This document shows positions 1 through 33,640 of a stretch of 33,640 bases of DNA, in pieces. Every line of letters begins with the position of its first letter. Position 1 is the first letter of the stretch. The notes below the pieces were generated by a model. That model was not told the origin of the DNA. It made no database searches and saw nothing but the letters and a program-made list of their open reading frames with translations. This stretch comes from a virus (taxonomy: Duplodnaviria; Caudoviricetes), in the IMG/VR virus record IMGVR_UViG_3300028588_000064, positions 1-33,640 of that record; one strand, 5' to 3'. The translations under genes were made by a program, and so were the position numbers.

Positions 1-65
1 GTCGCGCTTTTTCCCCCCTGCTGTAGTGGGGAAAGCCCAAGATCAACAGTGAGGCTTTGTGCCTA

Positions 66-83
66 TCTGCTATAGTGGGGGTA
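66..83 (+). promoter_or_regulatory. Extended -10 promoter motif (TGCTATAGT)
   Basis: TCTGCTATAGTGGGGGTA matches the motif repeated about 14 times in the window; upstream of SPFH gene. Confidence 0.6.
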
Positions 84-113
84 ATTAACCCTGCAACGAT
101 GGGACGTCAGGTC

Positions 114-959
114 ATGTTTTGGATTTCTCTGCTCGTGCTCGCCGCCGGATGCGGTGCGCTGCTGTTCCGCCAGGTCGGTGCCGCACTGATCGCGCTCGGC
201 ATGGGCCTCGCGCTGCTCGTGCTGGCCAGTTTCTCGCTGGTGCCCACGCGCAACGTCGGCATCGTGACCGAGTTCAGTAAGCCGACCAACCGCACGACCG
301 GTGCCGGCCTGAAATGGCACGCGCCGTGGCAAGGCATCGATGACTGGGACGCGTCCCGGAACACGTTCGACCGGCTCGGCAAAAACTGCCTCTGGGTCAG
401 CGTCTCTGGTGGCCGCGCGTGCATCGCCGTTCAGGTCGAGTGGAGCGCGAAGGCCGAACACGCACCCGAGGACTGGGCCGCGTACAAAGAGGTGGACGGT
501 ATCGATGGCGGCCGGTTCGGGACGTTCGTTGCCCGTCGGGTGACGCCGCAGATGGACGCTGCGATCACTACGGCTTTCACCACGTTCAATCCCCTTGGTC
601 AGATCGACGCCAAGACCGGCGCCCTGAAGGCGCCCGACCTGAACAAGGAATACCGGGACGCGCTGGCCGGCACTCTCCAGGCGAACCTCGGTCAGTCGAT
701 CACCGTGGACTCGATCGCCTTCGGTACGCCGACCTACGACGAACCGACCACCAAGGCAATCTCCGCGTTCGGGCAGAAGACCCTGGAGGCTCGAAACCTG
801 GAGGTCGACAAGGCCAACGCGCTGACCCGGGCCGCCATCACCAAGACGGACGCCAGCGTGGATCAGGTGGCGCGCTGCCTCCAGATCGCCGAGAAGCTCG
901 GGAAAGAGCCGGGCCTGTGCATGGGTGCCGGCGTGACGACCACCCGGCCGGTCGGCTGA
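114..959 (+). CDS. SPFH/band-7 family membrane protein
   Basis: Two N-terminal TM segments then VPTRNVGIVTEFSKP..GAGLKWHAPW, typical band-7 start; start codon uncertain (99 or 114). Confidence 0.75.
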   Translation: MFWISLLVLAAGCGALLFRQVGAALIALGMGLALLVLASFSLVPTRNVGIVTEFSKPTNRTTGAGLKWHAPWQGIDDWDASRNTFDRLGKNCLWVSVSGGRACIAVQVEWSAKAEHAPEDWAAYKEVDGIDGGRFGTFVARRVTPQMDAAITTAFTTFNPLGQIDAKTGALKAPDLNKEYRDALAGTLQANLGQSITVDSIAFGTPTYDEPTTKAISAFGQKTLEARNLEVDKANALTRAAITKTDASVDQVARCLQIAEKLGKEPGLCMGAGVTTTRPVG

Positions 960-970
960 GTTTCCGCACC

Positions 971-1006
971 CAGAACGCCCCGGACCACGTGTTCCGGGGC
1001 GTTCTG
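971..1006 (+). terminator. Hairpin terminator
   Basis: 14-bp perfect stem CAGAACGCCCCGGA/TCCGGGGCGTTCTG just after the stop at 959. Confidence 0.7.
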
Positions 1007-1025
1007 CTGTTATAGTCGACGTATG
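1005..1025 (+). promoter_or_regulatory. Leaderless promoter
   Basis: TGTTATAGT (hexamer 1011-1016), 6 nt, ATG 1023; no SD sequence. Confidence 0.7.
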
Positions 1026-1565
1026 ACCACCACCGTCAAGCTCGATCTCACCCAGAGCAACAACGGCCGAGTCATCCTGAACGGCCTCGACGTGAGCACC
1101 GCGATCGCCGGCGTCACCGTCAACGCCCAGGTCGGCGAGATGACCAGCGTCCTGCTGCGGCTCCCGGCCGCGGCCGTCACCATGGACGGCGTCGCCAAGG
1201 TCAAGCTGGCGCCGCAGATCCGGGAGATCCTGGTGGCCGCCGGCTGGACGCCGCCGCAAGAGGGTGGCCTTTTGGTCATGTTCCCGAATGACATCTCGGT
1301 CGAAGAGATCGAGCGGTTCCGACAGGAATTCGCCAAGAGGGTGGGTCGGACGTCTCTCCGTGAGGCTATCGAGGCGTTGCACCGGGAGCTGGCCCTGGAC
1401 GAGGATGGGTCCCGCTGGAAGGTCGGTGGTGAGATCCAGCGCGCCGAGGTCATCGACCGCCTGGCCGCCGCGCTGAAGCTGGAGGAAGTCCAGGATGACG
1501 GGGACCCCGATCGAGACACGGGGGCCGGCCTTCGACTCATGCGCGAGAGAGGAATGCTTCCCTGA
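1023..1565 (+). CDS. Hypothetical protein
   Basis: 180 aa ORF, GC3-rich codons, promoter directly upstream. Confidence 0.75.
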   Translation: MTTTVKLDLTQSNNGRVILNGLDVSTAIAGVTVNAQVGEMTSVLLRLPAAAVTMDGVAKVKLAPQIREILVAAGWTPPQEGGLLVMFPNDISVEEIERFRQEFAKRVGRTSLREAIEALHRELALDEDGSRWKVGGEIQRAEVIDRLAAALKLEEVQDDGDPDRDTGAGLRLMRERGMLP

Positions 1566-1726
1566 TGCGCTTCCGCCTGAAGCTCGGTCCGTTCGTCTAC
1601 GACGAGAAGCTGGGCCAGAACCGCGACCCCCGGCCGTCCCTGCTGACCGCGGGCGATCTCGCCGCGCTGGCCTTCGCCGCGGGCGCCCTGGTGTTTATGG
1701 TCGTGATGGTGGTCCTCGGTGGGTGA
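1565..1726 (+). CDS. Small membrane protein, 53 aa (not in ORF track)
   Basis: TGATG overlap with previous gene; MRFRLKLGPF...LAALAFAAGALVFMVVMVVLGG has a C-terminal TM helix. Confidence 0.65.
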   Translation: MRFRLKLGPFVYDEKLGQNRDPRPSLLTAGDLAALAFAAGALVFMVVMVVLGG

Positions 1727-1919
1727 CCCGTTCGGTCTGACGCTGGAGCAGCGCACCCGGTCCGACCTTGTCCAGTCGTGGACAGATCTGCTCGCCAAGG
1801 TTGAGCGCAACCGCAAGATGATCGAAGTCTTGCCGCCGGGAGCGGTCGTGCGCATGACCGGCTGGGGCGGCCCGTACCCGGATCGCACGCGTGAGGAAGT
1901 CCTGGAGATGATGATCTGA
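1719..1919 (+). CDS. Hypothetical protein
   Basis: 66 aa ORF overlapping both neighbours, fills the operon. Confidence 0.6.
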   Translation: MGDPFGLTLEQRTRSDLVQSWTDLLAKVERNRKMIEVLPPGAVVRMTGWGGPYPDRTREEVLEMMI

Positions 1920-2272
1920 TGGGTGACCGCGCAGCCCGCCTCGCCGCTGATCTGAAGGTGGACACCCTGTCCGGCCCGGCCCGCGCGCTGGCCGAGGAGG
2001 CCGTCCTGGTGGTCGAGCGGCTGGAGAGCTTGGACGCCCAGCTCCAGGGCCGCGAGGACACGTGGCTCGGGGTCCGGAGGATCCTCGGCACCGATGTCGC
2101 GGTGGTCGAGATCAACGCGCCGCTGGCGGAGGCTCGCCAGCAGGGCCTTGCCCTACGGGCCCTGCTGGCTGACTTCGTCAAGCTGACCGGGGCCGCCCCG
2201 GTCGAAGTGCCGGCATCCAAGGCTGATGAACTGGCCAAGAAGCGGGAAGATCGCCGCGCACAACAGGGCTAA
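1919..2272 (+). CDS. terS: Terminase small subunit (probable)
   Basis: 117 aa, helical, INAPLAEARQQGLALRALL and C-terminal DELAKKREDRR typical of actinophage TerS; upstream of TerL. Confidence 0.7.
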   Translation: MGDRAARLAADLKVDTLSGPARALAEEAVLVVERLESLDAQLQGREDTWLGVRRILGTDVAVVEINAPLAEARQQGLALRALLADFVKLTGAAPVEVPASKADELAKKREDRRAQQG

Positions 2273-2294
2273 CGTCTGCTATAGTAGGGGTATG
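2272..2294 (+). promoter_or_regulatory. Leaderless promoter
   Basis: ACGTCTGCTATAGTAGGGGTATG; hexamer 2280-2285, ATG 2292. Confidence 0.7.
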
Positions 2295-2474
2295 ACGACG
2301 CACAGCATCACCTGGTGGGTTTGGGCGGGGTCCGAAAAGATCCGGCGCACGTCTCGGATGCGTGGCACCTGGGGCTACGACGCTTCGTGCTCGTGCGGTT
2401 GGGATACCCGGACCGGCGGCGCCGTCAAGCGACACATCACTGACGAGATCTGGTACCACAAGCGCGGGCTTTGA
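2292..2474 (+). CDS. Small CxC..H (possible Zn-binding) protein, 60 aa
   Basis: MTTHSITWW...YDASCSCGWDT...IWYHKRGL; start re-assigned from promoter motif. Confidence 0.7.
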   Translation: MTTHSITWWVWAGSEKIRRTSRMRGTWGYDASCSCGWDTRTGGAVKRHITDEIWYHKRGL

Positions 2475-2482
2475 TCTTCGCC

Positions 2483-2518
2483 TCACCCCTGATCACGTAC
2501 GCTGGTGATCGGGGGTGA
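2483..2518 (+). promoter_or_regulatory. Hairpin overlapping the terL ribosome-binding site
   Basis: TCACCCCTGATCAC/GTGATCGGGGGTGA 14-bp stem (one G-U) ending 3 nt before ATG 2522. Confidence 0.55.
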
Positions 2519-2521
2519 TTC

Positions 2522-4012
2522 ATGTCCGAGCCAAGCTGGCTCCCGCGGTTGTTGCACTACCCGCCGGCCCCGTTCACCTCCGGGCCTGAGTTCACCGAGC
2601 TGGCCGCGTCTGCCGGCCTGATCCTGGACGACTGGCAGTCCGGGACTCTGGATCTAGGCCTGGGTGAGCGCGCGGACGGCAAGTGGGCCAGCTTCCAGAA
2701 CACCATCGTGGTGGCCAGGCAGAACGGCAAGGACGGCATCTTTGAGGCCCTGGGTCTTGGGTGGTTGTTCCTCACCGGGGAGCGGTTGATCGGCCACAGC
2801 GCTCACGAGTACAAGACCGCCATGGAGGCTTTCCGCCGCCTGGTGGGCCTGATCGAGAACACCGACGATCTCCGCCGCAAGGTCAAGAAGATCATCAATA
2901 CGAACGGCGAAGAGGGCATCGAGCTGCTCGACGGCCGCCGCATGCGCTTCCTCGCTCGGTCCAAGGGCGCCGGCCGTGGGTTCTCGTTCGACAAGATGAT
3001 CTGGAACGAGGCCTACGCCCTGACAGCCGCCCAGGTCGACGCCGTCCTGCCGACCATGAGCGCCAGGCCCAACCCCCAGCTTTGGCTCGGCTCCAGCCCT
3101 CCGCTCGACGCCGCGACCGGTGAGGCCCTGTTCCGTGCGCGCCGCATGGCGGAGGCCGGTGCGCCTGGCGTGATGATGCTGGACTGGGGCCTGGCCGCCC
3201 GGCTGGACAAGATCGGTCCGTGCGCCGCCGACAACTGCTCGCACCAGGTCACCGAAACAGGATGCATCCTGGATGACGAGTCGATGTGGGCTCGGACCAA
3301 CCCGGCGTACCCGAACCGGATCAACGCCGAGGCCATCAAGCGTGAGCGCGCCACCATGGATCCGGTCGGCTTCGCCCGGGAGCGGGCTGGCGCGTGGCCG
3401 CCTGACCTGTCGGACGGCTTCACCGTGATCAGCCGGGAGCAGTGGACCCGACTCCAGTCCGCGGCGGAACCCCCATCAGGCCGTCCCGCGTTCGCGGTGG
3501 CCGTCTCGTCCCGCAGCCTGGGCCCGGTCCGGTCGTCCATCGGCGTGGCCCAGCGCCGGACCGATGGCAAGGCCCACCTGGAACTGGTCATCTCTGGACC
3601 CGGCTCGGCCTGGGTGCCGCAGGCCCTGGCTCAGCTCCAGACCAAGCGGAGTCCGTGTGCGATCGTCATCGACCCGGGCTCCCCGGCCGGTTCTATCATC
3701 GCGGACGTCGAGGCGGCTGGCGTGATCGTCACCCCGATGGGCGCGCGGGACGTGGCCCAGGCGTTCGGCATGATCTATGATGCGGCCACCAGCGAAAACC
3801 CGGAGGGCCGTAACGTGGTGCACATCGGCCAGTCCGAGATCGCCACCGCGCTGAAGGGTGCCGGTACTCGGCCGGTCGGGGACGGGACGGCCTGGGACGT
3901 TAAGAACGCCGGTACCGACATCACACCGATCGACGCCGTGACAAAAGCATTGTGGGGCCTGGCCACCAAGGGCGCCGAGACGGAATGGGAGCCGCTGGTG
4001 ATGTACGCGTGA
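2522..4012 (+). CDS. terL: Terminase large subunit
   Basis: Walker A VARQNGKD, RGFSFDKMIWNEAY Walker B region, TNPAY and FARERAGAW motifs, C-terminal nuclease with DITPIDA. Confidence 0.93.
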   Translation: MSEPSWLPRLLHYPPAPFTSGPEFTELAASAGLILDDWQSGTLDLGLGERADGKWASFQNTIVVARQNGKDGIFEALGLGWLFLTGERLIGHSAHEYKTAMEAFRRLVGLIENTDDLRRKVKKIINTNGEEGIELLDGRRMRFLARSKGAGRGFSFDKMIWNEAYALTAAQVDAVLPTMSARPNPQLWLGSSPPLDAATGEALFRARRMAEAGAPGVMMLDWGLAARLDKIGPCAADNCSHQVTETGCILDDESMWARTNPAYPNRINAEAIKRERATMDPVGFARERAGAWPPDLSDGFTVISREQWTRLQSAAEPPSGRPAFAVAVSSRSLGPVRSSIGVAQRRTDGKAHLELVISGPGSAWVPQALAQLQTKRSPCAIVIDPGSPAGSIIADVEAAGVIVTPMGARDVAQAFGMIYDAATSENPEGRNVVHIGQSEIATALKGAGTRPVGDGTAWDVKNAGTDITPIDAVTKALWGLATKGAETEWEPLVMYA

Positions 4013-4221
4013 GCTGGCTTTTGTTCGAAGCGGAATTCCGGGCCAGGCAGGCCATGAAACAGGTCGGATTGCGGCTGATTCCCGAGCCTCTCGCCCATCG
4101 GCTAGGTCGGATATTGTGCACTAGGTTCGACATGCACGGCATCTCTTGCCGGGGCCGCAACGATCATATGGGCGAGGCCCGGTCGTCCTGGCACCCCGCG
4201 CTGAAGCGGTGGTACCTGTGA
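4009..4221 (+). CDS. Hypothetical protein, 70 aa
   Basis: GTGA overlaps at both ends (terL stop and portal start); codon usage less GC-biased than neighbours. Confidence 0.55.
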   Translation: MSWLLFEAEFRARQAMKQVGLRLIPEPLAHRLGRILCTRFDMHGISCRGRNDHMGEARSSWHPALKRWYL

Positions 4222-6494
4222 CCATTCGCCAGGAACTTGCCCGGTTCGGCCGTGAGTTGGCCGGCCGCCCCGAGGTCGTAGCCGGGGACATCGAGCGGTC
4301 ATACAACCGGGAATGGCAAGGATTTGTCGACGCCTACCTCCGGTATCAGGGCGGCATCTATCAGCCCGGATTCACCACGACCATTCCCGGCCAGAAAGCC
4401 GAGCCGGTACTGGACTCGTTCGTCGGTTACGTCCAGGGCGCCTACAAGACCAATGGCGTGGTGTTCGCGGTCAGCATGGCCCGTAGCTACCTGTTCACCG
4501 ATGTCACGTTCAAGTGGCGCCGGTACGGCCAGTCCGGCGGCGGAAACGATCTGTTCGGCAACGCCGAGCTGAGTCTCCTGGAGCGCCCCTGGCCCGGCGG
4601 GACCACGCAGCAGTTGCTGACCAGGGCGGAACAAGACGTCACGGCCGCCGGTACGTTCTTCGTCGCGCGCGAAGGCGACCGCCTCCGCCGGTTGCGGCCG
4701 GACTGGTGTGAGTTCATCCTGTCGGCGCCGCCACTGGAGGCCGTGCAATCCGACGTGGTCGGCATCAAGTACACCGTCGGAGGCCCGCATTCCGGCGGCC
4801 CGGCCCGGCTGTATCTGGTGGACGCGCCCGAGGGTGTGAACAAGGACGGGTACGCCGCGTTCTGGTCGCCGATCCCCGACCCGGACGCCCAGTACCGTGG
4901 CATGTCCTGGCTGACGCCCGTCCTCAAGGACAAGATGGCGGACCAGGCGGCCACCGATCATAAGCTCGCGTTCTTCGAGAACGCGGCCACGCCGAACCTC
5001 GCGGTGGCCCTCAAGGACACGGTCACCCCGGAGCAGTTCAAGGCGTTCGTCCGGACCATGAACGAGGCCTCGGCCGGCGTCGACAACGCATACAAGACCC
5101 TGTTCGTCGGCGGTGGCGCGGACGTAACCGTCATCGGCGCCGACATGAATCAGCTGGACTTTCGCAATACCCAGGGCGCTGGGGAGACCCGGATCTGTGC
5201 CGCCGGCCGGGTGCCGCCCATCATCGTCGGCCTGTCCGAGGGCCTGTCCGCGGCCACCTACTCCAACTACGCCCAGGCCCGGCGGGCGTTCGGCGACTCC
5301 TGGGCGCGACCCCAGTGGAAGTCGTTCGCTGGCTCGATCGAGCCGCTTCTGGACGCACCGCGCAACGCGGCCGGTGTGCGGGACGCCCAGCTCTGGTACG
5401 ACGTCGCGGACGTGGCCTTCCTCCGGGAGGATCTGAAGGACCTGGCCGACGTCATGTCCACCACCGTGGGCACGATCAACGCGGCCATCGCCGCCGGCTG
5501 GACCCCGGAGAGCGCACAGAAAGCCATCCTGGCCGAGGATCTCGGCCTGCTCGTGCACTCCGGTCTGGTCTCTGTCCAGCTCCAGCCTCCGGGCGGCCCG
5601 GCCGACGCGGACACGACCCAGCAGGACGCCACCGCTGAGCTGACAGCCAAGGTCGGCAACATCGCCAGCCTGGCGCCGCCCGGTGCGTTCGACCCGGAGA
5701 GCGTGGTCGAGGCCGTCAACGCCGGGGACCTCTCCAAGCTGGACGTGGTCGAGGTCGAGGAGGATCCGGCCCTGGCTGAGGATCCCGAGGTCGATCCGGC
5801 CGTCCTGGAGGAAGACCTGGCAAACGAGGCGTTGCGCGGCCGGCACGAATACGTGCGGGACGCCGATGGCCAGTTCGCGCACATTCCCGGCGGTTCCGGC
5901 AAGATCGGTCCCAAGCTCGGCCCGATCGCGGACCCGCTGAAGCTCAGTACCCGGATCAAGTTGGAGCCCGGAGAGACGTTCGCCGGCTCGGCCCGTGTCC
6001 ACGACCGGCGTGGTGATCAGACCACGGTCCTGGCTCGGGTCGAGACGGAGGCCGGGCCGCGGTTCCGGGTCGGTATCGTCCGTCCCGAGGACACCCGGGA
6101 ATGGCGCGCCGCCGACAAGGGCGGCACGGTGGAGCTGGACCGTGACGGCGCCGAGAACCTCCGCCACGTCATCCAGGACGCTCTTGCTGAGGGCAAGGCC
6201 AACGTCTCGGCGTACCGGGCCGGTCTCCGTGAGGCGAACAAGGCCGGCACCTTGGACGACATCGAGTGGGATCCCGAGGCCGAGATCGCCAAGGGGACGG
6301 TCACTGGCGCCCGCTGGGGAGACATCGCCTGGGAGCTGACCCGCGAAGAGGGCGACGAGTATCTGGACCTCGGCCCTGGCGGGAGCTGGTCACTCGGGCT
6401 GTCGATCGGCGGCGGCGAACCGTTCTACCTGGACAGCCCGGCGGCCGTCGGCAAACTGGACAAGGCCCTGGCCAACCTGATCGGAGCGTCCTAG
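4218..6494 (+). CDS. Portal protein with long C-terminal extension
   Basis: HK97-type portal motifs LLERP, YRGMSWL, FFENAATP, ICAAGRVPP, TYSNYAQARRAF; about 290 extra aa after the portal core; start re-assigned to GTG 4218. Confidence 0.88.
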   Translation: MTIRQELARFGRELAGRPEVVAGDIERSYNREWQGFVDAYLRYQGGIYQPGFTTTIPGQKAEPVLDSFVGYVQGAYKTNGVVFAVSMARSYLFTDVTFKWRRYGQSGGGNDLFGNAELSLLERPWPGGTTQQLLTRAEQDVTAAGTFFVAREGDRLRRLRPDWCEFILSAPPLEAVQSDVVGIKYTVGGPHSGGPARLYLVDAPEGVNKDGYAAFWSPIPDPDAQYRGMSWLTPVLKDKMADQAATDHKLAFFENAATPNLAVALKDTVTPEQFKAFVRTMNEASAGVDNAYKTLFVGGGADVTVIGADMNQLDFRNTQGAGETRICAAGRVPPIIVGLSEGLSAATYSNYAQARRAFGDSWARPQWKSFAGSIEPLLDAPRNAAGVRDAQLWYDVADVAFLREDLKDLADVMSTTVGTINAAIAAGWTPESAQKAILAEDLGLLVHSGLVSVQLQPPGGPADADTTQQDATAELTAKVGNIASLAPPGAFDPESVVEAVNAGDLSKLDVVEVEEDPALAEDPEVDPAVLEEDLANEALRGRHEYVRDADGQFAHIPGGSGKIGPKLGPIADPLKLSTRIKLEPGETFAGSARVHDRRGDQTTVLARVETEAGPRFRVGIVRPEDTREWRAADKGGTVELDRDGAENLRHVIQDALAEGKANVSAYRAGLREANKAGTLDDIEWDPEAEIAKGTVTGARWGDIAWELTREEGDEYLDLGPGGSWSLGLSIGGGEPFYLDSPAAVGKLDKALANLIGAS

Positions 6495-6997
6495 TGGCAT
6501 TCACTGAGCAACTCCACCCCCGCGGGACCGGGGCGGTCGGCGGCCAGTTCGTCGCCGCGGGCGCATCCAAGAGTGCTGCCCCGGCCGGGAGGACCGCCGG
6601 CAAGAAGGCGGTAGCGGCCAAGAAGGGTGGCGGAAACCTGTCGTTCGACGGCAAGCGCGGAGCCGGGTACGGCGTCAAGGGCGGGGACAAGCGGGTCAAG
6701 GCCCTCCAGACCGCACTGAACAAGCTCGGCCTGACTGACGGCGCCGGCAAGAAGCTGGCCGTCGACGGGAAGCTCGGGCCGCGGACGACGGCCGCCATCA
6801 AGAAGGCTCAGCGCAAACTGGGCCTCAAGGCGGACGGCGTCGTGACGCCGGCCCTACTGAAGCAGATCACCATGGCCAAGAAGCTGGAAAAGGCCAAGGC
6901 CAAGAAGGCGGCACCCGCCAAGAAGGCCGGCCCGCCCGAGCGAACGTTCAAGCGGCCCGCCCAGGCCAAGCCCATCGCGACCGTGCACAAGGGGTGA
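6494..6997 (+). CDS. Lys/Ala-rich protein with peptidoglycan-binding (PG_binding_1-like) domain
   Basis: VKALQTALNKLG..VDGKLGPRTTAAIKKAQRKLGLKADGVV; GTG start overlaps portal stop. Confidence 0.8.
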   Translation: MAFTEQLHPRGTGAVGGQFVAAGASKSAAPAGRTAGKKAVAAKKGGGNLSFDGKRGAGYGVKGGDKRVKALQTALNKLGLTDGAGKKLAVDGKLGPRTTAAIKKAQRKLGLKADGVVTPALLKQITMAKKLEKAKAKKAAPAKKAGPPERTFKRPAQAKPIATVHKG

Positions 6998-7749
6998 CCA
7001 TGCGAGAGATCATCGAGCGCTCGTTCGAGGTGGATGACTTCGACGTCAAGCGGTCCACCAAGGGCCGCACCGTCACCGCGTACGCCGCAGTGTTCGGCCA
7101 GGAGGCCGAGATCCGGGACGCCCACGGCCACTACTGGGAGGGCATCCACCGGTCGGCGTTCAACCGGGCCCTGTCCCACGGCATCGGCCGGGTCGGCGTG
7201 TTCTACAACCACGGGTACGACCTGTCTGGCAAGCCCAACGGACTGCTGGCCGTCCCGTTCGCCACGCCCGTCGAGATCAAGCCGGACGGCAAGGGCCTGC
7301 TGACGATCTCCCGCTACAACGACGGGGAGCTGGCGGACGCCGTGCTGGCCGCCTGGGAGGGTGGCCAGATCAAGGGCCAGTCCTTCCGCGGCGCCGTCTA
7401 CCAGACCAAGAAGTCCGGCAAGCGTGGTGCCCTGCCGTACCTGGAGCGGACTGAGCTGGGCCTGAAGGAATACGGCCCGACTCACTCCCCCGCGTACGAG
7501 GGCGCTGGCCTGGTGGCCATCCGCAGCCAGATGGAGCTTGCCGAGCTGATCCGGTCTATGATCAGCGACATGACCGGCACGCCGACGGCCCCGCCGGTCA
7601 CCAGTGGCACTCCCGACCCGGGACCCGCCGCCGCCGGGGACTCGCCCGAAGGGCACTCCAGCCGGACCCGCGCACGCCGCAACGTTCTGCGTATGCGTGC
7701 CCTGGACCTGGGAGTGATGGAACATGGCCAAGCGCCGCAGCACCACTGA
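6994..7749 (+). CDS. Capsid maturation (prohead) protease, HK97 family
   Basis: RTVTAYAAVFG, EGIHRSAFNRAL, VFYNHG, GQSFRG, LKEYGPTHSPAYEGA. Confidence 0.88.
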   Translation: MTMREIIERSFEVDDFDVKRSTKGRTVTAYAAVFGQEAEIRDAHGHYWEGIHRSAFNRALSHGIGRVGVFYNHGYDLSGKPNGLLAVPFATPVEIKPDGKGLLTISRYNDGELADAVLAAWEGGQIKGQSFRGAVYQTKKSGKRGALPYLERTELGLKEYGPTHSPAYEGAGLVAIRSQMELAELIRSMISDMTGTPTAPPVTSGTPDPGPAAAGDSPEGHSSRTRARRNVLRMRALDLGVMEHGQAPQHH

Positions 7750-9175
7750 CATCGCCGCGGACCTGGAGGTCCAGCGTTCGGTGATCACCGAAGTTGACGA
7801 GATGGACGACGCGAGCGACGACGACATTGCGCGCTCCGAGGCCGCCCTGGAAGCGTTCGAGACGCTCCAGGGTGAATACGCCGAGGCCCAGGCGTACGAG
7901 GACCGCGTGGAGGCCGTGCGCTCTGCCGGCACCTACGAGACGCAGACCGAGCCGACCGCTGGCCAGGCGCCGATCCAGCGGTCTCGGCGTGGCCCCGAGG
8001 TCAAGGCGTCGACGGACCCGTTCGAAATCCTCCGCGGTTCGACCCAGCACATGGGCGAGACGGAGATCGTTCGGGCGCTGCATGACTCGAACCTGAAGGC
8101 CATCGAAGAGTTCGAGATGCCCAAGGGTTACGAGGGCTCGTTTGAGACGATGATCAAGCGGCACAAGAAGGACGTGTCCTGGTCGCGCAACCTCCTGTCG
8201 CGGATGCAGCCCGACTACATCGGCGCCTTCGAGAAGCTCATGACCGGCCGGGACGTGTTCCTGACCGACGTCGAGCGGGCGGCGATCGCCGTCGGGACGA
8301 ACACGGCCGGTGGCTACCTGGTGCCGACGCACCTGGACCCGACCCTGATCCTGACCAACTCCGGAGCCAAGGACGTCGTCCGGGACATGTCCCGCGTGGT
8401 CACCCTGACCGGCGGGGCGAACAAGTGGAACGGCGTCACCACCGCCGGCTCCACCGCTTCGTGGGATGCGGAACTGACCGAGGTCAGCGACGACACGCCG
8501 CCGATCGCCCCCGTGCAGATCCCCGTCTTCTCGGCCAAGAGCCTGATCCAGGCGTCGATCGAGTCGTTCGAGGACATCACCGGCCTGGCGTCCGACGTCC
8601 AGATGCTGCTGTCCGACAGCCGTATCCGGCTGGAAGCCCTCGCGCACATGACCGGCAATGGCACCACCCAGCCGTGCGGCATCTTCACCGCCCTGGACGC
8701 CAACGTGGCGAGCGAGATCTCCCTGACCACCGGCTCCACCTTCACCCGGGCGGACCTCGCCGCGGTGGCCAACGCCCTCGGCGACCGGTGGACCGACGGA
8801 TCCCAGTGGCTCATGCACCCGGGGATGCTGGAGCGCATCGCCGCTCTCGGTACCGCCCTCGGCGCCAGCTACTCCACCGACATGACCCAGCGGCCCACGG
8901 ATCAGCTTCTGGGCTACCCGGTGCGCCGGTCGTTCACCGCGCCGAACGTCTTCCAGACGACCACGATCGACAACCTGCTGGTGTTCGGTGACTTCTCGAA
9001 CTTCGTCATCGTGGACAAGCCCGGCTCGACGTCGATCGAGTTCATCCCGCACCTGTTCAACGTCAGCAACAACCTGCCCGACGGTCGCCGGGCCTGGTAC
9101 ATGCACTTCCGGAATGGCTCGGACAGTGTCAATGACCTGGCGTTCCGCCTGCTCCAGGACAAGACCACCGCGTAA
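7724..9175 (+). CDS. Major capsid protein, HK97 fold
   Basis: Coiled N-terminal delta domain, AGGYLVP, TGNGTTQPCGI, WLMHP, LLGYPV, LVFGDFSNF. Confidence 0.93.
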   Translation: MAKRRSTTDIAADLEVQRSVITEVDEMDDASDDDIARSEAALEAFETLQGEYAEAQAYEDRVEAVRSAGTYETQTEPTAGQAPIQRSRRGPEVKASTDPFEILRGSTQHMGETEIVRALHDSNLKAIEEFEMPKGYEGSFETMIKRHKKDVSWSRNLLSRMQPDYIGAFEKLMTGRDVFLTDVERAAIAVGTNTAGGYLVPTHLDPTLILTNSGAKDVVRDMSRVVTLTGGANKWNGVTTAGSTASWDAELTEVSDDTPPIAPVQIPVFSAKSLIQASIESFEDITGLASDVQMLLSDSRIRLEALAHMTGNGTTQPCGIFTALDANVASEISLTTGSTFTRADLAAVANALGDRWTDGSQWLMHPGMLERIAALGTALGASYSTDMTQRPTDQLLGYPVRRSFTAPNVFQTTTIDNLLVFGDFSNFVIVDKPGSTSIEFIPHLFNVSNNLPDGRRAWYMHFRNGSDSVNDLAFRLLQDKTTA

Positions 9176-9356
9176 CAGACCCCCGGCCGCGCGTGCCCCC
9201 GTGTGCGCGGCCGGGTCTAATCTTCGGGGGAGGGTCACGGCCAGGTAAGAGCACACTCCGCGCCGAACAGGCCGAATCGCGAAGTTATCCGGCATCACGT
9301 CCGGTGCGCCGCCCTCACCCGAGCAACCTTGATCATCGAGCAGGAAGGGGCCCACC

Positions 9357-9797
9357 GTGGTCCACGAGAAGCAGAAGTCCGGCGATCCCGACTACGACGA
9401 CAAGGTCCCCGCCGACCAGCACGTCGGGCGGATGGTCATCGCCGGTGACGGTCGCGAGGTCCTGATCACCGAGGCCAACGGGCCCGTGAACCTGGACGGC
9501 TCGCACGCCAACCTGGACGACCCGAAGGGCGAGGCCGGCGACAACCGTCCGGCCCCGGGTGAGGTCGCGACCAAGGCGTCCGAGGTCCAGACCTACGACA
9601 CCAAGGCGATGCCGGCCAAGAACCTCGGCACGGCCAACAGCTCCCAGGAGCTGGATGACCTCCTGGCCCAGGACGGCCAGGAGACCCAGGAGCTTTCCAG
9701 CCAGCAGTCCGGCGACCAGGCCCGCGCGGAACAGGTCGAGGCTGAGCAGTCGGCGGCGCCCGCGGCGAAGCCGGCCCGGACCCGTACGGCCAAGTAG
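9357..9797 (+). CDS. Hypothetical acidic/low-complexity virion-region protein
   Basis: 146 aa ORF with AGGAAGGGG SD upstream. Confidence 0.7.
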   Translation: MVHEKQKSGDPDYDDKVPADQHVGRMVIAGDGREVLITEANGPVNLDGSHANLDDPKGEAGDNRPAPGEVATKASEVQTYDTKAMPAKNLGTANSSQELDDLLAQDGQETQELSSQQSGDQARAEQVEAEQSAAPAAKPARTRTAK

Positions 9798-9801
9798 TGC
9801 C

Positions 9802-9840
9802 CCGGGAGGCAGGTTCCTTGCAGGGTTCCCTGCCTCTCGG
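9802..9840 (+). terminator. Hairpin (possible terminator)
   Basis: CCGGGAGGCAGG/CCTGCCTCTCGG stem directly after the stop at 9797. Confidence 0.5.
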
Positions 9841-9876
9841 TCAAAACCCTGCCAACCCTGCTGGACAGGAGTCGTC

Positions 9877-10650
9877 GTGATGGACAAGGGAGCGGTCATC
9901 CCCAGCATGGTGGACGGTGGGCACTGGGCCTCCTGTTTCGGCCTGTCCTGGGCCGACATGCTGTTGCTCGATCAGGTCAGCCCGACCCCGCGGGTGATGC
10001 GGCCGGGCGGCCAGTACCTCCGCAACGTCGCCGGCACCATGGGCGTAGCCTCGGCCCGCAATGAGATCGTGGCCAACTTCCTGAACCTCCCACACCAACC
10101 CGAGTGGCTGTTCATGGTCGACACGGACATGGGCTTCACCGCGGACACCCTGGAGCGGCTGATCCAGTCAGCCGAGACGAACGGGGCGGCCGTGGTCGGC
10201 GCCCTCTGCTTCGCCCAGAAGTCCGACCCGCGGCAACCGGAGACGAACCTCCACGCACGCCGGCTCCGACTCGTCCCCACCCTGTACCGGTTCGTGGAGA
10301 CCCAGGACGAAAAGGGCTTCCTCTCGATCGAGAACTACCAGCGGGACAGCTTCCAGTGGGTGGATGCCACCGGCGCGGCCTGCCTCCTGATGCACCGCAC
10401 CGCCCTGGAGGCCGTCGGCCCGGACCCGTTCCGGCCGCTCCGGGTTCAGGGCGCCAACCCGGACGGATCCCCGCGGGAGTTCTCCGAGGACCTGTCCTTC
10501 TGCTCCCGGCTGGCCGACGTCGACATCCCGGTGGCCGTGGACACCAGCGTCAAGACCACGCATGCCAAGGGCGGGATCTTCCTGGACGAGGAGACGTACG
10601 TGGCCCAGCTCGCCGTGCGTAAGGCCAGCCCTCTCGGAGTCGCCGCGTGA
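9877..10650 (+). CDS. GT-A fold (family 2-like) glycosyltransferase
   Basis: ARNEIV, WLFMVDTDMGF (DxD), TGAACLLMHR, FSEDLSFC, TTH; AGGAG SD before GTG 9877. Confidence 0.85.
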   Translation: MMDKGAVIPSMVDGGHWASCFGLSWADMLLLDQVSPTPRVMRPGGQYLRNVAGTMGVASARNEIVANFLNLPHQPEWLFMVDTDMGFTADTLERLIQSAETNGAAVVGALCFAQKSDPRQPETNLHARRLRLVPTLYRFVETQDEKGFLSIENYQRDSFQWVDATGAACLLMHRTALEAVGPDPFRPLRVQGANPDGSPREFSEDLSFCSRLADVDIPVAVDTSVKTTHAKGGIFLDEETYVAQLAVRKASPLGVAA

Positions 10651-11666
10651 CCGCCAACGGCTACACCGGCAACCCGCCGGGTGGAGGCGGCGGCGGCGGG
10701 TCGACGGCCTGGGTCGACATCACCGGCAAGCCGGCCACGTTCCCGCCGTCGGCGCACACCCAGGCAGCCAGCACGATCTCGGACTCCACCACCGTGGGCC
10801 GGGCCGTCCTCACCGCCGCGGACGCCTCCGCCGGCCGGGCAGCCCTTGGGGCGGAGGTGTCCGGTGCCGCCACCACCGCGGTCGCCGCGCACGTCGCTGC
10901 CGGGGACCCGCACGCTCAGTACGCGCTGGACACCGACGTGGCGCTCAAGGCGCCGCTGGCGTCCCCGACGTTCACGGGTACGGTCGCCGGCATCACCAAG
11001 ACCATGGTTGGCCTGGGGTCCGTTGACAACACGGCCGACACCGCGAAGCCGGTCAGCACGGCCCAGCAGACCGCGCTGAACCTCAAGGCCGATCTGACGT
11101 CCCCGGCCCTGACCGGCAACCCGACGGCACCGACCCAGGCGGCCCTGAACGCCTCCACCCGCATCGCCACCACGGCGTACGTGGACAGCGCAGTCAGTGC
11201 GGGAGGCGGCGGCGGAGGTGGGACCGCGGCTACCTTCGCGCGCGGGTACGTCACGTCCGGGAACATCACGCCCGGCCTGACCGCAGCATGGACACCGATC
11301 ACCGGACTGGCGTTCTCCCTCGCCGCGGTGGCAGGCGATGATGTCGAATTCACCATGAACGGCCTCCTGGACCAGAAGGCGACCAGCTTCTTCGACCTGG
11401 CCGTGCTGGTGTCCGGTTCGATCGTCCGCTACGCCAGCACGGGCACCGGCTCGCCGTCGCCCGCGGGCGAGGGTGACGGCGCCACCTACCCGCTGAACGG
11501 GTCGGCGCTGCGGCCCCTCAACGCGTACTTCTCCCTGTCGGTGGTGTCCGGCGACCTGACCGGCGGCACGGTTACATTCGCCCTGATCTACAAGGGCGAC
11601 GCTCTCGGCAAGGTGTTCGCGTCCACCGACTTCCCGCTGCGCTGGAGGATCCGCAATGACCACTAG
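10647..11666 (+). CDS. Fibre-like structural protein (head/neck fibre)
   Basis: Fibre repeats WVDITGKPATFPPSAHT, GLGSVDNTADTAKPVSTAQQTAL, SPALTGNPTAPT..IATTAYV; poly-Gly hinges; beta-rich C-terminus. Confidence 0.7.
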   Translation: MTANGYTGNPPGGGGGGGSTAWVDITGKPATFPPSAHTQAASTISDSTTVGRAVLTAADASAGRAALGAEVSGAATTAVAAHVAAGDPHAQYALDTDVALKAPLASPTFTGTVAGITKTMVGLGSVDNTADTAKPVSTAQQTALNLKADLTSPALTGNPTAPTQAALNASTRIATTAYVDSAVSAGGGGGGGTAATFARGYVTSGNITPGLTAAWTPITGLAFSLAAVAGDDVEFTMNGLLDQKATSFFDLAVLVSGSIVRYASTGTGSPSPAGEGDGATYPLNGSALRPLNAYFSLSVVSGDLTGGTVTFALIYKGDALGKVFASTDFPLRWRIRNDH

Positions 11667-12543
11667 CGTTGTCCGGGGCGCGCCCGCCACCCTCTTGGCG
11701 GAATGGCGCCTGTACGCGGGCGGCCCGTACGCCGACGTGACCGGCGTGACCATCGCGGTGGTCAGAATCGTGGACAGCGTCGTTGTCCTGTCCACGACGA
11801 CCACCGGAGTGACCAGCCCGGCCGTTGGCATCAACGCCTACGTCTGGACACCCGCGCCGTCCCTGACCATCGGGGACTATCTGGTCACCTGGACAGGGAC
11901 AGACCCGGACAGCGAAATTGTCCAGGCGACCGAGGTGGTCACTGTCCAGGCGGGCGGCGCCCTCGGCGGGCCGTACGCGGACCGAGCCACCCTGAAGCGG
12001 CGCATGGGCATCCCCGACACGGACACCCTCCAGGACGGCGACGTAGACGACGCACTGTCCAGCGCGTCCGACGCCATCAACCAGTTCACCGGCCGGCAGT
12101 TCGGCCAGGCCTCCGAGGCGTCCACAAGGACGTACGTTGCCGGGCCCAGCGGCGTGGACACCGACGATTTCTGGACCACCGACGGCCTGCTGGTGAACGG
12201 GTCCAGCACGACGTATGCCCTTGAGCCGGCCAACGGCATCGTCAACGGTGTCCCCGGCTGGCCGTACAGTCGCCTGGTCAGCCCGTACAACGGCCACCCG
12301 ATCTACGACTCGGGCAGCATGTTCGTCCTTGCGGTCGAGGTCACGGCCCGGTGGGGCTGGGCCCGGGTCCCCAGCTCGATCAAGTCAGCGTGCCTGATGC
12401 TGGCCGCCGACACCCTAAAGTCCAAGGACGCACCTTTCGGGGTGGCGGGCTTCGGTGACTACGTCGTCCGGGTCCGGGCCAACCCGAAGGTGGCCGAGCT
12501 GCTGGCCCCGTACGTGCGCGACCCGATCAAGGCCGGGTCCTGA
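11656..12543 (+). CDS. Head-to-tail adaptor with extra N-terminal beta domain
   Basis: YADRATLKRRMGI, ASDAINQFTGRQF, VEVTARWGWARVPSSIKSACL, KDAPFGVAG. Confidence 0.8.
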   Translation: MTTSVVRGAPATLLAEWRLYAGGPYADVTGVTIAVVRIVDSVVVLSTTTTGVTSPAVGINAYVWTPAPSLTIGDYLVTWTGTDPDSEIVQATEVVTVQAGGALGGPYADRATLKRRMGIPDTDTLQDGDVDDALSSASDAINQFTGRQFGQASEASTRTYVAGPSGVDTDDFWTTDGLLVNGSSTTYALEPANGIVNGVPGWPYSRLVSPYNGHPIYDSGSMFVLAVEVTARWGWARVPSSIKSACLMLAADTLKSKDAPFGVAGFGDYVVRVRANPKVAELLAPYVRDPIKAGS

Positions 12544-12986
12544 TGGCCGCCTACGACCTGAACGCCATCGCGGACGCATTGGCCGCCGTCTTCCAGGGCA
12601 TGGACACGCGGACGTTCGACGGTGACCAAGAGGTGGTCACTTCGGTGTCCACCGCGGCCGGGGTGGCCAACGTTCCTGCGATCGTCATCGAGCTGGACGA
12701 CATCACGTGGGACATCACGATGGCCAGGGGTGCGGACAGTTTCGTCTTCCTGGCGTACCTTCTGGTGTCCAGCGCGGACAGCCCGGGTGGACAACGTCTG
12801 GTCAGACAGCTTCTGTCCACTGGTGGCCTGGCCGACCGGATCAAGGACGCGCTGGACAGTGACCAGACGTTGGGTGGCCTGGTTTCGTACGCGGTGGCCA
12901 CCGGAACCCGTACCATCGGCAATATCAACTATGCGGGCGCCGACTACCTCGGGGCCACGATTGAGATTCAGGTGGTTGCGCAATGA
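12543..12986 (+). CDS. Tail terminator / head-tail completion protein
   Basis: 147 aa, IKDALDSDQTLGGLV motif, position between adaptor and tail tube. Confidence 0.65.
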   Translation: MAAYDLNAIADALAAVFQGMDTRTFDGDQEVVTSVSTAAGVANVPAIVIELDDITWDITMARGADSFVFLAYLLVSSADSPGGQRLVRQLLSTGGLADRIKDALDSDQTLGGLVSYAVATGTRTIGNINYAGADYLGATIEIQVVAQ

Positions 12987-13705
12987 CCTTCGTCTTGGGC
13001 AACATTTCGCGCGTCCTGGTCAATGAGCGCCAGGTGTCCAGCACCCTGGCCGGCTACACGGCCAGCCACCAGCGGGCCGCCAGCGAGAGCACCGTGCTGA
13101 CCGATGGTGCCGCCCGGTTCGTACCCGGGCTGATGTCCGGCTCCCTGCTGCTGCGGGGTCCGCAGGACTCCGTCGGCCAGGACCTCGCCACCGAAATCAA
13201 GGACGCCATGGGCGTGGACAACGCCTTCTTGGCCACGGTGTGTCCGAATGGCCTGGCCATCGGCCAGTTCGCCATGACCATCCTGGGCGACTTGAACGAG
13301 CACAGTGTGGACGCCACTGTCTCCGATATCTCGTCCTTCTCGATGACCGCCCAGGCCGACGAATCGGTGGACATGGGGTTCATCGTTCACGCCCTCCAGG
13401 CCGAGACGGTCGACGGGAACGGCGCGACGGTGGACCGCGGGGTCGGATCGACCACGACCGGCGGCGGCGTTGCCGTCCTCCACCTCACCGCGTACGCCGG
13501 CCTGACAAACATCATCGTGAAGATCCAGCACTCCACGGACAACTCCGCATGGTCCGACCTGGTCACGTTCACCACCGCGACCGCGGTCGGGGCAGAGCGC
13601 AAGTTCCTCGCCGCCGGTACGACCATCAACCGCTACGTCCGGGCCGTCACCGATGTGACCGGCACGGGATCGGCCACCTTCCTGGTGGCCTTCGCACCTC
13701 GATAA
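12983..13705 (+). CDS. Tail-tube-like protein with C-terminal extra domain
   Basis: N-terminal half aligns by eye with the next gene; C-terminal KIQHSTDNSAWSDL..RYVRAV beta-sandwich. Confidence 0.6.
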   Translation: MTFVLGNISRVLVNERQVSSTLAGYTASHQRAASESTVLTDGAARFVPGLMSGSLLLRGPQDSVGQDLATEIKDAMGVDNAFLATVCPNGLAIGQFAMTILGDLNEHSVDATVSDISSFSMTAQADESVDMGFIVHALQAETVDGNGATVDRGVGSTTTGGGVAVLHLTAYAGLTNIIVKIQHSTDNSAWSDLVTFTTATAVGAERKFLAAGTTINRYVRAVTDVTGTGSATFLVAFAPR

Positions 13706-13720
13706 CCACCGGGAGAGATC

Positions 13721-14146
13721 ATGTTCGTGCACGGCAAGGACGCAGTCTTCAGCCTGGACGACGCCGCGGGTACGCTGCGCGCCGTCAAGGGCTACCTCAA
13801 CACCGTGTCCGGCCTTCCCGGCGGCCGTGGCCTGTCGGAGACGACCGCCTTCGGTGACCAGGGCACCCGGAACATCCCCGGCCTGGCGAACACGACCTTC
13901 AGTGTGGCCGGCCACTTCGATACCACCGCATCGGTCGGTATCACCACCGTGCTGAACGGCCTTCGGACGGCGACCGCCACGGCCACGTTCGAGTACGGCC
14001 CGGAAGGCTCGGCGTCCGGCAAGGTCAAGTATTCGGGGGAGTGCTGGCTGACGGAGATGACCGTCGACGCCAGCGTGTCCGACCGGGTGCCGATCGCCGC
14101 CACTTTCCAGGTGGACGGTGTCGTCGCCGTCGGCACGTACCCGTAA
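13721..14146 (+). CDS. Major tail (tube) protein
   Basis: ETTAFGD..IPGL, FEYGPEG, YSGECWLT, ATFQVDG motifs; position. Confidence 0.75.
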   Translation: MFVHGKDAVFSLDDAAGTLRAVKGYLNTVSGLPGGRGLSETTAFGDQGTRNIPGLANTTFSVAGHFDTTASVGITTVLNGLRTATATATFEYGPEGSASGKVKYSGECWLTEMTVDASVSDRVPIAATFQVDGVVAVGTYP

Positions 14147-14150
14147 GCGG

Positions 14151-14648
14151 GTGGCCCTGGACGTGGAGATCTTGGGCGCCGCCGAGCTGAAAGAGCTGGC
14201 GCGCAAGATCACCATGCTCGGGGAGAAGGGCCTCGGCCGAGAGATGGGCCAGGCCCTGAAGCGTGCGGCCACGCCCGTGGAGAAGGCCCTACGGGACGAG
14301 TACGACGCCTTGCCGGCCCGCGGCGGCTATTCGGGGACGTTCTCCCGCAGCGCTCGCTACCGGACGTCGCTACGGGCCGCCGGCCGGACAGCGTCCTTCC
14401 GGATGCTGGTGTTTGCCGAGGGTGCGCACCAGCGCCGGGACATCGAGAAGCTGGAGGCGGGCCAGCTCCGCCATCCGGTGTTCGGCCGCTCCCGGTCGGG
14501 CCGGTCCGGGCGGCGTACCTCGAATCCGTGGGCGGTCACGCGGGTGAAGGGCGGCTACTTCCGCCGAGGCTCGGACATGGCGGGTCCGGCGGCCCAACGT
14601 GAGATGGTCAAGGTGCTGGACGAGTTCGCCGAGAAGCTGAGTAGTTAG
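14151..14648 (+). CDS. HK97 gp10-like tail completion protein
   Basis: VEILGAAELKELARKI start, basic, LEAGQLRHPVFG. Confidence 0.65.
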   Translation: MALDVEILGAAELKELARKITMLGEKGLGREMGQALKRAATPVEKALRDEYDALPARGGYSGTFSRSARYRTSLRAAGRTASFRMLVFAEGAHQRRDIEKLEAGQLRHPVFGRSRSGRSGRRTSNPWAVTRVKGGYFRRGSDMAGPAAQREMVKVLDEFAEKLSS

Positions 14649-14659
14649 GAACCCTGCAG

Positions 14660-15097
14660 ATGAGTACCAACCGTCAGTCGCTGATTGCTCCGATGGAAGT
14701 CCGGTTCGTGGAGCCGGACGACGTCGAGAACTACGGCGGTGAGTGGTTCACCTACGATGAACTGGCCATCGTCACCACGCCGGCCAAGAAGCTGATCGAG
14801 TGGGAATCGGAGATCGGCTCCAGCCTGGCCAACGTCATGGACGGCTTCCGGCAGTCGTCTGTCTTCGGCGACACGGTGGCTGCCTGGCTGGCCTTCGTGA
14901 TGGCGGGCCGCGCTATCCGGTTCGACCAGTTCACCCCCATGATCATGCTGGCGGAGTGGCGGATCAAGAAGGTGGAGGCCCCAAAAGAGCCGGCCGCGGA
15001 CTCGGACCCGACGGCCCCCCGCGTCATGGAGTCGTCTTTCGAGAAGACAGCTACCGTCGCTTTGCCGATTGCACCGTTGGTGGAGTCGCGTACCTGA
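14660..15097 (+). CDS. Tail assembly chaperone (short form)
   Basis: Position upstream of tape measure; contains slippery heptamer. Confidence 0.7.
   Translation: MSTNRQSLIAPMEVRFVEPDDVENYGGEWFTYDELAIVTTPAKKLIEWESEIGSSLANVMDGFRQSSVFGDTVAAWLAFVMAGRAIRFDQFTPMIMLAEWRIKKVEAPKEPAADSDPTAPRVMESSFEKTATVALPIAPLVESRT
14980..14986 (+). other. -1 programmed frameshift site C CCA AAA; long chaperone ends at 15222
   Basis: In-phase X XXY YYZ heptamer; the -1 frame (ORF 14800..15222) stays open to 4 nt before the tape-measure start. Confidence 0.7.
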
Positions 15098-15226
15098 TCG
15101 ACACCTGGGCGCCCATGTTCACGATCAAGATGGGCATCACCCCCGACCGGCTGGCCGATCTCACCGTGCTTCAGATGGTGGATCATGTGGATTACCTGGA
15201 AGCGATGAACGAGAGAGGGTGAGCCG

Positions 15227-17212
15227 GTGGCCGGTGACAAGCGGGAGTTCATCCTTGATCTTCTGGCGCGCGACAAGTCCGGCCCGGCCACCAAGTCGTT
15301 CGGCAAGAACATTAAGGACGTGGGCGACGACGCCGAGAAGGCTGACCGGAAGGTCCGCGGATTCGGCAAGTCCACCACCACGGCCAGCAAGGAAGCCGAC
15401 CAGCTCGGCGACCAGCTGGACGGGACCGCCCGATCCATGGGCAAGCTGGACCGGGAGATCGCCCTGGCGTCCGCTGAGCTGCGGGTGCTGGCCAAGTCAT
15501 TTGCGGACACTGACGACGCCGCGGAGCGCCTGGACATCTCCAAGGGCATCCGCAAGGGAGAGAACGACCTCCGCCGGCTGAACAAGGCCAAGTCCCTGAT
15601 CAAGATCGACGTGGAGCCGAACGTCGACTCGGCCGGCTTCGCCAAGAAGCTCATGGCCGGTATCAGCGGCGCCGGGGGCTCGATCGCCTCCGCGGCGTCC
15701 GGCTCGGTCGGGCCGGTCGTCGGCGGCGCCATCGGAGCGGCGGCGGCCCCGGTGCTGGTGTCCGCCATGGCCTCCGCCCTATCGGCGGGAGCTGGCCTCG
15801 GAGTCCTCGGCGGCGGTATCGCCCTGGCCGTCAAGAAGGACAACGGCATCCAGGCCGCCGGCTCGGCCCTCGGTGTGAAGTTCATGGACGGGCTGACCAA
15901 GTCGGCCACCAGGGTTTTCGGCGGGCCGATCCGGTCGGCGCTGGGCATCCTGGAGGACGCCTCCGCTCGATCCGTCGGCAAGATCTCCAAGAGTTTCGAG
16001 GCCCTGGGCCCCTCGGTGGTTCCGTTCACCCGCGACATCGTCCAGGGCGGCGAACGTATCCTGACCGCGCTGACAAACGTGGCCAGCAAGAGCGGCCCGG
16101 CTCTCGACGGCCTGGGCAAGAGCATCCGGCTGGTGTCCGACGGCGTCGGTGACTTCGTAGAGACCCTGGCCGACGGGGGACCCGAAGCGGCGGCCAACCT
16201 GACCTTGATCGCTGGGGCGACCGCGGACCTACTCCGCTACACCGGGACGACTCTGGACTCCCTGAACAAGCTGGCATCCAACGAATGGATCACCGGCCCC
16301 CTGCTGCCCCTGCTTCGGAAGCACTACCAGGAGGCCGCCGCCGAGTCTGACACGATGGCCGGTTCCACTACCAAGCTGGCCGACGAGATGACCACCGCGG
16401 AGAAGGCCGCCAACGGCGAGCGCACCGCCCTCAGCGAGCTGTCCAAGGAACTGCGCGCCCAGACCGACCCGGTGTTCGCCCTGCTGAACGCTGAGGACAC
16501 GCTGGCGGAGAAGCAGAAGACCGCGGCGAAGGCCACCAAGGAACACGGTGCCAAGTCCAAGGAAGCCAAGACCGCTCTCCGGGAGTTGGCTGAGGCCGCT
16601 CTGGATGTCGAGGGGAAGGCGGGCGCGCTGGGCGCCACGTTCAACGGCAAGCTGACTCCCCAGCTCAAGGCCAGCCTCCGCGCCGCCGGCCTGACGGAGA
16701 CGCAGATCGATCAGCTTGGCGGGCAGTTCAAGGACGCCAAGAAGGACGGGGACAAGTTCGCCAAGACCTACGCCGCCAACGTCAAGGTGCGCGGGGTCAA
16801 GCCGACCAAGGACGCTCTGTACGGGGTCCGCGACGCGGCCAACAGCATCCCCCGCGCAGTCACCATCGCCATGCGCATCACCGGCCAGACCAACGTCAGC
16901 AAGGTGGCCGCCGGCATCCGGAAGCAGTACGACGCCCGCGCGACCGGTGGCCCGATCTCCAAGGACACGCCGTACTGGGTGGGTGAGAATGGGCCCGAGC
17001 TGGTGTTCCCGAACCACGACGGCCGGGTCCTGTCGGCAGCGGCGTCCCGGGCCAGCGCGGCCCACTCTGCCCCGGCTCTGTCAGGCCTCGGCGGTGGTGG
17101 CGGTATGAGCGGTCAGCGGTTGCGGCTGGAGTTCGCCGGCCAGCAGGAGGTCGTCACCATGTTCCGCGCCTTGATCCGTAAGGCCGACATCCTCCAGGAT
17201 GACTACCGATGA
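15227..17212 (+). CDS. Tape measure protein
   Basis: 661 aa Ala/Gly-rich helical; N-term LLARDKSGPA; C-term RATGGP..YWVGENGPELVFP. Confidence 0.88.
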   Translation: MAGDKREFILDLLARDKSGPATKSFGKNIKDVGDDAEKADRKVRGFGKSTTTASKEADQLGDQLDGTARSMGKLDREIALASAELRVLAKSFADTDDAAERLDISKGIRKGENDLRRLNKAKSLIKIDVEPNVDSAGFAKKLMAGISGAGGSIASAASGSVGPVVGGAIGAAAAPVLVSAMASALSAGAGLGVLGGGIALAVKKDNGIQAAGSALGVKFMDGLTKSATRVFGGPIRSALGILEDASARSVGKISKSFEALGPSVVPFTRDIVQGGERILTALTNVASKSGPALDGLGKSIRLVSDGVGDFVETLADGGPEAAANLTLIAGATADLLRYTGTTLDSLNKLASNEWITGPLLPLLRKHYQEAAAESDTMAGSTTKLADEMTTAEKAANGERTALSELSKELRAQTDPVFALLNAEDTLAEKQKTAAKATKEHGAKSKEAKTALRELAEAALDVEGKAGALGATFNGKLTPQLKASLRAAGLTETQIDQLGGQFKDAKKDGDKFAKTYAANVKVRGVKPTKDALYGVRDAANSIPRAVTIAMRITGQTNVSKVAAGIRKQYDARATGGPISKDTPYWVGENGPELVFPNHDGRVLSAAASRASAAHSAPALSGLGGGGGMSGQRLRLEFAGQQEVVTMFRALIRKADILQDDYR

Positions 17213-19917
17213 GCACCTTCACACCCAAGGTCCGGCTCTGGCCCGGCATGTCCCTGACCCAGGACGCCTCCACGTGGGGCCTCGGCGTGGACATCACTCC
17301 GTGGGTACGGCGGCCGGGCCAGGACGGCGGCCAGGCCATCTCCTATTCGGCGGGCCGGCAGGATGAGGGCAACCAGATCGACGCCGGCACCCTGGACGTC
17401 ACCCTGGACAACCGCACCGGCATCTGGTCGCCCGGCAACGTCACCGGCCCCTACTACGGCAAGCTGAAGCGGAACACGCCGATCCAGCTCACCACCACCA
17501 CCGGCTACGACTCGTTCGGCCGTGTGCTGGCCACCGGCCAGCTCGGCACGTCCACCAGCGGACAGAACTGGACGTCGTCGTCGTCGTGGACGGTCACCGG
17601 CACGGAGGCCTACTCGTCGCTGGCCGTCAACGCGGCCATCATCGCGACCCTGGACAACGCCGACTCCTGGAATTTCGATCTTCGCTACACGTGCTGGGTG
17701 GACCAGGTCGCGACGGGGGCCAACCTGATCATGGGCGGGATCGCCCGGACCGTCGACGCGAGCAACTTCCTCCTGGCCCGGTGTGAGTTCAACACTGCCG
17801 GCACCGTGGACGCCCGGGTCGGGCGACGGACCACCGCGGGCGGGATCGCCACGATCTCCGCGGCGGCCGGGGTCTTCTCATACACGGCCAACACCAAGGT
17901 TCGTGTCCGCTTCCAGGGTGACGGCCCGGCCGTCCGGATGAAGATCTGGAAGCCGGCCAACCCCGCCCTGCCCGACGCCGACGAACCGGCCACCTGGACG
18001 GTGACCGGAGCGGACACCGACATCGGCGGAACCAAGCTGGGCCTGTTCCCGTGGAGGGTCGGCGGGAACACGAACACCAACCCCAAGATCTACGTGGACG
18101 ACTTCACCGCGGACGCCGAGGAGTGGACCGGCGGCGTGGCCCAGTGGCCGACCCGGTGGAACATGACCGGTGCGAACGCCTGGGCGCCCATCCAGGCCGG
18201 TGGCGTCCTCCGCCGCCTTCGCCAGGGTCAGGGCCAGCTCCAGTCGGCGCTCCGCCGGCAGCTGGCCGCCTACTCCCCTACCGGGTTCTGGCCGCTGGAG
18301 GACGGGCCCGGGTCGACGTCGTTCGCCAGCGCGATCACCGGCCTCCAGCCGGCCACCTTCTCCATGGTCACGCCGGGAACGGACAACTCCCTGGCGGGCG
18401 CCGCCCTGTCGCCGACGTTCGATGATCCGTTCTCCTCGATCACCGCGAACACTCCCCGGTCACCGTCACCGAACACCGGCTTTGCCGTCATGTGGCTGAT
18501 GAAAATGCAGAGCCTACCGGCGTCCAACACGCTGGTGGCCCGGATCAAGGTCAATGGCCGGTACTCCAAGTGGGAGATCGCCATGACTCCGACCGGAACG
18601 GTGGTCCGTGCGTATGAGGGCGACGAGACGACGCCGGGTGTGGACAGCTCGGCCCTGTACGGGACCAACGTCAACCCCCTCGGTTGGTTCGCCTGTCAGC
18701 TGGAGGTGGCCAACTCGGGCGGCATCAACACGTGGGCGTTCATCACCCACCAGGTCGGCGACAACACGTACTACTCGCAGTCGTCCAGCTACCTGTCCGG
18801 GGCGGTACCGACGTGCTCCAGTGTCCGGCTCGGCGGGAGCCAGCTGGACGGATGCGCGTTCTCCATGCTGTGGATCGGGCCGGACACGCTGCCGTTCGTG
18901 GCTGACTCGTTCTCGCTGGTGTCGTCCGGGTACGCCGGGGAGAAGGCCGCGGTCCGAGCGGCGCGGGTGGCCACCGAAGCCCGGGTCCCATTGATCATCG
19001 AGCCGGGCGACTCAGAGGCTATGGGCGCACAGAAAGAGGCCACCGCCCTGGAGGCGTTGCGGTCGTGCGAGATCACGGACTACGGGATCTTGTACGAGAC
19101 CGGTTCGGGTCTCGGGTTCCGGCCGCGGGTCGCCCGGTACAACCCGTCGACGTTCCTGACCCTGTCGCTGGTGGCCGGTCACCTGGCATTGCCGCCCGAG
19201 CCGACCTACGACGACCAGAAGCTACGCAACGTCTGGACGGTCACTCGGATCGGCGGATCCTCCGCCACCGTCGTGGACGACACGTCGGTGGCGCTGGAGG
19301 GCGAGATCGCCGGCTCGGACACGGTGAACACTCAGACGGATGACGTCCTACCGAACCACGCCGGCTGGCGGACGTACCTGGGTGTGCAGGACCAGCTGCG
19401 GTGGCCGTCGATCACCCTGGATTTTGCGCGCAACCCCGGTCTGCTGGCATACTGGCGGGCCCGGCGTTACGGCTTCCGGTTCAAGGTCGCCACCGGCCTA
19501 CCTCAGGTGGCCGGAGCTGAGCCGGACGTGATCGCCGAGGGGTACCAGGCCACCCTCCACCCGGACGGCTGGCAGGTCACCCTGAACTGTTCCGGGGCGG
19601 CGCCGTGGGACGTGTCGGTCCTGGAGAGCGCCACCTCTCCGGTCCGGCTGGACACGGCCGGTACCCAGCTCACATCGGGGGTGAACAGCACGGCCACCTC
19701 CTGGCCGGTCACTGTCACGACGGGGCCGATCTGGAACACAGCGGCGACCTTCCCCATCCTGATGATGTGCGAGGGTGAGCTGATCAGCGTGTCCGCCATT
19801 TCCGGGGCCGGGCCGGGGCAGACGTTCACGGTCACCCGGTCTGTGAACGGCGTGGTCAAGTCGCACCTGGCCGCCGCGCCCGTGTCCTTGGCGTATCCGT
19901 CCCGAGCCGCACTGTGA
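17209..19917 (+). CDS. Large minor tail protein (hub/adhesin with beta-sandwich domains)
   Basis: 902 aa after TMP; AGTLDVTLDNRTG..SP..GPYYG, PTGFWPLED, CEGELISV..FTVTRSVNGVVKSH. Confidence 0.8.
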   Translation: MSTFTPKVRLWPGMSLTQDASTWGLGVDITPWVRRPGQDGGQAISYSAGRQDEGNQIDAGTLDVTLDNRTGIWSPGNVTGPYYGKLKRNTPIQLTTTTGYDSFGRVLATGQLGTSTSGQNWTSSSSWTVTGTEAYSSLAVNAAIIATLDNADSWNFDLRYTCWVDQVATGANLIMGGIARTVDASNFLLARCEFNTAGTVDARVGRRTTAGGIATISAAAGVFSYTANTKVRVRFQGDGPAVRMKIWKPANPALPDADEPATWTVTGADTDIGGTKLGLFPWRVGGNTNTNPKIYVDDFTADAEEWTGGVAQWPTRWNMTGANAWAPIQAGGVLRRLRQGQGQLQSALRRQLAAYSPTGFWPLEDGPGSTSFASAITGLQPATFSMVTPGTDNSLAGAALSPTFDDPFSSITANTPRSPSPNTGFAVMWLMKMQSLPASNTLVARIKVNGRYSKWEIAMTPTGTVVRAYEGDETTPGVDSSALYGTNVNPLGWFACQLEVANSGGINTWAFITHQVGDNTYYSQSSSYLSGAVPTCSSVRLGGSQLDGCAFSMLWIGPDTLPFVADSFSLVSSGYAGEKAAVRAARVATEARVPLIIEPGDSEAMGAQKEATALEALRSCEITDYGILYETGSGLGFRPRVARYNPSTFLTLSLVAGHLALPPEPTYDDQKLRNVWTVTRIGGSSATVVDDTSVALEGEIAGSDTVNTQTDDVLPNHAGWRTYLGVQDQLRWPSITLDFARNPGLLAYWRARRYGFRFKVATGLPQVAGAEPDVIAEGYQATLHPDGWQVTLNCSGAAPWDVSVLESATSPVRLDTAGTQLTSGVNSTATSWPVTVTTGPIWNTAATFPILMMCEGELISVSAISGAGPGQTFTVTRSVNGVVKSHLAAAPVSLAYPSRAAL

Positions 19918-19926
19918 GGAGTTCTC

Positions 19927-20361
19927 ATGTTTCTCGCCGGTGACATCCTCACCGCCCAGCGCCTGAACCGGCTCCAGCCCAAGACGTACACGGTCAAGTC
20001 GTCCGGCAACGTGGCGGCCAGCCAAACCGGCGTCGATATCCCGGGCGCCACGTACACGTTCACCACGGAGACGAACGGCGCCACTGTGGACGTGTGGTTC
20101 TCGGTCGACTTCGACAACACGGCGTCCCCGGGCGCCAACGTCGGTTCGGTCCGGGCATTCCTGGATGGTGTGACCGGCGGCATCCTGTTCGGCATCTACG
20201 GGGCGAACATCACTGACGGTCGCGCCAACGTCGCCAACGTCGACTCGTTCACCGTTCCGACCGCGGGCAGCCACACGATCAAGCTGGTGGTGACGACCCC
20301 GGCGGCGATGACGGTCAACCAGTACACCGGCTTGAAGCTCCAGGTCAATGAGATCGTCTGA
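19927..20361 (+). CDS. Minor tail protein
   Basis: FLAGDILTAQRLN N-terminus typical of actinophage tail proteins; GAGGAG SD. Confidence 0.7.
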   Translation: MFLAGDILTAQRLNRLQPKTYTVKSSGNVAASQTGVDIPGATYTFTTETNGATVDVWFSVDFDNTASPGANVGSVRAFLDGVTGGILFGIYGANITDGRANVANVDSFTVPTAGSHTIKLVVTTPAAMTVNQYTGLKLQVNEIV

Positions 20362-20400
20362 CCACCGGTACGATCGAGGAAACGCGAGGGAGACTCAGCC

Positions 20401-21276
20401 ATGGCCATGAACCCACGGACGCACCCGCGCGGGGCCCGCCCGGACTTCACCCTGCCCAAGGCCAACCCCAATCCGGGCCGCATGACGGACGCCCTCTGGT
20501 GGCTGGTCTGCATGCGGGAAGCCCTGGAGCCGGCCAGCGAGAACGGCGGCACGTTCGCGAACAAGCCGGGCTATCACAACGCCGGAGAGAACCTCCCGAA
20601 TCACGGCGAGGGCGCGGCCACCACCGATCACAGCATCCGCCGGGCGCCCGACCGACGCGGCCCGTGGTGGCGGGAGAAGTCCAGCGCGCACGACTGGACG
20701 TTCCCGGACGCCCAGCGCGGCGACTACAAGACGATCATCAAGTACACCAAGCGCCTGATCAACGCTATGCGCGACCCGCATGACCTCCGTCCGGACGACG
20801 TGTTCGCGTACACCCTCGGCCAGATCGACGGTGACGTGGTCGTGGAGGGGTACAACGAGTACCGCGACGAGGCCGAGACCAGCGGTGACAAGACGCACCT
20901 CTGGCACCGGCACGACTCGTTCCGCCGGGACATCGTCGGCAACTACTGGGCCATGTGGAAGGCCCTCACGATCGACATGGGGTGGACCTACGCTGAATGG
21001 CTGGAGTCCACCGCATCCGTAGACGTACCGGCACCGGCAGAGGAGAACGGCATGGCGAACTGGGACGACACGATCAAGATCACCGGGACCACCGGCAAGG
21101 AACTGTTCGAGCCGGACCGCGAGGCCGGCACGGAGGTGGCCGCCGGCACGATCCTCCAGCTGTCCGCCATCCACGCCGGCCGAGCCGCCCGGGACGCTGC
21201 GGAGGCCCTCCGGATCGCCGAGGAGACGGCCGCTAAGGTGGACGAGGTCCTGGCCGCCCTGAAGCCCGCGGAGTAG
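20401..21276 (+). CDS. Endolysin, probable Zn peptidase (M15/LAS-like)
   Basis: GYH, SAHDWT, HLWHRHDSF (HxH) motifs; lies between tail genes and small TM genes. Confidence 0.6.
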   Translation: MAMNPRTHPRGARPDFTLPKANPNPGRMTDALWWLVCMREALEPASENGGTFANKPGYHNAGENLPNHGEGAATTDHSIRRAPDRRGPWWREKSSAHDWTFPDAQRGDYKTIIKYTKRLINAMRDPHDLRPDDVFAYTLGQIDGDVVVEGYNEYRDEAETSGDKTHLWHRHDSFRRDIVGNYWAMWKALTIDMGWTYAEWLESTASVDVPAPAEENGMANWDDTIKITGTTGKELFEPDREAGTEVAAGTILQLSAIHAGRAARDAAEALRIAEETAAKVDEVLAALKPAE

Positions 21277-21638
21277 TGCAGCCCAACCGACGCCTGCCGG
21301 TTGATCCAGATTTCATCGCCCTAAGGGCCCAGGTGGAACGGATCAACCGGCGGCTGGGCATCACGGTGAACGCCGGGGCGACCGCGGCGAAGCGGTTCCG
21401 GATCGCTGTGAAGGTCCTTGGCCTGTCGCTGGCCAACGTGGCTGCCCAGTTCGACGTCCAATGGTCATCACCACTGGCCACTAGCACGTACAACGTGGAC
21501 GTAGCCTGTTCCGCCCTGCTTGGGATGCCCACGGTGACGGTCACGAATCAGACCACGACCGGGTGCACGATCACGTTCACGCCTACGCTGGTGGTCACCA
21601 ACGCTACGGTGGTCGCGCTGGCGGTGTCTCCGCTGTGA
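21276..21638 (+). CDS. Hypothetical, possibly structural protein
   Basis: 120 aa, coiled N-terminus and Thr/Val-rich beta C-terminus; overlaps lysin stop. Confidence 0.6.
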   Translation: MQPNRRLPVDPDFIALRAQVERINRRLGITVNAGATAAKRFRIAVKVLGLSLANVAAQFDVQWSSPLATSTYNVDVACSALLGMPTVTVTNQTTTGCTITFTPTLVVTNATVVALAVSPL

Positions 21639-21669
21639 ACCCTGCCTCGATCAGATCGGTGGACCATGA

Positions 21670-21981
21670 GTGAGCGGACAGCGCACGGCCCCGGGGCGCC
21701 GCGATTTTCTGCGCGACGCACTCTCATACCTGGGAGGGTGGGGCCTGATCCTCAAGCAGGCCGGCATTTTCTTCCCCCCACCGGAGAGCGTGTCCATTCC
21801 GCTGGTGATCACGGGTGGCCTGCTGGTGGGCGTGCCCGGCCTGGCCCAGCTCGTAATGTGGTGGCTCCAGGTCCAGGCCGGCACTCCTGGTATTTCTGGA
21901 CCGCCCTCGGGGCCAGTGGACCCCCCGCCGCCGCCGTCCTCGCCTACGTTGTCTCCAGGGTCATCGGGGGCTGAGGCGTGA
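21670..21981 (+). CDS. Membrane protein (lysis cassette)
   Basis: Two TM segments and Pro/Ser-rich tail. Confidence 0.65.
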   Translation: MSGQRTAPGRRDFLRDALSYLGGWGLILKQAGIFFPPPESVSIPLVITGGLLVGVPGLAQLVMWWLQVQAGTPGISGPPSGPVDPPPPPSSPTLSPGSSGAEA

Positions 21982-22277
21982 GGACGGACCAGGAGATCAC
22001 CCAGGAGATCCACCGCGTGAGCCGGCTCGGTCTGTACCGGTGGGCGGCGCTGCTGTTGTCCACGCTCGGGGCCAGCGGCCTGGCCCTGCTGGTCAGCGTG
22101 CACCTGTCCGGCGAGGCCCTGAAGCGGGAGCAGCAGCAGCGCGAACAGGCCCGGCAGGCTACCTGCCTGGTGGTCAAGCGCATGATCAACGTGTACTCCG
22201 ATCCGTCCACCGAGACGGGGCGCAATGCCGCCGTGGCCTGGCGTGGCCTCGGCGTTCAGTTTCGATGTGAGGGGTAG
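21978..22277 (+). CDS. Membrane protein (lysis cassette)
   Basis: One TM, coiled coil, two Cys; GTGA overlap. Confidence 0.7.
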   Translation: MRTDQEITQEIHRVSRLGLYRWAALLLSTLGASGLALLVSVHLSGEALKREQQQREQARQATCLVVKRMINVYSDPSTETGRNAAVAWRGLGVQFRCEG

Positions 22278-22279
22278 CC

Positions 22280-22522
22280 ATGACGCAACCTGAGAACGCC
22301 GGCCCGAACCGTGACGGCTCCAAGTCCCTGGCCCGGGAGAGTCGATACGGCCTGATCGTTCAGTTCGTGCTGGTGACAGCGGCGACCGCGGGATTGGGTT
22401 GGGTGGCCGACCTGGACCTGTCCACGCTGCCGGGCTGGGCGGCCGGTGCCGGCGTCTACGCCACGTCCACGATCGTCGGTTTCCTGACCGCGTACGTGAC
22501 CAAGAATCGGACGTCGCGCTGA
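22280..22522 (+). CDS. Holin-like protein
   Basis: 80 aa, two TM helices, basic C-terminus, near lysin. Confidence 0.55.
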   Translation: MTQPENAGPNRDGSKSLARESRYGLIVQFVLVTAATAGLGWVADLDLSTLPGWAAGAGVYATSTIVGFLTAYVTKNRTSR

Positions 22523-22779
22523 TGACCAGGCCGAGTGTAGGCCGAGTGGTCCACTACGTCTCGTACGGCACTCCGGGCGGCGAGTACTCCTCGCAGTGTC
22601 GGGCGGCCGTCGTAACCGAGGTGGCCCCGGAGGCGGCCTCACAGGACGAGCCGCGCGTTGGTCTGTGCGTTCTCAATCCGACGGGCCAGTTCTTCCACTC
22701 GCTGGCCAGCGGCGGATGCGGCCAGGACGAGGCCGACAAGCGTGGCGGCACCTGGCACTGGCCGGAACGGGAGGCCTGA
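22522..22779 (+). CDS. Conserved phage hypothetical protein
   Basis: MTRPSVGRVVHYV..CRAAVVTEV..GTWHWPER, a pattern common in actinophages; TGATG overlap. Confidence 0.8.
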   Translation: MTRPSVGRVVHYVSYGTPGGEYSSQCRAAVVTEVAPEAASQDEPRVGLCVLNPTGQFFHSLASGGCGQDEADKRGGTWHWPEREA

Positions 22780-22961
22780 TGCTGACCCAGCAACTGACCG
22801 TCGACACGTCCACCCTGGTTGGCCGGCTGGTCGTCACCTGTCCCGAGGGCGGCGCGGCCGAGCTCCAGGGCCTGGCCGCCGAGCTGGCCCTACGGTCGAA
22901 CGTGACGACCAGCGGGCCGATTGAGATCGTGGTGGAATCGGAGACGCCGCCGCCGGCCTGA
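22779..22961 (+). CDS. Hypothetical protein, 60 aa
   Basis: TGATG overlap, GGGAGG SD, ends before terminator. Confidence 0.6.
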   Translation: MLTQQLTVDTSTLVGRLVVTCPEGGAAELQGLAAELALRSNVTTSGPIEIVVESETPPPA

Positions 22962-22970
22962 CCGAAGACA

Positions 22971-23011
22971 CGAAACGACCCCCGACGAGATTCTCGTCGG
23001 GGGTCGTTTCG
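22971..23011. terminator. Bidirectional terminator between convergent arms
   Basis: Perfect 20-bp inverted repeat CGAAACGACCCCCGACGAGA-T-TCTCGTCGGGGGTCGTTTCG. Confidence 0.85.
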
Positions 23012-23016
23012 GTTCG

Positions 23017-23358
23017 TCAGCTCGGGATCGAGAGGGGGGCCCAGCGCTGGAGGTAGTGCCAGTCCTCGTTACCGAACTCCTGGAAGGTGCGACCGCCGAT
23101 CCACTTCCCGTCTCCGCATCGAGTCCAGGAGTCGCCGTCCTTGTCAAAAACGGTGGTCCCGATCGAGGGCTCGCCGTTCTGGTCGGAGGCCGTCTCGGCC
23201 GGAACCACGGCGTTGACGCCCGCGGCCCAGGCAGAGAGGAAGCTCCCCACGCCGTTCAGGTCTTGAATCTGATCGGCGGCGATGGCGTTCTTGAGCGCGG
23301 TGGCCAGGGCGTTGACTGCCTCGGCCTTGGCCTTGATGAGTGCTCCGGTGTCCGTCAT
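23017..23358 (-). CDS. Hypothetical protein (leaderless)
   Basis: 113 aa; TGCTATAGT-TGAGCT-ATG directly upstream (hexamer 23365-23370). Confidence 0.8.
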   Translation of the reverse strand: MTDTGALIKAKAEAVNALATALKNAIAADQIQDLNGVGSFLSAWAAGVNAVVPAETASDQNGEPSIGTTVFDKDGDSWTRCGDGKWIGGRTFQEFGNEDWHYLQRWAPLSIPS

Positions 23359-23379
23359 AGCTCAACTATAGCAGACGTC

Positions 23380-23847
23380 TCAGCGCACGTCCACATGTAC
23401 GGCCACCGCGACTCCGCGGCGTGAGCGCCGACCATACTTCGCCCAGACGAACAGACCGAACATGCCCAGCACCGTCACCACCGCGGCGACCAGGCTGGCC
23501 GTCGACAGCGACATCAGCAGCCAGGCGAAGGCGGCCATAAGGGCGGCCAGGCCTAGCAGCACCAGGCCTACGGACCGGCACACCAGGGCCCAGCGGGGCG
23601 CGATCGGCCGGGGCGGCACCTTGACCACCCGGACGGCGTAGTGGCCGGCCCGCGGGCCGCTGGTCAACAGCCGGATCTCGCTGTCCGTCCGCTCGATCTC
23701 GCCGGCCCTCTGGCGCCGGCCGAGGGCGGCCAGCAGTTCCTTGCGGGTCGGCGCGGTCAGGTCCACCACCTGGCGCACCGTACCCACCGGGGCCGGACGC
23801 CGCTGGAGGACGGTAGCCGGCCGCTTCCGGGCAAGTTCCTGATTCAT
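23380..23847 (-). CDS. Membrane protein
   Basis: 155 aa, basic N-terminus, two C-terminal TM helices. Confidence 0.75.
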   Translation of the reverse strand: MNQELARKRPATVLQRRPAPVGTVRQVVDLTAPTRKELLAALGRRQRAGEIERTDSEIRLLTSGPRAGHYAVRVVKVPPRPIAPRWALVCRSVGLVLLGLAALMAAFAWLLMSLSTASLVAAVVTVLGMFGLFVWAKYGRRSRRGVAVAVHVDVR

Positions 23848-24344
23848 CGATTACTCCAAACGGTCATGACCAAGCTGGCCAGCAGGACGAGGACGCCGGC
23901 AGCTTGGATGGCCTGCCGGATGAAAACGTTGGCGCGGTAGGTGATGGCCCCGGCGTCCCGGGCGGCCCGCTGCGCGCGCTGGCGGGACAGGGTGACCCGC
24001 CGCGGATTCCAGTGGTTCTTGCGGTCGTTGTAGCGGGGCCAGAGCACCCACATGACCAGCGTCTCCAGGGGCCGCCGGACCCACGTCCAGTTAAGCCACC
24101 ACGGGAGCCGGATCAGCCGGTGGCACACCGCGTCCAGGTCCATCCAGGGCTTCTCGGTGGACTGCTGGACCGTGCCGTCCTCGCGGAGGTAGGCCGTCCG
24201 GCCTTCGTGGTCACGCTGGCGCCGCCGGAACGAGTTGGACTCCCCGACGTAGCCCCACTCCCGGCGGCGGGACGCGTGCTTGCGGGTGCGCCAGGCGTAG
24301 ACGCCACCGGCCCGCCGCCAGACCTTGCGGAGCCAGTCACCCAC
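23844..24344 (-). CDS. GIY-YIG nuclease-like protein with C-terminal TM anchor
   Basis: GGVY..YVGES..RRRQRDH..LET..PRYN, then AAGVLVLLASLVMTVW. Confidence 0.7.
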   Translation of the reverse strand: MGDWLRKVWRRAGGVYAWRTRKHASRRREWGYVGESNSFRRRQRDHEGRTAYLREDGTVQQSTEKPWMDLDAVCHRLIRLPWWLNWTWVRRPLETLVMWVLWPRYNDRKNHWNPRRVTLSRQRAQRAARDAGAITYRANVFIRQAIQAAGVLVLLASLVMTVWSNR

Positions 24345-24585
24345 GGCGATCGACCTTCTCCAGGATCAGGAAGCATTCGCCGCTGGTGCTGGCCTCGGCG
24401 ACATAGGCCCGGAACGTGGCGTACGGGTGCTCACCAGTCACGTACTGGCCGAGGTGCGCCAAGGCCCAGGCGAGGTCGTCATCGGTCAGGTTGGACAGGG
24501 TGACGTTGCCGTGGGGCTTACGCGTCCACGCGATGAACGTCCGGCCGTCGACCACCAGCGGGGTCGGGGGTAGTGCTCGGGGCAT
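24337..24585 (-). CDS. Hypothetical protein, 82 aa
   Basis: AGGAGG SD 4 nt before ATG 24585; start re-assigned. Confidence 0.7.
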   Translation of the reverse strand: MPRALPPTPLVVDGRTFIAWTRKPHGNVTLSNLTDDDLAWALAHLGQYVTGEHPYATFRAYVAEASTSGECFLILEKVDRRG

Positions 24586-24690
24586 TCGTCCTCCTGAACT
24601 GGAAAGTCCGACCCGGGCGATTGGTAGCACCGAGCCGGACGATCATCGGGCCGGTTCAGACGTTAGGGGGTCGTACCGGCAACTCCGCCC

Positions 24691-24772
24691 TATACGTCAA
24701 CTATAGCCGACGTGCCAGCTCACCGCAACGCCCTAGCAGACCAACTATAAGTGATCTATTATAAAAGGTATG
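24691..24772. promoter_or_regulatory. Divergent promoter region
   Basis: Leftward TATAGT at 24700-24705 and 24744-24749; rightward TATTAT at 24757-24762, 7 nt before ATG 24770; locally AT-rich. Confidence 0.65.
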
Positions 24773-25141
24773 CCTAGTTGGTTCGACGTCGATGCGCCTG
24801 ACACGTCCTGGAGGGCATCCTCCGAGGACCCCATACCTCTGCTCATGGGCCGGTGGCCCATCACCGCCTTCTTGTACCGCTGGTGCGCCTGCCGGCCCCT
24901 GGACGGCCACGCCCGGACGGACGCCGGCTTCCTCACTCCCGGCACGAAGGCGTTCACCAAGACCGGCCGGGCGGCGCCGTACCAGTTCTGGCCCGGCTGG
25001 AAACGGGGCCTGTTCACCCGCCTGCCGATCAACCTGTTCCTGCTGTCCCTGCTGACCGCGTACCTGATCAGCGGCTGGGGTGGCCTCGGCTCATACCTCC
25101 ACGCCTACTGGACGGTGATCGCATGGTGCTTCACCTGGTGA
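24770..25141 (+). CDS. Trp-rich membrane protein
   Basis: 123 aa, C-terminal TM segment(s); stop overlaps the FtsK-like gene start. Confidence 0.7.
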   Translation: MPSWFDVDAPDTSWRASSEDPIPLLMGRWPITAFLYRWCACRPLDGHARTDAGFLTPGTKAFTKTGRAAPYQFWPGWKRGLFTRLPINLFLLSLLTAYLISGWGGLGSYLHAYWTVIAWCFTW

Positions 25142-26613
25142 TCTGGCTGGCCAAGACCCTGGCCTACTGCGCACCGCTACTCGCCGCCGCCGCCGCGGCA
25201 TGCGTGATCGTCTTCACCTGGCGCGCTGCCGCCGGCAGGGTGGCCGTCGTTGGTCGCCGGCCGCGGGAGTACGTCGTGCCGATCGAGGCGGCGGCGGCCA
25301 CCCTGCTGAAGACCCGGCCCGGGGTCGTCCGCATGGTCATGGACGCCGGGCTGCTCACCGAGGACACCAGCGCCCGCGGTCGGCTCACCCTGCCCCTGTC
25401 GTGGGTCGGCACGGACACCGAACGGGACAGCCTCCTGACCCTGGTGCGGTCCCGGCTCGGCACCGACCTGGTGGCCGCCCGGTTCAAGCTGGCCGGCCAC
25501 GCACCGCATATGCAGCTCTACGTGCCGCCGCAGCCTCCCCCGTTCGTGAGCTGGGAGCGCTTCCTGGAGCTGGCCGACCCGATCTCGCCCTACCTCGGGG
25601 ACGCCGCGGGTGGCCGTGCGGTCCGGTGGGACCTCGGCGACGACAGCCCGCACATGGGCATCATCGGCGGGTCCGGCGTCGGCAAGAGTGAGTTGATGGC
25701 CGCGGTCACGGCCCAGTTCATGCGCGCGGGTGCCGGCGTCATCGTGCTCGACCCGAAGGCCACTTCCCACCGCTGGCTCATGGACATCGACGGCGTGCTC
25801 TACTGCGGCGAGCGCCGGATGCTGTTCGACACGGTGATGTGGCTGGACGACGTGATGAATGACCGCATCGCCCAGAACCTCCGGGTGGCCGATGACATCG
25901 ACTTCCCGCGGATCGTCATCCTGCTGGAGGAACGCAACAGCCTCCAGGACAAGCTCCGGGACGCCTGGGCGGAGATCCGGGTCAGTGGCCAGCCGCAGAT
26001 GTCGCCGGCCATCAAGGCCCTGGACAGGCTGTCCAGCATGGGCCGGTCGATCAACATCAACGTGATCCTGGGTGGCCAGGAGACGGCCCAGCAGGTCATC
26101 GGGCGCCGCAGCAACTACGGGGCCTTCTCCGTGGGTGGCCGCACCGCCGAGGGCCACTGGCGCAACATCGGGGTCAAGAAGCCGGCGATCTCGTCCAGCC
26201 CCGGCCGGTTCGGCTACGTGGTGGCCGGTCAGGTCCAGGTCTTCCAGGCCCCGTACATGGACCTGAAGCAGGAGCGCGCGCGTCTGGTGGCCTGGGCGAC
26301 CGGCGGCGAGCCCCTCCTGGACGTCCGGGCCATGATGTCGTCACACGATGCGGGGGTGCCTTTCCCCAGCTCAGAGCCTGTAGACACGACGACAGGTGGG
26401 TCGGGGGACCTCTGGCTGGTCGAACAGGCCGGCGACCGGGTCACCCTGCCCCAGTGGGCGGCGTCGTGCGGCTTGAACGTGGCCACCGTCCGGCAGTGGT
26501 CGACGCGGTACCCGGAGTTCCCGGCGGCGGTCGGCACGCTGGGCCGGTCTCGGGCGTTCAGCCGGGAGGCCCTGGACGCCTGGCGCGAGGAGCATCGGTC
26601 CGCCAGCGCCTGA
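25123..26613 (+). CDS. FtsK/SpoIIIE (TraB-like) ATPase with N-terminal TM and C-terminal HTH
   Basis: SPHMGIIGGSGVGKS (Walker A), VLDPK, RIVILLEE (Walker B), MGRSININVILGGQ, PGRFG; C-term LPQWAASCGLNVATVRQWSTRYPEFP..AFSREALDAW; start 25123 or 25138. Confidence 0.85.
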   Translation: MVLHLVIWLAKTLAYCAPLLAAAAAACVIVFTWRAAAGRVAVVGRRPREYVVPIEAAAATLLKTRPGVVRMVMDAGLLTEDTSARGRLTLPLSWVGTDTERDSLLTLVRSRLGTDLVAARFKLAGHAPHMQLYVPPQPPPFVSWERFLELADPISPYLGDAAGGRAVRWDLGDDSPHMGIIGGSGVGKSELMAAVTAQFMRAGAGVIVLDPKATSHRWLMDIDGVLYCGERRMLFDTVMWLDDVMNDRIAQNLRVADDIDFPRIVILLEERNSLQDKLRDAWAEIRVSGQPQMSPAIKALDRLSSMGRSININVILGGQETAQQVIGRRSNYGAFSVGGRTAEGHWRNIGVKKPAISSSPGRFGYVVAGQVQVFQAPYMDLKQERARLVAWATGGEPLLDVRAMMSSHDAGVPFPSSEPVDTTTGGSGDLWLVEQAGDRVTLPQWAASCGLNVATVRQWSTRYPEFPAAVGTLGRSRAFSREALDAWREEHRSASA

Positions 26614-26614
26614 C

Positions 26615-26761
26615 CTACGCCCGGACGATCTCAATCGTCCGGGCGTAGCGGTTGCTGGACAGTCGGTCCGCCTCGGCGGTGGCCTCGGCGTAGGTCATGG
26701 CGTGAAGGGTGATCGTGCCGCAGTGGGGGCCAGTGATCCGGAGTGTCCATTCCTTCGTCAT
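26615..26761 (-). CDS. Leaderless 48 aa protein (not in ORF track)
   Basis: MTKEWTLRITGPHCGTITLHAMTYAEATAEADRLSSNRYARTIEIVRA; TATAGT 6 nt upstream. Confidence 0.7.
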   Translation of the reverse strand: MTKEWTLRITGPHCGTITLHAMTYAEATAEADRLSSNRYARTIEIVRA

Positions 26762-26828
26762 ACCCCTACTATAGCAGACGTCTAGCTGGACAGCAAGAAG
26801 GCCCTGGACATCGTGTCCAGGGCCTTTC
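26759..26828 (-). repeat. Cassette boundary 1 (terminator hairpin + leaderless promoter)
   Basis: AAGGCCCTGGACA-TCG-TGTCCAGGGCCTT hairpin, then on minus strand TTGCTG-17 nt-TATAGT-6 nt-ATG. Confidence 0.8.
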
Positions 26829-26835
26829 CGGTGGA

Positions 26836-27042
26836 TCAGGAGATGCGAGGGAAGTCGATGCCGACTGCAATCAAGAGTGCTCGCGCCAAGTCAACCGCCT
26901 CAGTTTCAGAGAGAACCTTGGTGACCTCGTCGCCATCCTTGCCGACCAGGGTCATGTCCACCACGAGGCCAGACGACAGGTGCATCGCCGTGACTTCGAT
27001 GTCCTCGCGGCCGGTCTGAATGGTGTTCATCTGCGTCGTCAT
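26836..27042 (-). CDS. Leaderless hypothetical protein, 68 aa
   Basis: ORF fills the space between two cassette boundaries. Confidence 0.75.
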   Translation of the reverse strand: MTTQMNTIQTGREDIEVTAMHLSSGLVVDMTLVGKDGDEVTKVLSETEAVDLARALLIAVGIDFPRIS

Positions 27043-27111
27043 ACCCCTACTATAATCGACGTCTCCCTAGATCACAAGAAGGCCCTGGACATGATGTCCA
27101 GGGCCTTCTTG
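27040..27111 (-). repeat. Cassette boundary 2
   Basis: CAAGAAGGCCCTGGACA-TGA-TGTCCAGGGCCTTCTTG hairpin; TTGTGA-17-TATAGT-6-ATG. Confidence 0.8.
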
Positions 27112-27112
27112 G

Positions 27113-27157
27113 TCAGCGTCCGCCGCAGCAGGGACACTGGCATCCAGCCGGATGCAT
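27113..27157 (-). CDS. Cys-rich micropeptide, 14 aa
   Basis: MHPAGCQCPCCGGR; GGGGGTGA SD-like element upstream; ends at terminator. Confidence 0.45.
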   Translation of the reverse strand: MHPAGCQCPCCGGR

Positions 27158-27162
27158 CCTGA

Positions 27163-28053
27163 TCACCCCCTTTCAGGGTTCATGCTCGGGAGCCACCAGT
27201 CCTGGCGGCGGATGGTCTTGTCACTGGTTCCGAAGTGTCCAGCCAGAAGCTCCGCGATGTCCTTGGCCAGCAGGCCGTTGTCCTTGCCAATCCTGGCCAG
27301 CGCGGCACCCTCGATCGGGTCGATGACCACGCGGCTGGACACTCGCCGTGTCCGCGGCTGGACAGGACCCTGGACAACCGGAACGGCCGGCGTGGTCGTG
27401 GTGTCCTGGACACGGCTGGACAGTCCAGCCAGCCAGCTCTCCGTCTCGCTGGCCAATTCCTGACCAAGCTGTCCAGCTGCCCTGTCCGCGTCCTTGGCCG
27501 CGCTGGTCAGTTCGGCATTGTCCAGCTGTCCAGCGAAGGCAGCCTCCGACTCGGCGACGTCCTGGACACTGGCCACCGGCACTGTCCACTGTCCGGCCGG
27601 GTTGTCCAGCGCAATGTCCACGGCCTGGTCACTGCCGTTGTCCATCGGCTGGACACGACGCGCCTGGACAACTCTGTCCAGGGCGAGGGCGGCCAGGACC
27701 ATGGCGGCGTCGATGGCCACCGGGCCGGCGTACCGGCTGGCCACGTCGTAGCCGTAGTGGGACAGGACGTTGGCCAGGTGCCAGTACGAGATCCACGCGG
27801 CCGTGCTGCCCACGAGGATCAGGACCGCGACCTTGGTGATGCCGTCCCGCCAGGAGGCCAGCCACGGCGTGTGAATCAGCAGTTCCACGACCCCGAACAG
27901 GGCCAGCGGCCAGGCGGTGGCGGAGATGTACGCGCCGACGCCGGGCTGGGCGTTGTCCAGGTTGATGGCCTGGAGGTTGCCGGCCAGAGAGGCGGCCACT
28001 CCGAGGACGAGGACTGTGGTGGCCACGACCAGCGGCCTGCGGTGGTTGCTCAT
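27163..28053 (-). CDS. DUF2637-like multi-pass membrane protein with C-terminal HTH
   Basis: Four TM helices (ASLAGN, WPLALF, AAWISYWHL, GPVAIDAAM), linker, LLAKDIAELLAGHFGTSDKTIRR. Confidence 0.7.
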   Translation of the reverse strand: MSNHRRPLVVATTVLVLGVAASLAGNLQAINLDNAQPGVGAYISATAWPLALFGVVELLIHTPWLASWRDGITKVAVLILVGSTAAWISYWHLANVLSHYGYDVASRYAGPVAIDAAMVLAALALDRVVQARRVQPMDNGSDQAVDIALDNPAGQWTVPVASVQDVAESEAAFAGQLDNAELTSAAKDADRAAGQLGQELASETESWLAGLSSRVQDTTTTPAVPVVQGPVQPRTRRVSSRVVIDPIEGAALARIGKDNGLLAKDIAELLAGHFGTSDKTIRRQDWWLPSMNPERG

Positions 28054-28136
28054 ACGTCAACTATAACAGAGGTACGCCTGGACAACAAGAAGCCCTGGAC
28101 ACTTCGGTGTCCAGGGCTTCCGGTCAGGCTGGTCAG
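28051..28136 (-). repeat. Cassette boundary 3
   Basis: About 85 bp nearly identical to 28307-28391; hairpin GAAGCCCTGGACA-CTTCGG-TGTCCAGGGCTTC. Confidence 0.85.
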
Positions 28137-28309
28137 CCGTTGAGTTGTCGCGCTCGTCGCTGGGCCCAGCCCTCGGCGGCGTAAGTCCTGCTTGCTGGCA
28201 CGGGCTCGCCCGGGGAGCCGTAGGGTCGAGTGTCCATCACTTGATAGCGCGAATAGTCCACCAGGTAAACCTGGTAACGAGGGGGGAGGCTAACGGTCGG
28301 CGTCGTCAT
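28133..28309 (-). CDS. Leaderless 58 aa protein (not in ORF track)
   Basis: MTTPTVSLPPRYQVYLVDYSRYQVMDTRPYG...AEGWAQRRARQLNG; start and stop fall exactly in the flanking repeats. Confidence 0.7.
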   Translation of the reverse strand: MTTPTVSLPPRYQVYLVDYSRYQVMDTRPYGSPGEPVPASRTYAAEGWAQRRARQLNG

Positions 28310-28391
28310 ACATCAACTATAGCAGAGGTACACCTGGACAACAAGAAGCCCTGGACACCGAAGTGTCCAGGGCTCTGGTCAGGCTGGTCAG
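28307..28391 (-). repeat. Cassette boundary 4
   Basis: Direct repeat of 28051-28136 with the hairpin loop inverted. Confidence 0.85.
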
Positions 28392-28447
28392 AATCCCGTG
28401 CAGTACAGGCACTTGCAGTCTTCGGGGTGTCCCTCAACGTGTCTCAT
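28388..28447 (-). CDS. Cys-rich micropeptide, 19 aa
   Basis: MRHVEGHPEDCKCLYCTGF; own TATAGT (28455-28460) upstream and terminator downstream. Confidence 0.6.
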   Translation of the reverse strand: MRHVEGHPEDCKCLYCTGF

Positions 28448-28451
28448 ACCA

Positions 28452-28490
28452 TCCACTATAGCGGAGGTCGGCTTCCTCGGCTATAGTGGA
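28452..28490. promoter_or_regulatory. Back-to-back promoters forming an inverted repeat
   Basis: TCCACTATAGCGGAGG-7 nt-CCTCGGCTATAGTGGA, 15/16 match. Confidence 0.75.
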
Positions 28491-28520
28491 GATATAAGCC
28501 ACACAGACGGGAGCACGACA

Positions 28521-28643
28521 ATGCGAGGAAGTTTCAACGGTCCGCAGCGGCCCACCGAGGTCCAGACCCCGGCCGGCCGGAAGGTCATCGAGAAGATCAT
28601 GGCGGAGCGCCCGCCGACCCCGGCCGGACAGCACCGGCGCTGA
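28521..28643 (+). CDS. 40 aa hypothetical protein
   Basis: GGGAG SD, downstream of rightward TATAGT 28482-28487. Confidence 0.55.
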   Translation: MRGSFNGPQRPTEVQTPAGRKVIEKIMAERPPTPAGQHRR

Positions 28644-28644
28644 G

Positions 28645-28755
28645 ATGGCCAAGCCCAAGAGCACGATCCGGGTAGGCCAGCGGAACGGCAAGATCGTGGT
28701 GACCAAGCCGGGCAAGGGCCTGGTGGACAAGGTCCTCAAGAAGCTCGGGAAGTAG
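28645..28755 (+). CDS. 36 aa Lys-rich peptide (not in ORF track)
   Basis: MAKPKSTIRVGQRNGKIVVTKPGKGLVDKVLKKLGK; near-perfect GC3 codons; terminator follows. Confidence 0.65.
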   Translation: MAKPKSTIRVGQRNGKIVVTKPGKGLVDKVLKKLGK

Positions 28756-28757
28756 GA

Positions 28758-28784
28758 AAGGCCCGGACCACTGGTCCGGGCCTT
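28758..28784. terminator. Bidirectional terminator
   Basis: AAGGCCCGGACC-ACT-GGTCCGGGCCTT between convergent genes. Confidence 0.75.
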
Positions 28785-28790
28785 CTGCTG

Positions 28791-29090
28791 TCACCGGTCA
28801 CCCGGCCAGGGCGGGAACCGCCATTCGTCCTCGCCCGGCTCGGGCACCAGCCATACCGTCGGCGCCCGGTGGACACCGGCTCGGGCTGCGGGTGGCCCCT
28901 GGTCGAGCCGGGTCGTCGCGCCGTCCTTGGTCCACTCCGCGTGGCTCGGATAGTACGGCTCCTGCTGGGCCGCCTTCTCCCGGTCGATCTGATCCGCCAC
29001 GATCACCAGAACGCAAAGGCTGGCCGCCGCCGCAGCGACGACCAGCAGGAGAACGGATACCAGGGTCACAGCACGTGCCGGTGTCGACAC
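28791..29090 (-). CDS. Membrane protein, about 99 aa
   Basis: N-terminal TM; start re-assigned to GTG 29090. Confidence 0.6.
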   Translation of the reverse strand: MSTPARAVTLVSVLLLVVAAAAASLCVLVIVADQIDREKAAQQEPYYPSHAEWTKDGATTRLDQGPPAARAGVHRAPTVWLVPEPGEDEWRFPPWPGDR

Positions 29091-29260
29091 TGGAAATCCA
29101 CGTGCACCTCGGCGTTGGCGATGGCCTCGTCGATCGGCCGGACGGCGTCGTTCTTGGCGCCGCACTGGCACACCCAGCCGTAGTCGCCGTCCTCGTTTGG
29201 CTTGGTCAGGGCCACCTTCGGGTTGGCGTCGCGGTCGCCCGCCACCGTGATTCGTGCCAT
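29066..29260 (-). CDS. Small CxC..H protein, 64 aa
   Basis: MARITVAGD..YGWVCQCG..AEVH; GGAGG SD and TGATG overlap. Confidence 0.7.
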   Translation of the reverse strand: MARITVAGDRDANPKVALTKPNEDGDYGWVCQCGAKNDAVRPIDEAIANAEVHVDFQCRHRHVL

Positions 29261-29454
29261 CACAACCACCTCCGCAACTGGGCCACCCGCAGCCAGCACA
29301 GCGAGAAACACAGGGTCAGGGCGGTGGCGCTCACCACGGCGAGCCAATCGGTGTCTCCGTCCAGCTGGCGCAACGACCACACCAGCAGCGCCGTGACGAC
29401 CAGGGCGACCCAGGTCATGGTCCGCGCGTTCCGCTTCCGGTTCTCTTCGGTCAT
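29260..29454 (-). CDS. Leaderless two-TM protein, 64 aa
   Basis: TGCTATAGT-AGACGT-ATG (hexamer 29461-29466). Confidence 0.7.
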   Translation of the reverse strand: MTEENRKRNARTMTWVALVVTALLVWSLRQLDGDTDWLAVVSATALTLCFSLCWLRVAQLRRWL

Positions 29455-29473
29455 ACGTCTACTATAGCAGGCA

Positions 29474-30016
29474 TCAGGCCCGACGCACACGAGGCCGACC
29501 AGCGGAAATCCAGGTGATCACCCTGGCCTCAGCCAGGGAGAGCAGCACACCGACCGCGCCGGGCAGCACGACCGGGAGCGCCAGCAGCGACATGCCCAGG
29601 ACCTTGCCAGCATCCCGGGCGAAGCCACGACCGTAGGCGCGCCGCCGGTTGAACAGAGCACCCCACCGGACAGCCGTCCACCCGAGCCAGCGCTTGGGCC
29701 ACCCCACGCCGAGGTCCCGCATGGCCACCCGGAAGATCGCATCCGTGTCGCGGGAGTCGGCCGGCGGCGTCTGGTTGTACTCGTCAGCCAGCTCCGTCAG
29801 CAGCCAGTCATGGAGCACGGCCGCTCGGGTATACGCGCCGTACGGCAGGAACAGCCAGTGCAGGAATCGCGGCACGGTGGCGAAGTCGGTCAGGAAGCCA
29901 GCCGGCACAGTGAACGTCTGCGTCTCACCCGTCCAGACGAGATCCTCGGTCAGGGCCCAGGTGGTCGGGCTCGCGGCGCGCACGGCCAGCTCGGTGGCGA
30001 ATCCACGTTCGGTCAT
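29474..30016 (-). CDS. DUF1353 family protein
   Basis: FTVPAGFLTDFATVPR..YTRAAVLHDWL..DAIFRVAM..AVRWG plus C-terminal TM. Confidence 0.85.
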   Translation of the reverse strand: MTERGFATELAVRAASPTTWALTEDLVWTGETQTFTVPAGFLTDFATVPRFLHWLFLPYGAYTRAAVLHDWLLTELADEYNQTPPADSRDTDAIFRVAMRDLGVGWPKRWLGWTAVRWGALFNRRRAYGRGFARDAGKVLGMSLLALPVVLPGAVGVLLSLAEARVITWISAGRPRVRRA

Positions 30017-30246
30017 GCGATCCACTCTCGCAGCATTCCGGCCACGGCACCGGTAGTAACGAGTCGGCCAGCTCGCTCGTACTCGTCAGCCATGGCCTCG
30101 ATCTTGGCTCGCAACTCGGCCAGCTCGCTCGTCGCCGTAACGGTCGGTACCGGGCCACGAGCCTTCCGGATCTCGTCCCGCACGAACTGCTGGAGCTGGC
30201 TCACCTGGGTCGAATCAAGTTTGACGGTGAACTTCTGCTCTGCCAT
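30013..30246 (-). CDS. Hypothetical protein
   Basis: 77 aa, GAGAGGA SD, ATGA overlap. Confidence 0.7.
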   Translation of the reverse strand: MAEQKFTVKLDSTQVSQLQQFVRDEIRKARGPVPTVTATSELAELRAKIEAMADEYERAGRLVTTGAVAGMLREWIA

Positions 30247-30271
30247 GCGTCCATCCTCTCGCAGAAATGGG

Positions 30272-30307
30272 GCAGGGCCCGCACCCCTTCCCGAGTGCGG
30301 GCCCTGC
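30272..30307 (-). terminator. Hairpin terminator
   Basis: 13-bp stem GCAGGGCCCGCAC/GTGCGGGCCCTGC after gene ending at 30322. Confidence 0.6.
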
Positions 30308-30321
30308 TGATCGTGGTGGAT

Positions 30322-30879
30322 CTAGAACGCGTCCCCGTCCTCGGAGACCTTGAACGCGTCCACGATGACCTGACGGGCCTTGATGCGCACCGCCTTAATG
30401 TCCGGCTGAACGGCCAGCGCACTGTCCTCGTCCGTCGGCGGATTGGGACGCCACGCGGCGGCCTTGCCCTTCATGGCCTTGGCGTCGATCCGGCCCAGGA
30501 GCCCCTTCGGGACGCCGTTGTTGCTCTTGGGGTCCTTGCCCTGAAGCCGGGCGACGACGCCGCCGGCCGACCACTGGAAGTTGGTCAGGACCTGGGGACC
30601 CTCCTCGGCGACCGAAGGCACGAGGTTCGGAACCATCGTGCTGGTGTCGTAGTTCATGACCATGGGCTGCCACCCGTCCGGGCCGTCGTCCAGGACGACC
30701 GTGACCGTCTCCATCCAGACGTACGGGCCGTTCTCACCCTGCCGGGTGCCGGTCTTGCCGGTCGGGTAGATCATGACCAGGCGGTCCTTGAGGTGGAACT
30801 TGCTGGCGAAGTCGTCCGAGGACGCCTCGAAGATGTCCTCATCGTCGTCCTGGCCGGCGTTCACGTTGACGTCAGTCAC
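30322..30879 (-). CDS. Hypothetical replication-region protein (possibly ssDNA-binding)
   Basis: 185 aa, strongly biased codons, acidic termini ending DGDAF; function is only a guess. Confidence 0.6.
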   Translation of the reverse strand: MTDVNVNAGQDDDEDIFEASSDDFASKFHLKDRLVMIYPTGKTGTRQGENGPYVWMETVTVVLDDGPDGWQPMVMNYDTSTMVPNLVPSVAEEGPQVLTNFQWSAGGVVARLQGKDPKSNNGVPKGLLGRIDAKAMKGKAAAWRPNPPTDEDSALAVQPDIKAVRIKARQVIVDAFKVSEDGDAF

Positions 30880-31162
30880 TGTGGTGGGTCCTGTTCTGGA
30901 GCTGGGATAGGAATTGGTGAAGAGGGGGCGGTCTGTAATCCCGACAATCGACGGTTAGCATCGCCGCCCCCTCAAGCCCGTCTCTCCGGGCATGTCACGG
31001 CAGATGCTTCCGTCCTCGCCGACCCAGTTTCCACGCGCCTGGCAGGGGAACGTCCGATCGTGCAACGTGTGCTACGGCCTACGCGACTTGTTACCGGTCG
31101 TGCCCTTGGCCCGTCTCGAACGGGCTGCCATGCCTAGGTACTGGGCAAGGGACCTTTTGATG
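30880..31162 (-). ncRNA. Candidate structured RNA with tRNA-like T-arm
   Basis: No convincing ORF; GCCCG-TTCGAGA-CGGGC stacked on CCCTTG/CAAGGG, second GCCCG/CGGGC hairpin, 10-bp closing stem. Confidence 0.45.
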
Positions 31163-31312
31163 CTAGCGCCGAGCCTGAAGCTCAGCGAGGGTGGTCTGGT
31201 TGGGTCGCGTGCTGGCGTTGGCGTCCTCACGCCGGGCCGCGGACTGCTGGCGTGCCTGGCTCTCTCGCGTCATGCCGCCCGAGTCGCCGTTGCGGGTGTT
31301 CGACTTCAGCAT
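31163..31312 (-). CDS. 49 aa hypothetical protein
   Basis: MLKSNTRNGDSGGMTRES...LAELQARR, the 3' part of ORF 31163..31513. Confidence 0.45.
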   Translation of the reverse strand: MLKSNTRNGDSGGMTRESQARQQSAARREDANASTRPNQTTLAELQARR

Positions 31313-31415
31313 GCTGCTGGTGTCCCGTCTGCTGGTTGGTGGGCGGCGAGGGCGCTTGCCCGAGGTGTTCTCAGAACTGCCTCCATCGGGAGGCCCTCGC
31401 CGCTTCGGTTGATGA

Positions 31416-31475
31416 TCAGGTCCAGTCGTTCTCGCCCCGGACCTCCAGGAAGTGCCACTCCACGTCCTTGCGCAT
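31416..31475 (-). CDS. 19 aa micro-ORF
   Basis: MRKDVEWHFLEVRGENDWT with strong AGGAGGTG SD, first ORF after promoter at 31516. Confidence 0.45.
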   Translation of the reverse strand: MRKDVEWHFLEVRGENDWT

Positions 31476-31507
31476 CTGCTCACCTCCTGTGGTGCGCTTC
31501 CTTGCTG

Positions 31508-31544
31508 ATACACCCACTATAGCGGACGTCCCCAGGGCCCGCAA
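31508..31544 (-). promoter_or_regulatory. Promoter (leadered copy of motif)
   Basis: TTGCGG-17 nt-TATAGT (31516-31521). Confidence 0.7.
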
Positions 31545-31547
31545 CCC

Positions 31548-32321
31548 CTACTTCCCGGGGCACCCGTTCTCGTCCGTCAGCTGGCCCGGCCGCCGGAACG
31601 GGCACCACCAGCACTTAGACGACGGCGTGGCCCGGACATCCAGAACACTGCCGCCGGCATCCATGTGGGCCTTGATCTGCCGGTACCGCTCGATGGCCTC
31701 CAGCGCCAGGGTCCTGTTATACGGCTCGGTCCACTCCTCGGAGTCGTCGAACTTCCAGGACCGGGCCAGCAGAACCAGCCGCACCGCCCGCACCCGCCGC
31801 CCCAGCAACTCGTACCCGCGGCCGTAGAGGTGCGCCTGGACCCGGTACTCCGGGCTCACGGTGCCCTTGTCCCGTAGCTCTTTCAGCGCCGTCACGCCAA
31901 CGTGCTTCCAGTCCACGACCGTCTCGTGGTCGGTGTCGTAGGCGTCGGCCTCGCCGGTGATGTCGTCCGCCACCTGGAGCCGGGCGATCGGCAACCAGCG
32001 TTCCCGGCCTTCCCTCGCGTTCCAGAACCGGATCACGTCGGTCATGGAGTTGTGCACGGCCGTGCCCTGGAACGGCGCCCAAGCCGGCTCCTGGGCGGGT
32101 GGCTGCGGTCCGGCGGCCAGTTTCCGGGCAATCTGCTGTGCGCACGGCGTCCCCAGCTCGGACGGGCCCAGGGCCACCTGCTGGGAGCGTGGCCGCTGGT
32201 GTTCGTAGTCGATCAGGACGTCGCGGAGTTCATGCAGAGTGCTCGGGACGCCGTGCTGAGCCGGCCAGCGCGTGGGGGCCCGAGCCGACTCGAACAGGTC
32301 GTCATCGTCCAGGTCGGTCAC
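31548..32321 (-). CDS. Cas4/RecB-like PD-(D/E)xK exonuclease
   Basis: GPSELGTPC, GTAVH, GEADAYD, VVDWK, QAHLYG, CWWCPF..C; GTG 32321 overlaps helicase stop. Confidence 0.88.
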   Translation of the reverse strand: MTDLDDDDLFESARAPTRWPAQHGVPSTLHELRDVLIDYEHQRPRSQQVALGPSELGTPCAQQIARKLAAGPQPPAQEPAWAPFQGTAVHNSMTDVIRFWNAREGRERWLPIARLQVADDITGEADAYDTDHETVVDWKHVGVTALKELRDKGTVSPEYRVQAHLYGRGYELLGRRVRAVRLVLLARSWKFDDSEEWTEPYNRTLALEAIERYRQIKAHMDAGGSVLDVRATPSSKCWWCPFRRPGQLTDENGCPGK

Positions 32322-33640
32322 GGTCGTCCCGCCTTCTCTTTGATCTTGCTCACCACCGGGTCGATGACCCGGCTCGCCTTCACCGTACTGATGAGGTCTG
32401 ACAACTTCCCGGCCTTCCCGCCAGCCCGAGCCTCCATGATCCCGATCAGCTCTTTCCCCAGCCCGAGCCGCTGAGCCTCCTGCTGGGCGGCCGCACTGGG
32501 CACACCCTTGCGCCACGCCCGGCCCTTGTCGGCCAGCAGGCGGCCGACGTCGCCGCCATGGTCCTGGGCGAAGTCCTCCGCCATGGCCATGGCCAGCTCG
32601 GCGTCCGGCACCCGGCGGTGCACGCGGCGTCCGCCGAACCGGTCGACGTACGCGACCGACAGGCCCTCGCTGTCCGGCGCCAGGAACACCCAGGCGCCCT
32701 TATCGGCTGGGATGAACAACGCGCCGCCCTTGGTCTTAGTCCAGACCTTGGACGATCGCAGCACCAGCGGGTCGAACTGCTCCACGGCCACCTGACCGGC
32801 GTACGCGTTGACCGGATCCGGGAGAAGGTCCTGGCTCAGGTCGTACTCGTCCTCCAGCGCCCGCAGGCTCTTGCCGTCCTCAGCCTCCAGGCCGGGCCGG
32901 TCCGACAGGTCGGCCACCGAGTTGAGGTCAACACCGTCCGGCGACACGAAGAAGACAATGCAGTCCTGGTCGGCTACCGGGACCGGGCCCTCCCACCACG
33001 GGCGCATTCCGCGGCCCACTCCCTGGATGACCAGCGGGCGTGACCGCGTCGGGCGTCCCCAGATGATGGCTCCAGTTCGGGGACTGTCAAAGCCCTCAGT
33101 GAGGACCATGGCGTTGCAGAGCACCTGAATGTCGCCACGCTCATAAGCGGCCAAGACCTCCCGGCGCTGGAGGACCGGCATGGCGCCCCAGACCACGGCC
33201 GCCGTTACGCCGCGAGCCCGGAACGCATCAGCAAACGCCTCGGCCGACCGCACCAGCGGCGCGAACAGGATCGTGCTCCGATCGGATGCGCGCTCCAGCC
33301 AGGCGTCCACCACGCGCTCCGGGGCGATCGAGTCCACCAGGGCGCTGTCCATGGCCGCGTCGGAGGCCGCGTAAGCCAGCTCGGGCACGCGGACCGTGTA
33401 TCCGACCGGCGGCACGAGGAAGCCCTTACGGACGGCCCAGGAGATGTCCCTGGAGTACACCACGTCGTGCCAGACGTGACCGAGACTCTGGCCGTCGCCG
33501 CGCTCCAGGGTGGCCGTGTAGCCGGTAACGGGAGCGCCGTCCATGCCGCCGAAACTGCCCAGGATGGCCATGTAGGTCGAGCTGACCGCGTGGTGGCACT
33601 CGTCCACGATCAAGCGATTCACACCGCCGACACGGTCTCG
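32318..33640 (-). CDS. SF2 DExH helicase (5' end outside window)
   Basis: IVDECHH, GYTAT, VLTEGFDSP, QGVGRGMR. Confidence 0.92.
   Translation of the reverse strand, partial: RDRVGGVNRLIVDECHHAVSSTYMAILGSFGGMDGAPVTGYTATLERGDGQSLGHVWHDVVYSRDISWAVRKGFLVPPVGYTVRVPELAYAASDAAMDSALVDSIAPERVVDAWLERASDRSTILFAPLVRSAEAFADAFRARGVTAAVVWGAMPVLQRREVLAAYERGDIQVLCNAMVLTEGFDSPRTGAIIWGRPTRSRPLVIQGVGRGMRPWWEGPVPVADQDCIVFFVSPDGVDLNSVADLSDRPGLEAEDGKSLRALEDEYDLSQDLLPDPVNAYAGQVAVEQFDPLVLRSSKVWTKTKGGALFIPADKGAWVFLAPDSEGLSVAYVDRFGGRRVHRRVPDAELAMAMAEDFAQDHGGDVGRLLADKGRAWRKGVPSAAAQQEAQRLGLGKELIGIMEARAGGKAGKLSDLISTVKASRVIDPVVSKIKEKAGRP

What the first reader, a model, noticed from the sequence alone, without database searches (positions are those of the whole stretch)
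23380..28369. Candidate membrane DNA-tethering/transfer system in a phage: TraB/FtsK ATPase + TM-HTH protein + repeat array
Seen: an FtsK-type ATPase with TM and C-terminal HTH, a four-TM protein with C-terminal HTH, several other TM proteins, a TM-anchored GIY-YIG protein and a dense hexamer array within 5 kb. Known: Streptomyces conjugative plasmids move dsDNA with a single FtsK-like TraB that recognises short repeats (clt/TRS) through its C-terminal wHTH, helped by Spd membrane proteins. Inference: this virion-forming phage may anchor its genome at the membrane and pump it between hyphal compartments or cells without lysis.
Basis: partly seen in the sequence, partly recalled or inferred. 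Interest (0 to 1): 0.85.

Follow-up and report, generated by a model that had tools for sequence, protein, structure and literature searches.

The report
Phage-borne DNA pump and membrane tether
A soil phage, likely of a filamentous actinobacterium, shares with its relatives a fixed gene set (a DNA-pump-type ATPase, a membrane protein with a predicted DNA-binding end whose own gene is packed with a six-letter repeat, and a predicted membrane-anchored nuclease) that would let it pass its DNA along the host filament without first bursting the cell, which is untested.

Summary
This 33.6-kb siphophage contig encodes an FtsK-fold ATPase (split into two overlapping genes), a four-TM protein with a C-terminal HTH (weakly DUF2637-like), a TM-anchored GIY-YIG protein and a two-TM protein. 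It also has 33 TGGACA sites in 1.7 kb, selected at DNA level. The set is conserved: among 17 GIY-anchored phage loci the ATPase is adjacent in 16 and the TM-HTH gene in 14; every miss is at a contig end. Three distant ATPase clades fill the same slot.

Two corrections. The ATPase groups with the pRL2.11-like proteins of Streptomyces plasmids, not with classical TraB. The repeats are not a TraB clt: they are unoriented, cover the TM-HTH gene and promoter, and follow the TM-HTH recognition helix (26 of 28 versus 0 of 6), not the ATPase tree.

Best reading (about 0.5): TM-HTH tethers phage DNA at the membrane and the ATPase pumps it across hyphal cross-walls. Binding and transfer are untested; the host (likely Micromonosporaceae) is inferred. 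The idea was floated for lone spdB2-like phage genes; my searches found no report of this module.

The parts
23380..23847 (-). 155-aa two-TM protein; last gene of the likely GIY operon
   Evidence: TM 82-100 and 116-134; BLAST homologues beside the GIY gene in L001, L009, L119, G161; same build by eye in G003, G004
23844..24344 (-). 166-aa GIY-YIG-type predicted nuclease with a C-terminal membrane anchor
   Evidence: Invariant G14/Y16, G31/Y32/G34, R42, H46, E94, N106 in 8 of 8; Pfam GIY-YIG E 0.005-0.06; Atlas nearest clusters are GIY-YIG, score 0.87-0.90; 272 homologues
24337..24555 (-). small soluble ORF (about 72 aa), likely first gene of the GIY operon
   Evidence: codon-bias gene call; homologue at 40% in L001; no TM
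24556..24769 (.). divergent promoter region between the GIY operon and the ATPase genes; holds no TGGACA site
   Evidence: two minus-strand TATAGT boxes at 24700 and 24744; site list
24770..25141 (+). 123-aa N-terminal part of the ATPase as a separate ORF (conserved 'RPLDG' region plus TM)
   Evidence: matches positions 1-92 of the ATPase profile, E 5e-41; fused to the motor in most homologues
25123..26613 (+). 496-aa FtsK-fold ATPase: TM helices, motor domain, C-terminal excisionase/MerR-like HTH; pRL2.11-like lineage
   Evidence: Foldseek FtsK 6t8o E 1.6e-14, TcpA 6o1w E 4e-14; profile vs PDB TcpA E 2e-12; AF2 pLDDT 87; tree; split confirmed in other assemblies
26615..26761 (-). 48-aa ORF with its own leaderless-type promoter; a TGTCCA site overlaps its -35/spacer region
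26836..27042 (-). 68-aa ORF with its own leaderless-type promoter
27163..28053 (-). 296-aa four-TM protein with flexible linker and C-terminal HTH (weakly DUF2637-like); predicted binder of the hexamer
   Evidence: AF2 model; 49 of 85 homologues hit DUF2637 at E<=0.05; Foldseek hits to phage membrane/HTH proteins incl. phiC31 gp25 at E 0.013
26656..28370 (.). main TGGACA/TGTCCA cluster: 33 sites, 18 in the TM-HTH gene (16 of them in linker codons 125-238), the rest mostly in flanking hairpins and promoters
28054..28132 (-). hairpin plus promoter of the TM-HTH gene (TATAGT, 6 nt, ATG) holding three hexamer sites, one over the -35/spacer region
28133..28374 (-). 58-aa ORF and a near-duplicate (90% over 69 nt) of the TM-HTH promoter/hairpin unit
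   Evidence: repeat family D5
11656..12986 (.). second hexamer cluster inside the head-tail adaptor and tail terminator genes (outside the finding's coordinates)
   Evidence: 8 vs 0.95 and 6 vs 1.5 expected, 0 of 500 recodings each; also in G001, G002, G161, not in G003, G004, G162

Best explanation
This is a conserved four-gene phage module, likely taken from actinomycete conjugative elements, that would move phage DNA through the host mycelium: the four-TM HTH protein is predicted to bind the TGG(A/C)CA sites and hold the genome at the membrane, and the FtsK-fold ATPase would pump the double-stranded DNA across cross-walls or into touching hyphae. Shown: the genes, their folds, their fixed linkage, DNA-level selection of the hexamer, and its covariation with the TM-HTH recognition helix. 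Inferred: that TM-HTH binds the sites and also regulates its own promoter; that the ATPase loads on the tethered DNA without an oriented clt of its own; that the membrane-anchored GIY-YIG protein cuts DNA at this site (to trim replicating or trapped DNA into passable pieces, the weakest step); that the host is a filamentous Micromonosporaceae member; and that the benefit is infection of neighbouring compartments without a free virion.
For: Linkage: of 17 GIY-anchored viral loci, the ATPase is adjacent in 16 and TM-HTH in 14, all misses at contig ends; for the 9 loci not represented in the query alignment the counts are 8 and 6, the same three truncated. The slot is filled by three distant ATPase clades (window versus clade B about 25% identity; tree), and phages with different head genes carry ATPase + four-TM HTH + a GIY or TM gene in another order (L016, L017, L045), so selection acts on the function. 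ATPase fold is FtsK/TcpA; its nearest annotated relatives are on Streptomyces plasmids (61 of 76 plasmid records). TM-HTH homologues in chromosomes lie beside AICE markers in 15 of 18 loci. PMC4447253 (introduction, discussion) shows TraB plus a four-TM pore-forming SpdB2 drive intramycelial plasmid spread and suggests phage spdB2 homologues may spread phage DNA. Motif: above all 60 recodings in 26 of 28 genes with an [RK][TQ]xR[RG] helix, 0 of 6 with other helices; clusters over the TM-HTH promoter in the window, L009, L018, L044; also enriched in the ATPase genes of motif-type phages (13 of 13 clade B, window) and beyond all recodings in 0 of 5 other-helix phages; motif-bearing clade-A ATPases are not one clade (AU p 2e-6). 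Host: TM-HTH family in 77 of 151 genomes of the family of G007 (Micromonosporaceae) versus 1 of 151 of the family of G006 (Streptomycetaceae).
Against: No experiment, no RNA data and no cultured member. The ATPase is not a classical TraB (E 0.02-0.2 to pSN22, pJV1, pWTY27 TraB) and I read no paper that tests the pRL2.11-like lineage. TM-HTH does not match plasmid SpdB2 by profile comparison (probability 0.4%, 85 versus 4 sequences); DUF2637 hits cover only about positions 3-60 of 161. No oriented clt-like repeat of 8 nt was found in the module. The main array lies inside the TM-HTH gene, so part of the covariation is physical linkage, and the 28 genes are kin, not independent. Only 4 of the 28 upstream regions examined showed promoter clusters (in many no promoter was located). 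Two helix-bearing genes lack the TGG(A/C)CA excess (L024 has CGGACA instead; L033 none). Walker B reads EE, not DE. A membrane nuclease has no counterpart in the plasmid spreading papers I read. L016 carries ATPase + TM-HTH beside an integrase, so the pair is not confined to non-integrating phages.
Confidence: 0.5

Rival explanations
1. Maintenance system of an extrachromosomal (plasmid-like) prophage: TM-HTH plus its sites act as a membrane-anchored centromere and the ATPase clears or distributes copies at septa and into spores, with no infectious spread.
For: 0 of 5 near-complete relatives have a tyrosine integrase, resolvase or ParA, while an integrating relative (G162) lacks all three module genes. 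Unoriented clustered sites resemble parS-type arrays. pIJ101 SpdA2 binds a palindrome in its own gene and affects stability, not transfer (PMC4170104, abstract and first part of results). In G004, L016, L017 and L045 the same motif also forms an origin-like array after the primase/helicase gene.
Against: No repressor-like Pfam hit in most relatives (small HTH proteins only in G003 and G005); absence of integrase fits a virulent phage equally. The G162 contrast is one genome, and L016 has both integrase and the pair. No module-bearing plasmid record was found for TM-HTH.
Confidence: 0.2
2. Exclusion or host take-over complex: the membrane proteins and the anchored nuclease block or destroy DNA that enters the infected compartment (superinfecting phage, conjugative elements) or attack the host chromosome, and the ATPase feeds DNA to the nuclease; the hexamer marks self DNA or only regulates expression.
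For: The GIY-YIG gene is tightly linked, keeps catalytic-type residues and was not found in 401 Actinomycetes genomes searched, so it looks phage-specific. The minus-strand genes have early-type leaderless promoters. ATPase-nuclease pairs such as HerA-NurA are known (recalled; HerA appears lower).
Against: The ATPase is closer to FtsK/TcpA than to HerA by eight orders of E-value and keeps its TM anchor and plasmid-type N-terminus. L016 shows no GIY gene beside the pair. The search missed the divergent GIY copy in G007, so its sensitivity is limited.
Confidence: 0.15
3. One reading: the ATPase's own C-terminal HTH reads the hexamers as a clt/TRS, as TraB does on Streptomyces plasmids.
For: TraB-type proteins bind short repeats next to or within their gene (PMC3583192, PMC4447253 passages). 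Clade B ATPase genes hold the motif in 13 of 13 cases, and the window's array starts 43 bp after the ATPase stop.
Against: Sites are strand-balanced (16/17) or palindromic (TGGCCA). The motif is shared by ATPases of three clades with unlike C-terminal helices yet differs between close clade-A ATPases (L017 GGGACA, L018 TGGCCA).
Confidence: 0.1
4. The array is a second replication element bound by the phage primase-helicase and has nothing to do with the membrane proteins.
For: Same motif in origin-like arrays after the primase/helicase gene in G004, L016, L017, L045.
Against: In G001, G002, G003 and G161 the post-primase repeats are different words while the TM-HTH gene still holds TGG(A/C)CA. 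The window's own primase region is not on the contig, so it could not be checked here.
Confidence: 0.05

Closest known systems
TraB/Spd conjugation and intramycelial spreading system of Streptomyces plasmids (pSVH1, pSN22, pJV1, pWTY27)
   Same: TM-anchored FtsK-fold ATPase with a C-terminal DNA-binding domain, next to a four-TM + linker + C-terminal helix protein and small TM genes (PMC4447253)
   Different: Different ATPase lineage; no oriented clt found; TM-HTH not matched to SpdB2 by profile and predicted to be sequence-specific, whereas SpdB2 binds DNA non-specifically (PMC4447253); adds a GIY-YIG gene; sits in a virion-encoding genome
pRL2.11-like 'Tra/FtsK/DUF87' proteins of Streptomyces plasmids (e.g. 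NZ_CP108657.1, linear)
   Same: Nearest annotated relatives: 26-31% identity, profile E 3.5e-86, same N-terminal motif and same C-terminal HTH type, one clade with the phage ATPases
   Different: Plasmid-borne; no TM-HTH match in the plasmid collection; I read no functional study of this lineage
AICEs of Micromonosporaceae (pSAM2/pMEA-type: FtsK Tra + RepSA or prim-pol + integrase)
   Same: Carry homologues of the TM-HTH protein (best E 6e-37) beside Tra and Rep genes
   Different: Their Tra is of other lineages; their TM-HTH genes show no TGG(A/C)CA array (0 of 33); no GIY homologue in 18 loci
phiC31 gp25 and other lone DUF2637/membrane-HTH genes of actinophages (MalagasyRose, MrMagoo, Jace, Gengar)
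   Same: Same four-TM (+HTH) build (Foldseek); gp25 matches pSN22/pJV1 Spd proteins; PMC4447253 already suggests a role in spreading phage DNA
   Different: No ATPase or GIY partner annotated beside gp25 or Gengar gp69; phiC31 integrates
Streptomyces plasmid-phage pZL12
   Same: A virion-encoding element that also transfers by a tra gene plus two adjacent genes (passage in PMC3583192; title in the reference list of PMC4487206; the paper itself was not held)
   Different: A large ParAB plasmid-phage (PMC4487206 passage); the relatives here are 42-45 kb with no ParA. Sequence relation to pZL12 Tra not tested
SpdA2/sps of pIJ101
   Same: DNA-binding protein whose palindromic sites lie in its own coding region (PMC4170104)
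   Different: 135 aa, 12-bp palindrome in 2-3 copies; here a four-TM protein with tens of 6-bp sites; homology not tested

Membership tests
FtsK/SpoIIIE-type translocase | FtsK motor fold with Walker A/B and conserved Gln | tested here: met
   Foldseek E 1.6e-14 to 6t8o; invariant G185/G187/K188, E269/E270, Q319; Walker B is EE
FtsK/SpoIIIE-type translocase | N-terminal membrane anchor | tested here: met
   hydrophobic segments 2-20 and 25-43, plus 82-100 of the upstream ORF
FtsK/SpoIIIE-type translocase | hexameric ATP-driven dsDNA translocation | not testable with these tools
   needs biochemistry
Classical Streptomyces TraB (pSN22/pJV1/pSVH1 type) | groups with plasmid TraB in sequence and tree | tested here: not met
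   profile E 0.02-0.2 to three TraBs; separate clade, 100/98 support; pSVH1 itself not held
Classical Streptomyces TraB (pSN22/pJV1/pSVH1 type) | clt of direct 7-9 bp repeats read by the ATPase's C-terminal domain | tested here: not met
   sites strand-balanced; no other 8-mer with 4 or more same-strand copies in 300 bp; motif does not follow the ATPase tree
Classical Streptomyces TraB (pSN22/pJV1/pSVH1 type) | divergent TraR/Kor repressor | tested here: inconclusive
   none in the window; a small Xre-type HTH gene is divergent from the ATPase in G003 only
pRL2.11-like plasmid Tra lineage | shared N-terminal motif, motor and excisionase-like C-terminal HTH; one clade | tested here: met
   (one plasmid representative; its exact place inside the clade differs)
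SpdB2 / DUF2637 | four TM helices, linker, C-terminal helical domain | tested here: met
   SpdB2-type sequences
SpdB2 / DUF2637 | sequence homology to DUF2637 or plasmid SpdB2 | tested here: inconclusive
   window protein has no Pfam hit; 49 of 85 homologues at E<=0.05; many distant ones pass the cut-off over a third of the model; hhalign to SpdB2 set 0.4%; indirect link via gp25
SpdB2 / DUF2637 | oligomeric pore, interaction with the ATPase | not tested
GIY-YIG nuclease | two Tyr-Gly motifs plus Arg, His, Glu, Asn | tested here: met
   invariant in 8 of 8; weak Pfam; Atlas neighbours; residue roles recalled; no PDB sequence hit
GIY-YIG nuclease | DNA cleavage | not testable with these tools
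   needs assay
Plasmid-phage (pZL12 type) | ParAB partition genes on a virion-encoding replicon | tested here: not met
   ParA in 0 of 5 near-complete relatives; the window itself is incomplete

The most novel reading that the evidence does not exclude
A widespread uncultured group of non-integrating tailed phages of filamentous actinobacteria spreads its genome cell to cell without virions, using a captured plasmid DNA pump whose substrate is chosen not by the pump but by a membrane-embedded HTH adaptor with self-encoded binding sites. This would be a bacterial counterpart of plant-virus movement proteins, and would explain why the pump can be swapped between distant lineages while the DNA motif stays.
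Probability: 0.35. Interest if true: 0.9.

Novelty: new variant of a known kind. Interest (0 to 1): 0.68.

Why it matters
Mature Streptomyces mycelium becomes less susceptible to infection from outside (PMC10117723, abstract), so a route through the inside of the filament would be valuable to a phage. That phage spdB2-like genes help spread phage DNA has been a one-line suggestion (PMC4447253). This module gives it a testable form: a complete gene set, a predicted binding protein, a predicted six-base site and natural variants with other sites (GGGACA, CGTGAG, GGAGA) for swap tests. It would also separate substrate choice from the motor in a TraB-like system, and could supply DNA-transfer tools for Micromonosporaceae.

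Tried and rejected
Frameshift artefact in the ATPase: rejected. Contigs of four runs show no indel at the junction; X6 record 19 bridges it, X1 and X2 may be the source. Relatives at 78-86% identity start at the same place.
Protein-driven repeat: rejected (five strand/frame classes; recoding test).
Genome-wide enrichment of the motif in carriers: not supported. Observed/expected outside the module is 1.3-2.05 in carriers but 1.2-2.0 in G162 and phiC31.
A self-array in phiC31 gp25 (CTGAGC, 9 vs 1.6): not claimed, since all sites are on one strand, several in a Pro-Glu repeat.
A residue-level code for TGGACA versus TGGCCA versus CGGACA: none seen. Site spacing shows only multiples of three, as expected in coding DNA.
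Cultured relatives: window ATPase and TM-HTH have no match among 50,697 phage records; a clade-B ATPase has one partial match, Streptomyces phage Dagobah.
PDB fold search of TM-HTH gave nothing at E<=0.001; the wider structural search was not obtained. No RNA holder listed. Three look-ups of earlier findings were empty. The pSVH1 record and the pZL12 paper were not held. Four of 41 ATPase rows were dropped from the tree because no Walker A pattern was located.


Full report
Setting. The window is a whole 33,640-bp contig of a high-GC siphophage: terminase, portal, protease, capsid, tail and tape-measure genes on the left, exonuclease and helicase on the right. Relatives are 42-45 kb, so about 9 kb with the primase region is missing. 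The finding lies between the tail and replication genes. Terminase best hits are actinophages at 35-38%; no cultured phage matches the window's ATPase or TM-HTH protein.

The ATPase. ORF 25123-26613(+) has N-terminal hydrophobic helices, Walker A at 182-189, an invariant EE at the Walker B position and Q319. A profile of 39 homologues finds the conjugative coupling protein TcpA at E 2e-12; the AlphaFold model (pLDDT 87) finds the FtsK motor at E 1.6e-14, well ahead of HerA. The C-terminal domain is a weak HTH_17/excisionase match. Most homologues are about 580 aa; here the first part is a separate overlapping ORF, 24770-25141. The split is real: other assemblies agree, relatives at 78-86% start at the same residue and L020 is split too. 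In a tree of 37 motor domains (4 of 41 rows dropped) the phage ATPases form three clades that group with a pRL2.11-like plasmid protein and Dagobah gp87 (100/98), apart from pSN22, pJV1 and pWTY27 TraB. It works like TraB by build but is not a classical TraB.

The TM-HTH protein. ORF 27163-28053(-) models as four TM helices, a loose linker and a compact three-helix C-terminal domain. The window protein has no Pfam hit; 49 of 85 homologues hit DUF2637 weakly and 15 hit HTH_23. The family is large (1,741 clusters at E<=0.001). Foldseek links it to membrane-HTH proteins of actinophages, including phiC31 gp25 at E 0.013, and gp25 matches Spd proteins of pSN22 and pJV1, but a direct profile comparison with four SpdB2-type sequences failed (0.4%). 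Homologues occur in 77 of 151 genomes of the family of G007 (Micromonosporaceae by the title of L045) and 1 of 151 of the family of G006 (Streptomycetaceae), that one being a small phage-like contig. Fifteen of 18 chromosomal loci lie beside FtsK, RepSA/prim-pol-type or integrase genes (68 selected ORFs scanned). This points to an AICE origin and a filamentous host, both inferred.

The nuclease and small genes. ORF 23844-24344(-) keeps GIY-YIG-type Tyr, Tyr, Arg, His, Glu and Asn in 8 of 8 aligned sequences (residue roles recalled), with weak Pfam and Atlas support and a borderline C-terminal TM. It has 272 homologues and was not found in 401 Actinomycetes genomes searched, a search that also missed a divergent copy in G007. 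The two-TM gene after it recurs in relatives.

Linkage. Of 17 viral loci found with the GIY profile, 16 have the ATPase next door and 14 the TM-HTH gene beyond it; all misses are contig ends, and two loci are the same phage. Seven loci plus that duplicate were represented in the query alignment; among the 9 others the counts are 8 and 6. Of two near-complete records found by capsid protein alone, G161 has all three genes and G162, a provirus with integrase and repressor, has none. Five near-complete carriers have no tyrosine integrase, resolvase or ParA. Phages with different head genes carry the ATPase followed by a different four-TM HTH gene: L017 and L045 with a GIY homologue, L016 without one but with an integrase.

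The hexamer. 33 of 83 TGGACA/TGTCCA sites lie in 26656-28370 (maximum 17 in 5000 random placements). Eighteen are in the TM-HTH gene against 3.8 expected from its protein sequence (0 of 2000), in five strand/frame classes, 16 of them in the linker. Orientation is 16/17. Others sit in flanking hairpins and over the -35/spacer region of 3 of 10 minus-strand TATAGT promoters, including that of TM-HTH; 7 of these 10 have an ATG 6-7 nt downstream, the leaderless pattern. A second cluster lies in the adaptor and tail terminator genes, also in G001, G002 and G161 but not G003, G004 or G162.

Who reads it. Among 34 phage TM-HTH genes, 28 have an [RK][TQ]xR[RG] recognition helix; TGG(A/C)CA exceeds all 60 recodings in 26 of them, and in 0 of 6 with other helices, some of which have their own words (GGGACA, CGTGAG, GGAGA). 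Five of those six have ATPases of the window's own clade. Outside the TM-HTH gene the motif is also enriched in ATPase genes of helix-bearing phages (13 of 13 clade B, the window, L026; not clearly in L018, L044, L024, L119) and beyond all recodings in 0 of 5 others, and it piles up before the TM-HTH promoter in the window, L009, L018 and L044 (4 of 28 examined). A tree holding the three motif-bearing clade-A ATPases together is rejected (AU p 2e-6; group named after a first tree was seen). Chromosomal homologues show no such array (0 of 33; 2 had any hexamer at p<1e-3). Repeats after the primase gene are different words in G001, G002, G003 and G161 but the same word in G004, L016, L017 and L045. 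The simplest reading is that TM-HTH, not the ATPase, binds the sites. Limits: linkage, kinship among the genes, and no binding data.

Mechanism. Plasmid TraB pumps dsDNA and, with the four-TM pore-forming SpdB2, spreads plasmids through the mycelium (PMC4447253: abstract, introduction, discussion and passages read). I infer the same job here with a different division of labour: the membrane HTH protein picks and holds the phage DNA, the ATPase moves it, and the nuclease may process it. I give this 0.5; plasmid-like maintenance 0.2; exclusion or host DNA attack 0.15; ATPase-read clt 0.1; replication element 0.05.

What is known. PMC4447253 states that spdB2 homologues on some actinophages (phiC31, VWB) might assist the spread of phage DNA. 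pZL12 is a plasmid-phage with a tra locus (passages in PMC3583192 and PMC4487206; the original paper not held). FtsK-like genes are noted in Streptomyces phages without a tested role (PMC13587820, passage). SpdA2 binds a palindrome in its own gene (PMC4170104, abstract and first part of results). PMC11707576 (passages) added nothing; PMC10117723 was read as abstract only. Nine full-text searches returned no listing that describes this module; the library lacks most subscription journals, and I read no supplements.

Verdict. Real, conserved and not described in what I could search; a new variant of the TraB/Spd kind in a virion-forming phage, with a specific and testable prediction about the repeats. 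Interest 0.68.

Noticed in passing
window 23352-31550: Ten minus-strand TATAGT promoter boxes in a conserved repeat, seven with an ATG 6-7 nt downstream (leaderless pattern); the same box precedes TM-HTH genes in many relatives.
   Followed up: partly
window 11656-12986: Second TGGACA cluster inside head-tail adaptor and tail terminator genes, shared by G001, G002, G161.
   Followed up: partly
window 6494-6997: The only peptidoglycan-binding, endolysin-like gene found lies between portal and prohead protease, also in G001-G004 and G161.
   Followed up: no
window 9559-10650: Glycosyltransferase gene right after the capsid genes, conserved in relatives including provirus G162; may glycosylate the virion.
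   Followed up: no
window 12983-14146: Two adjacent major-tail-protein-like genes.
   Followed up: no
window 24770-25141 and 25123-26613; L020: The ATPase is split at its TM region in several lineages (window group, L020; short forms P0090, P0106, P0118, P0122), suggesting repeated fission into two subunits.
   Followed up: partly
L050:15690-16100, L046:11100-11700, L053:18450-18910, L055:9700-10560, L177:560-1700, L045:8690-8940, L016:500-760: Origin-like direct and inverted repeat arrays just after the primase/helicase gene, with a different word in most phages.
   Followed up: partly
L061:2547-3476 (Streptomyces phage Dagobah, MT711977.1): A cultured phage holds an unannotated 309-aa relative of these ATPases with no TM part in the annotated ORF; a possible experimental handle.
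   Followed up: partly
L006/L007:7165-8481: Long array of about 17 repeated units upstream of a distant TM-HTH homologue.
   Followed up: no
L059:9828-12366 (G005): 2.5-kb stretch without called genes, rich in GATGCA/GCATCA repeats.
   Followed up: no
L046:6784-7161 and L053:7861-8232: Peptidase inhibitor family I36 genes in two relatives.
   Followed up: no
L069:36291-37007 (phiC31 gp25): CTGAGC occurs 9 times versus 1.6 expected, all on one strand, several in a Pro-Glu repeat.
   Followed up: partly

Follow-up and report, generated by a model that had tools for sequence, protein, structure and literature searches.

Several described systems come close to the locus reported here. Intramycelial spreading requires SpdB2 of plasmid pSVH1, an oligomeric, four-helix, pore-forming membrane protein that interacts with both DNA and TraB; it has been described as a non-specific DNA binder, and homologs have been mentioned on some actinophages (PMC4447253). 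The choice of DNA for mycelial spreading is still regarded as speculative, SpdA having only been proposed as the DNA link (PMC4447253). SpdA2 of pIJ101, a protein of 135 aa, binds sites within its own coding sequence, where the peptide follows the DNA motif; these sps sites are a 12-bp palindrome, CGTCACGTGACG, in 2-3 copies, and their synonymous removal impaired segregational stability (PMC4170104). Finally, in clt loci the end of the tra gene bears direct repeats of 7-9 bp, which are read by TraB and presumed to select the DNA for transfer (PMC3583192, PMC4447253). Our literature search returned no description of in-gene arrays or of sequence-specific binding for SpdB2 or DUF2637 proteins; the original pJV1, pSN22 and SpdB2 papers, beyond its reach, may mention repeats.

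In this study, we examined a phage gene whose product resembles SpdB2 and whose coding sequence is crowded with the word TGGACA/TGTCCA. By analogy, this array would function as sps does for SpdA2, here with an SpdB2-like protein. Like sps, it lies inside the gene of a predicted DNA-binding protein. Unlike SpdA2, from which it is set apart by description, that protein is a four-helix membrane protein of 296 aa, and unlike sps, the sites in its family are words of 5-6 bp that number 10-26 and lie on either strand; further clusters occur outside the gene, and the word varies between lineages. With SpdB2/DUF2637 it shares four predicted membrane helices, a C-terminal HTH-like stretch, remote sequence likeness and, in AICE and plasmid homologs, the position beside traB; pSVH1 SpdB2 starts with a coiled coil and its gene is free of an array, whereas the present protein lacks such an N-terminal coil and comes with an array that goes with its own helix. 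As in the TraB/clt systems of pSVH1, pJV1 and pWTY27, a short, element-specific repeat cluster lies near a TraB/FtsK gene, but the array words are shorter, have no set orientation, lie within another gene and do not match the clt word where one plasmid has both. The Streptomyces plasmid-phages pZL12 and pFP4 combine virion genes with tra- and spd-like ones on a single replicon, as the present phage does.

The array gene and its in-gene array

The window, that is, the whole stretch of DNA analysed, is a virus record of 33.6 kb with 68% GC, about 78% complete, found in soil and leaf-litter sequencing runs from four studies, with no RNA dataset among the runs listed for it. It is a putative actinophage, with terminase, portal, capsid, neck, tail, helicase and exonuclease genes (profile matches; names from PHROGs). 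A glycosyltransferase family 2 gene (9886-10650), conserved in relatives, directly follows the capsid gene, and an ORF with a peptidoglycan-binding domain (6266-6997) overlaps the end of the portal gene. The array protein has 85 close homologs and 1719 protein matches in total. Distant homologs borne on genomes come from Micromonosporaceae and other actinomycetes; GTDB genomes contained no close relative, and cultured phages and PLSDB plasmids gave no match to the array protein or to P0189.

Table 1. Features of the window discussed in the text
Feature	Position	Strand	Basis
Second cluster: 17 TGGACA/TGTCCA and 5 TGGCCA, in the head-tail adaptor, tail terminator and major tail (tail tube) genes	11771..13373	.	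Hexamer count; PHROGs names
123-aa ORF, N-terminal part of a TraB/FtsK-like protein, separate here	24770..25141	+	Matches the N-terminus of the L061 FtsK (585 aa) at 44% identity
TraB/FtsK-like ATPase (496 aa), C-terminal HTH_17-like domain at ~26446-26595	25123..26613	+	Profile matches
Two terminator/promoter-like cassettes, motif-bearing hairpins, upstream of two small ORFs	26755..26826, 27036..27111	-	
Array gene, 296 aa, DUF2637/SpdB2-like: membrane domain, linker and C-terminal HTH	27163..28053	-	ORF
Predicted three-helix HTH, recognition helix SDKTIRRQ (family xxRT[IVA]RR), likely array reader	27181..27327	-	AlphaFold2, HTH_23
Array: 17 TGGACA/TGTCCA and 4 TGGCCA	27236..27680	.	Exact hexamer count
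Variable linker (aa 135-242), bearing most sites	27328..27651	-	Site count; low pLDDT parts
Membrane domain, four predicted hydrophobic helices (aa 5-134)	27652..28041	-	AlphaFold2; conserved in homologs
Cassette upstream of array gene: hairpin with TGGACA/TGTCCA pair, promoter-like boxes	28050..28120	-	Consensus
Fourth cassette, three sites, 90% identical to the 28050 cassette; scored terminator-like	28303..28375	-	

An AlphaFold2 model of the array protein, built from 39 homologs, places helices at residues 5-33, 39-61, 68-99 and 104-134 (pLDDT about 82-88), followed by a linker that contains a single long helix and in which pLDDT is low at 142-162 and 234-238, and by a C-terminal domain with helices at 246-258, 263-274 and 278-282 (pLDDT 93-98; 64.5 in a single-sequence model of the HTH alone). 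The hydrophobic sequence of the four-helix domain points to a membrane location. Against Pfam, the array protein itself gave no match; PF10935 (DUF2637) scores the window at 15.1 bits (E 3.3e-4; curated cut-off 22.8) and is matched by 29/39 aligned members at E<=0.1, its cut-off being exceeded by the distant homologs L073 and L074. An Atlas feature search returned DUF2637 at 0.91, with 10/10 named matches in DUF2637, and hhalign detected a remote likeness to pSVH1 SpdB2 (E 2e-4, 31 columns). For the C-terminal domain, HTH_23 is matched by 8/39 members at E<=0.1 (best 0.0044), the last helix is conserved among homologs, and Atlas structure neighbours include HTH clusters (TM 0.6-0.7). Searches with the array protein gave no Foldseek match at E<=0.001, generic helical bundles only in VIA-align (best Z 9.7) and a best E of 0.32 in PDB sequences.

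The sequence-only reading had counted 17 TGGACA/TGTCCA hexamers in both orientations and several frames of this gene. Exact counting returned the same 17 in the array, 8 on the + and 9 on the - strand, using five of the six strand-frames (TGT-CCA, Cys-Pro, being the absent one); an 18th site of the gene lies at 27954. Residues 124-242 carry 16 sites of the TGGACA type and 2 TGGCCA. The near-matches reported at the time are present as well (TGTCCG 3, TGTCCT 3, TGGCCA 4), as are 4 copies of TGACCA. A G follows TGTCCA (TGTCCAG) in 15 of the 18 gene sites, and the flanks are otherwise unrelated. Both the palindromic pair CCTGGACA-actc-TGTCCAGG at 27663-27682 and the single TGGACA/TGTCCA copy in the capsid gene were confirmed. 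Over the whole window, 83 sites compare with 16.9 expected and with a maximum of 26 in 100 dinucleotide shuffles.

Synonymous resampling with the protein fixed gave a mean of 3.76 sites (maximum 9 in 20000), and within-gene synonymous shuffling a mean of 5.05 (maximum 11 in 10000). The enrichment thus persists under the codon-preserving control suggested by the earlier reading, at 18 sites where 4-5 are expected, and in an all-hexamer-corrected test TGGACA is the top word of the gene (z 6.9; reached in 0/100 shuffles). We conclude that the array is real and selected at the DNA level. An assembly artefact is ruled out, the array being identical over its full length in contigs of two runs from different studies (X1 and X2, from either of which this DNA may come) and recurring, in part, in contigs of two further studies. 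Site spacing in the linkers shows codon periodicity only and no regular iteron spacing; a fixed 12-bp spacing was likewise rejected, the 12-13 bp excess in FtsK 3' clusters stemming from homologous sequences, and polar KOPS-like loading is ruled out by sites on both strands. The poorly conserved linker is probably the place where sites pile up cheaply. That its peptide is dictated by the DNA word, as had been proposed, holds in part: the codon controls, and a word kept while positions turn over, argue for selection on DNA, whereas one portion, a GQELASEAE-type helix, is conserved as protein among homologs.

The word in relatives and its link to the recognition helix

From relatives, 24 genes were extracted after 8 duplicate contigs had been left out, and 20 entered a pooled hexamer test, three distant homologs and one truncated gene being set aside. 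The two top hexamers were TGGCCA (212 vs 84) and TGGACA (93 vs 39), and CGGACA, AGGACA and GGGACA were about doubled; the family motif is broader than TGGACA, namely GGACA or TGGCCA. TGGACA and TGGCCA together exceeded all 200 synonymous shuffles in 18/20 phage-family genes (the window and near-duplicates included); L021, which favours CGGACA, and L032 fell below that mark. With each of eight relatives, the window shares at aligned positions only 2-9 of its 26 TGGACA/TGGCCA sites. Relatives therefore conserve the DNA word while site positions change, and not, as the earlier reading had set against its own proposal, the peptide without the word.

Across the wider family, the word goes with the predicted recognition helix. 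A DNA set of 137 genes was dereplicated to 129 and, with L061 added, narrowed to 122 with full membrane domain and tail; enrichment at p<=0.01 was found in 22/28 genes with an RTxRR helix and 1/94 without, that single gene having QKTVSR. Among loci independent of the word definition, 7/10 with RTxRR were enriched against 1/92 others. A protein-only proxy gave a similar picture in 212 homologs, split by HTH with an HMM after 7 duplicate or broken proteins had been set aside: the signature that the word leaves in the peptide had a median z of 3.44 in 154 homologs with the HTH and 0.12 in 58 without, and most exceptions among the latter were on inspection variant RTxRR-like helices. The HMM split replaced an earlier regex split (p 0.17) that had misclassed variant helices; P0079 and P0080, seemingly HTH-less but broken forms of P0090, were dropped. 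Genes with other helices favour other words, TGACGC for S.STARR (20 genes pooled) and TGTCGA for SEATVKR (5 genes), both groups being close kin with 1-4 sites per gene. The proposed test for a different word co-varying with the recognition helix was positive.

In Streptomyces plasmids, five of the ten genes of this kind that we examined carry arrays. GTGAGC arrays in pJV1, pSN22 and NZ_CP109054 accompany the helix SSGWVA or STGWVA, a GCGAAC array in pWTY27 the helix SVAWVS, and a GTGAAC array in NZ_CP109564 the helix SIGWVS; the last two arrays are nearly one-stranded and could reflect peptide repeats. No array was found in the genes of pSVH1, pSG5, pFP11, NZ_CP107792 and NZ_CP107821. In pJV1 (L204), 16/22 GTGAGC sites fall in a 1.1-kb gene of the spdB region (666-1781), forward copies in its coiled-coil part and reverse copies at its two ends; its protein has no Pfam match, and close homologs are annotated as DUF2637. 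The pSN22 homolog of this gene (L209, 3001-4084) is annotated as two ORFs, with GTGAGC sites in both halves.

A signal in trans is seen as well. Phage records with an RTxRR-type helix (7/7) hold 3.0-4.25 sites/kb, the word reaching 2-2.6 times expectation across coding DNA; one phage with a KTIQR helix has 2.25 sites/kb and no clusters; and 3/3 phages with another C-terminal domain have 0.86-1.16 sites/kb, at expectation for TGGACA and TGGCCA, these three forming a different lineage with no tail-terminator match. The TGGACA share of the own gene correlates with that of the FtsK gene (rho 0.65, p 0.02, n=12).

In-gene co-variation is partly linkage, because HTH and array lie in one gene and travel together. 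On the membrane-domain tree we counted 10 helix changes and 11 array changes, of which an underpowered comparison could draw on only 4 supported independent pairs, 3.5 concordant and 0 opposite (p 0.125). The helix occurs without an array in L032, L072 and L091, and L018, L038 and L079 miss p<=0.01; P0083, known as protein only, has the helix STRTARRW, yet its linker best fits GTGACA. The helix SPRTARGW is common to L018 and L033, with TGGACA:TGGCCA at 8:6 vs 3:11, and this ratio did not map to helix residues. In an unbiased top-word test, z>=4 was reached by 12/28 RTxRR genes, 5/94 other homologs and 4/140 ordinary genes; strong arrays are not family-wide. For GGCC-containing words, the synonymous null is lenient.

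Two candidate readers had been named, the encoded protein and the HTH of FtsK. The former is favoured by a word that tracks its own helix, and the latter disfavoured by a word independent of TraB type; in our judgement the predicted HTH of the gene itself is probably the array reader. Since the word changes with the predicted DNA-binding tip across relatives, the protein likely grabs its own genome.

Further observations concern the family's make-up. In P0078, P0084, P0085 and L061 (12094-12933), a different membrane-domain lineage is joined to the same linker and HTH, and the linker-HTH half seems to recombine as a module that keeps the array. The linker peptide words of P0190, P0202, P0207, P0218, P0219, P0208, P0182, P0166 and P0175, available as proteins only, fit other short two-strand motifs, for example GGACC, GAGAC, GTGAC, GTTGGA and TGACCA. 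In the phage group L171, L173-L175, L177, L179 and L186, the DUF2637-like protein ends in another conserved domain (LRDNP motif), with no detectable DNA word. A search for the DNA of P0083, P0084 and the tail-tube relatives gave nothing new.

Possible roles of the array

On balance, we lean towards an array that is bound by the own HTH of the membrane protein and tethers the genome at the membrane beside TraB/FtsK, helping its spread or persistence in the mycelium. The HTH at the end of the protein would bind the array directly, and an oligomeric membrane domain, as published for SpdB2, would give avidity for many 5-6 bp sites; the phage genome would be held at the membrane where TraB/FtsK pumps, in the service of DNA spread or stable inheritance in hyphae. 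We take this view because SpdB2 is oligomeric, interacts with TraB and is needed for spreading (PMC4447253), and because SpdA2 binds within its own gene at sites that matter for stability (PMC4170104).

The main alternative, a less likely one, keeps the same reader and gives it a mainly transcriptional job, autorepression of a possibly toxic pore-former together with a late-operon roadblock via the neck cluster. The stoperators of mycobacteriophage L5 are a counterpart for such roadblock sites. The neck cluster, which the sequence-only reading had overlooked, does sit in the middle of the late operon. The head-tail adaptor holds 8 sites vs 1.35 expected and the tail terminator 6 vs 1.9, numbers that no shuffle reaches, and among 32 ORFs tested these were, besides the array gene, the only two at p<0.001 (tail tube about 0.01). 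Enrichment recurs in the tail terminator gene of 5/6 phages (p<0.05) and the adaptor of 4/5, and the cluster is enriched also in G001, G002, G003 and G010, with positions partly turned over. The four intergenic cassettes (26755-28375) bear the word in hairpins, in three of them spanning a -35-like box. In the cassette of the array gene, a putative promoter by consensus, the -35-like TTGTTG (28083-28088) is overlapped by a site at 28079-28084, and the -10-like TATAGT (28060-28065) is followed by ATG 6 nt later; a site overlaps the -35-like box in G002 too, and sites lie at -12 to -50 in L075, L076 and L152. Consistent with such a role, no integrase, ParA or CI-like repressor match was found in the incomplete ORF sets of G001, G003, G004 and G010. 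Against it, the word occurs in 0/17 promoter-like sites of G001 and 0/7 of G005, the sites are unoriented, and AICE and plasmid homologs occupy the spd position beside traB. A family-wide operator role is rejected, promoter overlap not being conserved.

Several other sequence features accompany these regions. The promoter-like word (C)TGCTATAGT occurs in the window at 71, 1011, 2280, 23370, 24705, 26773, 27054, 28065, 28321, 28460, 28482, 29466 and 31521 and recurs in G001-G005 and G010; because it usually lies 6-7 nt before ATG, many transcripts may be leaderless. At 28452-28495, two divergent TATAGT boxes form an inverted repeat, a back-to-back promoter-like pair, and similar divergent pairs occur in G001, G002 and G010. 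Clusters of TGGACA/TGGCCA also lie in the helicase gene of G001 (19367-20237) and G004 (31553-32084), and are absent from the helicase fragment of the window.

That the array might be a clt, read by the HTH of the neighbouring FtsK/TraB to load the pump, is improbable. Its appeal lies in the C-terminal HTH of the phage FtsK and in clusters at the 3' end of the FtsK gene, where clt often lies, in 9/9 loci examined with L001-type FtsK; in L025 and L061 the clusters occupy the 5' part of that gene. The published clt repeats of pJV1 and pWTY27 adjoin the tra gene, and those of pWTY27, which are footprinted by TraA, overlap the 3' end of traA (PMC3583192); we place nine of them directly after tra in pJV1 (11107-81), and the TGACACC repeats of pWTY27 at 9805-9869. 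However, the in-gene words of both plasmids differ from these repeats, so the in-gene array is an element distinct from clt. Published clt words are direct repeats of 7-9 bp in one orientation, whereas the array is a hexamer with weak extension whose sites face both ways.

Co-variation, too, indicates that the word is not set by the cognate TraB: the same word lies beside unrelated TraB C-termini and different words beside near-identical TraBs. GGACA arrays adjoin five unrelated TraB types, made up of two phage FtsK lineages (25-27% alike) and three AICE types. In L076, GGACA stands at 11 vs 4.7; nine STARR loci whose TraBs share 65-67% identity with that of L076 contain GGACA only 0-2 times, and TGACGC instead. 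L164 and L166 encode an FtsK that resembles the L025 one in its HTH and matches it at 58-59% identity, yet these loci have a KTIQR helix and no clear array. At L120, with a TrwC relaxase nearby and no TraB match, there is a GTTGGA array (12 vs 2.1). In the window, the TraB/FtsK gene runs towards the array gene, contains no more than 3 sites of the TGGACA type and is split into two overlapping ORFs (123 and 496 aa) where L025 and L061 have one of 585 aa, yet the array is among the strongest. The array is thus probably not a clt, and the clt-like character proposed from the sequence fits it poorly.

The FtsK split is not an assembly error, because the letters are identical in four runs; the pump may therefore be two-part or decaying. 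Among cultured phages, the window FtsK has its only match, a weak one, in Streptomyces phage Dagobah, and neither of two Dagobah genes tested holds an array. A TraB/FtsK-like gene lies 550 bp downstream of the array gene in the window and <=1.5 kb from it in every phage relative with enough contig (the exception, L029, has a contig that ends 2 kb on). In a Pfam scan, TraB, GntR and either an integrase or a Rep protein were found encoded close by at most AICE-type loci. Nor does the array resemble a parS or classical partition site, and the centromere-like role proposed from the sequence is at most putative: ParA had no match among the ORFs scanned in the window (78% complete) or in the incomplete ORF sets of G001, G003, G004 and G010, and ParB-like proteins gave one weak match, in the incomplete set of G001 (E 8.5e-4).

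We give still less credence to a host protein, be it nucleoid-associated, a partition protein or a modification enzyme, that recognises GGACA/TGGCCA and for which the elements collect sites. The word is common to phages and AICEs, the phages lacking it belong to another lineage and may have other hosts, and a short-motif actinobacterial nucleoid protein exists in Gbn, which recognises GATC (PMC9239103); but DNA flanking the AICE loci is at background (0.6-0.9 per kb), and related Micromonosporaceae elements carry different words according to their own helix. A DnaA-box origin, in particular, is rejected. The consensus of that box is TTGTCCACA, and TGTCCAG does not match it, position 7 being mostly G; the TGGCCA-dominated relatives fit even less.

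Very unlikely, lastly, is that the sites follow from preferred peptides, from codon-pair bias or from local duplications that the linker tolerates. Conserved parts of the linker helix might point that way, and so might GGCC-containing words, many of the genes having more of them than the synonymous null allows: CGGCCA takes rank one or two in two of three low-density genomes, and CAGGCC is enriched in terL (p 0.01). The reading agrees poorly with sites on both strands, in five strand-frames and with unrelated flanks, with clusters of the same word in unrelated structural genes and intergenic hairpins, and with TGGACA and TGGCCA at expectation in phages without an RTxRR-type helix. In the window, GGCCAC is over-represented in the FtsK gene (15 vs 4.8 in 25123-26613) and CAGGCC in the terminase gene (11 vs 3.9 in 2522-4012), an excess that may be general GGCC codon-pair bias.

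Meaning for SpdB2-like proteins

Returning to the membrane protein as reader and tether of its own genome, a wider proposal, which we put forward tentatively and would not yet back, is that a large SpdB2/DUF2637 branch consists of sequence-specific, self-addressed anchors, each placing the word of its HTH both in its gene and elsewhere along its genome, with a helix-to-word code in which RTxRR would specify GGACA/TGGCCA, STARR TGACGC, ATVKR TGTCGA and [ST]GWVA GTGAGC. Such anchors might supply the missing DNA-selection step of intramycelial spreading, apart from clt, and let the genome of these phages cross hyphal cross-walls without virions.

In conclusion, a binding word can be predicted for each HTH type from the in-gene arrays, which the laboratory plasmids pJV1, pSN22 and pWTY27 show as well. 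The array of the window shows protein linkers shaped by selection for predicted DNA binding, and if the proposed role is true, a widespread group of uncultured soil phages would carry a tether-and-pump module.
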